From: Porphyridium purpureum
Lineage: Eukaryota
Direction: 5' to 3'
Length of the DNA: 64,000 bases
NCBI GenBank assembly: GCA_008690995.1
Contig: VRMN01000008.1
Location: forward strand, 310,001-374,000
Positions 1 to 64,000 of the stretch are shown piece after piece. The position numbers were made by a program, and so were the translations under genes. How positions within the stretch are numbered: position 1 is the stretch's first letter; each line of letters begins with the position of its first letter. The notes below the pieces were generated by a model that saw only the letters and a program-made list of their open reading frames with translations, searched no databases and had not been told where the DNA came from.

Positions 1-222
1 AACCTTGAGAACAAGCTCGTGCTGCGTCTCGCTTCCACCTCCACTCTGGTCGTTGAGGACGTCGACGCATACCGCCGAAGAACAGACCTGCACATTATTG
101 AGTGGACTGTATTTCTGCTCGTCGGCGCACTGCTTGCGGCCTTGCCGCTATCGCTCTCGATCGCCGAGCAGAACAAGCTGATTGCCTCGCAGATCAAACC
201 CAAGACCAAGAAGATCAGATAG
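1..222 (+). CDS. 3' end of probable translocon-associated protein beta (TRAP-beta/SSR2-like); 5' part outside window
   Basis: C-terminus AYRRRTDLHIIEWTVF + hydrophobic helix + basic tail PKTKKIR resembles the SSR2 C-terminus (..FDRRFSPHFLDWAAF..PKTKKN); frame open from base 1. Confidence 0.55.
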   Translation, partial: NLENKLVLRLASTSTLVVEDVDAYRRRTDLHIIEWTVFLLVGALLAALPLSLSIAEQNKLIASQIKPKTKKIR

Positions 223-492
223 ACTCTTCTGCGACACGGAGCAAGAGGGTGCGTCGTGTCATGGATATTTAGACAAGACTAGACAAGACCAGACAAAGCC
301 AGGGCGAGTTGTCAGAGCCCCTCCCCCCGAGTCCCCCCCAGACGTTTCAGCACTCGGGTAAAGTAAAGAAATAACGTGTGGGCCCAACAATAAGCAAACG
401 GCGTTACTTGATTAGGAGAACGGCTCGTCATTTAAGAAGCGTGTTTCGCCTTGACAGCACATGCGTCCTCGCATAGCGGAGCGCTGGGCGTA

Positions 493-1845
493 ATGGAAGG
501 GCCGCGCACGGCGGCGTCAGCAGCAGCGACGCCGACGGCGGCGAAGAGCAGCAACGCTGAACATTCGTGTGAACCTTCGTCGACACGTCCTCGTCTCCAA
601 GATTCGTTATGGATTCTAAGCCAAGCAGGCGCGATGGAATTGCCCGAGATGAACGCGGCTCGGCAGGGTGACGCCGACACGGACAAACAAGGCGGCGGCT
701 CGGCTCACTGGTCTGCACGGAAGGCGGAACCGCTCAACGGCCACAAGGGCCACGAAAAACTGGCGCCTGCTGCGCAGAGAAAGCAGGATGCGCCACTGTT
801 TAATGCGGCAGGTTATCGCATCTGCGGCGTCAGGAATAACCGCGGCGGCCGCTGCGGTCGCCTGGGCAAGTGCCCGTTTCACCACGGCAAGGCAGCTCTC
901 TCGGGTGTTTCTGACGACATCTCCGAGCATGATTCAGCGGGCCATGTACCGGCAAAGACCAGACACTCCGCAACGAGCGCCGTTCAAATGGACGATGACA
1001 ACAAAACTGTCAGGGCTTCGTCGTTGCACGTCAATGGCGATGGCGCAGATGTGGCACGTCAAATTCTCGAATCTACATCCGTACCTGCCCCGGCGCTGGC
1101 GTCGTCTTCGACAACAGATCCTGCGAAAGCTTCCAAACCGGTCAGTGCATTGGGGCGGTTTAAGCATGCGTGGACACGAGAGGAGCACGAGCGCTTCTTG
1201 TTGGCATTGCAAAAGTTTGGCCGGGGGAAGTGGAAAAAAATTAGCGCCATTGTGGAGACGCGCAACGCCTACCAGTGCCAAAGCCACGCACAAAAGTATT
1301 TTAATCGGCAGAGCAAGGCACCGTCCGAGCGCAAAAAGCGAAGCATACATGATTTGAACTGGCACAGTATTCAGCGCGGCCAGTTCCAGCCCTTGTCGAC
1401 CAATGACGACGCTGCGACGAAAGAGGCGACTGCGCAGCCTGCGGAAGGGACACCGCCAGGTCCTATGAGGCTACAGCAGCTAATGCCAAACGCCAAAGAG
1501 CTAACAAACGACGCCCGGAATGTCCTCAGCCACGCGGCGGAGCAGCGTGCAATCCGCGTGGTCGTGACTGTGCATCGCAATGGAAATGGTCATGATGGTA
1601 TTCATGTTGAGCTTCCGCTAGGCCACGAAAACAGCAGCGACGAGTGCTATCAAAGCGACACCATGAAGGAATTTCTGACGCTGTGCGCGGAAAAGCTGGG
1701 ATCTGCAGGCTTTGAGTCCATGTATACGATGGCGGGGATCCGTATTAGCTCGTTGGACGAGCTGTGCGAGGACGAGGAACTGTTCCTATGCGAAAAGGAA
1801 GAGGAATTTATCGATCCCTGCTCGCTCATGGACGAAGAGGACTAG
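493..1845 (+). CDS. SHAQKYF-class single-repeat Myb transcription factor with CCCH-type knuckle and C-terminal KHA-like domain
   Basis: WTREEHERFLLALQKFGRGKWKKIS..QCQSHAQKYF..KKRSIHD; first ATG at 493 (ORF track starts at TTG 451). Confidence 0.9.
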   Translation: MEGPRTAASAAATPTAAKSSNAEHSCEPSSTRPRLQDSLWILSQAGAMELPEMNAARQGDADTDKQGGGSAHWSARKAEPLNGHKGHEKLAPAAQRKQDAPLFNAAGYRICGVRNNRGGRCGRLGKCPFHHGKAALSGVSDDISEHDSAGHVPAKTRHSATSAVQMDDDNKTVRASSLHVNGDGADVARQILESTSVPAPALASSSTTDPAKASKPVSALGRFKHAWTREEHERFLLALQKFGRGKWKKISAIVETRNAYQCQSHAQKYFNRQSKAPSERKKRSIHDLNWHSIQRGQFQPLSTNDDAATKEATAQPAEGTPPGPMRLQQLMPNAKELTNDARNVLSHAAEQRAIRVVVTVHRNGNGHDGIHVELPLGHENSSDECYQSDTMKEFLTLCAEKLGSAGFESMYTMAGIRISSLDELCEDEELFLCEKEEEFIDPCSLMDEED

Positions 1846-1979
1846 GAAAGGTCTCGCTCGTAATTTATTGTTGCATAGTGTGTACATTAAACGCATCACT
1901 TGCGTTCCCAAATTTGCCTGTCGGCAGAATGAACAAAGACTCACCCGTGCGTCGCAATCTCATCCTTATGTAGAAAAGA

Positions 1980-4715
1980 CTAGAGCTCGTCCTTATCTTC
2001 ATCCTCGTCGCCTGCCTGTGGACCACTTTCATCAGACCCGTCAAACGGATCCTCAACCGCCTCATCGCCATTCTCCGTGTCAGCGCCATCCATCTCGTCA
2101 GGCCCTGGCGACTGTGAGTCCGCAGTGTCAAACGACGGCGGCGGTATTCTCTTCAGCGCCTTGAACTCGTGCTGGAGAGCATTGATGGCGTTGATTACTT
2201 CTTTTGACGTGAAAACGGGCGCCATCGTCAAGTCTCGCTCAAGCTGCTCCACGTACAAGGCGTCCAGGCTTTCTTGCTTTTGCTTAACCAGCTCAAGAAA
2301 TTCTTCGAACTTGCTGACATGCTCAGACGGCCCCATCTTGTGCAACGTCAACAATAGCGTCGCGTTCTGAGTAATCTCGTCTACAAATTTGTCCAGGGAT
2401 TCCTTCGTTTCCTCACGGATAGAGCGCTCATCGTGGCGAAAGAATAGCTCCGAAACAAGCGCCTCCAATTCCTTGAGCTTACCACGCAGATTCGCAAGCG
2501 ATTCGGCCTCATCTGACCACATCCATTCCTCAGCTTCGCTCGTCCACTCAATGATACGAGCACGCTCTGCCTCGGAACTCACTGCCTCGAAACTTTCTTC
2601 TGCCATCGCCGATCGCGCGTGCAAAATTCTTCCTTCCAGAGCGTTGTACGCATCCGCCTTGTCCCGACGATCTTTGTCGGCAGCTGCCAAAGCGCGCAAT
2701 TGCCGCTGCATGCGGTCAATCTCATTGTCCGACAAACCCAAACGTCGAACTGAAGGGTCATCTAGTTCCTGGATGTGAAGCGTTTCTCGATACACCACTG
2801 TTTTGGTGGACGTCTCTATCCGATACTCGACCTCTTCCTTTCCGGCTTCCCGCGATTGCTCCTGATTCGACTCTTCAGGCTGGGGCGTAGGCGCTTCCGA
2901 CGATGCCGACTTTGATTCAGGGTTTCCGCCGGCCTCGTCGCCGGTCCGTGCTTCTGTATTTTCTCCTGCCTTTGTTGAATCAGTCTCCGCCTTCTTGCTT
3001 TTCGCTTTCACGGGTACACGCCTTTCCGTTGTTACTTGCTCATCTAGCTGAGCTTCACCCCTTGAAAAAGTGACCAGCCCAGATTCCGACATGTCGAAGA
3101 CCAGCGTAACCTTTGCCGCCGGCGCGTCCTCCACGGACGTGTTCTGGAGCTTCCGGTACACCTTCGCTGCCCCAGAAACATTCACGCGTCGAAAGATGAA
3201 ATCGCTGTTCGTGGAGGTATCATCTACACCGGCGGACAAAAGCATATCAACCACAAAGTCACCACGGCGCTTGAGCGTGATCGATTTTTTGCCGGGACAC
3301 TTGGAGTCTGCATCGTTAAACACAAGCGTGCGCTGCGAGCTCTTCGTGCTGTCAGCTTCACGATGTACGTCAATGGCCACTTTGCTGCCGCCCATGTACA
3401 CATCCTGCATCTCTAGTGGCTTGACACGGTACGATGTCGACATGCTAGCGGCGAGGTAAGCGGCGCCGTACACCGCTGCTTCGTCCGCGTTTACACTCTT
3501 GTTCAGCGTCGTACGGCCAGTCAGTTCTAGCAATTCTGCCTGAATGCCGGGTATGCGGGACAAACCACCAAAAGGAACGACCGAGTCAATGTCCTCGATA
3601 GACGATAAGCCTGCTTTCCGCAAAGCCTCACGGATAGGCGCGCCTACGCGGGCGAGCAACGGTCGCGCCATGTCCTCCAGGTCTGCGCGCGTCACGAGCT
3701 GGCGAAAATCTATGTCCTCCCATATCGACTCGACCGATGCATAAGCTTCTTGATTGGCAGACAGTACTTCACGCACGCGCTGCGCCTCGCGACCAAGCCG
3801 CACCATGACGCGCGGCAGGTCGCGTGAGCGCGGCTGCGACGCTAACGACGTCCCATCCAGCACTCCTCGTTGCTCATCAAATTTAGATGCCAAATGCTGT
3901 GCTAAAAGCTCGTCCAAAGCGGCGCCGTTCAGCTCGAGGTCATGCGCGTGAGCAAGCGCTTTTACAACTGTCTTTTCGTTCTTCTTCCCTGTCCTAGCGA
4001 CCTGGATGACCGACGCGGTACTGCTGCTTGCCCCGAGATCGTAGAAAAGGACAGTTTCATTGTCCTTGTCCGATTTCCAGTCGAGCGCGTACTTGATGGC
4101 CAGCGCGGTGTTCGTGGGCACGAGCGCCAACACGTTGAGGTCTGCCAACCTGGCGGCATCCATCACTGCAGTTTTGGCCGAGAGCGAGTACCAGCTCGGA
4201 ACCGTGATGACCACATCACGTACAGCGCTGGGGCTTTGCGCAAGTGACGCAGCTGTAAACACGCGGCCAAGATCTAGCAGCATTGCTGTGACTTCTTGCG
4301 CGGTGAACACCAGCGAGTTGCTTTCATCCACGACAAACGTAGCGCGTTGCTGAACGCACTCGTCAAGTTCCTCGTTCGATTTCAGAAGCGTAGCATCACA
4401 AGCCGCCAGCGCATCACGCGTGAGCAGCAGCGCGCGCTGTGGCTTCTTTGCGGCGACAGCCAAGGCGGCGTCGCCAAACACGCGCGCATTCTCCGCTGTG
4501 AACGCCACCGCCGCAGGAGTCTTACGCTTTGCCTGCTCATTTACCACCAGATCCACTCCTCGCCGCGGAAAGATCGTCGCGACCTTGATGTACTGCGAGC
4601 CCAGATCAATGCCCATCAACGCGGCATCGCTGCCTCTCCCTGCCGCCAACGCCACCACCAGCAGCGTCAGCAGCGCGCACACATACGTAGCCGCGCGCAT
4701 CGCAGCAGCAGACAT
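1980..4715 (-). CDS. HYOU1: ER-lumenal Hsp70-family chaperone/nucleotide exchange factor GRP170/HYOU1
   Basis: Signal peptide, GIDLGSQY, NEQAKRKTP, FYDLGASS, GGLSRIP, NADEAAVYGA, C-terminal KDEL. Confidence 0.92.
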   Translation of the reverse strand: MSAAAMRAATYVCALLTLLVVALAAGRGSDAALMGIDLGSQYIKVATIFPRRGVDLVVNEQAKRKTPAAVAFTAENARVFGDAALAVAAKKPQRALLLTRDALAACDATLLKSNEELDECVQQRATFVVDESNSLVFTAQEVTAMLLDLGRVFTAASLAQSPSAVRDVVITVPSWYSLSAKTAVMDAARLADLNVLALVPTNTALAIKYALDWKSDKDNETVLFYDLGASSSTASVIQVARTGKKNEKTVVKALAHAHDLELNGAALDELLAQHLASKFDEQRGVLDGTSLASQPRSRDLPRVMVRLGREAQRVREVLSANQEAYASVESIWEDIDFRQLVTRADLEDMARPLLARVGAPIREALRKAGLSSIEDIDSVVPFGGLSRIPGIQAELLELTGRTTLNKSVNADEAAVYGAAYLAASMSTSYRVKPLEMQDVYMGGSKVAIDVHREADSTKSSQRTLVFNDADSKCPGKKSITLKRRGDFVVDMLLSAGVDDTSTNSDFIFRRVNVSGAAKVYRKLQNTSVEDAPAAKVTLVFDMSESGLVTFSRGEAQLDEQVTTERRVPVKAKSKKAETDSTKAGENTEARTGDEAGGNPESKSASSEAPTPQPEESNQEQSREAGKEEVEYRIETSTKTVVYRETLHIQELDDPSVRRLGLSDNEIDRMQRQLRALAAADKDRRDKADAYNALEGRILHARSAMAEESFEAVSSEAERARIIEWTSEAEEWMWSDEAESLANLRGKLKELEALVSELFFRHDERSIREETKESLDKFVDEITQNATLLLTLHKMGPSEHVSKFEEFLELVKQKQESLDALYVEQLERDLTMAPVFTSKEVINAINALQHEFKALKRIPPPSFDTADSQSPGPDEMDGADTENGDEAVEDPFDGSDESGPQAGDEDEDKDEL

Positions 4716-4753
4716 CCGCTTCTCGTGCGCGATCCTTCACCTACTCACCATAG

Positions 4754-4754
<1 letters not shown>

Positions 4755-4784
<30 letters not shown>

Positions 4785-4818
4785 ATCACTCTTTGTCTCG
4801 CTGTCTCTCTCTCTCTCT
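4755..4818. repeat. (CA)n and (CT)n microsatellites upstream of HYOU1
   Basis: Direct reading of sequence. Confidence 0.85.
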
Positions 4819-5264
4819 CCCACCGCCCACGCATGTCCTTTCGAGCTTGCGATCGCGCGGCTGTGCCGTTTTACTATAGCCGCCATATGAAAAAGCAACA
4901 TTCAATCAACTTGGAAGGTACACTCTTGTACACTTCACGTCGGTTTTCGGCTACACCCTTTTCGGTTTAGAGCCAATAAACCGTTTCGCGCTTCAGCTGT
5001 CGGCCAAGCACCCATGCGCAAAACACTTGGGCTTCCCCTGGTCGAATCAACCGTGGCCTGCTACAAGTATGTCTTTACTTCAAAGGAAAATGGCCAACTT
5101 GGCAGCGCCGCTCGATGCGTGCGCGCCATCTTGTACTGTGAAGCATGCGGCCTAATCAGACGAAAGACTTTCTTGCGTTCGTGCCCTCTGCACATCATCC
5201 ACATTTGTGCAGCACATGAAGTTTAGCCTCAACTGAGGCAGCAACTGCAGAAGTTCCAGGTTTG

Positions 5265-6472
5265 TGAGCTCCTCGCCAGTGTCCTCCAGACTTTGTAGTA
5301 CCCCCCGTTCGGTGTGCTTTAACGCTCTATAGTGCCGACGAGCTCGGATCTCTTCGACGGAAGGACAGCCTCCATACGCTTTCCCTGCGTCGCCGCACCT
5401 TGCTCGAGCAAGATCTCTGAGATTGAACTTGGCAACTTCTTTGGACGCCCGACCGCCAACGCGCACGATACTGGTTATGCCTTGCTTGACCAGGTCACCG
5501 AGGAAATCATCCAAGGCATGGTTGGTGTACGTAATGCAAAGGACCTTCTTCGACGTGTTCCGACAGATAATATCTGCAAGACAAACCCCAAAAAAGCTCT
5601 TTCCAGATCCAGGCCCGCCAACCGTGACCGAACAGCGAACGTTGCAGGCCATCCGTAGCGCATCGCGCTGACGTTCGTCCAGCTTGAAGCCGGCCTGCGC
5701 TTCAATCCTCTCGATTTCGTCCTCAACCTTTACGTGCGCTAAGTAGGTTGCTGCTTTCGGCTCCTGCTTGTACACGAGTTCTTCTGCAAGCGCCACGCAA
5801 GCCTGGCCTTGCAAAGAACGCAGGACCGGCCCGTACGAGAAGAGGCTCTGTCCGGCCTCAATCAATCGCCAGCCAGGAAGAACACCACGCCCCACGTTCT
5901 TGAGAAAGCGCGCCAATCTTACACACGAGGCCTCACTATTACCATGCATCACCAATCCAACCGACGGCGTCGGACCATGCTGGTCGAAAAACTCCCACTC
6001 ACTCATTCGACTCGGATCAGCCGCGCTGGGCGGCCGCTGCACCACAAACACTTCCTGGACGGTATTTTCTGAGCACACTAGACATACCAGCGAATCTCGC
6101 GGAAGCACCCGCAGACCGCGTTTCGACTGCCAAAATTCGACCAGATCTCTTTTCTTCTTCATGTCGTTCTTTCCTGCCTTCCGACACAGCTGCGCTGCGT
6201 ACGCGGACCGCGGGAACCGGAAGGCAAATTCCAAGCATGGCTGGCGACCAAGTTCAATGCCCACACACTGCACATCAGTAAACACGTGATGCTGGTGCTT
6301 CTTGGGATTCCGCGCCATCTCTCGCAGGGTGTCGCGGATCGGACACAAAAAGTCCTCACGCAACAAACGAAACTGGCGTTCCTGCAGCGCTGCCTCGCTC
6401 GGGTTGTCCTCTTGCCTGGGAAGATACGGCTCGAGGGGGCTGTTCAACTCTTCAATGGTTGGAACAATTCGG
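5265..6472 (-). pseudogene. Partial duplicate (about 1.2 kb) of the ZNFX1-like helicase gene, copy of 12902-14109
   Basis: Constant offset of 7637 bp; only about 5 substitutions seen; in-frame stop directly upstream, no native start; ends after helicase motifs I/Ia. Confidence 0.9.
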
Positions 6473-6750
6473 GTTCACAAACACCTCACGAAGCACGTTT
6501 CATCATCACAGCAAGCTGGAATCGAGACCAATCCGGTGGGGCGGTGGCATTTGCCTTATCTCAAGTGGTGCAGTTGAGAAAACAATGAAATATTTCGGCG
6601 CAACGGCATGATGAAGCTCCACAAGCACCCAAAAATCGGCGCGACCCACTGCACGTGCCTGATCCTTGCCTCTCAATATGTTGTTTCCAAGCCTGTAATA
6701 TCAAATGACACGTTTTGCCTCTGGATTCTCGTTCCTGATCTTTTTCGCGG

Positions 6751-9700
6751 TTAATTCAACTTTGATGAATAAATGAAATGCGATCTGCCTGCACATCGCC
6801 AGCCGTCGCCTTCGGGACACCACGAATATCCGGCGGGACACACTCCAATCGATTTCAATTGCAGCTGGTTCGCAGCCATCTTTGCACGCTCCTTCTCGCG
6901 CTCTACTTCTTCCAGCGCTTCCAGCCTCAAGATTTCGGAAATCTCGAAACGGTTCCGAGCGGAAATGGAACAGAGAACGCTCGAAACTTGAGCACGTAGA
7001 ACGCGCTCAACGACGGCCTTGTCGGCGCCGGTGTCTTTGCGAACATATTCCAGAATTTCTTCGTCGAATGGTCCACCGGCTTGAATGAGAGCAAGCATAT
7101 TCTGGAGCTTTTGGCGGCTTGGAAGGTCCCTATCGTACCCAAGCGCCACGCAGGCGGCTTCCAGAGCGGCCAGCATAGAATCGTCCTCATCATTGTCGTC
7201 GATCGCTGGTTCACTCCCATACTCATCTTTCTCTACGACATTCTCCATAGGAACAGGATTCGCTGCTAAAGGCGTGCTGGACCTGCATCAGCGTTTACGT
7301 ATGAACCCATTTAGTTTGAGCTGTGAATCGAACTTGCGACCAACAAAGACGGAAAATTCTTTCTTTCTTCGAGAATTTCGCGCAAGCCATTCTGCAGGCA
7401 ACCCTGTGTGACAACCAACGAACCTCTTCGCACGCACTCCCTGAGTACGCGCTTGCACCACAAGTCCACATCATGCCCGTTTGCAAATCCAGGGCTGGTT
7501 ACCAACAGTTCCGCAAAGACAATGCCTTTCGCCTTGGCCTCGTGGTCCAAGGACTTGCCAGCCTTTTTGAGCTGCATTTGTAGCAACTGCCACGTGTTGC
7601 TCGCATCCAAAACGTCAAAGCGGATTGTCTGCGTCACACGCGATTTGAGGCCGGGATTCACCTTGCTCATCATCTCCTCAATTTTAGCCTCGTACCCGGC
7701 AAAAACGACCACCATTTTGCCCTTGTAGGCATCTTCCGTGAGCAAGTTGACAATCTCGTCAACTGTCTCCTTCATGAATGACCTACCGCTGGGGTCGTAC
7801 AGACGATACGCCTCGTCGATGAATAAAACCCCGCCTCGCGCCGCTTCAAACTTCTCTCGTGTTACATTTCCCGCCTGACCGACGTACCGTGTCTGCAAAT
7901 CAGAGGCCGAGCACTGCACAAACGTCTTGCCATCCGCCAGAAGGCCTAACGCTTCAAACATTTCACCCATGCGCCTAGCGACAGTCGACTTTCCTGTTCC
8001 AGGCGGGCCTACAAACTTGAAGTTCAGCTCTATACTCTCCATTGGATCCCGCCCATGACGCTCGGCGTCTCGAACGAGCGCCTGGATATCGCTTAGCTGA
8101 TTGCGAACGGAATTGCACCCTATGAGCCCATCTAGAACAATCAAAGGATCGGCTGCTCGCGCAGCCGCTGCTTCATCCTGCTCGGGCACAAAGTCTTGTG
8201 CGAGGAGCTCATTCGCAGCGGCGCGCTCTACTGGACCCAAATGCTGCATTCGTTTCTCAGCCCGCTGGGCGGCAGCTTGTATCAGAGTCGCCACGGCTCC
8301 GCCGTTTCCAAAGTTGGGCTTCATGCGGTCCTTTGCAAGTCGCTCCACAGCTTTCCTCAAAGCTTCCGGACAAACGACCACTTTCTTCTCTTTTGCCATC
8401 TTCAGTAAAATTTGACACAGCTCGGTATCATTATAATCTTCGAACACAAATGGTTCATCTGCCTGGAAGCGCCGCTTGAGACCCGGGTTCGAATAGCGAA
8501 TAAAGTCGTCCATCTCTTTCGTGTAGCCACACATCAACACGCAACGATCATCCCCTGGAACACCTTGCACCTCGGCAACAAGGGTGTCTAACACAGCTCT
8601 TTTGTATGGGTCCTCGGACCAAGACATTCCTCCAATCTTACTTTTCGACGGGCCTAGACCGTACGCTTGGTCAATGAAAAGCACGCAACCCTTCGAATTC
8701 TCAAGAATCGCCCTCGTCTTCTTTTCAGACTCCCCAAGAACGCTTCCGATGAAATCGCTCGGATTCTTCACAATCAGATCACCTTTCGAAAGCAGTCCCA
8801 ACTCCTTCAGCATCCGCCCGTAGAGCTTCGCGCAAGTGGTCTTACCTGTGCCTGGATTTCCAACAAAAAGTCTATTCAAAAGTACTCCCTTCATTGGCTT
8901 TTCTGCCTCCTCGAGTTCGGCGTTCGTCTGAAGCACTTGAAAAAGCGTGGACATAGACTCCTTGACCATGCGCAAACCAATTTGGTTCTGCAGCTCCTTG
9001 AATGTCGCAGAATCGAGCATTGACTGCACATGGGGACCGAGCAAATCTTCTCGAACAAACTCAAAAGCGTCTGGATTACCACCTTTCCCTCGCACTTCAA
9101 CAATGCGGCCAGCCTGCTTCTCCTGGACTACTTCGACAAAACTACGAACCGCTCTGGCATTACCAAAGCCAACATGGCCTCGGCCCTTGCCGATTCGCCG
9201 CGAGGCAATGCGCATGTGTTTGGGATCTGGAAGCTTGTAGTTTTTCAACGAGCGGAAGCGGCTTTCCATAATTATGTAGAGCTCCTCGTCTGTGAAATCT
9301 TCAAAGTCATAGACGGCGTGGAAACGGGACAGAAGACCTTCGTTGTATTCCAACAAGTCCTCCATTTCCTTCTTGTACCCCGCAAAGACCACCACCAGTT
9401 TCCCCCGACACTCCTGCATTTCTGTGAGCAGAGTATCCAAGATCTGTGCACCAATGGAGTTCTTGGTGGGTTTCAGCTGGTACGCCTCATCGATAAATAG
9501 AACCCCAGCCTTTTCGACCCATCTCACTCGATTCCGTGCAAAGACTGATGTCGAGCCCAGCTCCTTTTCATCGAATTGAATATGCATGTCATTCCCGGTC
9601 AATGCACTGAACGTCACTCTACCAGGAACCCACGCACCTTTCTCCAGAACATCTGTTTCAACTCTAGCTCCACGTGGGATTGGAGACACGCCATCATCTC

Positions 9701-12700
9701 GCACCCTGTCCAGCGCTCTTCTCAATTCCGCAACCCCACCACGTAACAATTTCGACCCCGTCGTTTCCTCGAATATGTTGCCGGGTAAAATACCGAGCTC
9801 GAAGAGCACGGACGCATAAATTCTTGCCACGGTCGTCTTGCCCACTCCAGGATTCCCGTAAAACATGGCGTTGAATTGCTTTCGACTTAAATCATCGCCG
9901 CGCTCCATGGCCAAAGTGACAAGGTCCTTGAGCTCCAAAAGCTTGTGCTTAACCTTTCGGCACCCAACCAATTCCATTGCCGCCTTCAAGGCAGGACATT
10001 GCCCGGCACGACGCTTGAACTCCTCAGCCTCGCGCCTCTCCTCGCTGCCGGCACCTTGCTTGGCTAGCACAGCATCCATCCTCGATTCCAATGCAGCAAT
10101 AATTGAGCATGCTATATCTAGGCACTCGGGAAAGAGGTCCATGAGTCCGTTGCTGCAAGCGATGCCCGAAAGCGCGAATCCGTACGCGTCGAGTACGTGG
10201 TCTCCATGCTTTTCGAACAAGGCGCGAGTCACGTAGTACAACGCGCTCTCGCACGAACTTTCAATCTGACGCACCTGCTCGTGAAGACCGTGAACTCTGA
10301 CATCGGACGGCATACATCCGAGCTGCAGTTCACATAACATGGTCAACATCTCTTTGACCAATCGGGCGGACGAAGATGTAGTACAATCGTCCGCAGCAGA
10401 GCTGCGGAGCAATTGGACGGCACCGACGTAATCGTTTTTTCTAAGCATCTCCCGAACGTTGCAAAGAACAGGTGGCAACACACCGTTAGGGAAGACCCTC
10501 TTTGCGCCGGAATCTTGTGCATCAACTGAACGCAATGCACTTATCAAACCCTTTAGCTCTGCAGATAGAAAGTAAAGACCCGACTGGAAATCTTCATCAT
10601 TCGTCTCATCGAGAACCTGCCTGCACAATTTCGCACCGTTCGGCGAAGAGACCGCATCGAAAATCTTCCTGCGCAATGACCTCGTCAAGACAGCCTGCAA
10701 AAGCTGTCCTTGCTTAGAACCCATGGCCACAGCCACGTGCCACTCTTTCATTTCAATTTTTTCTAGCGCGAGCTTCGTTTCCTTGTTGAGCTCGGAAAGG
10801 CTCATCGCGCTCGCGGCTTCCTTCACTTTCAGCAATTCCAATTGTTTTCGAACTTCCTTCAACTTCCGCAGGGCCTCCTCTTTCCTCCGAATAAGCTCCT
10901 GCTGAATTGCTCGCTCCACAGGTTCACGAGCATCTGCCTCGTGCATGATGGTATCCAAGGTCTGCATGCTTTTTCTTGCCTCCAATTCCTCTCTCAACTT
11001 CTTGAGTTCCAATTTATCGACCGTTTGCTTCAAGATAGCAGCCTCCTCGGCCTCAAGCGCGTCGATACGGCGGCGAAGGTCGGCTGCCTCTGCTTGTGCC
11101 TTTGTTCGCTTCAATGCTGCCGCTTCCTGAATCCTCAGGTGTTCTTTCCGGAGCTTCACCATCTCCTGCTTTGCCTGCTTTACGAGCTGAGCAAGCTCCG
11201 CGCACGTACGGCACTGCCTGCTTGCGTCGACAGGAGCTCCACATAAGGACTCAAACAAATGGCCCTTGTCACAGTATTTCGTGGTTGTCTCCATGCACTT
11301 AACATGCGTGTGCATCCGATCAAAGCCGTGACATTTGAGGGGACAATCATGGCCACAAGGCAGCCGCAATCTGCAATCACGGAGGCATCCGCCAGCGGGG
11401 CACCAGTGATCAAAGGCAGCGCGGCTGAGAAGAGGTACGTCCGGTCGAATTCCATGCTCCTGGCAGCGCGCAGGGAAGCAACGCAAAATCTGCTTCTCCT
11501 GCTGCATGCGATCCAATAAGTTTGTCCATATTTGGCGACCATAAGTATTGTAAGCATTTCTCAGCGTCCGCGCGCTCCCGAAGATTATAAGACCGTCGCG
11601 TGCTCTCGAAAGCAGCACATTCACGCGTTCGGGCTCGCTTAAAAATCCGATTGAACCGTATCGATTACAGCGCACGAGTGACGCAACAACAATCCTCGAT
11701 TCCTCGCCCTGGTAATTGTCTACTGTCGCAACGCGCACCGACCGCCTTTTCTCTTCAAACATGGACGCATCAGAACCGAGAGTATCGGATCCACTCCCAG
11801 GAGAACTGATTGAATGAGCATCAAAATCCTCACGGTCACGATCATCCAGGAAGGCACCACCGGTCATGGGATCTGCGGCTAAAGCGGCACTCAAGGCGTA
11901 CAGTTGCGCAAGGTAGGGTGTAAGCACTACTATTTCATCCGGTCGATACCCGTTTTGAAGAAGGTATCGCACAACGGCTACAACCATTTCCACTTCGTAC
12001 GCGTTAGCTTTCAATGTTGCATCTTCCTCACCGCCCGCAACTTGACTCGAGTCTTCTTGGTGGTCATGGTCGATAAACATGACATTCGAACTGACGCCGC
12101 GAATGCTTTCGCGCTTTTGCGTACCAGGACCGTCTTCTTGGTCAGGATAAGAGGGCTTAATTAAAACCGAAATCTCTGGCCTCATTCGGTGCTGCACGTT
12201 AAGTTCCCCGTGCTCAATATGCGATGACAACACTAGCCGCTCAAACAATGATACATTGAAGTTGTAGCCCTCGCGTGAGCCCGTGCTGAGCTTGTAGCTC
12301 TGTAGCTTCGGCCGCAGCTGCTGATGATCACCAATCATAATCAGATGTTCGGTCTTTTCTTGCAGCGCCGCTAGCGTGTTTGCTTCTAGCACCTCGCCAG
12401 CTTCTTCAACGATAACGACAGAGATATTGCACTCTTCTAGCAAGGCCCTGTACTTGGCGGCACCAGTTGTTGTGCACGCAATGATACGCGCGTCCATCAG
12501 AACCTGGCGATCGAGCCATTCGCCGACCAACGTCATGTCGCGCCTCAAGTCTTGCAAGCGAAGAAGGTCTACCGCACAGCGATACTGCACGTCTTGAGCG
12601 CGCTCGTCGCACCATTGGTCAACTTGCACCTTTCGGTCGGCCAGATTCATCTTCCAAACGCTAGACTCCCGCAGGGGCGACGATGAGCCGAAAAGGGGGC

Positions 12701-14960
12701 CCCGGTCCTCACCTGCAATCCAACGCCTAAACAAGGAGCTGGATTGCACCTTTTTTCCATCCTTGCCAACCATCGAGTATCCCTCACTCTCTACCAGGCC
12801 ATCGATACAAAGCTCCGCGTAAGCTTCTGGGTACTCCGAGCACAACCAATCTTTCAACGTTTCCCATGAGACATGTGCCGAACGCGCCGCGTTCAGGTTC
12901 CTGAGCTCCTCGCCAGTGTCCTCCAGACTTTGTAGTACCCCCCGTTCGGTGTGCTTTAACGCTCTATAGTGCCGACGAGCTCGGATCTCTTCGACAGAAG
13001 GACAGCCTCCATACGCTTTCCCTGCGCCGCCGCACCTTGCTCGAGCAAGATCTCTGAGATTGAACTTGGCAACTTCTTTGGACGCCCGACCGCCAACGCG
13101 CACGATACTGGTTATGCCTTGCTTGACCAGGTCACCGAGGAAATCATCCAAGGCATGGTTGGTGTACGTAATGCAAAGGACCTTCTTCGACGTGTTCCGA
13201 CAGATAATATCTGCAAGACAAACCCCAAAAAAGCTCTTTCCAGATCCAGGCCCGCCAACCGTGACCGAACAGCGAACGTTGCAGGCCATCCGTAGCGCAT
13301 CGCGCTGACGTTCGTCCAGCTTGAAGCCGGCCTGCGCTTCAATCCTCTCGATTTCGTCCTCAACCTTTACGTGCGCTAAGTAGGTTGCTGCTTTCGGCTC
13401 CTGCTTGTACACGAGTTCTTCTGCAAGCGCCACGCAAGCCTGGCCTTGCAAAGAACGCAGGACCGGCCCGTACGAGAAGAGGCTCTGTCCGGCCTCAATC
13501 AATCGCCAGCCAGGAAGAACACCACGCCCCACGTTCTTGAGAAAGCGCGCCAATCTTACACACGAGGCCTCACTATTACCATGCATCACCAATCCAACCG
13601 ACGGCGTCGGACCATGCTGGTCGAAAAACTCCCACTCACTCATTCGACTCGGATCAGCCGCGCTGGGCGGCCGCTGCACCACAAACACTTCCTGGACGGT
13701 ATTTTCTGAGCACACTAGACATACCAGCGAATCTCGCGGAAGCACCCGCAGACCGCGTTTCGACTGCCAAAATTCGACCAGATCTCTTTTCTTCTTCATG
13801 TCGTTCTTTCCTGCCTTCCGACACAGCTGCGCTGCGTACGCGGACCGCGGGAACCGGAAGGCAAATTCCAAGCATGGCTGGCGACCAAGTTCAATGCCCA
13901 CACACTGCACATCAGTAAACACGTGATGCTGGTGCTTCTTCGGATTCCGCGCCATCTCTCGCAGGGTGTCGCGGATCGGACACAAAAAGTCCTCACGCAA
14001 CAAACGAAACTGGCGTTCCTGCAGCGCTGCCTCGCTCGGGTTGTCCACTTGCCTGGGAAGATACGGCTCGAGGGGGCTGTTCAACTCTTCAATGGTTGGA
14101 ACAATCCGGATCAATCGAAAATCCACAGCGTCATTATCATGACGCCCACCCGGGCGAAAACGAGTATCGTCGAGCACGACGTGTGCAGCTTCCAGTATCA
14201 AAGTATCATCCACCTCTGAAGAGGCAAAGAGATTCTTCAAGCGGTTTGACAAAGGAGCATCGCGGGTGAGTAATTCATCCTTGAGACTGCACAAGGCAGC
14301 GTCCACTCGGGCCTCATTTGAGCACGCTGCCAGACGCACAGTGAACCAGGAAACGACAGAGAGGTCAAGTGGCTTGCTGATTGTGCCCGTCTTGAGGGCC
14401 TCGAGAAGCCTGCCGGGGAGCCCTGCTCGCAGCATGTGCTCCAGCATCTTGTTAACATGCTGCTTGGCGAGTCCAAACGCGAGCTGGTCGCCTCCAAACT
14501 TGCCGAGGAGCGGAAGAAGATCTGCAACGTTCACAGCGCGTAGCACGACGTCTCGGAGAAGGCGCTCGCCGTTTTCCGCCGGCGACGCGAGTCGAAAAAG
14601 CAGATCAACCTCATCTGAGAAACCGACGCACGCGTCGACGAACTTTTGGACCGACGCTGTGTTCTCGAACGTGAAGGTCTGGTCCTTCATAGCGCGATCG
14701 AAAAACCGACGCCACGGCGAATTCAAGCCTGGTCTACTAGCAGGCGCTCTCACGTCCGCTGGGCTTACCCGCGCCGCCAGAGTTTCTCCTCCACGAGCAA
14801 TGGCACTGCCCTGCCTTGTCTCAGAACGCCTCACGCTGCTGGGCCCAGCGGCCGGAGACCCGTCGCCTGGCGCACTTATCTTCGCGTCCCACCCATGCTC
14901 ATTTGCACGGCGCCCGCCGCGCCCACTGCCAGCATCCCCGCGCTTTCCCCGGCCCGACAT
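6751..14960 (-). CDS. ZNFX1-like SF1 (Upf1-like) helicase + NF-X1-type Zn fingers + coiled coil + three CbbX/SpoVK-like AAA+ domains + C-terminal Cys/His knuckle; predicted exons 14960-7345 and 7282-6751 (about 2715 aa)
   Basis: RHDND..DFR..IVPT..E, FRLLREDF, GPGSGKS, YTNHALD, VEEAGE, GDHQQLRP, TVDNYQGEE, RVNVLLSRAR; AAA Walker A GNPGVGKT, GNPGTGKT, GPPGTGKS; 62-nt GT..AG intron (7344-7283) joins the 165-aa ORF in frame. Confidence 0.85.
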
Positions 14961-15113
14961 TGCGCCACCTTTCCCAGATCGCGCACCTGCGTTGCCGATC
15001 CGTCCTTTATTTGTTGAGCACTCTGCGCCGGTAGCGTTGTGCGTGTATACGGTCTAACGGCTGTAAACAGAGCTGATCACTCGACCCGACACCCTCAGCA
15101 CGAGAGTCATGCG

Positions 15114-15116
15114 CAG

Positions 15117-15148
<32 letters not shown>

Positions 15149-15250
15149 GCACATGCGATACAAAGCGAAGACGAAGACGAAGATGAAGACGATGAAGATG
15201 AAGACGATGAAGATGAAGACGATGAAGACGACGATGTAGAAGACGAAGAA
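15114..15250. repeat. (CAG/CAA)n followed by (GAAGAY)n simple repeats upstream of the helicase gene
   Basis: Direct reading; explains the spurious poly-Q/poly-S ORFs. Confidence 0.85.
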
Positions 15251-16072
15251 AAGGACGAAGCAGCAGCACAGCTACAGCTACAACACCCAGGCGTGAGAGC
15301 GCGATGTGCAGTGACGCACGGCTGCATTCCGCGCTTCGGACGCACGTTCTCGCACGTGTGCACACACGGATCTCTGGAAAACATAGGTTGGTCTTGAGCG
15401 CGAGCGCTAATTCAACCATTCGTCTCGAAAGCCAAAAGATATCAGAAAAAAAGACCATTACGATAGACTCGCGTTTAGTGCTCAAAACATTGAATTTAGA
15501 GGACGTTGAAAAAGAATCATAAAATGAGACGGGTTCATTAGTAAGTGTCGGAGAGACTGTGCTGGTTTTGTGCGCTTGAAACCGTTTTGCACGGGCTGGG
15601 TGCAACGCGCGTGAGCAGGAAGACAGCGGCTCACGCTGTGATGAAATCCCGAGCGCATCCGTGCTTTGATCAAATGGTGTCGACCGACTTCGGAATAATA
15701 CGGGTGCCTGCGTCTGGCTCTTGCACCAGAACACAGACTGCGCTGTGTTCTCGCGTTTCTCTGTTGAGCATCCCGTCGCAGAGCAAAACGCATCGCCGCT
15801 GCCAGAGCACGCCAGCGCTCACAATGTATTTGGATTCGCCTGGACTCCTGGCAGCGCAGGCCAATGACCGCCCTTTCGCAAAGGAATGCCGGCGTTCTCC
15901 GTGCTCGCCAGTCGCTCTCATGGAACGTAAACATTCATGCGTGTATGCACCTCAACCGAATCATCGGTTCATTGGTTAGTGGCTTTACCTCATCTCCTGG
16001 AAGTACGGCGAGCGGAACGGTTACAGGTTGTCCCCAGCTGCTCCGTTAGCCTTTATCGACATTTGGCGTTGT

Positions 16073-19000
16073 CTAGGGCTCCTCTTGATCTTGGGGTTCA
16101 CCGCTGCTGCTTGATGAAGTGGTACCCGTGCTGTTGGTGCGGCGACCACTGCTTTGCTTGGACATGTACGCAGGTACGCGCCGAGCACGCGCATTGCGGA
16201 GAAGCAGCGCGTGAAGCAACGGACGGGGTATTTCTGGTCGCAGAGTGCCGAGTCTGAGAACCGCGCGAGTGGAGTGCACCAGCCGCGATAGCGTCACTAG
16301 GACCAACATCTGCCTCATTAATCGGTCGTGATTAGCGGCACACACATCTCGAGGATCACCGGCTGGCTCTGATTTCTCTTCCAAGGCCGCATGATCACAA
16401 TGGCAAGCTTGTGTCAGTGCGGTCATCATTTCTGACAATTTGGGTAGCTCCGCTGCAGGAGCCCTCTCGTCCAACAGGGCTTGCAGCATGTCCAGAGCCT
16501 CGTTGTCGAGCTTGACCATGTCACTTTCCTCAGACAGCACAAGTGAAGATATGATGCCCCTATCGCATGCGTCATAGTCGGCATGCGCCAGGTAAACGCC
16601 CCGCAACACGCGCATGTCGTGCGCAAGTGCACCAACAAGACGCTCCAAGTAGTCGTGGAACACGCTCGAAGTCGACTCAAGCTCGTCAATGGCGGCCACT
16701 TGCGAGCTGATGTCCCGACAGATCTTCAAAAAGAATCGAAAAACTACCGTCGACACGTAGAGCCGTGCATCAATCCCGATCAACAGACCTGGCTTTGCCG
16801 CAACGCCGTCACGCATGTAAGTCTCGGCAAGTAACATTTGGGCGCCGCATGCACCGATGACTTTGTCAAGGGCAATACTGCGGCCCACCGGCGCGCTCGA
16901 TTCAGGGCCGGCCGTTTTTCGAGCGACTGCGAGCTTCACTTTTGTGAAGGCCCAATGTAGCTTCTTGGGTGGCGCAGGAGTACTTGTCTTTGGCGCGTCA
17001 GAAGATTTGTCCCTGGTCAGAAAGGTCGGGATGCCAATGCCAAAATCCCTCAGGTGCTCTAGCGCATTTATAAAATACGCGCGAGCGTTCCATCCGCCAC
17101 CTATGGAGAATATCAGAGACAGTAGCACTTGCAAGCTGCCGCCCATGAGCACAGAGAGTGTTCTTGAGACTACGTAGTACTCGATAGTGTATGTCTCCCG
17201 CGTCAAGTACCAGTTAAGAAGAACAACAAGGTTGAACACGATTGCATTCCTGAAAAATGTGCCCCAAATCGGATTCATCGTGAAACGGGATCGGCCACCC
17301 GGGTCACGCTGGAGTGACACAAATGTGGCAATCGTGAGCACTTGCCACGCAATGACACCAACCAGCGAGTCTTGCGCAGATCGCCCTGCGGCCCACGCAA
17401 ACAAAATGCCGGTCAATCCGCCGCAGGTACGCAGCAGAGTCACCCAGACGGCACCTTCAAACGTATCTGCAGAGCATTGGACGAACTGCAGGATGGACCA
17501 CATTTCGAGCCGCGTAGCAGCTTGTTGGTTCAGAATAGGCTCGACGGCACCTTCCAGGGGAAAGGGCGTCCAGGTCCGGTACACATCACTTGCTGTGGCG
17601 GGAATGGCTAGAATGAATATTCCCAATGCCATCTTGAAACCCGTGCGTACTTCATCTTTGAAAAACCATGCGTCAGGTCCACGCCACCGCAACTGCCATC
17701 TCAGGAGCGCCACCAACGCCAAGGCCCAGTTTCCAATCATGCCCTTCAATGAAAGCAAGGTTGGACCGAGCGCCGCTGCGGCGAGAAATTTAACAACAAC
17801 CATCCACGACTTTGGCTCAAGCTCGGCAACGCAAAGCCTGCGAACAGCCTTACTCAGGCGAATGGGGCCAGAAAGATATAGATCATGAAGCAAACACTGA
17901 CGGGCATTGATTGCTGCCCGTTGCGAGTCTGTCGAGGCGTTTTGCATGTACGGGGCCCAGTCCAATGTGGAGAAGGAATCGAGAAGCGCAGTTTCCAAGT
18001 CATCGAATGCGGCCAATTTGGCCTCAACGCGTGCTCTCGTTTTGTGCCAAGAGTAAGGCGTGATGGCCGAAGTCTGTGCACAGTGCTCGAGCAGAGCGCG
18101 CGACGCGTCGAAAACGGGTTGCTGAAACTCGACCCACACGTCGTCATTCTCAATCCCCAAACCAAGCTCGTGCCTGCACAACGCCCATGTGGACATTTGG
18201 ATAATGATCGAATGGGCTGACTCGGATGCCTCCATCAGTTCCGAATCATACTTGTGCCGAAGTGACGGAGTCAGCGGTGTCGGCTCTAGCGTAGCCGCCT
18301 TCATTTTGTGCTTAATATCTGTTACAACATTGGACAGCGCAATCACCTCTTGTGTTATCTTGCGTGGAACTTTGGCTCCATCAGCGAGCTCGGCGCACAT
18401 GCGGGCCAACGTATACTGCAGGCGACCCAGCAGATGGCGCGCTTCGCCGCGGTAGAGCATGTGGGGCGGAACCATGGCAGCTGCAAAGTACAGCGAAGCG
18501 CCAACCAGGACGGCAATTAGAATGCTCGAGCTACTTTTCACAAGCGCCGAGCTAGTTGACCACAGGAATTTCGAAATCATCCACATTCCCGGCAGTACAC
18601 CGACTTCGAGCCCACTCTCGGTTCTTTGGGCGAAAATTTCCAAATCTGATAGCCCAAGCATCGCCAAGCGCTCCTGAAGGACCGCTATAACGTTTTCAGC
18701 CAATGATGCCAGATCGTTGGGCCATTCCGAAATAGGCGGCAATCCAGAGTAAGGGACGGTGATGCTGATGCCTGAAACAAGGAATTCAAAGATGCCAAAA
18801 AAGACAAAGTTCCAGATGAGAGCTACGAACTTGAAATTCGTAATTCCCACCTGGGCACATTTGCCAGCACGTCCAAACGCGAACAGACAAAAGACCACCA
18901 AGATCGACACGAGGCCAAACCACTTGTTGACGATTGTGCAGACTGCGGTGAAAGAAGCGACGCAAAGGGCCAAAAGAAACCAAACCAGAAAAGAACTCAC

Positions 19001-19606
19001 AAAGACAATGCCCCCGCCAATGCCCGCAGACATGGCCCAGAGCAAAAAGTACGCAATTGCGACAAGCAAGCCAAGAGAACTGCTTGTCAAAGTCAGATAG
19101 GTTGCCGGGACTCCAAACGCGGCGCACATGACAAACAAATGCACTCGGACGCCCACGAGAAAGCGGGGCTTGAACCCTGTCCAAGAGGCGTCGCGCAAAG
19201 GATCCTCCCAGTCATCGGGTAGTAGTAGCAAGTACTCTGCATATGTCTGCTCGCTGCATTCGTGCCCAGTCTGCAGCCTTTTTCGCCTAGGAACCAAACG
19301 TTTTAAGTAACGCCATGCGCCTGCTCGGCGGCTGCTCACCCTTCCCCAAAGCTTCTGCCGCGACGCTTTCCCTTCATGTGGCGCGTGTTCCGCGTTGTCG
19401 CCATCGGGGGCGCCGCCATCACTCCCATCTGGCGTGCCAGCCATTCCAAAACTGCTCGAGAGCAGCTCTACCGCGTGCTCACGCTCTTCTTCCGTCAACT
19501 CGAGCAGTTCCGGCGATGCTTCATCGTAGAGTTCTGCCACAGCCGAGAACAGTTCAGCATCCTCAAACCCATCCGCATCAGCGGAAACATTCTCATCAAG
19601 CCCCAT
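16073..19606 (-). CDS. Polytopic membrane protein, ALMT/FUSC (aromatic acid exporter)-like, two TM blocks
   Basis: 1177-aa ORF with two clusters of hydrophobic helices; RTGFKMALG and TFEGAV...LLRTCGGLTG segments typical of FUSC/ALMT-like exporters. Confidence 0.6.
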   Translation of the reverse strand: MGLDENVSADADGFEDAELFSAVAELYDEASPELLELTEEEREHAVELLSSSFGMAGTPDGSDGGAPDGDNAEHAPHEGKASRQKLWGRVSSRRAGAWRYLKRLVPRRKRLQTGHECSEQTYAEYLLLLPDDWEDPLRDASWTGFKPRFLVGVRVHLFVMCAAFGVPATYLTLTSSSLGLLVAIAYFLLWAMSAGIGGGIVFVSSFLVWFLLALCVASFTAVCTIVNKWFGLVSILVVFCLFAFGRAGKCAQVGITNFKFVALIWNFVFFGIFEFLVSGISITVPYSGLPPISEWPNDLASLAENVIAVLQERLAMLGLSDLEIFAQRTESGLEVGVLPGMWMISKFLWSTSSALVKSSSSILIAVLVGASLYFAAAMVPPHMLYRGEARHLLGRLQYTLARMCAELADGAKVPRKITQEVIALSNVVTDIKHKMKAATLEPTPLTPSLRHKYDSELMEASESAHSIIIQMSTWALCRHELGLGIENDDVWVEFQQPVFDASRALLEHCAQTSAITPYSWHKTRARVEAKLAAFDDLETALLDSFSTLDWAPYMQNASTDSQRAAINARQCLLHDLYLSGPIRLSKAVRRLCVAELEPKSWMVVVKFLAAAALGPTLLSLKGMIGNWALALVALLRWQLRWRGPDAWFFKDEVRTGFKMALGIFILAIPATASDVYRTWTPFPLEGAVEPILNQQAATRLEMWSILQFVQCSADTFEGAVWVTLLRTCGGLTGILFAWAAGRSAQDSLVGVIAWQVLTIATFVSLQRDPGGRSRFTMNPIWGTFFRNAIVFNLVVLLNWYLTRETYTIEYYVVSRTLSVLMGGSLQVLLSLIFSIGGGWNARAYFINALEHLRDFGIGIPTFLTRDKSSDAPKTSTPAPPKKLHWAFTKVKLAVARKTAGPESSAPVGRSIALDKVIGACGAQMLLAETYMRDGVAAKPGLLIGIDARLYVSTVVFRFFLKICRDISSQVAAIDELESTSSVFHDYLERLVGALAHDMRVLRGVYLAHADYDACDRGIISSLVLSEESDMVKLDNEALDMLQALLDERAPAAELPKLSEMMTALTQACHCDHAALEEKSEPAGDPRDVCAANHDRLMRQMLVLVTLSRLVHSTRAVLRLGTLRPEIPRPLLHALLLRNARARRVPAYMSKQSSGRRTNSTGTTSSSSSGEPQDQEEP

Positions 19607-20154
19607 TGCGCTGCGCGCTGTCTACCAGCGCTCTACGCACGTCGCTATTCACGCGCGCAGGCTGACCCGTTGAGAGCCGTTGATGCAGCGACACACATCC
19701 TTGCCATGGAACATCGGGACTCACCGAATTCGGAATCGGCGCCCAGCCGGAATGCAAAGTTCTATTAAAACTACCCCAACATATCATATGTTGAGCGAGC
19801 ACGTTCCCTTTCTGACCACACCCCCACCTCGCCAGCTCAAGCTCGCCACCAAACACGCACACGCGTCCAACTGTACCGCATTCAAAATAGAGTATGGTAC
19901 AGTGCATACAGTTTAGAATTATGACGTACAGTGAGCGGCAAGGTGAAGGGAAGAAAGGCGAGAGCGGCTGCGAGAGGTGGGGGGTGTGTGTTGTGTGACG
20001 TTTGGAGGGACTGTGGCGCTTCCAGGACACGGCGCTGGGTAAGCCGGTGGTTTGGGCTTGAGTACGGACTGCAGAATAGGTAGTCCGGGTGGCTTGGGGT
20101 GGTGGTGGCGATTGAGAAAAAGGGAGTCGGCTGAGCATTCCGTGTCGGAAGAAT

Positions 20155-22761
20155 ATGGATTGGTTTAGTCTTGCGAGTAGCACGCTCGACTCATTCCAGA
20201 AGGAGCTGACCAAGGAAATTGGGCTGGGGTCGCGTGATGATGAGCGAGAAGCGGACGCAGCGGCTGCCGCCGAAGCAGAGCCGCGTGGAAGTCAGGATGA
20301 TCAGTGGCAGGAGTGGGACGTTGGCGACGGCCATGAGAACAACCTCGACGATGATCAGTGGGATGATGTCGATACAGGAGCCTTGCCAACATCGTTCACG
20401 CCCGTAAGCAAGGCGCACAGCTTGGATGCTTCCGAGTCCGTGCAACATCACGAACAAGGCCGTGGTGAAGAATCGGCACTGAGTATCTTAAGAACAGGCT
20501 CCGACCAAAGGGATGTCACTACCGATACATCGGCCGTACCAGAAAATACGTCTTCTGGTCAAAAGAGCGGTGCACCAGGTACGACCGATACGTCCGCGTT
20601 GGGAACGGTAGAACGGGGGTTCCAGGCGGCGAACCAGCAAATAGAACACTCCGCCCGCATGGAGCACGTAGCTTCTGATTTTGTTTCAGAAATCGAGTCA
20701 AACAGCGTCGAGAACGGATGGGCCGAGCACGAGCAGGCCATCGAGCTTGCGCACCACGAAGAAGACGGACAAAGTGATCTTTCATTCCCGCATGCGCTGC
20801 AGGCAGAATCTGCAATTCCCGCTGCCGGGGCGGATGCCGATAGTCGCACGTCTGCGAAAGATTCAGTGCAAAATGGAATGGAAAAGGGGGCTGGATCCGT
20901 CGACATGGTTGTGAGCGCGAACGCAGGAGCCGAGCTCCCTCTTGCCGCGAGACTGAAAGGGCTTGAGGTATCCCAGCACGAAGATACGTTGGAGAACAAA
21001 GATGCGGTTGAGCGCCTTGACGAGCAGGCAAAGTTGCAGCAAGAACATCAGATACAAATCGAGCAGCAGCAGAGCGCGGATGACGAGGAACAGCGGCGGC
21101 GGAATCAGCAGAAACGAGAGCAATTAGAAGCCCGTTTAGCAGCAGCACATGCTCAGCGGCGGGGGAGTGAGCACAAGGTGACCGAGCTAGAAGGACAGCT
21201 GTCTCAACTTGTCCAAGAGCGAGAAAATTTGAGGCGCTCGCGCGACTCGCGAAGTGCGGAGCAAGAATTGCTCAAAGAGAAAGATAAGCAGATCGAGGCA
21301 GTGCTCCGTGATGGCGAGAAGCTCTCTGTCCGTGTAGCGCAGGCCGAGGCTGAGCTACGCGCTGCGCGCAAGCGCGCCCGCGAGACTTCTGAGCTTTTAA
21401 AAGATTTAGAGACTCAGACCGAACCGACAAATAAGGAGCTGCGAGAGCTAACTGCCGAAGTGGGCCGCCTTGAGAGTCTGCAGAGCGCAATCAAGAAAGA
21501 ACGAGAGAGCGTGGAGACAAGGCTTCTTGAACTGGGCTCAACATCGCGCGCACGAACGGATCTTTACTCAGCTCTCGAAGCCGCCAAAAGTGACCTAGAG
21601 ACACTTAAATCGGTCGTCCAAGTCGCCCTTGAGAATCAAAGGATGGAACTACAAGCCGAGCTTGAAGCGGGTCTTCAACAGATTGAGCAAGAGCAGAACA
21701 AATTAGAGGCCGAGTCAAGCAAAGTGCTTGGGGACCTGAAGCAGCAGAGTACGCAAGCGGCGGAGAGCTGGGCGCGACTCGACCGTGCACTCCGCGCAGA
21801 GATCGAGGAGCTGGAAAATCGTTGTGTTGAGCTTCAAGCGCGAAATGAGCAGACCGCCGCGTCGGTGCCGAACGCTACCAAACCCCTGATTCGGCAGATT
21901 GAGGCACTCGAAGCTGCTGAGCGCGAGCGGTTGGGGGCGATGCAGCTCGTTGATCAGAAGGCCCGCGCGAAAACAGAATCGCTGGAAAGCGATTTGAGAG
22001 TGAGCCGCGATGAGTGCAAACGTATCATGGAGCGGCTCGGCGAAGTGGAGGCTAAGCTGAGGGCAGCGGAGGGCGCGCAGAAGGAATGCCTTTTGACAAG
22101 AGACCGCATATCCACAGAGATAAACTTGCTACGGGAGGCAGCCGCTCAGGAGTATGCAAAGCACGAAGCTGAAATAGCCCCATCTCGAGATGAGATTACC
22201 AAGCTTGATGCAGAAGAGCGCGCGCTTGATTCCGAGCGTGTGCGAGTGATCGAATCGCACTTGGCGCTCACGGATGCCGCAGAGAAGCGTGAGCAGGAGC
22301 TTCGAGAGACTTTAACTACGCTGCGCATTCAGGCGGCACAACTAGATAGCGCGGAGAATCGCTACGAATCTAGTCGGTCGTCTTTCATCAACGGGCTACT
22401 GGAGCCGGGTGCGAATGCATTGGAAGATGTTGAACTTGAGCTCCGTGCGCTGGTACGCAAGCGAACGGAGTTTCTTCAGAATATTGAATCATCGGTCGCG
22501 TACCGAGAGCAGACTATCCGCACACTGGCGACCAAGCTCGAGGAGCTGGAGCTCGAGTGTAGCAAAGTCGAAAGCTCTTTGTCAACGCTTGGTGACGACT
22601 ACGTAACACTAGAAAAGAGGCACGCTGCTTTGACGGAAATGTTCAGAGAAAAGGAATCTGCTGCACTGCACTTGGAGCAAGATTTGGAGGACATACGAAG
22701 CGTGCATAAGGAGCAAATTTCGTCTCTCATCGCAAAGTTAGAGACCCTTCGAAGCGCATGA
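20155..22761 (+). CDS. TMF1: TATA element modulatory factor (TMF1)/golgin candidate 5 coiled-coil protein
   Basis: LKEKDKQIEAVLRDGEKLS, ASVPNATKPLIRQIEAL and C-terminal EMFREK..LEQDLEDIRSVHKEQI match TMF conserved blocks. Confidence 0.8.
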   Translation: MDWFSLASSTLDSFQKELTKEIGLGSRDDEREADAAAAAEAEPRGSQDDQWQEWDVGDGHENNLDDDQWDDVDTGALPTSFTPVSKAHSLDASESVQHHEQGRGEESALSILRTGSDQRDVTTDTSAVPENTSSGQKSGAPGTTDTSALGTVERGFQAANQQIEHSARMEHVASDFVSEIESNSVENGWAEHEQAIELAHHEEDGQSDLSFPHALQAESAIPAAGADADSRTSAKDSVQNGMEKGAGSVDMVVSANAGAELPLAARLKGLEVSQHEDTLENKDAVERLDEQAKLQQEHQIQIEQQQSADDEEQRRRNQQKREQLEARLAAAHAQRRGSEHKVTELEGQLSQLVQERENLRRSRDSRSAEQELLKEKDKQIEAVLRDGEKLSVRVAQAEAELRAARKRARETSELLKDLETQTEPTNKELRELTAEVGRLESLQSAIKKERESVETRLLELGSTSRARTDLYSALEAAKSDLETLKSVVQVALENQRMELQAELEAGLQQIEQEQNKLEAESSKVLGDLKQQSTQAAESWARLDRALRAEIEELENRCVELQARNEQTAASVPNATKPLIRQIEALEAAERERLGAMQLVDQKARAKTESLESDLRVSRDECKRIMERLGEVEAKLRAAEGAQKECLLTRDRISTEINLLREAAAQEYAKHEAEIAPSRDEITKLDAEERALDSERVRVIESHLALTDAAEKREQELRETLTTLRIQAAQLDSAENRYESSRSSFINGLLEPGANALEDVELELRALVRKRTEFLQNIESSVAYREQTIRTLATKLEELELECSKVESSLSTLGDDYVTLEKRHAALTEMFREKESAALHLEQDLEDIRSVHKEQISSLIAKLETLRSA

Positions 22762-22964
22762 CGCACTTGGTACTTACTCGATACCTCTTCGATGTTCTGA
22801 GGTCCTGTCCATTATGGACGGGGTGAATTTCGGACAGAAGCTGCAGATGGTGACGAACAGACAGAAGAAGAAAATGAGCAAACTGTACATTGGCTTCAAA
22901 TGGTAGATCCTCGCATTTCTGCTCTCTATTCATGGCCTTGCAGGCTCCGCGCGTTCGCTGGGTT

Positions 22965-25133
22965 CTAATCGTCAACTTCGCTACGTGAAGGAGAAGGTAA
23001 TGATGAATTAGCAGGAGTACCGGCCGAAACATGCTCCTTGACTTTGCCGTGACTTGCCACAGCTGTAACCTGATTAGGTAAAGCCGATTCTATGGTCATG
23101 TCACGCTGCTCGGTCGTGCGAGCGCCTGTGCCTATCGACCCGACGAGGGTCTCAGCTTTGACGTCGATGTCTGAGTCTGTTTGTGTTTCTGAGACCGCCT
23201 TCTCGTCCGCGGCAGCCGCGGCGACGGCAGCCGCCTTCGCCTGCTTTTCTGCTTGCGCAGTCTCCATAAAGTAGTCATCTTCTTCGAGGACGTCACCCAC
23301 CACGTAGAGGCGGAAGCTGAGCGCAATGTGGAGCGAGGCATCTGCCCCGACTGTGCCCTTGAGCCTCACCCACGAGTCGACGAGCTGGCCTTCTTTCAAG
23401 TTGGAGATCTTGATCTGATACCAGCCGAGCGAGCGGTTCTTCAGCCCATACCGATCGAAAACCTCAATGTGGAACACATCCGCCAGGGGGTCACTGACAT
23501 CGAGGTCGAATCGTTGATTCCAGATCGGATTTCCTTGCCGATCGTCGCTATCGTTGAGACTGCGGTCGTGTTTAGATCGAACGCGGCTATTTCCAACACG
23601 CAGCGCGCAAAACGGATTTGAGAGACCCAAGCTGGTGGTGCCAACAATGCCCTTCGCTTCGTACAAGCTCACGCTTAGAGTACCAACCTTGCCCAAAGCG
23701 GAATACGTGTGGCCATCTGCCAAAGCCTGCGCCACACGCCTGGCCAGACTCAAGAATGGACTGCCGGACTGAAATATGTCTACCTTCATGGGCAAAGTGA
23801 ACTGGGCCGGGATTTCGCGCGTCAGCAGCTTTCGAAGAAACGTGTTGAGACCCGGAATGTACATGATGTCCAGATACTTGAACGGTTTGATGCTAATATT
23901 CAGTCGCGGGCGATCCACGAACGCAATGCATGCGTCCGCCACGTACGGGTCCTTTGGGATCAGTCTGGCGCGGAGCCAAAATTTGGCGTCGAGGTCAAGC
24001 TCGCTAATCATGACAGGCAGGCGGATAGTTGTGCCGAATGACAGCTCTACCACCAACAAAACTGATGCATCGCCGTCGTACCGCGCATTCAGATTGTACG
24101 TTAGCACATAGGGGTCTGGGTGCGGAATGTCTTCTATGCTGCGGATCCAGATTGGTCGCTGACCAAGATGGAAGCGCTTGACATGGATGGACTTGAGTAA
24201 GGGTGGCTTTTCCACGCTCAACGCATCGTCAATAGAGATCTGCAAGTTTTCGCTCACCGTCTGCTCCAGCAAGTCATTGTAATTACTCCATGCCTTGCGG
24301 AGTGCCACATTGACCCACTCTGCGCTTTCTTCATGATATACTGGCGCAGCATCTAGGGCCGAGTTCCGTGAAAACCCCATGCCGCCATTCCCGAGCAAGC
24401 CCTTGACCGTCGAGTCATTCTCAGCAAACATTTCATCATCGTAGTCGTCGAGCCCGAATAGAATGCTCACCGCCGTGCTGGTACGCTCTCCAATGGACGA
24501 AATGGATGTAATGAGCACCTGTCGACCGAAACCTAGAATGTCTAGCACGAGCTGAATGAAGCGAACGACCATCAGTGTGATCACGTACCCAATGAGAAGT
24601 GTCTTGAGACCCTGAGGATACATCGGAGGCCGTGCATCGAGGGGTACCAACTGACGAGGCTGCGCAGCTCGAATCTGCTCAAAATCCTCCTCGAGGTGGA
24701 CGAACATGTTGCCGCTTCGCTGCGTCAGAGCGCGTCCGAGGTCAAAATTCTTGACGCGTTTCTTCAGATCCAACGATGCAAACGCCTCTGTGTGCGTCCG
24801 CTCGGCCTGAGATGCATTCGGACATTGTTCCACTTGTTCAAACCGAACCTTGTCACCCACGCGCCTAATTTTGACAATTTGCCTCTTCGCAGACCCTTGC
24901 AACATGCCTCCGTCAGGATTCTCTGAACTTCTTTCGGCGGCGCGGTGACGTGCGTCGGCCGGATCATGAGGATTGATATTGTTCATGCGCACTGTCATTC
25001 TGCAGCGCACGCTGATGGCTGGTGACCTCGCCAAATTTAATGGGTGACATTCTCGCGCCACTGTTTGTCTCACCCGCAAAGTGTCTGGCAGAGCCCTCAC
25101 GTGCATCGGGGTAACAAAGGCCAGCGCACACAT
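22965..25133 (-). CDS. Synaptotagmin-like TM-SMP-C2 lipid-transfer protein (NTMC2T5-like), probably plastid-targeted
   Basis: EESAEWVNVAL (SMP start), C2 domain (GTLSVSLYEAKG..NPF..NPIWNQRF); likely start MCALAFV at 25133 resembles a transit peptide; ORF track extends to 25424. Confidence 0.8.
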   Translation of the reverse strand: MCALAFVTPMHVRALPDTLRVRQTVARECHPLNLARSPAISVRCRMTVRMNNINPHDPADARHRAAERSSENPDGGMLQGSAKRQIVKIRRVGDKVRFEQVEQCPNASQAERTHTEAFASLDLKKRVKNFDLGRALTQRSGNMFVHLEEDFEQIRAAQPRQLVPLDARPPMYPQGLKTLLIGYVITLMVVRFIQLVLDILGFGRQVLITSISSIGERTSTAVSILFGLDDYDDEMFAENDSTVKGLLGNGGMGFSRNSALDAAPVYHEESAEWVNVALRKAWSNYNDLLEQTVSENLQISIDDALSVEKPPLLKSIHVKRFHLGQRPIWIRSIEDIPHPDPYVLTYNLNARYDGDASVLLVVELSFGTTIRLPVMISELDLDAKFWLRARLIPKDPYVADACIAFVDRPRLNISIKPFKYLDIMYIPGLNTFLRKLLTREIPAQFTLPMKVDIFQSGSPFLSLARRVAQALADGHTYSALGKVGTLSVSLYEAKGIVGTTSLGLSNPFCALRVGNSRVRSKHDRSLNDSDDRQGNPIWNQRFDLDVSDPLADVFHIEVFDRYGLKNRSLGWYQIKISNLKEGQLVDSWVRLKGTVGADASLHIALSFRLYVVGDVLEEDDYFMETAQAEKQAKAAAVAAAAADEKAVSETQTDSDIDVKAETLVGSIGTGARTTEQRDMTIESALPNQVTAVASHGKVKEHVSAGTPANSSLPSPSRSEVDD

Positions 25134-27139
25134 GCAAGCAATCTGCGACGCACCAAAGCTACTGCGCAAGGCAGTTCGCCCTTCCTCAGCGTGGCTGAGA
25201 GGGTGCTTGGATTGTAATGGGCCACACGCTGGATGACTCCCCAGCCGCTGGAGGCGCATATCTCTCACACGACGCTCAGCTTTTGGCATGATCCAGACAA
25301 GATCCGGTTTCGACGAATGCGCCGAATCCAGTCCCAAACCCACCTCTATGCCGCCGCGAACGCACAAACCATTCGACACAAAACAGAAACACCAAGCTGC
25401 GGAAACACCTGCGCTTCGAATCACGCAACCCGGACAAGCACTCGATCACCGGCCAGGCACACCACAGTACGGGACGGAACAAATCCTGGAAGAGGCAGAG
25501 GATTAGATGAAGACCATGCGAGCGCGGAGAAAAGCGTGGAATGGTGCCGCACGAATGAACGCCTGTATCTGCCGACGTCACGATTCACCTTGCTCTTCTC
25601 CGCATCCTTTCTGTCGCGTCCATCTGAATCCCTGGAAGCAAGCGCGCACATAGTGCAACTGTACCATATGAAATGAAAGGAGGTACACCTCGTCTTCAAT
25701 ACGCGCTGTACCTCGGCAGCGAATCCGTCGCAGGCACCGAGGAACCGCGGTTGTCGAACGCCAAGCGGTGGCTGTGTCAGCGCGCGCTGTTCGACAACGC
25801 ACGCGCACCATTGGAAAGTCAGACACGAGCCCGTCGAATGCGCTTCCAGACAGTGCCCTTCGAGTACGCTTCGAGGTGCGAGGTGACAAGGTCACAGAGC
25901 CTTTCGTGTTTGAGGACAATGTGGAGTCGTAAAAATGGCGGCGTTGGGACAGGAGGCTGTTGTCATTCATTCTTCTCTCCGTTCCTTTCTCGCGTCCTTT
26001 CTACCTCTCCTGGCTCCTCCAGTTTGAACTTCTTTTGATTGGGAACAGAAAAATGGCCCTTTTTGTTTGTCCTAAGTGGTGGCGTCTCGTCCAGGCAAGC
26101 GTCAGAAGCCGCCTTTTGTTCGTCAGCCGTGGAAGAGACCGATTCTTGCTGAGGCCATGCGTCTGGCTCATTGCTTTCCTGGCTGACGTCGATTTCCAAG
26201 CTATTTTTTTCGCCGCGAATACGCCGACCAGCCTGGATTTGACGTGCCATGTACATAGTCCGAAGCGTCTTGATGCTTTGAATCGTCGTTATCATTGACT
26301 TCATGAGCTTTATTGTCACTAATTCACGACACTGGCGCCCCTCCTTGTTTGCAGCAGACTTGTGACGCGAAGCGATGTTTGCAGAGCGTCCCCACCGTGG
26401 GCGTGCTGGCCCTCAGTCCCGTCTGGCCTTCGCAAGGCCCTGAATGCGGCCTTTCTGCTGTTTCGAACACCCAACAATGCGTCCTATTCCGCTAAAATGA
26501 AGAAATCCACCAGGTGCGATGGCTGCGCATGTCTGCGCTTTCTTCTCACATCTTGTCGGCGTTCAGGATAAGCCGCTTCCCCGTCCAGTCCCGTTCCACC
26601 CGATCCGGACCCTCGTCGCCGAGCAAGCCGCTCCAAACGGCCAAAGCTCAAGACCCTGTCGTCAAGCAAAGAGTCTTGATATCTTTCCACCTCACTGCTT
26701 TTACGTTGGGAGAATAAGCGTTGTTGCGCGTCGTTGCGTGTGTCCGTTGTGCACATTGTCCACTATGCGCAGTTGCGTTTTGGCTCTTGGATGAAAGCCG
26801 AGTTGCTTTTATGTGAGGAGATTAACGCCTGCGTGCGTTTACTGGGCGCAGCGTGCGGCAGATCCAGCGTTCAACGACTTTCCCGTCAGTGAGCCTGTGT
26901 TTGTCAAATTGTTCGTGCAGATCGGCTCATCCGCCAATACGCTCTCGCTTTCTCCTGGTTTTGAAGTCTGCTGATTTGAGGTGCGCGAGCGGTTGATAAC
27001 TGAAGGATGGGAAGGAGAGGGAGAGACGGAGGGTGGAGACCGGGATCAGCACGGCGTTGGGAAGGAAGAGCTGTGGGATTCTAGCGGGTAGGTCGGTGGG
27101 TCGCGACTTGCCGGATCTCCCGGAGAGCGTGTGCTTAGA

Positions 27140-28996
27140 ATGGGGAGCAGTGGTTCGGGCAGGGATGGGTATGTGAGGATTGAGGATGGAAACGCGTTTG
27201 AGGCGCGTGGTGGATTGGGGGACGCAGGTCGAGTGGGAGATGGCCGTCCGGTGGAAGGAGAGCGTCGGTGGCGACGGGTGGGGATGGGCGTCGTGGTCAT
27301 GATGGTGGTGGGCGCCGTGCTGGTTGTGGCCATGATGGGTTGGATGGGATCCGGTGAGAACTCTGCTGGTATCGACACCCAGAAACAAAGCAGAGGCCGA
27401 TGGCATCAGTCTGGGCTCGATCAGGACACGGAGGGAGAACATAGTGACTTGGATTCATCCACTTCGGTCAGTGGTGAAAGCAGCGAGGACGAGATTTCCC
27501 TTGCTTCCAAGGCGGGACCAGAGGTTAAAATTGAGCAGATGCTGAAGGAGTCTGGCGCGTGCTCTAATTTTACAGACGATCAGCTGGATGAGGTGCCGGA
27601 CTGCGGCTCCGACTTGCAGCGCATGCGCACGTCTTTTGAGGACGAAAACTGCGGTGCCGTGCTGGCATCGAAGCGAGGGCTTCACGCGGTCGTTTACAAG
27701 CTGCGCAGGCTCGCCGACGAAGGAATATTTGTGTTTTTCAGAGGCACTGCAGCCCTCTTTTTCAATAATTTGAACTGCAAGGCGCCCGCTTTTTTCGGCA
27801 AGAACAAGGATTCGGTACCTCATGTCTTATCGTCCGGCGATGCCCATCCAGAAAACTTTGGAACGCTTATGCTCGCGAATAATAATATGACTTGGGGTGT
27901 GAACGACTTTGACCATTCCTTCCGCTCGCCGTTCGTGGTGGACGTTGCCCGTGGTGCCGCGGGCTTTGGCATGGCATGCAAAGTTATGGAAGGTACCACA
28001 GATTGTGAAAAGGTTATTGATGCGTGGACACGCGGGTACACGCATCAATTTCGCAATGGGCGGTGCTCGAGGCTCACGAATGCGGATAGACTTATCGAAG
28101 GCTCGCCAGCGCTCAAAAAACTTCAAGGTGGCGCGCTCGTGCAAAGTTGTTTTGCTCGCGCCAGAAAGGTGATTTCGAGCAAGAAGAAGATTCTCAAGTT
28201 TCACGAAAAGTTTGTGGACGCCAAGACAGGCATGTTTGTGCACACCAAGGAAGTCGAACCCGTCAAGCGCAATATGCTGCCTGCGTTTGAGGTTGCGCTT
28301 CAGGAGTATTTGTTCAACGGCGTCCCGGCCATGGCATTTTTCCTCAAGGAGAAATTTTTCAAGCTTCGCGACGTCGCGGTCAAGCACGGCAGCGGCACTG
28401 GATCGCTTGGACTCGAGCGCTATTATATGCTGATAGAAGGGGTCACGAGTGAGTACGACTTTGACCATGTGATTCTGGAGATGAAGGAAGTGACGAATTC
28501 CGTGATTGAACGTTACGAGGAGGAAACTGTACCTTCCCTGCTGGAAGGCAAGCGCGCGGCCGATGGGGGGCGACTGGCATACCCCTTTGCGAATGTATTT
28601 CACGGCTGGGTCAAGTTTCAGAACGGTTCGTACCTGATCCGCCGTAAGTCGTACTGGCGCAAGTCTGTCAAGCTGGACCAGATTTCGTACAGCGAGCTTG
28701 TGGATTACGCTCACATTGCTGGTGTGGCACAAGCACATTTTCACGGACTGGTAGGCTGCGCGAGCGTCAGGTGCGGCCTCAACGAAACCGCTTCGTCCGA
28801 CCTCGACGCATGTGAAGCTGTGGGTGAGTACTTGGACGGATATCCAGATTTTGAGCAGGACATGCTTGCCTTTGCTGTCCGCGAGATAGAGACCGAGCAG
28901 GAGCAGTACGACATGTTCGAAAAGCTGATGTCGAAGGAGCCGATGAAGAGCAACCCGCTCCAGTTTCTTTCGCCAAAGCGAGTGTTCGCACCGTAG
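27140..28996 (+). CDS. DUF2252-family (kinase-like fold) protein with N-terminal transmembrane anchor
   Basis: FFRGTA, GDAHPENFG, NDFD, GSGTGSLGLERYY, ILEMKE motifs; TM VGMGVVVMMVVGAVLVVAMMGW. Confidence 0.8.
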   Translation: MGSSGSGRDGYVRIEDGNAFEARGGLGDAGRVGDGRPVEGERRWRRVGMGVVVMMVVGAVLVVAMMGWMGSGENSAGIDTQKQSRGRWHQSGLDQDTEGEHSDLDSSTSVSGESSEDEISLASKAGPEVKIEQMLKESGACSNFTDDQLDEVPDCGSDLQRMRTSFEDENCGAVLASKRGLHAVVYKLRRLADEGIFVFFRGTAALFFNNLNCKAPAFFGKNKDSVPHVLSSGDAHPENFGTLMLANNNMTWGVNDFDHSFRSPFVVDVARGAAGFGMACKVMEGTTDCEKVIDAWTRGYTHQFRNGRCSRLTNADRLIEGSPALKKLQGGALVQSCFARARKVISSKKKILKFHEKFVDAKTGMFVHTKEVEPVKRNMLPAFEVALQEYLFNGVPAMAFFLKEKFFKLRDVAVKHGSGTGSLGLERYYMLIEGVTSEYDFDHVILEMKEVTNSVIERYEEETVPSLLEGKRAADGGRLAYPFANVFHGWVKFQNGSYLIRRKSYWRKSVKLDQISYSELVDYAHIAGVAQAHFHGLVGCASVRCGLNETASSDLDACEAVGEYLDGYPDFEQDMLAFAVREIETEQEQYDMFEKLMSKEPMKSNPLQFLSPKRVFAP

Positions 28997-29069
28997 TCAG
29001 CTTGGCGGTCCCAAGAAAGGCATCTGGCAAATTTTAGGTTTATTTTCTCTTTTGTTGGGCTCTCGGGCC

Positions 29070-32000
29070 TCATTTGGAATGGAATGAAAAGGTACTTTCT
29101 TCTGCAATTACGTCTTTTGAGCCCTTTTCGTGGTCGATGTTAACCCCCGGTGCCTCAGGACCATAAGCAAAGTGGTTACCAAGAAAAGCCAGCAAGTCAT
29201 CATATGGTTGCAAGACATGTGAGTCGTGCACGTCTTCATCGTCGCCCATCAGAGGGAAAGGATCTAAATCTTCATCTGTCGACTCGGTTTTGCCGAGCGA
29301 CGTCTGAAGCAGGCAAGGTGCGTCCCGGCCCGCGGAAATTGTCGAACGGCTCAGCAAGAAATCGAGGCTGATGACTCGCACCGAACGATTGCAAAGGAGA
29401 GGGAAGCTGAGCACGCTGCACGCAAGCGCAGCATCCGCGTCGAGGCGTTGCTCATGGTCGCTACCCGTCAAACCGTCCCGATCGTGGTCTTCATCATCAC
29501 CCTCTTGCAATCCAGTGAGCGCAAAGCGCGCAAGGCCGAAAAATCGGAAAGCATACTTGAGCACTAGCACCCGATGAGCCCAGTATAGGCGCCGGTCGAT
29601 CGTTTTCAAAAGCTCAGATGGTATTGAGCGCAATCGCTGAGTGGTTGAGTCGCCGCCTGTCAATCCAAAACCATGCACGAGCTCCGCGTGTCCTTCTGCG
29701 CTGACGCTTATTAGATCACACTCAAAGGCGGAATACGCGTCATCTCTTTCTTCCTCTTCACCCGAGTAATGATGCACGGGAATTCCCAAGTGCACGCGAT
29801 CCATGAGAACAGCTCCTGGCAGCAACGTGCATCGCAAATCTGGGCTTGAAAACGAGTAAATAGCCCAGGGGCCGATCGACTCGTCTATCCAGCGCGCCGC
29901 CCGTGGCGTGCCCAGACTAGGGTCTGCCGATACCAAAATACTTTCCAAAAGCGTCCAAACCTGTTGGGCTTGCCAATGCATGCAAATAGCAAGGGACAAT
30001 ACGTTGCCGAGTACGTCCATTACGCACAACTCTGTCGGAGAGATAAATCGTACCGATTGCACAGCACCAACTGTGCGCCACGAATCCGGCAGCTTTAAGC
30101 ACACAAGCTTGCATCCTATGTCCTGCGCTGCTGCGCCCAATCCATTCAGCACAAGCAAAGCAAGGCTTACACTGCCATTCACGTGTAGAGAAGCAATCAA
30201 AAAGCTTCTTGCCGACAGCGGCACCTGCTCTTCAACAGAGACTGACACCATTTCCGCAACCAAAGCGTGCGCCGTGACAAATTCGTCGACGCAAACCGCG
30301 AGGACGGTTTGCTCACACGCAGGATCTTGCTCCAGTGCCCACACACTTGTTGAACCTTGCGCAGCCGAAAGAGCAAGTAGAGCATGCTCGCCTTCGAGGA
30401 CCTCCATGGCAGAGATAAACAACTGCCGAGCACCCAGAGAATTCAAGCGCACGGACTGGACCACTACGCGGCCCATATAATCGAAAAATAAAATGTAAAG
30501 TCGACTCGTGCTCACGCGTTGAGGAGAATCCGCGTGAGCACCACTCGTGTGCGTCAGCAAGACTATGCGTGGCCGTGTTCGCATTGTGATCGAGCGCGCA
30601 TCAATGACACATTCTCCCGGTGACGCGAAACACTTGCTCAGGCCGTGACCGGCCAGTAGCTGCAGCGCTTCATTCAAAACCAACAATTGCCCATCAAGGC
30701 AAGACACCAAACAGACGCATAGCCTTCGGTCGAAAAAGACCTTGCGCACATTGGCGCTCATGGTCGTATCTAGCCGGTTTTCATGTGCGCTCATGCCCAG
30801 CTCCTGAACGCGGAGCGGTACGAGCGTCTGCCGTTCGTCGACAAGTCCAAAGTGCAAAACTCCGTCCGCTGAAATCCACACTGCGGTCGCGCTTGACCTT
30901 GTCGCGTTCTTAGCAACGGAACCTACGGGATGCTGTATCGGCGGTGACTGAGAAGGTACAATCGCTAATGAGCTCGCAAGGGTCGGCTGATACTGTCCGA
31001 AACCGTCCTGTGTGACGGGTACCAAACGCTCAACGTCAAAGGCGTAGGGTGTATGCGAATGCGATGAAAAAGAAGCGGAACCCCCTGGCGCGTGAGGCTG
31101 AACGCGAACATGAGCAAAGTGCTGACCGGCGTCACCCATTACAAGAAGCGTTGATCCATTTGACACGCTCCTGTCGCTGCCTGCTTTGACATGCACCTCT
31201 GTGACTCCCAGTCTGAAAGAGAAAATTGGCCGAACTTGAAGTTCATCCACATGCAATACGTACACAAGTCCGTCGGTTGTCCCGCAAGCCAGAAACGTGA
31301 CATCCGAGCACTTTGCCTCATCTCTCATGCCTGCATGCGGCGAGTAAAAGGTGCACATGCTTTTCACGGTTGCAATGTTGCGCTGTTCATATCCAGCACT
31401 TCGTTTTCCTTTCTTTTCCTTCTCCGGCAGCGCTTGCCAAATAGGGCTTTCGCCAAGCCAGTCCAGGGTCGGCAATCCAAACCAGCGAATCATAAATCTT
31501 CCGTCCTGTCTGCTATTCTCAAAGCTGCTGCTCCACACCGACACTGCAAGAATGTCCTGATTACGATGTCGGAACGGGCAAATTGCACTAACACCGATCA
31601 CTGGTACTACACGTTCCTCCCAAACCAGAGTATCATTTCCCTCGTGTTGCGCTTTCAAAACAAAGCAAACAATGCCGCGCGAATCAAACGCAACAACCAT
31701 GGGTAATTGCTTGCTCTCGCGGCAGTCGACATAAATTGAGCTCGCAAGCAAGTCTGGCTGCTCCGCTGCTCGCATATGTTCCACCCGAAAGCTATCCGAA
31801 TCGAGCGCGTACGCCAGCACGCGGCGCGGCGTAACCTGGACAACAATAACTTTGCCAGCTTTGGTATAAGACCACATAGAACCCGCCAAGGTCATTTCCG
31901 AGGTGCACGCACCATGTATTTCCTCCATATCATCCATCGCCGAGCTTCTATCAAAACTCAACAAGCCGCCAGAAGCTTCACCCTTCCATTTGAGCACGAG

Positions 32001-34256
32001 CGTCGAATTCAGCATGGGAATGGACACAAAAAGGATCATGTGTGAGATTGCTTCCGCACTGACCCCTTGATCATAACCATGTTGGCTCGCTCTAAGTGTG
32101 CAGAAATGCAAGTCGGGCCACAGTCCTGGAGCAATCAATGCCCTCGAGCGCTTGCTCACCACTGGGCGTCCTGCGTTCCAGATTTCAACTTGGATCCGCT
32201 CGTGTTCCGACACGCAGGTTTCGGCTCTGGGCAGAATCACACGTTCTCTGTGTGTACGCACTACCAGCACTTGAGATTCTGTCACATCGAGCGCCTGGTG
32301 GTCCGCTTTAGCTGAGATAACGCACGCTGTCTCAAAGCTACCCAATCCATACCGGCTGCCGAAGCCAAGAAGAGATCTTTGCACGGCCTGCCAATTTCGC
32401 AAGATGCGATGGATTCCTAATCTATGCTGAGGTTGTACGCAAAGGATTTTCATGTGAACGACGTCGCGTCCGCAAGCATTCATCGTATCTTGAGGGTACG
32501 CAATGCGCAGCTCAACCTGTCCGTCTACGCTTTGAGGTGAGCAGGAAGAGGCGTACAACGCAAAGGATGAAGATGAAGATGGCACAATGCTGGCAGGCGA
32601 ATTGCGCCAACAGGTAAGCGAAACCACGCACTTTGAAACCTGCCGGCTGTCACGGCTGATGCCCAGAAGGCCCAATGATTTGCACCCGAACACGAGTAAA
32701 AACAGATGGGAGCCTCTGCTCGGGCAGTTCTGCTGTTGGACGAATTTCGTTGCACAGACAAGTCGGTCAAACGCTTGCATGCTTCCGCCTGCCCCTTCAT
32801 GGTCGAATATACTGCCGAGCGATGCATAACTTTGTGCAGCTTCGTCATCAATGACCAAGCCGTACTCCAAAAGGAATAGCTGGTGCACCTGAGCCGCTTG
32901 TGGCGGAGTTCCCGTTGAATTCTCGAGACTATCGTCACCAAAAAAGGTCATTCCACAAAATAGGATGGTATTATGATCATGAGGACCACCAAAATCAAAG
33001 TCTCGAGATTGACTACCGGGTAACCACGACATCGTCCTTGCTTCGCGGCTGTCGGAGCTGCTAAATACTTGCCAGTTGGAGAAGGCCATCTTTGCCGGGT
33101 CAAAGCTGGCTTCGACACACATAAAAGTACCAGCCATGTGTTCTTTTGTGGAACCTGCAGTCGCTTTGAAACAAGGCACAGTCACGCGCAAGGAAAGCTC
33201 GGCAGAACAGTCCGCAAAGTACGAGTAGTCGGCCCAAGAGTGTGGTGACGTATCGCTTTCGTCGTCATCGAAATCAGTCCTGTTGTCGAAAGGACGTTTT
33301 AAGTCCTGCGATGAGGCAGAAGGCTTTCGCATCTCTCGCGAGTGGATGTTTTTGATGGGATGGACGACTGCGTTCACAGGATCACACCTGAAAAGATCTG
33401 TTCGGGAGGTGGGACCAACATACACTGTCAGGGCCTTGCCCTTGCAAATCGAGCGCGGTCCGAAATTCTGTGGGCAAAACAGAATTACCAGAAGCGTCAA
33501 GCAGTCGACAAAGACTCTCGCTCGAACGACATACGTGCCAGATGCGACAAGATCGATCTCCTGGGCACACACTATATCATATTCCGGTACACGACTGGCG
33601 TGAAGGTGTTGGTCTCGCACGTCTGGAAACGGAGCCTCCGAAGACGACCCAGATTTACATTGTGCCTTTGCGTGCGAGTCTGCCGGAATCAGACCCAGTC
33701 CGACACACGACAGCGTGATATTCCCGTGCCCGTGCAAGGTTGCTGTGAACACTGCCCAACATCCTGTGCTCGTGAGAACAAAAATGCTATCAGGCGCGTG
33801 CTCATGCGACTGTCTCTGAAGCGCTCGCACGGCCACACCCCCTCGAAGCCGGTAAGATGCCAGCACCGTAAAGCAACGTTCTTTGGAAAGTTCGTCGTTT
33901 GTCTCCAAGTGTGGATCACAGAGATGTACCGCAGTCGCCGTCAGCACGCACAGCAGCGGCGCTTCGCAAGTATCTCCAGTCCTCAGAAGAAACCTTCCAA
34001 ACGCCTGTGAGCGTACTGCGCTGCTCTCACTCACGGTTTGCGTGATCGACAACGCACTTTTCGTCAGCAGGGCATCGTCGCCAACAAATATTGAGCCGAC
34101 GTCTTTCCCTCGCGCGGGGAACATGAGCGCCTCCATGCCCAGCGTCGGGTACTTTTGCGCATGGGAGGAGTGCAGTGCGTCGTCGATCAATTCCCAGTGG
34201 CATCCGGCTTCAAAGCCGTCCCTTGTGCCGACTCCTCTGCTTGCTCCGCGCTCCAT
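29070..34256 (-). CDS. Large beta-propeller protein, divergent DDB1/CPSF-A/RSE1 family-like
   Basis: About 1730-aa uninterrupted ORF rich in beta-strand patterns; TLAG..IVVQVTPRRV, LAVSVW, FLACGTTDG..FRLGVTEV resemble DDB1 propeller segments; ATG at 34256. Confidence 0.5.
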   Translation of the reverse strand: MERGASRGVGTRDGFEAGCHWELIDDALHSSHAQKYPTLGMEALMFPARGKDVGSIFVGDDALLTKSALSITQTVSESSAVRSQAFGRFLLRTGDTCEAPLLCVLTATAVHLCDPHLETNDELSKERCFTVLASYRLRGGVAVRALQRQSHEHAPDSIFVLTSTGCWAVFTATLHGHGNITLSCVGLGLIPADSHAKAQCKSGSSSEAPFPDVRDQHLHASRVPEYDIVCAQEIDLVASGTYVVRARVFVDCLTLLVILFCPQNFGPRSICKGKALTVYVGPTSRTDLFRCDPVNAVVHPIKNIHSREMRKPSASSQDLKRPFDNRTDFDDDESDTSPHSWADYSYFADCSAELSLRVTVPCFKATAGSTKEHMAGTFMCVEASFDPAKMAFSNWQVFSSSDSREARTMSWLPGSQSRDFDFGGPHDHNTILFCGMTFFGDDSLENSTGTPPQAAQVHQLFLLEYGLVIDDEAAQSYASLGSIFDHEGAGGSMQAFDRLVCATKFVQQQNCPSRGSHLFLLVFGCKSLGLLGISRDSRQVSKCVVSLTCWRNSPASIVPSSSSSFALYASSCSPQSVDGQVELRIAYPQDTMNACGRDVVHMKILCVQPQHRLGIHRILRNWQAVQRSLLGFGSRYGLGSFETACVISAKADHQALDVTESQVLVVRTHRERVILPRAETCVSEHERIQVEIWNAGRPVVSKRSRALIAPGLWPDLHFCTLRASQHGYDQGVSAEAISHMILFVSIPMLNSTLVLKWKGEASGGLLSFDRSSAMDDMEEIHGACTSEMTLAGSMWSYTKAGKVIVVQVTPRRVLAYALDSDSFRVEHMRAAEQPDLLASSIYVDCRESKQLPMVVAFDSRGIVCFVLKAQHEGNDTLVWEERVVPVIGVSAICPFRHRNQDILAVSVWSSSFENSRQDGRFMIRWFGLPTLDWLGESPIWQALPEKEKKGKRSAGYEQRNIATVKSMCTFYSPHAGMRDEAKCSDVTFLACGTTDGLVYVLHVDELQVRPIFSFRLGVTEVHVKAGSDRSVSNGSTLLVMGDAGQHFAHVRVQPHAPGGSASFSSHSHTPYAFDVERLVPVTQDGFGQYQPTLASSLAIVPSQSPPIQHPVGSVAKNATRSSATAVWISADGVLHFGLVDERQTLVPLRVQELGMSAHENRLDTTMSANVRKVFFDRRLCVCLVSCLDGQLLVLNEALQLLAGHGLSKCFASPGECVIDARSITMRTRPRIVLLTHTSGAHADSPQRVSTSRLYILFFDYMGRVVVQSVRLNSLGARQLFISAMEVLEGEHALLALSAAQGSTSVWALEQDPACEQTVLAVCVDEFVTAHALVAEMVSVSVEEQVPLSARSFLIASLHVNGSVSLALLVLNGLGAAAQDIGCKLVCLKLPDSWRTVGAVQSVRFISPTELCVMDVLGNVLSLAICMHWQAQQVWTLLESILVSADPSLGTPRAARWIDESIGPWAIYSFSSPDLRCTLLPGAVLMDRVHLGIPVHHYSGEEEERDDAYSAFECDLISVSAEGHAELVHGFGLTGGDSTTQRLRSIPSELLKTIDRRLYWAHRVLVLKYAFRFFGLARFALTGLQEGDDEDHDRDGLTGSDHEQRLDADAALACSVLSFPLLCNRSVRVISLDFLLSRSTISAGRDAPCLLQTSLGKTESTDEDLDPFPLMGDDEDVHDSHVLQPYDDLLAFLGNHFAYGPEAPGVNIDHEKGSKDVIAEESTFSFHSK

Positions 34257-34373
34257 GGCTACGCTCAACACCAGCACAGGCGCGCGTGTGCGCGCACACC
34301 CGCACAACGGATACTCTACCTCTTCTCGCAACCTCTTTACTCGTTTCCAGTTTCCTCAATGCTACTCCTGTGC

Positions 34374-34754
34374 TTAGGTCTTCGCCACTTTTTCTACGTT
34401 GACGCCCTTCCAAAAAGCTCGATAAGTCTCCAAGTGCTTGTAGTTGGGCTGCTTGAGGTGCGGGTAGCTCCACACGGCGTCCACGAGTTCCTTGTCACCG
34501 ACGCGCACCGTCCAGTACTCGGCCTGACCTCCCTTGACGCCGCAGTACGAGGTGGTGGCGGTCTTGTGCAGCAAGTCGTGGTTCACAGAGTCCGCTGGAA
34601 AGTAGACGCGGCCATCCGCCTCGTAGTACGTATCTGTCTTGGCCAACTCTGCGCCCTCGTAGCTCGCAACAGCAACATAGTCGCGCACCGGCGCGGCAGT
34701 CGCCATCTGGGACTCAGCGGAAGATGAGGTCTTAAATTTGTCGAATAACCCCAT
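34374..34754 (-). CDS. DUF427 family protein
   Basis: GRVYFPADSV..T.SYCGVKGGQAEYW..DAVWSYP..AFWKGV; ATG (MGLFDK) at 34754. Confidence 0.85.
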   Translation of the reverse strand: MGLFDKFKTSSSAESQMATAAPVRDYVAVASYEGAELAKTDTYYEADGRVYFPADSVNHDLLHKTATTSYCGVKGGQAEYWTVRVGDKELVDAVWSYPHLKQPNYKHLETYRAFWKGVNVEKVAKT

Positions 34755-35071
34755 CGCTTGGACACGTGCGACTCTTTCTTCCTGCGCAACTCCTGTGGCC
34801 TGAAAGCGGGACGTTCGACGTGACCACGGTTTGAGACGCGACGGCAGGCGCAAAAACTTTACTCTTCAGAAGCCTACCCTTCCGACTGTACATTCAGCAA
34901 GCCGTTGGGTGTGTAGGCTTTATATTTTCTTTCATGCCCTTCACCCCTCTGTGTCCCATTTCATTTTGTCTGGGTTCCTTTCTCCACTTTCTGTTCACGA
35001 GTTTCCAGTTTCTTCTCCACAGGTTTGTCGCTGCTGCTTGAGAGAGGAGAACCGAAAGGGAATCCTGGAAC

Positions 35072-36289
35072 ATGGAGTGCGCCCAGCGCCACGACCTGCC
35101 AGACGCTGTTTTGGCCTTGATTCTGCGCAGGTTGAGCATGTTTGAGCTGGTAGGAAGCGCACTGCTCGTGAACAAGCAGTGGAATCAAGTCACTCGTAGG
35201 GAGTTGGGCGAGGTGCGGTTCCTCGATCTTGCTGCGATTGCACGGACGTCAAAGACATTTATTTTAGACGCCTTCCGAATTGTCAAGCTGCTCGCATTCT
35301 TGCCCCGGCTGAAAAGTATTTCGGTGCACAATTGGCCACTCCGCAACGTAGACGTGGCCGCCGTCGTGCTTCGGTACGTGAAGTCTGAGCACATCCGTCA
35401 AGTGAACCTATCTGGTCATGTGTTTGAGCAGGAGCAACTGAAAGAGTTTCTACTTGCGTGCCCGAACGTAACTCATTTGGTCCTAGCGCGTTGTGACAAG
35501 GTTGACGCAAAAATGCTCCGGCAAGCTTGCGACCTTCTGAAACATTCATTGATGAGTGTGGATGTTTCAGAGTGCCCGAAAATCGATCGGGATGCCATTC
35601 AAGTATTGCTGGCGGCCGGCGTTGAGAATGTACGCGCGCACAGCTGTGCATCTCTCACGGGCGCGGTGTCACTATCAACCGTTTCAGCGGGGCACAAACG
35701 TGCGTCCGTTCTGCCATCGGGAGTAAATCTGGATCTGAGTCATTGCAAAAACATGAAGCAATTACAGATTCTAGGCAGCGCTCTGCGCATCAAGACGCTC
35801 ACCATGAATGGTGCGATAAGCTTGCTTGAAATATATCTAGTTGACGAGACGCTTTTGCAGCTTGAAAGCATCATTGCAGCTCAATGCGGAAAGTTGAGCA
35901 GCATTCGGATTGCGAGCTCTGAAGGCTCCGTGAACGAAAATCTGAGCCTCCCAAAGCTGGCCTCGCTAAATTTCTATGGCGCCAGACAGCTCGGATCAGA
36001 GTCTGTGGGGAGAATTTGCCATGCTTCATCGTCATCTTTACGGTACTTGAACCTCAATGGCGTATGTGGTCCTGAATTCCGCACACTTTCGGCAAGTCTA
36101 CCCTCGCTGCGAGAGTGTGATTTGCGAGGCTGTCGGTATCTAGAGGCGGTACATCTCGCGTTTGGTCCCTCGCTAGAAGCTCTAATGTTCAGCAGGAAGT
36201 CGCCGCTGACCGACGTTGTATTGTGTGCCGTGCCGCGAAGTGCGGACATCACTGGAGCACGTCCGTCCTTTCAAATATATTTCTTGTAA
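35072..36289 (+). CDS. F-box/leucine-rich repeat protein
   Basis: N-terminal DLPDAVLALILRRL..VNKQWNQV F-box; cysteine-containing LRRs (VDVSECPKI, LDLSHCKNM, CDLRGCRYL). Confidence 0.85.
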   Translation: MECAQRHDLPDAVLALILRRLSMFELVGSALLVNKQWNQVTRRELGEVRFLDLAAIARTSKTFILDAFRIVKLLAFLPRLKSISVHNWPLRNVDVAAVVLRYVKSEHIRQVNLSGHVFEQEQLKEFLLACPNVTHLVLARCDKVDAKMLRQACDLLKHSLMSVDVSECPKIDRDAIQVLLAAGVENVRAHSCASLTGAVSLSTVSAGHKRASVLPSGVNLDLSHCKNMKQLQILGSALRIKTLTMNGAISLLEIYLVDETLLQLESIIAAQCGKLSSIRIASSEGSVNENLSLPKLASLNFYGARQLGSESVGRICHASSSSLRYLNLNGVCGPEFRTLSASLPSLRECDLRGCRYLEAVHLAFGPSLEALMFSRKSPLTDVVLCAVPRSADITGARPSFQIYFL

Positions 36290-36550
36290 AAACACTGGAG
36301 CAAGAAGCGAAATGATTCAGGGACAGTCAAACTTCGTGAATAAAACAGCAACACGACTTCACAGTGCACTTTGTCCTCTTGATATGAAAGCAGTACGACG
36401 CGTTTCGCCTGCCACGACTAGCAAAAGATTAGTGGGTTAGGATGCACAGGGGACACTGCTTGAAAGCGAGATATCGAGGACGGCGGCGGCTCAGAGTGAG
36501 CGGAACAGTGTTGATCCATTGAAGCTCGTCGCCAGCTCCAATTTGACTAC

Positions 36551-37588
36551 ATGGGGCGCAATATTAGCATGGTGGAGGAGAAGAAAAGGACGTATTCAGG
36601 CTCTCTGGGTGTCAGGCAACATCGTGACAGCCATTGCGTCCCAAACTGGGCACTCTAAGAACGTGGGTATCCGCTACTTGTCTGCTCCAAACGACTACGG
36701 CCAGAAGTATGCCACCAAGAACGCTTGGATGCTAATGGAGGCGATCAAAACGAGGATATACAAAATCGCTAAGCTTCTGACCATTCACACGGTTCGTCAG
36801 TTTCAAGCAGCTCTGCGCATTCGTGTAGCAAAACCAGTCCAAAGTTTGACGACAATCAGGAAGGCAATGAGTGCCGCGCATGCATCCCGCAAAATTCCAG
36901 CTTGTCCACCACTACCACTCAACCGAAAGCTCAAGAGGTTGCCCTAGGGCAAACCAATGTTAGTTGGAACAGATGAACTGGGCCGCACTTGTGTTCACTG
37001 GCGAAAAGAAGTTCAACCTGGACGGACCAGATAGTTTCCGAAAGACGTGACTTGAGCGCACGGCGGACGCGCTAGACGTCTGATCGCGACATTCCGGCGG
37101 CGGTGAATGCAAGATTTGGTCGCGCAATTTCTGCGAGAGGAAAGATTCACCTTCATTTTATTGAGGGGACAATTACGACTGCAAAATATGTTTCTATGCT
37201 TTGGGATGACCATGTGCTGGACCGCTGCCGTCAGATGGTGAACCCGAATGTGGTGTTTCTGCAGGATAACGCGCCAGTGCACGCAAGTCGCCTGGTTAAT
37301 AATATCATGAACAATGAGAATGTTGAGCTTCTAGACAGGCCAGCGTATTCGCCGGACTTTAATATCATCGAGCAATTATGGAGGATACTAGCGCGCAATG
37401 TTTACGAGGGTGCAAGGCAGTATGAGACGGTGCTGGAGCTCAAGTATGCCAGTTTACTAGCTTGGGAGAGTATGGACCAGCCTGTACTGGCCACTTTGTA
37501 CGCCTCTCTACCGAACGCATATTTAACTTTGCGTACCTTAGAGGCGCACAATTGCAAGGAAACCGCGACCAAATGCGATTCTTTATAG
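36551..37588 (+). mobile_element. Degenerate Tc1/mariner (Tc3-like, DD34E) transposase remnant
   Basis: MGRN..[frameshift]GRIQAL..RYLSAPNDYG; WAALVFTGEKKFNLDGPD (first D mutated to G at 37000); QDNAPVH..PAYSPDFNIIE with 34 residues between D and E; stops and frameshifts; TIRs not identified. Confidence 0.85.
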
Positions 37589-37749
37589 CTGAGTAATGGC
37601 CAAACACGCGCGTTGTCCCTGTTGTAGGAAACGCCTTCCCACTCTGTGTGCACCGCGTGTCACAGTCCCTCGACTGTACACACACGGTGCTCACCTCCTG
37701 TTCTTCCTTGCTGCCAAAGGACCGTTGTGCAGCTTCCCAACACCTTGTA

Positions 37750-38008
37750 TGTCAATCCCTACGGATCCGAGAGCCGAGTTGCCAAGCTATCTCGGCGACC
37801 CAAGAAAGTTTTATGAACTCTTCTTCTTTTCTGTCGACTCTGTCTGTTTACTTTTTGACGGCTAGGCCGGCCGCGACTCGGCGTAGTTTTATACTAGGGC
37901 TAGCAGGGAGAGAGATGGAGACCCTCATCATAACCAAGTGGTTATATTGAGGGGGGCTGTACCCATGTGGGTACAGCGGTAGTTAATTAATTATTTAATT
38001 AATTGACA
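37750..38008 (-). repeat. 3' LTR (259 bp)
   Basis: TGTCAAT..ATTGACA termini; identical by eye to 43169-43427. Confidence 0.95.
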
Positions 38009-38454
38009 CTCCAGTATTTTTCTGCTGGGCCATGTTATAAAATTCATTAAAACATGAGACCAACGTGGGGCAGGGGCGCACGAGATGACGAGAAGAGGAG
38101 CAAGTTCATCTCGATGAGAACAGATTGCGAGAATGAAATTTCGAGAACGCCAACGCAGCGAGTACCCGAGGAAAGTCCCCCGCACGAAAAAGCTGACCTA
38201 TTGGCGACGGAGAAGGCGTTTCGCGAGGGACTGCGCAAGGCGAGAATCGGTTTGCGGGCAGAATCACTTGGGTGCATGTCGGACACGGTGCCTGCGATGG
38301 GCGAACGGTCGTCGGAATCATCCATGGTGTGCCACGAAACCGTTGCAGACAGAACTTGAACGGAAATGGTCGGCGTCTTGACCATGAACTTGCATGGGTT
38401 ACGCTGCGAGCTGGCGTCAGCACCTACAAATGGTGCGACAGGACGCGGGCCTGA

Positions 38455-41400
38455 TTATTGGTCGGGCGAATGCTTGATCGGTGCCGTGCTGAGATGAACT
38501 GGATGGACGAGCCGTCCGTCTCTGTAGAATGTTAGCCACATGGACTCCCGGGTGCCCTGCTTGGTCAAGGAGTCTGCTATGTTGTCCGGAGCACGAATGT
38601 GTGACAGATCCGTGACGGCATTCTCGCGCACAGCATCACGTAGAATGGTAACGTCGATCATCAAACGCTTCTCCTGAATGGTACGACAACGATGGACAGT
38701 GTCAAAGATTGACTGCAAATCGGTAAAGAGCCGAATCGGTATCGGCACATTATAAATGGGCAACAACGAGTCGCGAAGCGCAAGAACAAAGTCAAGGCAA
38801 TCGGACAGCGCATAAATTTCAGCGGCAAGAACGGAGCGAACGACGCGAGTTGACTTGAACGATCGCGCTTGCAGAAAATGGGCCAGACCCGTGGCGTCGC
38901 GCAAGAAAATAGTCCACCCGAGACGGCTGCGCAACGTGTCGTCAACAGAAAAGGCCGCATCTGCGTATGCACATAGTTCTAGCGAGTTTGCAAGAGGAAT
39001 AAACGGCAAGGCGAAGTTGCGAGTATCCATAAGCTTGCGACGAATGGTAGAAAGCCAACCAGCGTTATCGACTTTGTCTGGTACTGCGGTGTACAAATCT
39101 GGTCGGGACAGCGACGCTAGCCAGCGAAATTTGCCGCGAACCTGAGGCAACGGTAATGTTGTCAAATCACATGATAAAAGGCTGTCGACGAAGGCTGTGG
39201 ACGAGATGCGAATAGGATTGGATAGTACGACACAACCATTGAAGTTCATGGGCGGACTTTCCACAGCGGACATGACAAAAGCTTCCAAGACTTGTTGAAG
39301 GTCGTGGACAAATTGGTCAGTGCCGCAGTATATAAGATTGTCGCTCAGGACGCCAACTAGGCCAAAAGAAGAATAGAAGAAGCACATGTCAAGGGGCGAA
39401 ACACTCAAATGCAAAGTACATAGAGCATCATGGATAGTAAACCACCAGTATGTACCAGCTTCCGTGAGGCCATACAGTGGCTTCAACAGCTTCAAATAGA
39501 TTCGCGACCCCGAACACGGCGAGGATATTGCTGTGGCAAATAAATTGCTGAGCGGTGACCGCAAAACAAGGAAGATAGGACGCCGCAGCGCGCTCGAACT
39601 CTGCACGTACGCCTTCTTCGCATCAATTGTAAACAGCTGCCAGCCGCGGTTGGCTGCGATACTAAGAATGACACGGAAGCCCCACATGGATAGCATTGGG
39701 CTCTCAACGACGATATTCTTCTTGTCTGGATCCAAGTTGCCAAGCGCAACAAGTCTGGATTTTGGAATCGGATTGGCAGTTTCCGCATTTTTGAAAACAC
39801 GAACCATGGACGCTGGTAGGATAATTGCACATTCGGCAATTTTGTCCGCACGCTCAAAAACGCCACGAGAATAAAGCCACTTGAGTTCTTCCATGTCGCT
39901 GTTGTAAAACTGCTCTCGTAAGGCTGTGTTGGAGCGAAATTCAGCCGCGGTGACAGGTCGTGTTAGTAGCGCGGACGTTGATATGTGATCATCTGAGATG
40001 TAGCGTCTGACGTGATTCACATGATAATGTCGCACCGAGCCTGTTGGCGGCATACAAATACCGACCGAATTGCCAGATACGGAACTGCATAGATAAGGGC
40101 CTTCGTAGCGTGTGTACTTGCGGCCCCTTTTGGTAGATTCGCGAGCCACAAGAACGAAGGCCCCTGGCTCAGGGTAAAGATCGTCTGAAGGCGTGGCGGC
40201 TTGATGCCGTCGTCGCAGTGCCGTATTCAAATAGGATTTCGCAATGTGTTCTTCGAAGCTTCTGCGAGCGATGAGGATTGCACGAATGCGTTGCGCTTGC
40301 GAAGGAACGGACTCAACTGACGCGATGAGAAGGCGCGGCAGTGTTCCAAAAACCATCAAGCACGGAGGAATAGACGAATGGCTGGGAGAGCTGTTGGCAA
40401 TGAGAAAGCACTGCGAAAGAGCTTCGTCGTCATCCGCGTCAACATCAGCTTCCACAATCTTGTCATACATGTCACGAATGATTCCATGCGCGCGTTCGAC
40501 GCGACCGATACTATGATGACCTTCGATGGGCTGCACAGCCACATGCACAGAATAAGCCGACGCTAGAGACTTGAATTCGGCGCTATCGTACGTTGAGCCG
40601 GCGTCGACTTTGATGATGTGCGGATAGCCAGTGTACGCAGTTGCCCAACACAAAGTAAACATTTCCCATAGCGCCCGCGCGGTACAATCTTCTGGCATCC
40701 ACTGCCCAACCTGGAACCTCGTGCTTTCGCATATGATATGCATGACCGCGCGCTGACGTTGTGTCGACGATTGAAGGAGTGAGAAGTGATCCATAACCAC
40801 TGTATGATTGAAAACTACATCAACAGAAGCGGACAATTGGAAATGACGCGGTGCTCGAGCAAATCGTTGACATATGTGGCAGGACTTGGTCAGTTCGCGA
40901 AGAGAGTTGATATCATCATTGGATAGCGGAGCGTCAGCCACATCAAAAATGTGTGCCAGACGGTCCGCCGACGCGTGTGCAAACTTGCGATGAATTTTCC
41001 GAAGCTCGGCGTATGTCAATAATACATTGGACACATGTTCAAAGTCCGGTACCAGAAAAAGACGGCGAAGACGTCGAACTAATGGGTAGCGAACGCTTTC
41101 GAAAACCAGTGAATTGTCCAAGTTGTTCACGTAGCACCGAGCCGCATCCAAATCTTCTAAACCGAGGACCATCGGTGGCCAATTTGGATCAGTTTGACGA
41201 CGAGTATCCAGAACGTCAACATCAAAGGTTAAAATCAAATCAGATGTGATGGGAAGACGAGCAGTCCCGGAGCCCAGCGAATGCAGCAGACCGATGTCCA
41301 AAGAATGACTGTGGAATTTGGCCGAGCGTAAAGTAGTGCTCTGGTTTGCAACGCGACAAAATTCAAGCCATTGCGGAAGTGAACAGAAACTTTTCACTGC

Positions 41401-41505
41401 ACCTGTATCCACGCATATGCCCCAAAAGGACTTTCGCCATGATACGTTGATCGCACTGTGGCTGCGCATGATGCGCGCCGCATTATTTTGAAGTAAGGCC
41501 CACAT
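38455..41505 (-). CDS. pol: Copia Pol: aspartic protease, integrase, reverse transcriptase (DD motif reads LSDN), RNase H
   Basis: VDTGA; HRKFAH..CHIC zinc finger; D,D,E core (VMDH, KVDAG, RVERAH); KSRLVALG, IDAKKAY, KPLYGL; YADA, AAE, FTD, NIADSLTK. Confidence 0.9.
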   Translation of the reverse strand: MWALLQNNAARIMRSHSAINVSWRKSFWGICVDTGAVKSFCSLPQWLEFCRVANQSTTLRSAKFHSHSLDIGLLHSLGSGTARLPITSDLILTFDVDVLDTRRQTDPNWPPMVLGLEDLDAARCYVNNLDNSLVFESVRYPLVRRLRRLFLVPDFEHVSNVLLTYAELRKIHRKFAHASADRLAHIFDVADAPLSNDDINSLRELTKSCHICQRFARAPRHFQLSASVDVVFNHTVVMDHFSLLQSSTQRQRAVMHIICESTRFQVGQWMPEDCTARALWEMFTLCWATAYTGYPHIIKVDAGSTYDSAEFKSLASAYSVHVAVQPIEGHHSIGRVERAHGIIRDMYDKIVEADVDADDDEALSQCFLIANSSPSHSSIPPCLMVFGTLPRLLIASVESVPSQAQRIRAILIARRSFEEHIAKSYLNTALRRRHQAATPSDDLYPEPGAFVLVARESTKRGRKYTRYEGPYLCSSVSGNSVGICMPPTGSVRHYHVNHVRRYISDDHISTSALLTRPVTAAEFRSNTALREQFYNSDMEELKWLYSRGVFERADKIAECAIILPASMVRVFKNAETANPIPKSRLVALGNLDPDKKNIVVESPMLSMWGFRVILSIAANRGWQLFTIDAKKAYVQSSSALRRPIFLVLRSPLSNLFATAISSPCSGSRIYLKLLKPLYGLTEAGTYWWFTIHDALCTLHLSVSPLDMCFFYSSFGLVGVLSDNLIYCGTDQFVHDLQQVLEAFVMSAVESPPMNFNGCVVLSNPIRISSTAFVDSLLSCDLTTLPLPQVRGKFRWLASLSRPDLYTAVPDKVDNAGWLSTIRRKLMDTRNFALPFIPLANSLELCAYADAAFSVDDTLRSRLGWTIFLRDATGLAHFLQARSFKSTRVVRSVLAAEIYALSDCLDFVLALRDSLLPIYNVPIPIRLFTDLQSIFDTVHRCRTIQEKRLMIDVTILRDAVRENAVTDLSHIRAPDNIADSLTKQGTRESMWLTFYRDGRLVHPVHLSTAPIKHSPDQ

Positions 41506-41540
41506 GTCGTAGTCCGAATATAGGGGTCCCGAATTGGTTA

Positions 41541-43118
41541 TCAGTTGTCCGGAACCCCGTGCTCTTCCCCCGAATCATTCTGTGCGTATGGGACGGGACC
41601 ATAAAACTCATCATCCTGTTGTGTGTCGTCCGGCGACTCAGTCGGTTCTTGTGCGGTCGATGGACAGTCATATTCGAAATCAAATGTCTGGAGGAGTGAA
41701 CGGACAGGCTGTGTTGCAAGCTGACGTTGCAGCTCTGGACGCAGAGGCGAAGGACACGCGCGAAAAAGATGACCGGGTTGATTGCAGTTAAGACATGCCC
41801 GACTGTCTGCATGATTTGCGCGACGGGAATCTTGATCACGTACATGACGTAGATCGCGAGCGAAAAGCGGGCGATTCGAAGTGGCGATCGGCCCTTCTAC
41901 GAGTTGTCGCGTGTTGGCAGCGTTGGCGTGGATTCTCCGATCGGAATTGTCGGTGCGTTGACGCGCACGCCTGTTCAAGCAGCCAGCGAGGTGTTCGTAT
42001 AGATCGTCGGCTTTGTCGAAATTCTTAAGAAGTACGCCGGATGCGAAGTGCTCGTCTTCAACTGCGTTGCGCAAGGCACGCAGAAGACGTTTGTCTCCGA
42101 GGTATTCGTCCGGTAAACAGTTTTGTGCATACTTCAGCACTCGATGATACAGAGTGTAAAGAATTGCTTTGGTCCGAGCCCCCCGCATGCGTACGACCAA
42201 GTCACTAAACTTTGTTGTTTCGAAATTGTGCATCATGTGTTCGTTGTATTCACCTGAAAACACCTTGTTGTCGAGAATTGCAAAAACATCTGAAATAGGT
42301 GCGTCATAACGCGCATTTTGCTGGTAGTGCTCCTTAATTGCGCCGCCCAAAGTAAGCCCAACGAGGAGCGGACGGTGCTCAGCGGCAACCTCCGCTCGCA
42401 CGAAAGAGAGCGCGAGTTCTTCTTTCCAAGCTCGATACGAAACTTTGTCAACGAACTCATCCATGTGGAAAATCATATCCGAGCGCACGAGTTTTGACAT
42501 ATCCGCCGCGCTCTGTGCCAATGTCCGACCGGTTGCGGGATTCGAACTGGTCAAGAGCGAAATAGCAGCCATGCCTGAGACCTCGCCGTCGCGTGATCCC
42601 GTGCGATGGTTGGATGGCGATGGCTCATCAGCTCGCACCGTGCTTCCTTGATCGATCGATGTGCTACGCGCGTTGTCATAAATTCGACGAAACTTCTCCT
42701 CTGTAGAAACGCGTGGATCCGTCGCACGGAATCCTGGAACTTCCGTATTCATTAAAAAGGAAACAAATTCTTCTCTGGCGAGGATTCCAGCGTTCATGAT
42801 GCTCGAAAATGGTAAGCGACGTACCATCTGCGTCATGAGAGCTACACCGTTGTACTGACGGAACATCGTGACAAATTCTTGCAGATCTTCTATGGCAAGT
42901 CTCTTCTCAAAGGAGAAACCGGATAAATCGATCGAAGCCAAAGCTGTCGTAATGGAAGTATCGGCAACACCCGCGGAGACCAGACGAACGTCCTCACGAT
43001 TTGTCTCTACGTTCACCTGTGTATCTTGATCCGGAAATTGCTCCGCTGCAGCGCCGATTCGACGGTCTCCGTCGCTACTGCCACCTGCGCCCGCGGTATT
43101 CCGCGTTGATCGCGTCAT
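41541..43118 (-). CDS. gag: Retrotransposon Gag with CCHC zinc knuckle
   Basis: CLNCNQPGHLFRAC; lies between 5' LTR and pol. Confidence 0.88.
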   Translation of the reverse strand: MTRSTRNTAGAGGSSDGDRRIGAAAEQFPDQDTQVNVETNREDVRLVSAGVADTSITTALASIDLSGFSFEKRLAIEDLQEFVTMFRQYNGVALMTQMVRRLPFSSIMNAGILAREEFVSFLMNTEVPGFRATDPRVSTEEKFRRIYDNARSTSIDQGSTVRADEPSPSNHRTGSRDGEVSGMAAISLLTSSNPATGRTLAQSAADMSKLVRSDMIFHMDEFVDKVSYRAWKEELALSFVRAEVAAEHRPLLVGLTLGGAIKEHYQQNARYDAPISDVFAILDNKVFSGEYNEHMMHNFETTKFSDLVVRMRGARTKAILYTLYHRVLKYAQNCLPDEYLGDKRLLRALRNAVEDEHFASGVLLKNFDKADDLYEHLAGCLNRRARQRTDNSDRRIHANAANTRQLVEGPIATSNRPLFARDLRHVRDQDSRRANHADSRACLNCNQPGHLFRACPSPLRPELQRQLATQPVRSLLQTFDFEYDCPSTAQEPTESPDDTQQDDEFYGPVPYAQNDSGEEHGVPDN

Positions 43119-43168
43119 CTGTCTTCAGCCACTTGTATTCTTTCACCGTTAGGAACGTAATTAGCTAA

Positions 43169-43427
43169 TGTCAATCCCTACGGATCCGAGAGCCGAGTTG
43201 CCAAGCTATCTCGGCGACCCAAGAAAGTTTTATGAACTCTTCTTCTTTTCTGTCGACTCTGTCTGTTTACTTTTTGACGGCTAGGCCGGCCGCGACTCGG
43301 CGTAGTTTTATACTAGGGCTAGCAGGGAGAGAGATGGAGACCCTCATCATAACCAAGTGGTTATATTGAGGGGGGCTGTACCCATGTGGGTACAGCGGTA
43401 GTTAATTAATTATTTAATTAATTGACA
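43169..43427 (-). repeat. 5' LTR (259 bp)
   Basis: Identical by eye to 37750-38008; followed by TSD TTGTA. Confidence 0.95.
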
Positions 43428-45433
43428 TTGTAGGCTCTTTCTTCTTTGTCAACGGTGCCCTCTTTATTTTGGCTCACTCTAATCTAACACCTGTGGAACG
43501 TACTTTATATACCTTTCTGTCCAAAACGGTCCGCTCGAGAAAACGCCCCCTCAGGCGCAAAAAACTCTGCGTCCGTTCCCGTCACGACCCCCGGGACGGT
43601 CGCACAACCGAATCATTGTGGGCCACGACACTACTGTGCGCCCTCTTTCACGTCAGCAAGCTCTGGCGCGCCCTGTTCCTCATCAGCAGGTTCATTCGCG
43701 TGCGTTCGGCTCGACCCATTTGCACGAAGTTCACACAGTCCCTTATCCGTTTTGACCGCCACCACGTTTCCTTTTCCCGCACCTCATTCTTTTTATTGTA
43801 AAGGAGATCATTTTACTAGTAAAGCCTATTGAAAGATACTGTCCCTTATCCGTTTTGGTCTCTGTCACAAAAACCGGTTTTACGGGGTTTTGTGCCCCGG
43901 AGAGACCGCGAAGGCGTAGGGAAGAACTGCTACACGTCAGGCAGTGGGCCCGCCACCACGGACGTGAGGTCGGTCTGCAGGAGGTGATCTTCAGAATCCC
44001 TTGCTGCTTATAAGGACAACAAACCCTTTTTAACTAAATATTCTTCACTACGCTCATCTCTGGTCCTCCTTTTTCTCCCGTCATTAGCTTGCGGGAGACG
44101 GAGTCCACTTTATATACTTCGCACGAGGTGACCGCTGTACGCCGGGCTGGCGTGGGACGAGATCCTGCGTGAGAACTATCTTGCGAGGCTCGGCATGATC
44201 CCGTGCCTGTCGACAGCCCGGAGAAGCGATGCGAGGTGCATCTCTTAGTACAGTGGCTTGGAAGAGTGAACTTTCTGACAGTCTCTGCTTCCAAATTTTT
44301 GAAGCGAGCGTCACGTCTGCAAAAAGTCGAGCTGCTTAAAACGTCACGGTACGCACCTTGGTCTTACTTTTCTGCCGTCCACTGGCCCTTGCGTTTGCTG
44401 CCAACTGTAAGTTTGTTCCTGCCGAACCTGCATTGCCAGAGTCCGACCTTTGCCTATGAATCCGAATGCCAAATAATGAGATTCTCGACATTTCATGCCG
44501 ACGCCGACCACCGCTTCTCTCTCTCTCGCACACATTGACTTCCTTCATCTGCGGGGCGTTGTCACGCCTTGACTCTGTTTGTACCTTGCATGCAGGTTTT
44601 ACGTTTGAGTAAATGGCTGTCGTCGACTTTAGAAAGATTACGAAGGGGTCGCCGCTTTTGCTTAATCCTGTCACGCTTTCTTGCTATCCGTCGAAAAGCT
44701 ACAGTAGCCAGCCATGCCGGTTCTTCGTTTGCGATAGAATTCTATCTGCAGCTACAGCGCTAAATGATCTCGACGCACAAAGGGTCGAAGAGCCTAATTA
44801 TACGGCTGTGAAATCAAAGCTTTCGCCCAAAATCCTACTCGTGACAATCATGGAAACCCCCTCCTCTTGCTGCCGGTGCTGTGTTCGCCGCTGTGCGCGT
44901 GCGTCTCGCTCTTCATTTATCCCTTTCGTATATTAGTCGCTCTCCCCGGTGGCGAACACGTACGGCTGCGTAAGAATAATCTATGTATCCGTCAGTCGCA
45001 GCTTCAAAAGTTTGTACTTTTCAATTCCAGGAATGTGCAGCAGCCGTGCAAGAGTTTCGAGTTGTTGATACTATAAACGCATGACCTCATCGCATGTTGT
45101 GCCATGCAGTGATGCCTCGCGCCCATCTCCAATCGTCACGCACAAGTCTGTCACAATCACAACTCGTTTTCTTGCAGCATTTGACGGCGTGAGGCACCCA
45201 ATGATTGTAAGACTCTTGCACCTGTTTTCGAGACCATGGTATGGTCCACTAGCAGTACCAATGGAGAGCGATGATCGAACCCACCCGAGACGTTCAATTA
45301 GTAGACTGCCCACGTGCTGCTGAGTCTGCATCCTACAGACGATTCACGCGAAGATGCGGACCAAGTTCGTAGCTTCTGTGGGCCTCCCGACGTGCGTTTC
45401 TGTTCATGGAGGAAGCTGCGGCTGCTGCCAAGC

Positions 45434-46045
45434 TTACTGACCGGAACTCGCGGCATCCGTCTTCTGCTCTGAACTTAACAGTGAGCGTAGTTCCGGTACT
45501 ATTTGGGACAGCACGGCTCTCTTGGCCCAGTACAAAAGCCGCAGTAATAACTTGACAGAAACAGATAGTACCGATAAGCACGAATAACCAGCGAAGAGCA
45601 GGATTTGCTCGACCAGCACGAGTATTCTTCGAACGTGGCGGTTGTTGATCAGCGCACAGAAAGCGCGCGAGATGGTGCGCGCCAGACGCATGACGGTTTC
45701 GCGAGCAGTAGCGTAAGCATCTATGATACATGCCATTACGCCTTGACGCTCGACAAGCGCGCCCGCGCTTTGCTCTGATACTCGGCGCATCGCGGCAGCG
45801 TCCCGCTGCACTAGTGCCACTATCGAGGTGCTTGCTGCATACCCCGGGTAAGAAGCGCCATACTGAATCTCACCAGAGCCGGACCGCGGCGCAGACCGAG
45901 ACTTTGGCGTTGCCAAGCCGTTTCCATCCGAGCCTGACTTCCGACCGGAACTTCGCTTCCTCCGCACTACCACGCGTTGCTGCGGGAGCACCAACGCCGA
46001 CGTGTTGTCAGCATCATCCTCATCCGCTCCCTTTGTCCACTCCAT
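45434..46045 (-). CDS. Hypothetical protein with one hydrophobic segment; may continue in a second exon (about 45071-45332)
   Basis: 203-aa ATG-started ORF; donor-like GTAAGC at its end; no family recognised. Confidence 0.4.
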   Translation of the reverse strand: MEWTKGADEDDADNTSALVLPQQRVVVRRKRSSGRKSGSDGNGLATPKSRSAPRSGSGEIQYGASYPGYAASTSIVALVQRDAAAMRRVSEQSAGALVERQGVMACIIDAYATARETVMRLARTISRAFCALINNRHVRRILVLVEQILLFAGYSCLSVLSVSVKLLLRLLYWAKRAVLSQIVPELRSLLSSEQKTDAASSGQ

Positions 46046-46634
46046 CCGCTCTGTCCAGATTCCCAGCGTTCGCAGTCGCCCAATCTGTTTTCACAGCCTG
46101 TCCACTCTGCACAAAGGCTCACTCCTCGGCGAGCGAAGGGGACGCCACGAGCAAGGCAGACGAGGACGTAGACGACGTCCACACAGCCTATTTCGCGCCT
46201 CCCGAACAGACTACGCAGTGAACGCACAAAGTGCTGTCGACAATGGAGAGCAGGGCTCAAACAGAAGACGCGGCGCAATCTCTTCCGCCTTGCAACCCTC
46301 CCCACACCACCACCTTGCCGTGATGTCACTCGCGCTCTCTCTCTCCCCCGCACACCCGCCACCCACGCTTTCACGCGGTCAACAAGTCACGCGCCAAACG
46401 AGCCGATTCGCCAGGTGTCTACCAAAAACACTCCGAAACATCACAAGTACTCTTTACTTGAAAAAATCCACTGTACCTTATTCCGTTCAAGCCTTGCAAA
46501 AAGAGAATAAGGTACAGCTCGAAAAAGATCGCTGTACATTTGAGTACACTTCGGATGCTGACCCTCGAGACAACCCTGCGAGCACATGGACTGCGACTTT
46601 GTGAAGCTCGGAAGAGGCTGTGGGATTCGTGGCC

Positions 46635-47207
46635 TCACACCGATTTGCGGCTTCGGATTCCCGGAAGTAGTCCCTTGTTCACGTACTCGCGCAGCACGAT
46701 GCGTGACACGCCCAGGTTTTTGTACACGGCGCGTTTTCTACCGGACATGATGCACGTCATCTTGACGCGCGAGAAGCACGAGTTGTGCGGCATCGCCGCA
46801 AGACGCTTGGTCGCCTCCGCGCGGACCAGGAGAGGCAGCGAGCGGTTGTGGACGATGCTGTTGAGCACCTTGCGCTTCATCTCGTGGTCACGGAACATCT
46901 TGCGCTTCTTCAGGTCCATAAAGTCCACACGCAGGTAATGGGCTTGCGGCGTCGCGACCGGCCGCAGCCCACCCATGGGTAACAGATCGGTGGGATGCAC
47001 TCTGTCTGCCGACTCACCATCTTCCCCTCTCTTCTTTCCCACAGCACCTGATGCGTGACGCACGCCCGGCGCCCCAACTCGCGAGCCGTCCAATGACCAT
47101 GCCATGCCGACAGGATTTGGCACATAGCCTGCGCCACGCATGTTCACTTTCCAATTTTCCCCGCACCGAGCCACCCACGCGAGGCGTTGCGCAAGTGACC
47201 TCAGCAT
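46635..47207 (-). CDS. rps14: Nucleus-encoded mitochondrial ribosomal protein S14
   Basis: DLKKRKMF..EMKR..LAAMPHNSCFSRVKMTCIMSGRKRAVYKNLGVSRIVLRE..GLLPG; N-terminus MLRSLAQRLAWVAR resembles a mitochondrial presequence. Confidence 0.85.
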   Translation of the reverse strand: MLRSLAQRLAWVARCGENWKVNMRGAGYVPNPVGMAWSLDGSRVGAPGVRHASGAVGKKRGEDGESADRVHPTDLLPMGGLRPVATPQAHYLRVDFMDLKKRKMFRDHEMKRKVLNSIVHNRSLPLLVRAEATKRLAAMPHNSCFSRVKMTCIMSGRKRAVYKNLGVSRIVLREYVNKGLLPGIRSRKSV

Positions 47208-47323
47208 CCTAATCGTCAGATCCGGCTTTCCAACTCTCGTTGGTTCCTCCCTCCCGGCTCCCCCTCGTGCATCAAACTGGTCGTCCAAATGTCGGAGGGC
47301 TGCAAGTCAGCAGAGGAGAAGAA

Positions 47324-47869
47324 ATGCAGCAGGGCGCAATGGGCGTGCTGCTGTTCGTTGGCGGAAGCCATGTGTTCGGGCGGCACGAAGGACGCGTGCT
47401 CAGGCGATGCCGCGTGCCCGTACGGATGCAGAACGATGAGGGTTCACACGGGGAGGGTAGTGGGCCTGTGCCAAGCGGCACGCTCAGCTCCAAGCAAATG
47501 GCCTACCTCCGGTCGGTGGCCGGGATGTGGGAACAGAGCGGAAAGATGTCGCGTATGCGCATCGTCCCAGAGCGCATGAAAGACGCAGCCGTGCTGCAGG
47601 AGCTCCGTGGGCGCATGGCGGCGCACGAGCTGGTAAAAGTCAAATTTGATGTCGAAAAGCGCAAGCAGGCGATTGCTCTCGCAGACGAGCTCGCCGCCGC
47701 CCTTGGCGCGCATGTAGCGCACGTAGTGGGCCACAGCGCGCTGTTTGTTCTCCAAAAAGAGCAAGGCTCAGTTCTGGACCTCGAGACATGCTCAGGCCAC
47801 CAACTACCCGCTCCCGTGCGAGGCAAGCGGAAGAACAAGGCCAAGAACGCCGCCAAGCCGACGGGATAG
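47324..47869 (+). CDS. CRM (CRS1/YhbY) domain RNA-binding protein, probably organelle-targeted
   Basis: LSSKQMAYLRSVA..HELVKVKF..A.ELAAALGA.VAHVVGHSALF; start at 47324 or 47339. Confidence 0.8.
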   Translation: MQQGAMGVLLFVGGSHVFGRHEGRVLRRCRVPVRMQNDEGSHGEGSGPVPSGTLSSKQMAYLRSVAGMWEQSGKMSRMRIVPERMKDAAVLQELRGRMAAHELVKVKFDVEKRKQAIALADELAAALGAHVAHVVGHSALFVLQKEQGSVLDLETCSGHQLPAPVRGKRKNKAKNAAKPTG

Positions 47870-48589
47870 GTCAGCCATGTGCGCCCATTTTGTTCGACAG
47901 AATAACTCCAAGTGCGATGTGATTATAGCTCCGCTGCGAGACGCCGCTGCCGCTGTGGCCACGGCGTTCCACCGCCAGTGTCACATCAAGCACGCCAGCC
48001 TGGCGACATACCAGCGACAAACATTATCGCGCGCCTTCTCCACCAACCCCCACGCCACCTCTTGGTCGCGCTTTCCACTCGCGTTTCGTTTTTAACAAAT
48101 TACATTGCAATGCATTTCATTTTATGTTTTTATGATTATACGATGTGTTTTGCATAGACGGGCCTTTGATGTGCAATGCGCCAAGTTGGTCTCAAACGAG
48201 TCGTATTTAGAAAGGCGCGATCGCACTAGGCGCGCGCGCGCGCGTGTGTGTGTGTGTTTTTTGAGCGCAAGGCGCTTAGTCGATCGCGGTTGGTTTATAG
48301 TAAAACCGATTGGATTTACTAGGAACTTGCGTTTTGGGGTTGGCTGCGAGCGGACGAGAGCGTGGGGCGAAAAGTGCGGAGCGCGCGACGGTTTGCCGCC
48401 CACGAGAAGCTTGCGCGCGCGCCGCGGAGAGAGGGTGCGCACGGAGGGACGCCAAGGTGAGCTGTGCGCGTGCGTGTGCGGGTGCCGCGCGCATGCGTCT
48501 CGGCGCGCTCGGTTCCGCCAAAGGTTTCCGCGGGGGCATTGATGGTGCGAGCGTGCGAGGCGCGTTGCCGGCAACGTGATACCGGCGTG

Positions 48590-48598
48590 AAACCCTAA
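48590..48598 (+). promoter_or_regulatory. Telo-box-like motif AAACCCTAA about 90 bp upstream of SWR1 ATG
   Basis: Exact motif; function inferred only from plant promoters. Confidence 0.3.
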
Positions 48599-48687
48599 TT
48601 TTCCGTGCTGCGGCTTGCCGCACGCAGTGTCTGCGCGGGCACTAGCCGGAGTCGGGATTGTGGGACAGCTGGCCAGCCCAATGAGCC

Positions 48688-51600
48688 ATGGACGAGCACA
48701 CGGACCAGCAGAACACTGGCGCAAGCGCGCGACACAGTGATTCTGCAGATAGGCGCACTTTTGAACCGCTACCGCTGCCACAGCACGCGAGTGGTGCGGA
48801 TGCGGCGCAAGCGGACCATCAGGTACAGACTGATGCGAGCAAAGCAGAACTCGAGCTGCAAGAAGCAGGACGGCATTTCGGCGATGATGATCAAAATAAC
48901 AATTCAGCCTCGCTGCACGGCGCGGCGTTGGCTGAGCGCGTGGTGGTCAAACTCGCCGAAGTCAGCGTGCAGGCCAGCGGAGAGCTTGAGCGGTCGGAGT
49001 TTGTTCTGAAGCAGCTAGGCATGCGGCGGATGGCGCGCTTAGCTGCGCGCCGCGCAGAGCAGCGCATGCTCGCGTATCATGCCGCCGCGTCGGCGCGAGC
49101 TGCTGACAACGAAGTTGAGGAGGATGCACTGAAGGCGCGCGCGATCATGCCGGGTGAAAAGTCAGTGCAAAGGATACCTGATGTTTCGCTGTCTTCGGTA
49201 CGACTGCTGGCGGATGCCAACGATACGAACTTGACTTTGGAGCAGCGGCTGATCATGGTCAAAGCCAGTGAGATCAACAAGCGCAACGCCGCGCTTGCAC
49301 GAGAGCGTCTCCCGCCGCAGCCTGTGCCTCCACGGGCAAAGACTCATTGGGATTACGTTCTGGATGAGATGAGCTGGATGAGCACAGACTATCGGGAAGA
49401 GTTTAAGTGGCGCAACTCGGCGCGGCGGCGGGTGAACAAAGCTGTGGCAAAATATTTCGACGAAGAAGACGAGCGGCGCGCCAGAGAGATCCGCGAGCTT
49501 CACGTTCAGCGTCGGCGAACAGCAGCTGGGGTAGCCCGGCATGTTCGTAAATTTTGGGCACAGGTGCAAGAGCTGGTCAGGTTCAAAGCTGCGCTTGAAC
49601 AAGAGCAGGTGCAGAAACGCGTGCGTGAGCAGGAGCTCGATGCGCTGCTCGATCAAACGGTCGCATTTTCGTCAAAGATTGCAGACAACTTGAATCCTTT
49701 GAAACACGAGCCTTTGCGACAAGCTGCAAAAAGATCTCAAACCAGCCGAGGCGGAGGAGACGTGTGCGAAGATCAGTCCAGCAGCAACAGCAACAACAGC
49801 AGCAACAGCAGTAGTAGTACCAGTGCGATGAATGTGTCTGATGATTATGAGGCGCCCGTCGACGAGGACGCAATGATGGATGACGAAGCAACCATGCAAG
49901 AAGCGGAGCAGTACGATATAGAACAGGAGGAGCAAGGAAATGGCGTAGCTGGTGACGTTAGCCGGAGGCGGAAGGAAGAGACCGCACAGCTCGAGCACGA
50001 AGCCGAAATGACTGTCGAAGAGCTGCTCCGCGTTCAAGGTATTGACCCAGATACGTATCTGCAGCATTCAAAGGATAAAGGCGGGCTGCGGACGGCAAAG
50101 AGTGATGCCTCGGTGCCTCGGAGCGTGCAGCGTGCAGAGCGTGCGATCGCGCCCTTATCACAAGATATAACTCAAACAAAGCGGTCGGGAAGAACTGTAC
50201 GGAGAACGGAAGCTGTTGCGGCGCTTGGTGTTGCGGGAGGGTCCAGCGATCGATCTGGCGCGGGGGAGAAAGTTGGATCTGAATCCAAATCTGGTTCTGA
50301 ATCAGTTGCAAAGAATGGCGTCGACCTCGCTGGCGTAGGAGAAGATCCAGAGTACACGGCGTCAGAAGATGGAGCGATGACGGACGACGAGCAGACTATG
50401 CAAGTTGAGGAGGAGACAGCTGCCATGCATGCACAACAAGAGGACAAGGACCTGAATATTGAGCGCGAGAATGAGCTCGAGCACCTGGCGCGTGAGTCAG
50501 AAGTTCCGCTGGAGCAGTTGTTGAAGGAGTACCTGATGCACGGCGAACCTGATTCTAGCGATGACGAACGAGCCGCCAGCAGCGATGGTAGAAGTGGCGG
50601 TGAGCGAGAGGCGACAGGGACAGACCAGGACGATGAATCCGGTCCGGAAATCGGAGAATCCACATCGATGCTGATCGCGCACAGGGAGCTCGGTAAGAAT
50701 GGAAAGAAAAAGACGGAGGAATGTGCTCCGCCAAATGAAGAAGGCACAGATATGCCGGACTCGAAAAAAGACCAATTTGGAAATTCCAGCACTGCAGACA
50801 TTGGTGAACAGTTACGACAGATTGCGGAAGAGCGTGAAATTGGGGTAACGCGGCTCCCGAGTGAGCTATTGCGTGGATCGCTGCGCAGCTACCAACATGT
50901 GGGTCTAGACTGGCTGGTAGCACTGTACAACAACCATTTGAATGGTATTTTGGCGGATGAGATGGGTCTGGGCAAGACCATTATGACGATAGCACTGTTG
51001 TGCTGGCTCGCGGTCGAACAGCATCACTGGGGTCCGCACTTGATTGTGGTCCCGACGTCGGTGATGCTTAACTGGGAGGTAGAATTGAAAAAATTCGCCC
51101 CGGGACTCAAGGTTCTGACGTACTTTGGCTCCATGCGAGAGCGCAAACTAAAGCGCCAGGGCTGGAGCAAGCACAATGCCTTCCACGTGTGCATCACCTC
51201 CTACCAGTTGGCCGTGAACGACGCAGCGATATTTCGCCGCAAAAAGTGGACATACCTCGTGCTAGACGAGGCGCAGAACATCAAAAATTTTGCGTCGTTG
51301 CGTTGGCAGACGCTCATGACCTTCAAGACCCGAAGGCGTCTTTTGCTTACAGGCACACCACTGCAGAATAGCGTCATGGAGCTTTGGAGTCTTATGCACT
51401 TTCTGATGCCGGACATCTTTAATTCGCATTCCGAGTTCAAGGCGTGGTTCAGCTCCCCGCTGAATGAGAACATCGACGTGGAAAGCGCTGATGACTGTGA
51501 TGGTGCGGCTGCCGCTGCTGCAGCAGAGAGGAAGCAAAAAGTGGCGCTGGTGGTGAAGCGGTTGCACGGAGTTCTGCGACCATTTATGCTGCGTCGGCTG

Positions 51601-54600
51601 AAGTCGCACGTCGAGCGCGGCCTTCCACCGAAGCGGGAGCAACTCGTGCGATGTACTCTTTCTAAACGTCAGCGCCTGCTGTATGAGGATTTTGTTTCAC
51701 GCGCGGACACCAAGGCTGCGCTCGCTAGTGGTAACGCCATGAGCGTGATGAACGTGTTGCTGCAGCTGCGCAAGGTGTGCAACCATCCTGACCTCTTCGA
51801 ACCGCGGCCCATTGTTAGTCCGTTTGTTCAGCGTGCGCTTTTTTATCCGATCCCCCGTCAGGCTGTGCTGGCTCTGGCCCAAAAGGACGAGTCGTATCGT
51901 GCTCTTCCTCTGTTCTTGCCAAACTACGGATTCGACCTCGCTGCGAAAGAGGCCAGTGAGCACGTTCTTTTTCGCGCTGATTCAGCGGAGCTGCGCGAAA
52001 TCAGCGCAAGCTGCGCGTCTGCAGCGGACGCGATGGAAGCCGAGGCGAAGCAGTTGTCGAAATCAGTGAATGGTAAGAGTACTTTTACAAGCTTGCTCCC
52101 TTCCGTCTCTTCTTCCGCGGCGCCAGTAGATGCATCGAGTGAGCAGGAGGACGAAGTAAGAGCTGCTGTTTTGAGCGGCCCGCAGCTCCTTGAGCACGCT
52201 CAGGATGTGGCGACGGGCTTTTCTGCGGCGATACTGCATAATCTTGCATTACTGACACGGTTGCGCGGCTCTCCGCATGCGAGCGGTGCGATATACGGTC
52301 AGCATTTGATCGAGGCCGTGTCCATCCCTCTCAAGGTATCTTCTGTATATGACAGTGATATCCATGGGGATCAGAGCGACTCCGTGTGGGACGTGATGCT
52401 GCCGCGGATGGAAGTGCGCGCCGAGCAGGCTAGAATTGTATCGGAAAAATTTGGCACTTGTGTGACTCTTGTGCGCGCCCCGATCGTGGAGTGCCGAATG
52501 ATGCGTGATTACGACTCGGCCGTGACGGTCTCGCACGCGCGAACGAATCAAGTCCAGGCGTTGAGGAATGCGCTTGACCCTTACGTTTCACTTTTTAGAG
52601 CGCAGCAGGTGCGCTCTGAGATGGCGTTGCCGGATGCGAGACTCATTCAGTGGGACTGCGGGAAGCTTCAAGCTTTGGCAGAGCTTCTGCGAAACCTTCA
52701 CGCCGGCGGACACCGCTGCTTGATCTTTTCGCAGATGACGCGCGTGCTCGATGTTCTCGAAACCTTTCTGAATCTTTACGGTTGGCGCTATCTTCGTCTT
52801 GACGGCGCGACACGCACCGACAATCGCCAGCGCCTTGTGGAGCGCTTTAACACGGACGCCAAGTTGTTTTGCATGATTTTGTCGACGCGGTCCGGCGGTG
52901 TTGGTCTAAATTTGACGGGCGCTGACTCGGTAATATTTTATGACTCCGATTGGAACCCGGCCATTGATGCACAGGCACAAGACCGCGCGCACCGTATTGG
53001 GCAGACGCGACCTGTTACCGTGTACCGCCTCGTGACAGATCGAACGGTTGAATGGAACATCATGCACAAGGCGCAGCAGAAACGAAATTTGGAGAGTCTT
53101 GTGATCTCGGACGCTGGCTTTACAACAGATAATTACGCTAGCGCAGCGCTTGAGTTTCAATCCCGTGGTACAATTGCCAGTCTTTCAAGGAATGATTCGG
53201 AGTTCCGTGGACTGCCAGACTTTGATTCGACTGGTAGCGGTGACAACGTGCTCGCGCGTCTCGCCCGAATGGACGTAGACGCAGATCTTGACGCTGGACA
53301 GGAGGAGTTGGCGCGCCAAATGCGAGAAAACGCGCTTCGAGAGAAAGAACAATTCAAGGACGATTTCGAAGGCGAGGACAGGCCAGCTGGCAACGCGCCA
53401 GGATCCACTCACCGTGACGCCGGAAAAAGCATTTCTGGAGACAAGCAGGCGAAAGTCGGCCAGCACCGTGAACCTGAGCAAGAGCCAGAGGATGCGGTTC
53501 GTATCACCGGATTGCTCAACGCGATCCAGAAGTATGCCATTCGGTACGTCGAGACGTTTGGGCTAGACGTGGACTCGTACCGCAGTATGAGTCGCAAGGG
53601 TACCCTGAAGCGCGTGCGCGACGGCGGAGGTCCAATCGCTGGCGAAAGTGCCTTGACCGGAGAAATGGAAGAAGCAGAAAGATCGGAGGCATCCGATGAC
53701 GAAGATGAAGTTCGAAGTGGGCAGCACGGCGCAAAGTCACTAGCAAAGGGGGAAGCGCGTCACAAAAGGCGCAAACACAGAAGTGGCGACCAATTGAATG
53801 GAAGTGAAAATAACCATGCGGTAGCCTCAGAATGGAAGGGAAACGATGACTTGGTATATGAAATTGATGTATCTGATCGCGCAACAAGGACAGACTATTT
53901 AAAAGCGCGGACGGACCCCGTCGTACGAAAAGGAGGAAAGGATGAATCGGCAGGAGCGCACAGTGTTCATGGTACGCATCAGCTTAACCTTTTCTTGCCG
54001 CTGCGAGACGGAGGTCCGGAAGAAATGGTTGGGTTCACATTGAGCTGTCCCAGCCCAGCAGCGGTTGGATCTTATGGAGTTTCAAGCGGAAGTCATTACT
54101 TTGTGTACTGTCACCACGGCTTAGGATATGGTCGATATGGCACGGTCAGTGCAGAAGACGCGGCGTTCTTTCGACACGCGTACGCCCGGCTCAGCCGAAT
54201 GCCCCACTTGGCCACAAGCGTACAACGTGAGACAGCCGCAAGGCGAATGGTGGCGCTTGCCAAGCGGGATGCCAAAGTGGGAGCCGCATCTTCACACAAT
54301 GTGGCTCCGATTCAGGGTAACCCCGCCCAAGAAGGAGCCCCGCGGCGGGAGCTGGTGCCCTCGACCCAGGGGCATGTTCACGGTACATCCGGGGTATCTG
54401 GAGCTTCTGGAGCATCAACGTCGTCAAGTCTGAAGTCGGCGAACAGCAATGGAGCCATGTTAGGAATATCGTCGGTGAAGGGTCTCAAAGGCCCTGCTGG
54501 AAGTAGTATCCTCAAATCCTCTCGGGCTTCCGCCCCGTGGACAGAGCAGGAGGACCGCGCATTAGTGTATCGCGTGCTTCTTGCCAATCCACCTCTTAGC

Positions 54601-56250
54601 ATGCCCGTGGCGGCACACATGATTGGCTTGTGGAACGGAGACCGTGTCAGGGGCACCTTCAACTGTGTGACGACACCGAATAGTGGCATCGTCAGTGGCG
54701 TTCGTGCTGCTGCAGGGCGTGGCGGTACGGGAACAAGGACTGCAGCGGAATGTGAGGAGCGACTGCGTGTGCTGCATCAGCATCTTATGGATCGCCGCGA
54801 GTGGGCTCCCGATGCCGTCATTGCTGCGCTTCACCGCAACACCGGTCAGACTGCAACAAGTAGTGGGATCGCGAGCAAGGAGCAGCTTCACCAACGTGAT
54901 GAACTGATTCCGGCGATCTTTGCGAGACTGCTCCCATCTACTATGCCTAAACATATGATCCCAGCTTCGATGCTGCTCCTAGACACTGGGGGCGAACAGC
55001 ATCAGAAGGCGCCCCTTGTAGCGCATGACTCGCATGCAGACGCCAAGGCAGCAATGGAAGCAAATAGCGCAATTGTCAAGGTGGCCGACCCAACGGACTC
55101 GAAGGTGAGTGTGGCCGTCGTGAGCCGACACGCGGCGGCGCAGTTTCAAGCGCAGAACGAAAATGCGAGTTCGCCTATGCACTTGCATCGACCGGGGTTC
55201 AAAGTGGACGAATGCGCGTCTCGACGCCGTGTCCTCAGCAAGAGCGGGAGCTACCCGGAACATCGGCTCAAAGCACTCAAGGCGAGTATTGCATCCGCTG
55301 CATACGTCGCGAGCCAGGCGGCTGCAGCCACAGGCTTTGGCGGCGTATACGCCGCGCACTTTGCGCAAGAGCACCGTGGCATGCGCCCTGGTATTGTCGG
55401 TGCCGCTGCGGCTGGCGGACCGCTGCAGCCACCCAAGGCGCTTGACGCGACAGTTGGTGGAATGACTCAGAGGACCAGTTCAGAAGTGGCTGCGAGGGCA
55501 GGCGTGGGTGCATCACCAGGGACGTCTGCTCCGTTGAAGCGTCCAGGGATCATGGGAAGCAGTGGCAGCGGCAGTGGCCAGCTGGTCCCGTCGGTGCGCG
55601 CTTCGGTACTTCCTGGCGCTACTGGTGGCGCTAATGCTGCGGCGGCCATGAAAGTTCCACCGCTGAATGGAACGGCGAAAGGCGCGAAAACCGTGAAGGC
55701 TGGAGCAGCAGGTAGCAGCGTGTCGAAAAAGCGGGCAATTTCTGACATCAGTAAGGCAGGAGCCGCAGGGGGTGGAAACAGCACAGTTCCAAGTACCCTG
55801 GCAAGTGGAGGTGTTGGTGGGAAGGGCAATAGTGGAAAAATGCAAGGAAAGAGTGCAGGACAGGCCGCAGAGCTGCCTTCGGCAGCCAAGATGCATCTTC
55901 AGTCGCAGACGAACAACAACCTTCAGGCCACGTCGCACGCCGCGGGAACCAAGAATGCTGCTTCGTCTTCGGCTGGTTCTGCGCCGTCACCCGTCGGACA
56001 GCCTCTTGTAAGTGGCAGCCACCCCTCTGCTGCTTCGGCCACAGGTGGAGGATCTGCGACGGGTGTAGGCAAGGGTGGTTCCGCTCCTGCCGCCGGAGCT
56101 TCGCTTGCGAGTGAAAGCGCGAACGCGATTACGAGCCCGAATGCTATGGCGTCCTTGCCTGGTTCCACCAAGGCGGCTACTGTACAAAAGCCCACAGGGC
56201 CGAATGGGCGCGTCGTGAAGAAGACCGAGGCGAATGACACAACTAAGTGA
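48688..56250 (+). CDS. SWR1: SWR1/SRCAP/PIE1 H2A.Z-exchange chromatin remodelling ATPase
   Basis: HSA (KTHWDYVLDEMSW), NGILADEMGLGKT, LDEAQNIKN, LRKVCNHPDLFE, long insertion, DCGKLQ, QDRAHRIGQTR, SANT-like PWTEQED. Confidence 0.95.
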   Translation: MDEHTDQQNTGASARHSDSADRRTFEPLPLPQHASGADAAQADHQVQTDASKAELELQEAGRHFGDDDQNNNSASLHGAALAERVVVKLAEVSVQASGELERSEFVLKQLGMRRMARLAARRAEQRMLAYHAAASARAADNEVEEDALKARAIMPGEKSVQRIPDVSLSSVRLLADANDTNLTLEQRLIMVKASEINKRNAALARERLPPQPVPPRAKTHWDYVLDEMSWMSTDYREEFKWRNSARRRVNKAVAKYFDEEDERRAREIRELHVQRRRTAAGVARHVRKFWAQVQELVRFKAALEQEQVQKRVREQELDALLDQTVAFSSKIADNLNPLKHEPLRQAAKRSQTSRGGGDVCEDQSSSNSNNSSNSSSSTSAMNVSDDYEAPVDEDAMMDDEATMQEAEQYDIEQEEQGNGVAGDVSRRRKEETAQLEHEAEMTVEELLRVQGIDPDTYLQHSKDKGGLRTAKSDASVPRSVQRAERAIAPLSQDITQTKRSGRTVRRTEAVAALGVAGGSSDRSGAGEKVGSESKSGSESVAKNGVDLAGVGEDPEYTASEDGAMTDDEQTMQVEEETAAMHAQQEDKDLNIERENELEHLARESEVPLEQLLKEYLMHGEPDSSDDERAASSDGRSGGEREATGTDQDDESGPEIGESTSMLIAHRELGKNGKKKTEECAPPNEEGTDMPDSKKDQFGNSSTADIGEQLRQIAEEREIGVTRLPSELLRGSLRSYQHVGLDWLVALYNNHLNGILADEMGLGKTIMTIALLCWLAVEQHHWGPHLIVVPTSVMLNWEVELKKFAPGLKVLTYFGSMRERKLKRQGWSKHNAFHVCITSYQLAVNDAAIFRRKKWTYLVLDEAQNIKNFASLRWQTLMTFKTRRRLLLTGTPLQNSVMELWSLMHFLMPDIFNSHSEFKAWFSSPLNENIDVESADDCDGAAAAAAAERKQKVALVVKRLHGVLRPFMLRRLKSHVERGLPPKREQLVRCTLSKRQRLLYEDFVSRADTKAALASGNAMSVMNVLLQLRKVCNHPDLFEPRPIVSPFVQRALFYPIPRQAVLALAQKDESYRALPLFLPNYGFDLAAKEASEHVLFRADSAELREISASCASAADAMEAEAKQLSKSVNGKSTFTSLLPSVSSSAAPVDASSEQEDEVRAAVLSGPQLLEHAQDVATGFSAAILHNLALLTRLRGSPHASGAIYGQHLIEAVSIPLKVSSVYDSDIHGDQSDSVWDVMLPRMEVRAEQARIVSEKFGTCVTLVRAPIVECRMMRDYDSAVTVSHARTNQVQALRNALDPYVSLFRAQQVRSEMALPDARLIQWDCGKLQALAELLRNLHAGGHRCLIFSQMTRVLDVLETFLNLYGWRYLRLDGATRTDNRQRLVERFNTDAKLFCMILSTRSGGVGLNLTGADSVIFYDSDWNPAIDAQAQDRAHRIGQTRPVTVYRLVTDRTVEWNIMHKAQQKRNLESLVISDAGFTTDNYASAALEFQSRGTIASLSRNDSEFRGLPDFDSTGSGDNVLARLARMDVDADLDAGQEELARQMRENALREKEQFKDDFEGEDRPAGNAPGSTHRDAGKSISGDKQAKVGQHREPEQEPEDAVRITGLLNAIQKYAIRYVETFGLDVDSYRSMSRKGTLKRVRDGGGPIAGESALTGEMEEAERSEASDDEDEVRSGQHGAKSLAKGEARHKRRKHRSGDQLNGSENNHAVASEWKGNDDLVYEIDVSDRATRTDYLKARTDPVVRKGGKDESAGAHSVHGTHQLNLFLPLRDGGPEEMVGFTLSCPSPAAVGSYGVSSGSHYFVYCHHGLGYGRYGTVSAEDAAFFRHAYARLSRMPHLATSVQRETAARRMVALAKRDAKVGAASSHNVAPIQGNPAQEGAPRRELVPSTQGHVHGTSGVSGASGASTSSSLKSANSNGAMLGISSVKGLKGPAGSSILKSSRASAPWTEQEDRALVYRVLLANPPLSMPVAAHMIGLWNGDRVRGTFNCVTTPNSGIVSGVRAAAGRGGTGTRTAAECEERLRVLHQHLMDRREWAPDAVIAALHRNTGQTATSSGIASKEQLHQRDELIPAIFARLLPSTMPKHMIPASMLLLDTGGEQHQKAPLVAHDSHADAKAAMEANSAIVKVADPTDSKVSVAVVSRHAAAQFQAQNENASSPMHLHRPGFKVDECASRRRVLSKSGSYPEHRLKALKASIASAAYVASQAAAATGFGGVYAAHFAQEHRGMRPGIVGAAAAGGPLQPPKALDATVGGMTQRTSSEVAARAGVGASPGTSAPLKRPGIMGSSGSGSGQLVPSVRASVLPGATGGANAAAAMKVPPLNGTAKGAKTVKAGAAGSSVSKKRAISDISKAGAAGGGNSTVPSTLASGGVGGKGNSGKMQGKSAGQAAELPSAAKMHLQSQTNNNLQATSHAAGTKNAASSSAGSAPSPVGQPLVSGSHPSAASATGGGSATGVGKGGSAPAAGASLASESANAITSPNAMASLPGSTKAATVQKPTGPNGRVVKKTEANDTTK

Positions 56251-56339
56251 GCATTAGGTTTAATTCTTCGTTGTGTAATACAGGTTCTGATGACTAATAC
56301 CATTTTTCTGGATTCTGCGCGTGCGCGTCTGTCCCATCC

Positions 56340-56506
56340 CTAAAATCCCCCAACGCCATCGCGAAATCCAAAAGGACTCACAAGACAAGAAAGAAATGGC
56401 GAGAAAACGGAAGTTCTTGGTCTTCAGGTCGTAACCTCTCCGTTTCCCACTCCTCGGTGGGGTCACGAACATAAATGGCGTCATCGCCTTCGCCATCGTC
56501 TGAAAA
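56340..56506 (-). ncRNA. Candidate omega-RNA scaffold remnant downstream of Fanzor stop
   Basis: Position expected for TnpB/Fanzor guide RNA; several nested stems visible; boundaries unknown. Confidence 0.35.
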
Positions 56507-57972
56507 TTACGAAGAGCAAGCACCAAACATGTAAATCGGAGTGCCCGGCGCCCCGGAGTTCCAGAGGAAAATACTGCAGCCGCCCTTGACATCACGGTTC
56601 AAGACTGCACCTCAAGGAGCAGAGCCACAATTGCAAAATTCGGCACGTCCCACTTGTGCCCTCATTGTATGGAAAGCAAGATGCAGGCCTTGGACGTGCG
56701 CATCATAGTGACGATTGCGGCTCCGACGTCGAGATGCCTACTCCTGGAGATGAGGTCTTGCTTGAAGCGTGAGTTCGCCGAGGTGATTTTCTTTCCAATG
56801 GCTTTGAAACGGGTCTTCCTTTTCTTCCACTTGGCCATCTGGGAGGCCTCAAACGAGAGTGAGAGTATAAGGTCTTGGTAATTGACCAGTAGATTGGCCA
56901 GCTGTACGTGAACTCCGTTGAGAAGATTACCAATCCTAATCCTGGCGCTGGCTTGGGTTGGATCTCTGGCAATCTCAATGGCGTTAGAAGGACTGCAGCG
57001 CCTCATCAACTTCCGACGGGCTGACCGCCACCATCCACGGAGCTGTTCGCAAGATCGGCTGGTCGAAGCACCTGCAGCATCTAATTTTCTTCATGATTTC
57101 ACTATCTCCCACCTGGAGGCTTCCCACGTTGCCGACGTCCTAGACTACCTTCAATGTCCTGTTTCCCCGGTCCAACAAGTCCGTGCTGATGTCCGGGTAT
57201 TCGTGGCCTATTTCAGCCCCTCGGTCTTCCCCAATCCTCGAGGAGGGACTATGGGCATGACCATCTTTAAGCATCTCACGGGACTGCGGACCTACTTGGG
57301 TCTCTTAGACAAAGTATTCCCCAAATCGGTTTCACCGGAGACTGCCCGCTATTCAGATGGACTCGTCATGGCCGTAGCTCTTTTCTCCCCTCTGTTTCAT
57401 GGGCTGGTCATGTGCCTGGAGCTTCATGTGGATCTCGTGCATCCGATGCAATCTGTCCGTTCATTCATTGCACAGTTTATGGAAGACATAATGTCACTTG
57501 GAATTCCATTCACTCCTTAGGTTGACACGACGTGTTCAAATTCCACGATGCTCTCTGATTCCAAAGAAGAATCCTGAAGTTGCCTTTCGCGGGTTCCATT
57601 GGCATTGCAAGTCTAATACCCATTCAATGCTCCCAAAATCTTTCGTGGCCGTGTTTCTTACGCCGCAGGACTCGCCCCTCAGCTTCAGATTCGCCTCGCC
57701 GGCCCGAACTTTTTCATTGAGGATTCTTGAAGTCGAGTATTTGGTCCAGCAAACAGTCTCTCCTTCGGCATGTTCGACCCATTATTTCTTCCTTTCCTGC
57801 GCATTGCTACAGTTGTCAACGCGGTGGTTATATGTTCACCTCAGACGCTCATCGCCTTTCTCAACGCCTCGCCCTAGCTTGCGCTTCAGGGATGGAGCTT
57901 CAGCACGGTGGCAATGATCGTGTTGCCTAGGTCCTTGGTCGTCTCCTTCGTCCGTGCCCTGGTCCGGCGCGT
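56507..57972 (-). pseudogene. tnpB: Fanzor2/IS607-type TnpB RNA-guided endonuclease pseudogene
   Basis: VLKLHP (about 57900), R*TYN (57841-57827), RuvC-I LLDRGNRT..*D (D at 57172), RIGNLLNGVHVQLANLLVNYQDLIL..FEASQM..SRFKQDL..RTSKAC, Zn-finger remnant FCNCG, RuvC-III NRDVKGG.SIFL (D at 56593). Confidence 0.85.
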
Positions 57973-58620
57973 TTACTGGCGTCTTCTTGTGGGGTGGGAA
58001 ACCATCCTCAGTCCATTATTTTTTGGCCTTGAAATACTGCAAATGGTCATTAAACCGGCATCCAGATCCTGCGTCTTTGTTCCCGTCCCCGACCCCGGAT
58101 TCCGAATCGACAATATCCGATACAATGGAGAGCAAGGTCTCGCACCTGGCTAGTGCCCGTTTCACCATATCGACTCCAAACCTGGCGAGCATGCGTATAA
58201 AAAGTTACCGACAAAGTCTGCCCCGAGAGCGTCGAGAGACGTGAAGAGACGTCCGTATCTTAAGCTCCGGCCAGAGCCGCGGTCTTGGATGATCCTCTCG
58301 TGGTCAGCACAAGCATGTTGGACGAACTTGACATGCCGTTCGAGATGGCCTGCCTTCTTGTGCTGGAAGAAAGAAATTAAGACGCACAGGATGGCCAGCC
58401 TGCTCCTCGGGCTCTCCGACCTGTCATCGGCCAAGATTAGAGAGAGGTCAAATGCGAACCTTCAGTTCGAGTCGGTGTCCTTATATTCGGCCGCCACAGT
58501 GCTGCCGATCCTGACGCTCCTGACGCTCCTGACGCTCCTGACGCTCCTGACGCTCCTGACGCTCCTCATCTTGCAATCTTTCGCGCAGAGCAACATAATG
58601 TTCCTGAACACCCAACCCTT
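57973..58620 (-). pseudogene. tnpA: IS607 TnpA serine recombinase (resolvase-type transposase) pseudogene
   Basis: IRTP (HTH wing), LIS..QHKKAGHLERHV..DHERIIQDRGSG, RMLARFGVD (58195-58169), QDL..LMTIC..NNGLR (58020-58006). Confidence 0.8.
58511..58564. repeat. Perfect tandem repeat (CTGACGCTC)x6
   Basis: Direct reading. Confidence 0.95.
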
Positions 58621-58972
58621 CTGCACGATTGCAGCAGAGGCACCGTATTGGCTTTGTCGGGCGCTTGCCTTCGTGCTCGGTAGCCTGGTCTCGAAAAAAT
58701 TCCTGCGCTCCTCTCCCCAGCTTTCTTCCGGTGACTTGGCTCTCATTCGTTCTAGCGACGTTCCTGCCAGACCACCAGGTTGAGACGCGTTTCTCGGTCT
58801 GCCCAATGGCCCTTCGCATTCCATGCGTCATGTTGCACGCGTTCCATCAGCGGTCCAAGAGAGTCACCAAGACGACACTCGAAAATTTCCTTGGCGGACG
58901 CCGAGCATGTCCTTTCAGCAGGTGACTGTTGGATATTCTCGCAAGCTCCTGGGATAGAAGAGCGACGCATGA

Positions 58973-61900
58973 ATGATGCGGGCGCATGCGCGGCAGCTGC
59001 GGGAGAAAGCTGCGCAACCTCCGAATGAAGAAGATGCGGATGTTCCCGCGCCATTGACTGGCGAAGCTGGCGCCTTAGTGGCGGGGCGTTTGCCAGGGCG
59101 TATGGGAGACCGCGCTCATGTTGGGCTCGCACCGAGGCGGCCGCAACGGAGTCCCAAAATCGTGGCGAACGACGGAAAGCAGAAATCTGGCGCTGGTGCC
59201 GATGGCGGGAGACATGCTTCTCTTGCGCATCGCAAGGCGCATAGCGGAGCAACACACCCAGGCAGAAACCAACCGCGCGATGTGTTGGATGCATCAGTTG
59301 CGGATATGCTGGACCATGAGGTGGCTCTTGCAGAGACATACGTTCCGCGGACTGAAGCGGCCCAACAAGCGTACGAGCACTTGCTGGCCTTTGTGCAGAA
59401 GAAGCTCGGTGACTACCCGATCGACGTGCTTTCTTCGGCTGCATGCGAGGTCATTGCCGCCCTGCGAGCCCATTCTGGCAAAGCTTTCCCTCCTGGGGAT
59501 ACAAACGATGGTCAAGCTCTCCGGGAAGGAAGCCAGACTATTGGTAAGGACAAAGTCAGCGCGATTCTTGGGGCGCTGTCGGATGCCGATGTGGCTATGC
59601 TCGGGATGTTTGCTGGTGCCATGGATGACTTCGAGGAACAGCGTGATGGACGCAACCAAGACGAAGAGCCGGAAGAGCTCGAGATGACACTCAATTTAGA
59701 TGGAGCAGAGGATGCTGAGGGTGAGCGGGACGATGAATCGTTGTCCGGTGCGGAGCAGGATGTTTCCGAGGAGGATGTGGTTGAGGCAGGCGAGAGTGAA
59801 TTCGTGCATGAGAAAGGTGTGAGCGATGACGACGCAAGCATCAACAGCGCAATGACGTACTCTGACCATTCTTCACCATCAGGGTCGGTCATCCGCGGGC
59901 CCCCTGACTTGGATGATGGGGTGCCGCCAGAAGTAAGCGGAGCTGGGCCCGAATGCGGCAACTTACTCGACTTGCTAACAGATTTCTTTCCCGTTGTTTC
60001 GACTCGACAGGCGATCGGTGCGCGACTATATGAGGAGCTACGGTGTGCGGAGGACGTGTTCGAAGATGACCAGGGCTCTCGCAAGCTATATTCACAGTTG
60101 GAGGCTATTGTAGGGGATGGCAAGGCCACACTGGTCGAACTTTTAATTAGGTATCGCTCACACTTTGTGAAAGAGCACGAGCGGAATTTGATTTCAAATG
60201 GAGCTATGGCACAAGAGCCCGCGTCAGCGGATGGATTTGCCGCGGTAATGTGTGAGAACGGCAACATGGAGTTCCAGGAAAAAGGGAAACGCAAGTGCAA
60301 ACGATTACGCGACCCACTGGCCGGAGAGAACTCTGAAAAGAGCGGGAGTGGCGATGAAGTGGGCAGTCACCATTCTGTGAGGCAGAATGCAGATGCTTCT
60401 ATCTCATTGCTTGGGGAGGAGAAGACGAAGAAGAAACGAAGAAAAAAAGATCTTGACGCCATGGCACGGAAGAATTTTCCTGGACAGTCTCATGCGGATC
60501 GAGGCTTGAATATCGTTGACATTGATGGTTTATTTTTTGATAGAGGCAGTCATTTCGTTTCCTCAACAAGTGTCGAATTGCCGAAGGGCACATTTCGTGT
60601 GAAAAAGAAGGACTGTGAGGAAGTTCACGTACCTGCCATACCCAGTCGAAAGATGGGAGGAGCGCCCAAGCTCGTTTCGGTCGAAGATATGTCACCGCTC
60701 GCGCGGGAGGCGTTCACAGGTACCACGCACCTGAACAGGGTACAGTCGGAGGTCTACCCGTGCGCGTTTGAGTCGGATGAGAACATGCTTGTGTGTGCGC
60801 CCACAGGTGCGGGCAAGACAAATGTGGCCATGATGTGCATTCTGCGCCTCGTTGTAAGAGAACCACTAGAGAATTTACGCGTCGTGTACATTGCGCCGAT
60901 GAAGGCGCTTGTGTCTGAGGTGGTAGGGAACTTGAGCCGACGATTAGCGTACCTGGGTATTTCCGTGGCGGAACTCACTGGCGACGCCTCACTGAGCCGT
61001 CGTCAGATGGACTCAACACATGTTGTGGTTTCGACGCCTGAAAAGTGGGATATTCTCACTCGCAAGACGGCGCAGGGCGTGAGAAGCTTAGCGTACAACG
61101 TTCGACTGATGATTATTGACGAAATCCACCTCCTGCATGATGAGCGCGGGCCTGTGCTGGAGTCTATCGTAGCACGCGTGCGTCGTTGTGTCACCCAGGG
61201 CAGCATGAATACCCGTGTGGTCGGCCTGTCTGCCACGCTTCCAAACGTGGAAGATGTCGGAGCGTTTCTGGGCTGCAGCCAAGAAAGCTCGAGTCGTCAG
61301 AAGAGCGTTTTTCATTTTGATGCTTCGTTCCGTCCATGCCCGCTCCAGTCCGTGTACGTGGGAGTCCAGAAGGGGAGCGGTTGGAAACGTTTACAGAGTA
61401 TGAACGAAATCGCCTATGAGCATGTTCGTGCGCAGCTGGAAGCATCTGCATCTGCCCAGGTTATTGTGTTTGTGCACTCTCGCAAGGAAACGGCGACGAC
61501 GGCCAAGTACTTTCGCGAAAGCGCGCGTGAGCAAGGTGTGCTGGATCGCTTGTTCATGGTACCGAATTCGGCGTCCCAGAATATTGTCCATTCGGAGCTT
61601 GGAACGGTGCGTAATGCTGTACTGAGAGACGTGATGGGATCTAGCGGGATCGGTATACACCACGCCGGCCTTGCGGCGGCGGACCGTGCGCTCACCGAGG
61701 ACCTTTTTGCAGATGGTCACCTGCGTGTGCTGGTGTCAACCGCCACACTTGCATGGGGTGTGAATCTACCGGCTCACGCAATTGTGATTAAGGGTACAAA
61801 GGTGTATTCACCGGAAAAGGGCACCTGGGTCGAACTGTCACCTATCGACGTGATGCAGATGATGGGCCGGGCCGGGCGTCCACAATTTGACTCGTTTGGT

Positions 61901-64000
61901 GAAGGAATCATCATTACTAGCGCTTCTCAAATGCAGTTTTATTTGAGTCTGCTGAATCAACAGCTGCCTATTGAGTCACAGCTCATGACAAGATTCACTG
62001 ACTCGCTCAATGCTGAAATAGCCATGCGCAATGTGTCTTCGATTGCTGACGGCGCTGAGTGGCTTGGGTATACGTACTATGGGACGCGAATGATGCGCAG
62101 TCCTTCGCTGTACGGAGTGTCATGCATCGCGCATTCTGAGCAGGATGCAATCACAATTCAGTCGCGGCGGCGGATGGATTTGATCCATTCGGCGTGCATC
62201 AAACTTGAGCGTGCAGGGCTTGTGCGCTACGACAAGAAAAAGCTGGTTGTGGGTCCAACTGAACTGGGTCGTATTGCCAGTGAGTACTACATTTCAAGCG
62301 CGTCGATGGCGGCGTACGTACAACACCTCAAGGCTGACATAAGCGTGATGGATTTGCTACGCGTGTTTAGCATGAGCGCCGAATTCCGAAGTGTCCGCGT
62401 GCGACAGGAAGAGAAGATGGAGTTAAAGCGTCTTGCGGAACGTGTACCGTATCCGCTTGTGGACGGCGGGAATGCCATGCTGGCCGACTCGGGATCGGCG
62501 ATCCTAGCGGGCCAGACCGTCGATGGAAGCAACGATAAAGTGGTTGTTCTGCTTCAGGCATACATTTCGCGGCTAACACTTGACGGACTTGTGCTTGCTG
62601 CAGATATGGTATATGTTACACAGTCTGCGGCTCGCATCGCGCGCGCTTTGTTCGACCTCGTGCTGCGGCGCAGATGGGCACAGGCCGCCGAAAAGTGTCT
62701 CAGCCTCTACAAAATGATCAAATGGCGGCAGTGGAACGTAGAATCGCCGCTGCGACAGTTTGGAAGCGCAGGTGCAGTAGGTCCAGATCATCATCGCATT
62801 GCAGTTCCAACCGAACTGCTTCGTAAGCTTGAGCGCAAGGATATGGAGCTGGAGCGCTTTTTTGACCTTGACGAGAAGCAGTTGGGCGATTTTTTGAGAA
62901 ATGCAAAGTTGGGCACTCTCACATTTCGCTTGCTCCACCATCTGCCATATCTCGACGTCACCGCACGCGTCCGTCCAGTTACTCCTCATCTCTTGGATGT
63001 CGAGCTCAACTTAGTACCGGACTTTGTGTTTGATGGGGCGCGCTTCCATGCTGCTGGGCAGGCTTTCTGGGTCTGGGTAGAGGATGCTGACGCCGACATG
63101 ATTCTTTTCGCTAAACAGGTCTTCATCCGGGCTGCGCTGGCTCATGAAGAGCATGCGCTCAAGTTTACCGTCGCATTACAGCAGCAATCACAGCAGCAAC
63201 AATCGGTGCGTTCAGTTGACCCGTACTATTTTGTTCATGTCATGAGCGATTCGTGGATATCGCGTGACGTGGTCGTGCCCCTCTCACTTCGGAGCTTGGA
63301 ATTACCGCAAGTGTTCGAGCTGCGAACCAAAGTACATGCGGATCCGTCTGCGACTCGCGGTGAGCAAAGTACGCTCCGTGCCACGACCGAGTTGGCAGCG
63401 ATCAAGTCCCAAATTGAAGGGGAGCTTGAGAGCAGTGGTCATGACGTCGTTCCAAGTGGCGGCATCTATCAGTGGCGAAAAAATGTACTGGAGGCTGTGC
63501 TGATGCATGTGCAAACGAACCTCGCCATTTCGCGTCTCAACGTAATCCAGTCGCGGGTGTTTGATTCAATATTTTGCACCGATGCCAACTGCTTTGTGTC
63601 CATGCCCGGTGGCAGCGGCAGGGGTGTTCTGATTGACCTTTGCATTGCCCGTGCATTTTGGTCAAAGCCGCGTGCAGTATGTGTCGTGTTAGCGGCTTAT
63701 GGTGACACGGCTGCTGTCCGTCGAAGGGAGCAACTCGCCTCGGGCATCGCGCGCCTACTGGGCATTGCCGCAAATGTGCACGTATTGACGGGAGATCTCA
63801 GCTCCGACTTTAAGTTACTTGAAAGCGGTGATTCAGGCGCGATTTTGGTCGTCACTCCAACGGCGTGGGACATGCTCTCAAGGCGATGGAAGCAGCGCAA
63901 ATCCATTGTGCGCATCGATCTTTTCATCGCAGATCATGTCGAATTGGTAGGCTCCTTTGATCTGGATGGTAGTGCAAGCGGATCCGGTTTATCCCAGCGG
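58973..64000 (+). CDS. BRR2: U5 snRNP 200-kDa Ski2-like helicase Brr2, 3' end outside window (absent from ORF track because it has no stop in the window)
   Basis: TGE..L..RMGDRA, YVPRTE..AYEHLLAFVQKKLGD, GSHF..LPKGTFRVKKKDCEEVHVPA, CAPTGAGKTNVA, DEIH, GLSATLPN, QMMGRAGRPQFD, Sec63 region, second degenerate cassette. Confidence 0.93.
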   Translation, partial: MMRAHARQLREKAAQPPNEEDADVPAPLTGEAGALVAGRLPGRMGDRAHVGLAPRRPQRSPKIVANDGKQKSGAGADGGRHASLAHRKAHSGATHPGRNQPRDVLDASVADMLDHEVALAETYVPRTEAAQQAYEHLLAFVQKKLGDYPIDVLSSAACEVIAALRAHSGKAFPPGDTNDGQALREGSQTIGKDKVSAILGALSDADVAMLGMFAGAMDDFEEQRDGRNQDEEPEELEMTLNLDGAEDAEGERDDESLSGAEQDVSEEDVVEAGESEFVHEKGVSDDDASINSAMTYSDHSSPSGSVIRGPPDLDDGVPPEVSGAGPECGNLLDLLTDFFPVVSTRQAIGARLYEELRCAEDVFEDDQGSRKLYSQLEAIVGDGKATLVELLIRYRSHFVKEHERNLISNGAMAQEPASADGFAAVMCENGNMEFQEKGKRKCKRLRDPLAGENSEKSGSGDEVGSHHSVRQNADASISLLGEEKTKKKRRKKDLDAMARKNFPGQSHADRGLNIVDIDGLFFDRGSHFVSSTSVELPKGTFRVKKKDCEEVHVPAIPSRKMGGAPKLVSVEDMSPLAREAFTGTTHLNRVQSEVYPCAFESDENMLVCAPTGAGKTNVAMMCILRLVVREPLENLRVVYIAPMKALVSEVVGNLSRRLAYLGISVAELTGDASLSRRQMDSTHVVVSTPEKWDILTRKTAQGVRSLAYNVRLMIIDEIHLLHDERGPVLESIVARVRRCVTQGSMNTRVVGLSATLPNVEDVGAFLGCSQESSSRQKSVFHFDASFRPCPLQSVYVGVQKGSGWKRLQSMNEIAYEHVRAQLEASASAQVIVFVHSRKETATTAKYFRESAREQGVLDRLFMVPNSASQNIVHSELGTVRNAVLRDVMGSSGIGIHHAGLAAADRALTEDLFADGHLRVLVSTATLAWGVNLPAHAIVIKGTKVYSPEKGTWVELSPIDVMQMMGRAGRPQFDSFGEGIIITSASQMQFYLSLLNQQLPIESQLMTRFTDSLNAEIAMRNVSSIADGAEWLGYTYYGTRMMRSPSLYGVSCIAHSEQDAITIQSRRRMDLIHSACIKLERAGLVRYDKKKLVVGPTELGRIASEYYISSASMAAYVQHLKADISVMDLLRVFSMSAEFRSVRVRQEEKMELKRLAERVPYPLVDGGNAMLADSGSAILAGQTVDGSNDKVVVLLQAYISRLTLDGLVLAADMVYVTQSAARIARALFDLVLRRRWAQAAEKCLSLYKMIKWRQWNVESPLRQFGSAGAVGPDHHRIAVPTELLRKLERKDMELERFFDLDEKQLGDFLRNAKLGTLTFRLLHHLPYLDVTARVRPVTPHLLDVELNLVPDFVFDGARFHAAGQAFWVWVEDADADMILFAKQVFIRAALAHEEHALKFTVALQQQSQQQQSVRSVDPYYFVHVMSDSWISRDVVVPLSLRSLELPQVFELRTKVHADPSATRGEQSTLRATTELAAIKSQIEGELESSGHDVVPSGGIYQWRKNVLEAVLMHVQTNLAISRLNVIQSRVFDSIFCTDANCFVSMPGGSGRGVLIDLCIARAFWSKPRAVCVVLAAYGDTAAVRRREQLASGIARLLGIAANVHVLTGDLSSDFKLLESGDSGAILVVTPTAWDMLSRRWKQRKSIVRIDLFIADHVELVGSFDLDGSASGSGLSQR

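Follow-up and report, generated by a model that had tools for sequence, protein, structure and literature searches.

A 64,000-nucleotide stretch of Porphyridium purpureum DNA (the window) carries a member of a family in which a ZNFX1-type helicase is joined to three CbbX-type AAA+ modules. The reading favoured here is that of a eukaryote-wide family working as an RNA-switched remodelling machine, likely to survey foreign or faulty RNA, of which the window copy is a tail-less and likely impaired member. Taken as a whole, it is possible but stops a little short of probable.

The stop-free minus-strand frame extends from 15053 to 7311, with an ATG at 14960 and a stop codon at 7313-7311, giving 2549 aa from the ATG. 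Residue numbers are counted from the frame start at 15053 (protein P0001), not from the ATG. The gene corresponds to the annotated KAA8492860.1, whose public model has 2690 aa. A second annotated protein, KAA8492707.1, sits on another contig and may be an allele or a paralogue. Pfam places an AAA_11/AAA_12 helicase at residues 578-1161 (E 6e-29 and 9e-35), followed by three AAA stretches (E 2e-40) with AAA_lid_6. A preliminary description of this DNA had proposed SF1 helicase motifs and three AAA+ domains on one chain in an alga. The Pfam matches within a single frame that is open over 7.6 kb, far beyond chance, bear this out, as does the identity of the host, and the helicase and AAA parts are not separate genes. 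The frame encodes, in order, an armadillo-like region, an SF1 helicase of the ZNFX1 type, a short zinc stalk and a coiled coil, and then three AAA+ modules of the CbbX/SpoVK type:

7311..14960, minus strand: main frame (2549 aa, counted from the ATG), whose first 2514 aa are identical to KAA8492860.1
14169..14741, minus strand: armadillo-like N-terminal region (about residues 105-295)
11484..14156, minus strand: ZNFX1-type SF1 RNA helicase (about residues 300-1190), from Pfam, profile alignment and conserved columns
11202..11465, minus strand: zinc stalk with 16 conserved Cys/His, from alignment to PDB 9q9z
10779..11201, minus strand: charged coiled-coil-like segment of low conservation, read from the sequence
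10029..10766, minus strand: helical linker of ~240 aa (low-confidence model)
9039..9980, minus strand: AAA1, from profile and conserved columns
9519..9665, minus strand: five-strand insert within AAA1, predicted SH3/KOW/Tudor-like barrel
8184..8996, minus strand: AAA2, from conserved columns
7359..8156, minus strand: AAA3, from conserved columns

The helicase is far closer to ZNFX1 than to Aquarius, Upf1 or Sen1, as judged by score. With the single sequence, ZNFX1 reached 287 bits (UPF1 88, Aquarius 68, Sen1 44), and with the family profile 602 bits (210, 164 and 118, respectively). A protein search yielded 1050 matches among 7983 scored candidates, 120 of them listed. Residues K606, E883-E884, Q912, H955-R956, Q1115, R1150 and R1152 occupy columns conserved in 115-119 of 119 relatives. 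The Walker B motif is a deviant Glu-Glu (E883-E884, 119/119), which the available part of a preprint gives as a feature of ZNFX1-type helicases (bioRxiv 10.1101/2025.10.14.682297). A long 1C insertion (~660-855) separates the ZNFX1-aligned stretches by ~200 aa. The available text of the same preprint describes a 1C insertion of 290 aa in ZNFX1 and a long one in the RNAi helicase HRR1 of S. pombe as well. In a simple scan the most acidic stretch of the insertion was modestly acidic and weakly conserved, and no strongly acidic conserved helix like the acidic plug was seen. A further acidic insertion in lobe 2A (~1060-1102) is specific to the fusion family and absent from human ZNFX1.

The long 1C insertion shared with ZNFX1 and HRR1 also speaks for a different role, that of a small-RNA silencing cofactor like Hrr1 or worm ZNFX-1, in which the helicase would hold targeted transcripts for RNA-dependent RNA polymerase, with the complexes being recycled by the AAA rings. 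Small RNAs are reported in P. purpureum in the accessible part of PMC12026948, but RNA-dependent RNA polymerase, Argonaute and Dicer had no family match among the 14 long ORFs scanned in the window. We consider this role unlikely, though it carries appreciable weight.

The kinship with ZNFX1 extends beyond the helicase. The armadillo-like region is homologous to the region before the ZNFX1 helicase: by sequence, the family profile from position 35 aligns with 233-410 of the human ZNFX1 chain (PDB 9q9z), and such a region is also found in 34 stored proteins other than P0001 and P0003. The NF-X1-like zinc fingers of the preliminary description stand in part, as the 16 Cys/His at 1197-1284 are conserved in 114-118 of 119 relatives and align with the first part of the ZNFX1 zinc stalk, while Pfam zf-NF-X1 gave no match. 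These residues would form about four metal sites, whereas ZNFX1 has twelve predicted NFX1-type fingers (bioRxiv 10.1101/2025.10.14.682297; PMC13710534). Unlike ZNFX1, the window gene has no RZ ligase and apparently no Miz domain, and instead carries the coiled coil, the linker, the AAA+ modules and a Cys2-His tail. Pfam found no RZ finger in the window gene, and the alignment of relatives has no conserved Cys/His columns between 1284 and AAA1, which bears on the Miz domain.

Among PADLOC profiles the helicase fits MkoA of the Mokosh anti-phage system best (209 bits, E 5e-62), a match limited to the common helicase core, and the window lacks a match to an MkoB-type nuclease. The MkoA match says little because the profile is unspecific in eukaryotes, where it matches more than one million proteins, immune or not (bioRxiv 10.1101/2022.12.12.520048, available part).

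The three AAA modules belong to the CbbX/SpoVK/EccA family (TIGR02880/02881/03922; AAA_lid_6 lid; Z 24.5 to 3syk), which includes the red-type Rubisco activase CbbX (3syk) and EccA1 (9lur). In contrast to these proteins, the window gene has three modules on one chain fused to a helicase, each module lies under the curated cut-offs (for the CbbX equivalog, 316 bits summed over several stretches versus 459), and there is no pointer to Rubisco. Arginine fingers and Walker motifs are present in all three modules. An aromatic pore residue, which CbbX requires for threading according to the available part of PMC5385338, is found among the modules only in AAA3 (Y2390 in the window copy; Tyr in 99/119 and Phe in 19/119 relatives). 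AAA1 has a sensor-2 Arg and no aromatic pore loop; AAA2 lacks both features family-wide. In a quick tree that spans fungi, algae and one jakobid-labelled protein, each kind of module has a branch to itself (SH-aLRT 98 for AAA1, 100 for AAA2 and 99 for AAA3), and the three positions therefore appear to have fixed, different jobs.

Two catalytic residues are altered in the window copy. The Walker B Glu of AAA2, present in 119/119 relatives, is replaced by Gln2129 (codon 8669-8667), so that this module would be expected to bind ATP and barely hydrolyse it, and the sensor-2 Arg of AAA3 is replaced by His2527. The five-strand insert of AAA1 is present in 9 of 362 stored proteins. It had no PDB sequence match, the Pfam KOW/ProQ_C hits (obtained with the insert of relative P0126) fell below cut-off, and the ESM Atlas leads were weak.

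The arrangement of the modules was considered from a predicted single-chain model. Its segment 607-1157 (AAA2 and AAA3 together) aligns as a single block with the tandem D1-D2 protomers of three proteins, namely Rix7 (458 residues, rmsd 5.5), NVL (478 residues, 6.1) and Pex1/6 (466 residues, 6.3), and the top Foldseek rows are p97/Cdc48. The stacked geometry is thus read from one predicted chain at an rmsd of 5-12 A. The likeness concerns how these machines may work: identity is 14-19%, the AAA clade is another one, and three tiers are predicted here versus two. The alternative to three stacked rings is a dynein- or RNF213-like layout, with the modules side by side and two chains closing one six-part ring. 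Three modules times two chains do make six, and the arginine fingers and Walker motifs of all three modules would be required by either layout. A single ring is nevertheless improbable, as the predicted AAA2-AAA3 geometry fits D1-D2 stacks and aromatic pore loops would number two of six.

The preliminary description had also placed a terminal knuckle on a single protein of roughly 2700 aa. This does not hold, since the main frame ends at 7313-7311 and the knuckle frame (6751-7287) is a different one, with its own stop just upstream. The features of the 3' end are:

7270..7313, minus strand: break, made up of the stop (7313-7311) and of 7 bases missing near 7270 in comparison with a second form that reads through, from contigs of sequencing runs
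6916..7194, minus strand: disconnected tail, a helical bundle (confident model) found in algal-type members
6778..6840, minus strand: disconnected terminal knuckle, a beta hairpin bearing two Cys and one His, from alignment

The second form, recovered in three runs, has a sense codon in place of the stop and 7 more bases, and reads through. In 112/119 relatives a terminal Cys knuckle lies on the same chain, in two tail types (96 and 16), whereas in the window copy it lies behind the stop and the gap. The window copy is a damaged family member, and is counted as such because the second form retains the knuckle in frame. The knuckle motif consists of two Cys and one His in 84/97 relatives, and a Gly conserved in 91/91 scored relatives is Arg in the window copy. 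An RZ ubiquitin-ligase finger binds metal through four ligands and has a catalytic Cys and His besides, as described in the available part of bioRxiv 10.1101/2025.10.14.682297; with its two Cys and one His and no RZ Pfam match, the knuckle was rejected as such a finger. At E 0.001 Foldseek found nothing that matches the tail fold (the highest VIA Z, 5.9, was to unrelated helical chains), and the ESM Atlas gave no usable match.

The database model connects the main frame to the tail through a predicted 137-base intron (7419-7283), whose removal would make the window copy intact and produce the 2690-aa protein of the annotation, knuckle included. The intron has GT and AG ends and restores the frame, but so do dozens of other GT/GC-AG pairs. 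No splice joint was found over 7050-7650 in any of four sequencing runs, in contigs that drop rare variants, and unspliced contigs cross both intron ends in X9 (recorded as RNA) and in X11 and X16 (RNA label guessed); evidence from the runs was taken from contig-covered parts. Splicing would also delete residues 2546-2564, present in 61/66 relatives and forming the last AAA3 lid helix in the model (pLDDT >90), and the second form reads through without any intron. An intact window copy is accordingly very improbable and rescue of the tail by this intron was rejected; minor splicing may occur. A single programmed frameshift was rejected as well, because with its own upstream stop the tail frame would require two events. 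The window copy thus ends before the conserved tail, leaves it untranslated and is likely impaired. Being truncated and carrying Gln2129 and His2527, it represents an active machine poorly.

At 287 conserved columns the window copy deviates 19 times, against a median of 2 and against 6 for P0004, which shares 48% identity over the whole query among the matches listed. Decay of the whole gene was not upheld: relative-rate tests gave p <0.05 in 3 of 36 cases, none in the most conserved class, and at the most conserved columns the window copy shows no excess of changes over its closest relative (helicase 7-8 versus 5-6, AAA 9-13 versus 7-10; p at least 0.26). That the main frame stays open over 7.6 kb also speaks against such decay.

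Self-comparison of the window revealed a partial duplicate of the helicase:

12891..14109, minus strand: repeat copy A, within the gene (residues 315-721)
5253..6472, minus strand: repeat copy B, 279 bp beyond the tail, 1220 bp and 99.3% identical to part of the helicase

Copy B bears an ORF fragment of 388 aa (6318-5155), which the public annotation contains as well. An assembly artefact was rejected on this ground and because contigs of X3 and X9 include the joint to unique DNA. Depth in X3 was 130 for unique sequence, 402 for the repeat and 206-296 for the flanks, which is a hint only, depth not being a copy number.

Sequence matches place the helicase-triple-AAA fusion in fungi and in many red, green and brown-lineage algae; fungal fusions, anticipated in the preliminary description, were among the relatives found. 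These proteins, named as P-loop NTPase, stage V sporulation protein K or NFX1-type fusions, have an identical domain order. The lineage of the window gene differs from them in its AAA1 insert, its helical tail domain and its longer linker (~240 aa against a family median of ~60 aa, with similar lengths in many algal members), and the window copy further differs in its truncation and two catalytic substitutions. A literature search, with subscription papers and bioRxiv supplements outside its scope, found no publication on the fusion and no experiment on any family member. Bacterial-type proteins with 2-4 such AAA modules lack the helicase and branch apart. The helicase occurred in 6 of 77 loci of a metagenome scan. 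A viral origin was rejected, with 0 relatives among 4 candidate stretches in a single-protein scan and the helicase in none of the best 80 of 228 loci in a profile scan.

Two observations favour housekeeping RNA quality control, in which the protein, perhaps together with a cap-removing nuclease, would strip ribonucleoprotein that is stalled or faulty and would have no defence role. The catalytic columns of all four NTPases are very strongly conserved over great distances (115-119/119 relatives), and a neighbour is conserved head-to-head with the fusion in 2 of 5 fused loci examined (L014 and L027; 47% identity). This neighbour had no Pfam or PDB sequence match, and the fungal head-to-head neighbour has no counterpart within the 64-kb window (best E 0.04). 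Against housekeeping stand the several paralogues per species, the intermingling of fused and short proteins on a helicase tree that did not include Hrr1 and SAD-3 (16 changes versus 17.3 shuffled), the two alternative tail types, and the broken copy and partial duplicate of the window, unlike a core housekeeping gene. A pure housekeeping function is decidedly unlikely.

The favoured remodelling machine would operate as follows. By homology with human ZNFX1, whose helicase is autoinhibited and activated by RNA (bioRxiv 10.1101/2025.10.14.682297, available part), the helicase would be at rest until single-stranded RNA binds, and binding would cause the proteins to cluster. Six chains would then assemble, with AAA1, AAA2 and AAA3 forming one ring each, stacked as in p97 or Rix7. 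The AAA3 ring, with the only aromatic pore loop, would grip protein and pull it off the RNA, while AAA1 and AAA2 would set assembly and timing. The knuckle adjoining AAA3 may be a partner- or substrate-binding site rather than a ubiquitin ligase.

A defence role for the family is plausible by likeness to ZNFX1. A bolder version, rather unlikely at present, makes it an ancient eukaryote-wide antiviral machine, lost or replaced by E3-ligase ZNFX1 in animals and land plants, in which foreign RNA would set a three-tier AAA+ ring to tear viral ribonucleoprotein apart. Porphyridium would then hold intact, truncated and deleted versions side by side, in the way of immune genes with fast turnover, and an RNA- or methyl-reading barrel would have been added to the first ring in some algal members.

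As the gene was already annotated, what is new is the range of the family and the division of labour among its three modules, a modest gain. The public P. purpureum model conceals a stop behind an unsupported intron, and an intact relative is a better bench object than the window copy. Animal ZNFX1 converts RNA sensing into ubiquitin signals, and this E3-ligase output is needed in immunity. If the proposed reading is true, a sister design found from fungi to algae would convert RNA sensing into mechanical work, a second output of the ZNFX1-type sensor, and algae would gain a candidate antiviral effector.

The gene lies on the minus strand of the window, where a long uninterrupted frame was recovered. 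Residue numbers are counted from 15053 and not from the frame's first ATG, at 14960, which yields 2549 aa.

15053-7311, minus strand: main frame without stops (ORF analysis of the window)
Residues 578-919 and 933-1161: helicase halves (Pfam matches)
Upstream of AAA1, ~240 aa: helical linker, an algal addition

Pfam also matched three AAA stretches (AAA1, AAA2 and AAA3) and a CbbX-type lid. The preliminary description's helicase and three AAA+ domains share one protein, with Pfam matches for all in a single stop-free frame. NCBIfam places the modules as SpoVK-, EccA- and CbbX-like, with every score under the family cut-off. The gene is already present in the public annotation: P. purpureum KAA8492860.1 is identical to the window protein over 2514 aa. 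A second public protein from another contig, KAA8492707.1, differs by one residue within the first 2411, and its tail is only 85% identical to that of the window.

By sequence comparison, the helicase is of the ZNFX1 type, as had been proposed. Against solved structures, ZNFX1 outscored UPF1, Aquarius and Sen1 both with the single sequence (287, 88, 68 and 44 bits) and with a 31-sequence family profile (602, 210, 164 and 118), whose alignment with ZNFX1 reaches through the armadillo region. It has two features that bioRxiv 10.1101/2025.10.14.682297 describes in ZNFX1, a Glu-Glu Walker B and a long 1C insertion. This membership of the ZNFX1 clade does not, however, make the protein an animal-type ZNFX1. 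Its zinc stalk is short, with only 16 conserved Cys/His (each retained in 114-118 of 119 relatives), whereas twelve fingers are predicted for ZNFX1 (PMC13710534). The RZ ubiquitin-ligase finger is absent: the tail motif comprises two Cys and one His in 84/97 cases, while RZ requires six residues.

Conservation points to different tasks for the three AAA modules. All of them retain Walker A, Walker B and the arginine finger (117-119 of 119 relatives). AAA1 keeps the sensor-2 Arg and lacks the aromatic pore residue, AAA2 has neither, and AAA3 carries a pore Tyr or Phe in 118/119 relatives and the sensor-2 Arg in 111/119. In CbbX, according to PMC5385338, an aromatic pore loop is the substrate-threading element. 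In the structural model of residues 1410-2573, the AAA part is confidently predicted (mean pLDDT 83); among single domains, CbbX matches the model best (Z 24.5). Over 458-478 residues (rmsd 5.5-6.3), modelled AAA2 and AAA3 align jointly on the D1-D2 protomers of Rix7, NVL and Pex1/6. By this alignment, the one predicted chain favours stacked rings; a flat ring built from two chains, against which the same alignment speaks, is unlikely. The model also contains a five-stranded insert within AAA1, likewise an algal addition and shared by 9 of 362 stored proteins, whose layout looks to us like an SH3/KOW/Tudor barrel, with database matches under the cut-off.

The family search returned 1050 matches among 7983 scored candidates. 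Among the 120 matches listed, on which the taxonomic make-up rests, fungi are the majority, in line with the fungal helicase-AAA fusions anticipated earlier, and green algae, a haptophyte, a cryptophyte and a pelagophyte also occur. A simple pattern found four P-loops in 102/119 relatives. Triple-AAA proteins without a helicase and helicase-only proteins were found too, many of them probably partial gene models; the helicase is also present in diatoms and further red algae. A quick tree of 73 AAA modules places AAA1, AAA2 and AAA3 on separate branches (SH-aLRT 98, 100 and 99), each taking in one module of a jakobid-labelled protein, and bacterial-type multi-module proteins fall outside them. 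The triplet therefore arose once and early, or spread once; the unrooted tree does not give the order of events. In the helicase tree, built with no outgroup, fused and short forms intermingle, with one RZ-bearing protein among them. Two sequences labelled whitefly (Bemisia tabaci; P0304, P0329) nest there within ascomycetes, suggesting contamination or transfer. Helicase relatives P0288 and P0331 carry PF00644 (which we take to be PARP) and fused member P0015 carries PF00091/PF03953 (presumably tubulin); such proteins may couple the sensor to different outputs, or result from gene models run together. A set of metagenome ORFs (L005, L012, L013, L016, L020, L043 and others), 800-1400 aa long, hold 2-4 SpoVK-type modules, lack a helicase in their vicinity and are likely bacterial. 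Single-protein and profile scans did not find the fused gene on viral contigs, and no study of a helicase-triple-AAA fusion was found in the literature.

The window type of tail occurs in 96 of 119 relatives, a different Cys motif in 16 and neither in 7. Ahead of the terminal Cys/Cys/His knuckle lies a helical bundle, a further algal addition, which the two Porphyridium sequences share with 16 stored relatives; its model (pLDDT 84) gave no match in fold comparison. The single ~2700-aa protein proposed earlier holds for helicase and AAA modules, which share a frame, but not for the knuckle, which is encoded out of frame. The public model restores the frame and joins the tail by a predicted 137-base intron, one of dozens of frame-restoring candidates. 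That this intron is real is very improbable. No splice joint was found over 7050-7650 in contigs from four runs, which do not report strand, level or rare splice forms. Unspliced contigs from X9 (recorded as RNA), X11 and X16 (presumed RNA) match the window exactly across 7100-7347 and others span 7419, covering both intron ends, and the helix that would be removed is present in 61/66 relatives.

The window copy is clipped before the knuckle. Over 7050-7650, run X1, from which the window sequence may derive, yields contigs of this form alone. X9, X11 and X16 also carry a second form, in which a sense codon replaces the stop and 7 more bases are added (X11 and X16 show these bases; X9 has the codon, then a loose end); its downstream residues agree with the KAA8492707.1 tail. 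The AAA3 sensor-2 position is His in the window and Arg in an X11 contig, and the knuckle Gly, found in 91/91 relatives scored, is Arg in the window. For 40 of the 51 differences listed between the two forms, the residue changes in 28 codons and stays the same in 4, near the expectation without constraint; in the remainder of the gene change is not accelerated overall, which counts against loss of constraint. A Walker B Glu to Gln change usually blocks hydrolysis; AAA2 has this change in both public proteins, with Glu in 119/119 relatives. Compared with window 7506-7820, the KAA8492707.1 model seems to run out of frame through the AAA3 Walker B and is missing a portion of the lid, unlike an X11 contig that is gap-free over 7318-8494; this public model may be wrong as well.

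A 1220-bp copy of residues 315-721, 99.3% identical, sits 279 bp beyond the tail and contains an annotated 388-aa ORF. One X18 contig links the upstream side of the genic copy to the downstream side of the other, omitting 7637 bases; this could reflect a genuine deletion or a low-depth merging of contigs. Deletion of the intervening 7.6 kb between these direct repeats (5253-6472 and 12891-14109) is conceivable, and X3 depths, which fit a 1:3:2 pattern, hint at it. The surroundings, and the neighbours in two other fused loci, are as follows.

1980-4736, downstream of the gene: Hsp70-family gene (Pfam), Hsp110/GRP170-like by our reading
15113-15260, immediately upstream: simple repeats, periods 3 to 30
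16073-19621, upstream, same strand as the gene: 1182-aa ORF with hydrophobic segments, no Pfam match even at E 1
27092-28996: DUF2252 ORF (Pfam family described from bacteria), a possible transfer into a red alga
37749-43427: Ty1/copia-like element with identical 260-bp terminal repeats (37749-38008, 43168-43427), apparently a recent insertion
38455-41574 and 41541-43124: its reverse transcriptase and zinc-knuckle ORFs, in separate frames
48685-56250: SNF2 helicase with HSA domain (Pfam)
L014:1903-2955 and L027:1942-3171, minus strand: head-to-head neighbours in other fused loci, 47% identical to each other

Conserved in 2/5 of the fused loci studied, this head-to-head neighbour matches nothing in Pfam or, by sequence, in the PDB, and has no counterpart in the 64-kb window.

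The fusion would work like ZNFX1 at its input side and like p97-class unfoldases at its output side. A role as a silencing cofactor is somewhat unlikely, and one in housekeeping quality control quite unlikely. Our tentative reading is an RNA-switched helicase with mechanical output: RNA would switch the helicase on, stacked AAA rings would turn that input into mechanical work, and the AAA3 tier would grip the substrate, likely in RNA surveillance.

What the first reader, a model, noticed from the sequence alone, without database searches (positions are those of the whole stretch)
56300..58640. Cryptic IS607-family element carrying a Fanzor2/TnpB RNA-guided nuclease in a eukaryotic nuclear genome
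Seen: the 2.7-kb gap between SWR1 and BRR2 has no long ORF, but minus-strand frames give ordered motifs. First come serine-recombinase motifs (IS..Q..G.LER.V..DH.II.D.GSG; LARFG; NNGLR). TnpB motifs follow (KLHP, R[W]TYN, RuvC-I LD.G.RT, NL...H..LA..L.....I....FE.SQM, RFKQ.L, TSK.C, C.CG, RuvC-III NRD.KGG). Knowledge: this is the tnpA-tnpB layout of IS607; Fanzor2 derives from IS607 TnpB and is the eukaryotic relative of Cas12. This copy is dead (stops, frameshifts, the Glu before TSK replaced). Inference: a prokaryote- or giant-virus-derived OMEGA system colonised this alga, and intact or reconstructable copies may exist.
Basis: partly seen in the sequence, partly recalled or inferred. Interest (0 to 1): 0.9.

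Follow-up and report, generated by a model that had tools for sequence, protein, structure and literature searches.

The report
Dead IS607-Fanzor2 transposon, red alga
Between two housekeeping genes of a red alga lies the heavily mutated wreck of a two-gene jumping element that likely once made a DNA-recombining enzyme and an RNA-guided DNA cutter related to Cas12; such wrecks are known from other eukaryotes, so only the host group seems new.

Summary
Confirmed, but dead and of a known kind. The 2.7-kb SWR1-BRR2 gap holds, on the minus strand, a serine-recombinase tnpA relic (58632-57976) followed by a tnpB/Fanzor2 relic (57966-56519). One frame searched against 1.84 billion proteins gave 20 hits: 19 TnpB/Fanzor2-type proteins and one resolvase. 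Frameshift-aware scores beat 100 of 100 shuffles for both genes. The nuclease has 3 frameshifts and 12 stops, DPG reads DRG, and the catalytic Glu is Met. No guide RNA or ends are recognisable. Contigs of public runs tile the locus and show no second copy at 80% identity, so there is no family to build a consensus from. Nearest intact relatives are unassigned metagenome contigs and a giant-virus bin, not cyanobacteria (AU p=0.012). The host is a red alga, likely Porphyridium purpureum (inferred). That species holds a separate, better-preserved but frameshifted copy, KAA8499336.1. I found no red-algal IS607-Fanzor2 in print. This scan has met such relics in other genomes before.

The parts
48685..56250 (+). 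Host SWR1-type SNF2 helicase ORF (flank)
   Evidence: Pfam SNF2-rel_dom 8.9e-86, HSA, Helicase_C; the name SWR1 is from domain layout and recall
56513..56524 (-). Eroded position of the 5' arm of the clade's right-end RNA, at the tnpB C-terminus; the 3' arm and right end are not recognisable
   Evidence: Aligned to the conserved motif; covariance model finds no significant match
56519..57966 (-). tnpB/Fanzor2 pseudogene core (HTH, WED/REC, RuvC-I to III, broken zinc finger); 3 frameshifts, 12 stops
   Evidence: 143 of 422 aligned residues identical to intact P0279
56591..56596 (-). RuvC-III RD motif, kept
56704..56706 (-). Position of the alternative catalytic Glu (Ealt); now Met
57164..57175 (-). 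RuvC-I: LDRG where relatives have LDPG; Asp kept
57976..58632 (-). IS607-type serine-recombinase tnpA pseudogene (N-terminal HTH, then catalytic domain); 2 frameshifts, 1 stop; Ser kept at about 58372-58374 but YARVS reads CVLIS
   Evidence: 68 of 193 identical to L002 TnpA; best hit P0003 is Pfam Resolvase 8.2e-19
58509..58566 (.). 9-bp tandem repeat, 6.4 copies; an expansion inside the tnpA HTH segment; 18 bp shorter in two runs
58973..64000 (+). Host BRR2-type helicase ORF (flank, divergent from tnpA, runs off the window)
   Evidence: Pfam Sec63, DEAD, BRR2_plug

Best explanation
This is a broken IS607-type element with a serine-recombinase gene followed by a Fanzor2-clade nuclease gene, which likely entered a red-algal nucleus by horizontal transfer long ago and has likely decayed without function since. 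Shown: both genes, their order, their lesions and their nuclear position. Inferred from the literature on intact relatives: TnpA would have excised and inserted the element by crossover at a short G-rich dinucleotide, and the nuclease would have bound an RNA made from the right end and cut the empty donor site beside a short motif, so that repair restores the element. Today neither protein can be made. The donor likely belonged to a clade seen in giant-virus bins and unassigned metagenome contigs.
For: Unbiased phmmer: 19 TnpB-type hits and 1 resolvase among 20; 11 of 11 hits covering RuvC-I have DPG and 17 of 18 with the TSKxC motif have Ealt. Both genes beat 100 of 100 shuffles. The same intact loci (L001, L002, L003) are in the top 4 of 109 TnpB and of 59 TnpA references, so the two genes come from one element. 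The clade profile's best solved structure is 9b0l 'TnpB-like protein L79', E 6e-44, against 1e-9 for the chains named 'RNA-guided DNA endonuclease TnpB'; P0003 matches IS607 TnpA structures before gamma-delta resolvase. Only 43 of 96 near-invariant columns are kept, against 98% on average in 27 intact relatives. Contigs tile SWR1-element-BRR2. A 100/100 branch separates the relic from the bacterial group; AU p=0.012 against joining them.
Against: Curated profile libraries see nothing in single frames. The profiles were built from relatives first found with the relic, so those scores are not fully independent. The relic is a long branch (2.04) with no starred sister group, and the careful tree used LG+G4 on 36 of 100 rows without a canonical TnpB outgroup. 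Ends and guide RNA were not found, so insertion by transposition is not shown. No single contig spans SWR1 to the BRR2 start. The host species is inferred.
Confidence: 0.9

Rival explanations
1. The element never transposed in the alga; it arrived as a passenger on a piece of giant-virus or bacterial DNA and decayed in place. This concerns the route, and is compatible with the identity above.
For: Single copy at 80% identity or more; close relatives L002/L160 and L161 lie on contigs of a bin labelled GVMAG; Gilbert and Cordaux (PMC3673617, passages) found no evidence of IS607 transposition in eukaryote genomes.
Against: Homology fills most of the gap (56519-58632 of 56251-58972) and no other viral gene was seen in it; a second copy of the same clade exists in P. 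purpureum, though a sister relation is unresolved (AU p=0.48).
Confidence: 0.3
2. The relic has been co-opted as non-coding or regulatory DNA (promoter of BRR2, long RNA) or as an antisense ORF.
For: It is at the same locus in all 8 laid runs and begins about 340 bp from the BRR2 start; contigs of two RNA libraries cover parts of it; two + strand frames of 202 and 209 aa exist.
Against: Lesions hit conserved and variable columns alike; in run X16 the element contig has 11 differences in 2299 bases against 3 of 3402 and 7 of 3788 in SWR1, though BRR2 has 12 of 3303; no Rfam match and no unusual fold at the right end (z -0.75). The + strand frames could not be tested.
Confidence: 0.06
3. Chance motifs, a chimeric assembly or contaminant DNA.
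For: No hit in Pfam, NCBIfam, PHROGs or PDB with single frames.
Against: Library-wide E down to 8e-8, collinear match over both genes, and over 99% identical contigs joined to host genes in four DNA runs of four studies.
Confidence: 0.02

Closest known systems
Eukaryotic IS607-like sequences (Gilbert and Cordaux 2013, PMC3673617) and Fanzor2 elements with serine recombinase (Bao and Jurka 2013, PMC3627910: ACa-1/-2, ISvMimi, ISvAR158_1)
   Same: tnpA(Ser)-tnpB order, nuclear location among host genes, low copy number, stops and frameshifts, no clear terminal inverted repeats
   Different: Host is a red alga; those papers list Amoebozoa, fungi, stramenopiles, a choanoflagellate and large viruses, and for red algae only the Fanzor1 element CMe-1A. 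This copy is far more decayed than the intact Acanthamoeba and virus copies.
Mimivirus Fanzor2 (ApmFNuc; Jiang et al. 2023, PMC10530073; PDB 9b0l, whose identity with it is recalled)
   Same: Best solved match to the clade profile (E 6e-44); same domain order and DPG/Ealt clade
   Different: ApmFNuc is an active RNA-guided nuclease with a guide RNA; the relic lacks an ORF, DPG, Ealt, two zinc-finger cysteines and a detectable RNA
Cyanobacterial pro-Fanzors (Yoon et al. 2023, PMC10711439)
   Same: DPG/Ealt clade, IS607 TnpA, overlapping genes
   Different: The relic lies across a 100/100 branch from them; AU p=0.012
Porphyridium purpureum FVE85_6921 / KAA8499336.1 (annotated as hypothetical; P0272)
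   Same: Same sub-clade; 36% identical to L001 TnpB over 401 columns; likely the same host species
   Different: On another contig; open for about 467 codons, then its tail matches an alternative frame of tnpB relatives, i.e. a frameshift; reads DPS; only 23% identical to the relic in shared columns
CMe-1A Fanzor1 of Cyanidioschyzon merolae (PMC3627910)
   Same: Fanzor element in a unicellular red alga
   Different: Fanzor1, about 150 copies, no serine recombinase; by eye its sequence lacks the relic's motifs, and no alignment was run

Membership tests
IS607-family element | tnpA encodes a serine recombinase with N-terminal HTH | tested here: met
   As a pseudogene: collinear with L002 TnpA from HTH to helix E; P0003 matches IS607 TnpA structures
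IS607-family element | tnpA followed by (overlapping) tnpB on one strand | tested here: met
   58632-57976 then 57966-56519; 86 of 86 intact pairs overlap in one relative frame
IS607-family element | Ends at a GG-type dinucleotide, no target duplication, no true terminal inverted repeats | tested here: inconclusive
   No convincing end repeats; the clade's right-end motif is not recognisable and no left-end motif emerged
IS607-family element | Intact catalytic motif (YARVS, DRLxR) | tested here: not met
   Reads CVLIS; frameshift and small deletion just before LARFG. Filed as a relic, not a working element
Fanzor2 (working protein) | RuvC-I DPG | tested here: not met
   DRG; all 11 covering hits have DPG
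Fanzor2 (working protein) | Ealt six residues before the zinc finger, no canonical Glu | tested here: not met
   Ealt position is Met; the position of the clade's conserved Pro (taken as the canonical-Glu site) is Leu
Fanzor2 (working protein) | D-X(125,275)-[TS][TS]xx-C4 zinc finger-X(5,50)-RD | tested here: not met
   D, TS and RD kept; 2 of 4 cysteines kept, frameshift and stop inside
Fanzor2 clade (descent) | Falls in the DPG/Ealt clade with IS607 TnpA | tested here: met
   All 19 TnpB hits belong to it where the motifs are covered; nested in a 100-supported sub-clade; no canonical TnpB outgroup was in the tree
Fanzor2 clade (descent) | Encoded by a eukaryote or its virus | tested here: met
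   Between SWR1 and BRR2, tiled by contigs; red-algal best named hits for a window gene
Fanzor2 (working protein) | Right-end guide RNA | tested here: not met
   Model from 7 relatives finds no significant match; a weak model, so erosion and deletion cannot be told apart
Fanzor2 (working protein) | RNA-guided DNA cleavage | not testable with these tools
   Bench assay; excluded for this copy by 12 stops and 3 frameshifts
Fanzor1 / CMe-1A | Fanzor1 clade, non-IS607 transposase or none | tested here: not met
   Serine recombinase upstream; all hits are Fanzor2-type

The most novel reading that the evidence does not exclude
Porphyridium was invaded, perhaps twice, by a giant-virus-borne IS607-Fanzor2 lineage that transposed in a red-algal nucleus: this relic marks an old wave, and KAA8499336.1 is a young copy whose single apparent frameshift may be recent or an assembly error, leaving a working RNA-guided nuclease in some strains and a fossil trace of giant viruses infecting unicellular red algae.
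Probability: 0.15. Interest if true: 0.55.

Novelty: new member of a known kind. Interest (0 to 1): 0.27.

Why it matters
It extends IS607-Fanzor2 elements to red algae, where my searches found only Fanzor1 reported, and it points to an unremarked better-preserved copy in P. purpureum and to a sub-clade of intact elements (L001-L004, L161) with a clear right-end RNA that could be assayed. The relic itself gives no new mechanism and no usable enzyme.

Tried and rejected
No whole genome is held for this window, so copies could only be sought through contigs of runs. Pfam, NCBIfam and PHROGs on three minus frames and Pfam on nine sub-segments: nothing relevant. Word-indexed search with the 142-aa frame: none. 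PDB with two single-frame pieces: one irrelevant nanobody and none. SWR1 DNA against phages: no match, uninformative. Exact look-up of two window ORFs: absent, as they were not cut at a start codon. CMe-1A identity was considered and rejected. The first tree used two wrong frames and is discarded; searches are the corrected ones. Relic as sister of P0272: FastTree 85, not recovered by IQ-TREE, AU p=0.48, rare-residue sharing 18 of 141, fifth of 28: unresolved. The L001-guided TnpB alignment upstream of 57970 (17 stops in all) ignores the frameshifts seen in tnpA, so I count lesions on the core only. Right-end pattern scans of viral contigs: 46 loci, only 2 with a TnpB ORF and both already held, one more (L225) used for the RNA alignment. 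A GGAGTGGG stretch near 56445 could be the right end, but the model does not support it. Expression: contigs of RNA libraries cover the element at low flat depth, which cannot show transcription. The two Porphyridium rows marked Fanzor in Yoon's regex table look like unrelated zinc-finger host proteins (by eye and recall). The two + strand frames remain untested. No structure or complex was predicted.

Full report
Setting. The window is gene-dense, about 54% G+C, with long uninterrupted ORFs. The best named hits for a window Hsp70-like gene are red algae at 35-36% identity (Agarophyton, Compsopogon). The window's own protein is held by NCBI, UniRef, nr and eukprot on an 884-kb contig, the same source set as a P. 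purpureum protein, and no named Porphyridium orthologue appears among the 120 hits listed. I infer P. purpureum (about 85%); no tool named it. The gap 56251-58972 lies between a SWR1-type and a BRR2-type helicase.

Observation. Curated libraries miss them. An exhaustive phmmer of one frame, stops read as X, against 1.84 billion proteins returned 20 hits at E<=0.001: 19 carry TnpB-type Pfam domains and one is a resolvase. Searching these back placed the resolvase at 58536-57931 and TnpB pieces at 57966-56519. From 184 related loci I built profiles of 109 TnpB and 59 TnpA sequences after removing near-duplicates. Frameshift-aware scores were 73.3 and 34.1; 100 dinucleotide shuffles reached at most 27.5 and 22.5, and the rest of the window 26.7 and 25.9. 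These profiles derive from hits found with the relic, so one search is the independent test.

Anatomy. tnpA aligns to L002 TnpA over 58632-57976 with 68 of 193 identities, 2 frameshifts and 1 stop. The HTH segment contains the 9-bp tandem repeat, an expansion that is 18 bp shorter in runs X5 and X14. The nucleophile Ser aligns, but YARVS reads CVLIS. The tnpB core aligns to P0279 over 57966-56519 with 143 of 422 identities, 3 frameshifts and 12 stops. RuvC-I is DRG, the Ealt position is Met, two of four zinc-finger cysteines remain, and RD is kept. The relic keeps 43 of 96 columns that are at least 90% conserved among 27 intact relatives. Seven close loci, picked for carrying the motif, end in an invariant 10-base right-end motif that can pair with a motif at the tnpB C-terminus. 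A covariance model of them finds nothing significant in the relic (best E 0.34 in 450 bases). The ends are therefore undetermined.

Is it genomic, and are there copies? Twenty of 24 listed runs hold half or more of the words of 55000-60000. In four DNA runs from four studies, single contigs join SWR1 to the element up to the tandem repeat or across it (X5, to 58847); in X6 and X11 a contig runs from the repeat into BRR2. X14 has one contig over 49296-58852. No single contig spans both flanking ORFs, and no joint skips the element, so no empty site was seen. At 80% likeness no other copy was laid in 8 of 8 runs, apart from a 37-base piece in X6; the same setting did pick up a diverged piece matching the SWR1 helicase region, so close copies would likely have shown. 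More diverged copies are not excluded.

Relatives and origin. L001, L002 and L003 rank in the top four for both genes. L002/L160 and L161 lie on contigs of a bin labelled GVMAG; the others are short unassigned metagenome contigs. In an IQ-TREE of 36 of 100 rows, the relic sits on the far side of a 100/100 branch from seven named bacterial sequences and one viral-contig sequence that groups with them; forcing it among those eight is rejected at p=0.012. Its exact sister is unresolved and its branch is long. A direct cyanobacterial or plastid origin is thus disfavoured; a giant-virus route is plausible, not shown.

A second copy in the likely host. A profile search returned P. purpureum FVE85_6921 (KAA8499336.1) on a 5.7-Mb contig. 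It is 36% identical to L001 TnpB over 401 columns and keeps 41 of 48 near-invariant columns; its last 70 residues match an alternative frame of tnpB relatives, which indicates a frameshift. I could not read its DNA. Whether it shares a family with the relic is open.

Mechanism. Shown: gene identity, order, lesions, location. Inferred from papers on intact elements: TnpA alone moves IS607 by crossover at GG without target duplication (PMC6188088, passages); IS607 TnpB and Fanzor2 cut DNA with a right-end RNA next to a short motif (PMC10711439 and PMC10530073, passages). That cutting the vacated site promotes retention is recalled, and matches an abstract start in the listing. This copy can do none of it.

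Literature. Bao and Jurka (PMC3627910; passages, and one supplement searched for CMe) list one red-algal family, the Fanzor1 CMe-1A. Gilbert and Cordaux (PMC3673617; passages) report 80 IS607-like sequences, with stops and frameshifts, in Amoebozoa, fungi and stramenopiles. Yoon et al. (PMC10711439; first part of the text, passages, supplement searched) define DPG and Ealt; their tables lack KAA8499336. Saito et al. (PMC10432273; passages, nine supplements searched, one scan unreadable) have no Porphyridium entry. Jiang et al. (PMC10530073; passages, two supplements searched) name rhodophyta among hosts without type; data tables that I could not see may hold a red-algal Fanzor2. Full-text searches: Porphyridium+TnpB 0 papers, FVE85_6921 0, Porphyridium+Fanzor 1 review seen only as a listing, Fanzor+Rhodophyta 7 papers, 6 listed. 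The library lacks most subscription journals. Earlier notes of this scan describe similar dead IS607-Fanzor2 relics in other genomes and three C. merolae cases that proved to be Fanzor1; none matched this DNA.

Verdict. A real, single, long-dead IS607 element descended from the Fanzor2 clade. It fails the tests for a working Fanzor2 and is filed as a relic of a known kind. The modest new points are the red-algal host and the better-preserved copy in P. purpureum. Interest 0.27.

Noticed in passing
P0272 (KAA8499336.1, not in the window): P. purpureum hypothetical protein FVE85_6921 is a frameshifted Fanzor2 of the same sub-clade, far better preserved than the relic; its DNA context is worth reading.
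   Followed up: partly
L001-L183: In 86 of 86 tnpA-tnpB pairs (not de-duplicated; TnpB frames of 440 aa or more only) the tnpB frame stays open across tnpA for a median 611 bases, always in the same relative frame, and a conserved TnpB N-terminal motif lies inside tnpA in 80 of 80: extensive dual coding.
   Followed up: partly
L001:2085-2204, L002, L003, L004, L006, L161, L225: Conserved right-end RNA candidate: an invariant terminal motif pairing with a motif at the tnpB C-terminus, with some covarying inner stems. L225 has the RNA end but no TnpB ORF was detected.
   Followed up: partly
window 37749-43445: Copia-type LTR retrotransposon (RVT_2, rve, zinc knuckle) with 278-bp terminal repeats 97.5% identical, so a recent insertion.
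   Followed up: partly
window about 36440-37600: DDE_3 (Tc1/mariner-type) transposase remnant, E 4.5e-14, next to the LTR element.
   Followed up: no
window 5257-6472 and 12894-14109: 1216-bp direct duplication, 99.4% identical, between a large multi-AAA/helicase ORF (7311-15053) and a partial copy downstream of it.
   Followed up: no
window 27092-28996: DUF2252 ('conserved in bacteria') ORF, E 6.7e-56: candidate horizontally acquired gene.
   Followed up: no
window about 44250-47200: A CRM (CRS1_YhbY) domain gene on + and a bacterial-type ribosomal S14 gene on -, likely organelle-targeted.
   Followed up: no
window 16073-19621: 1182-aa ORF on the minus strand with no Pfam match at E<=1.
   Followed up: no
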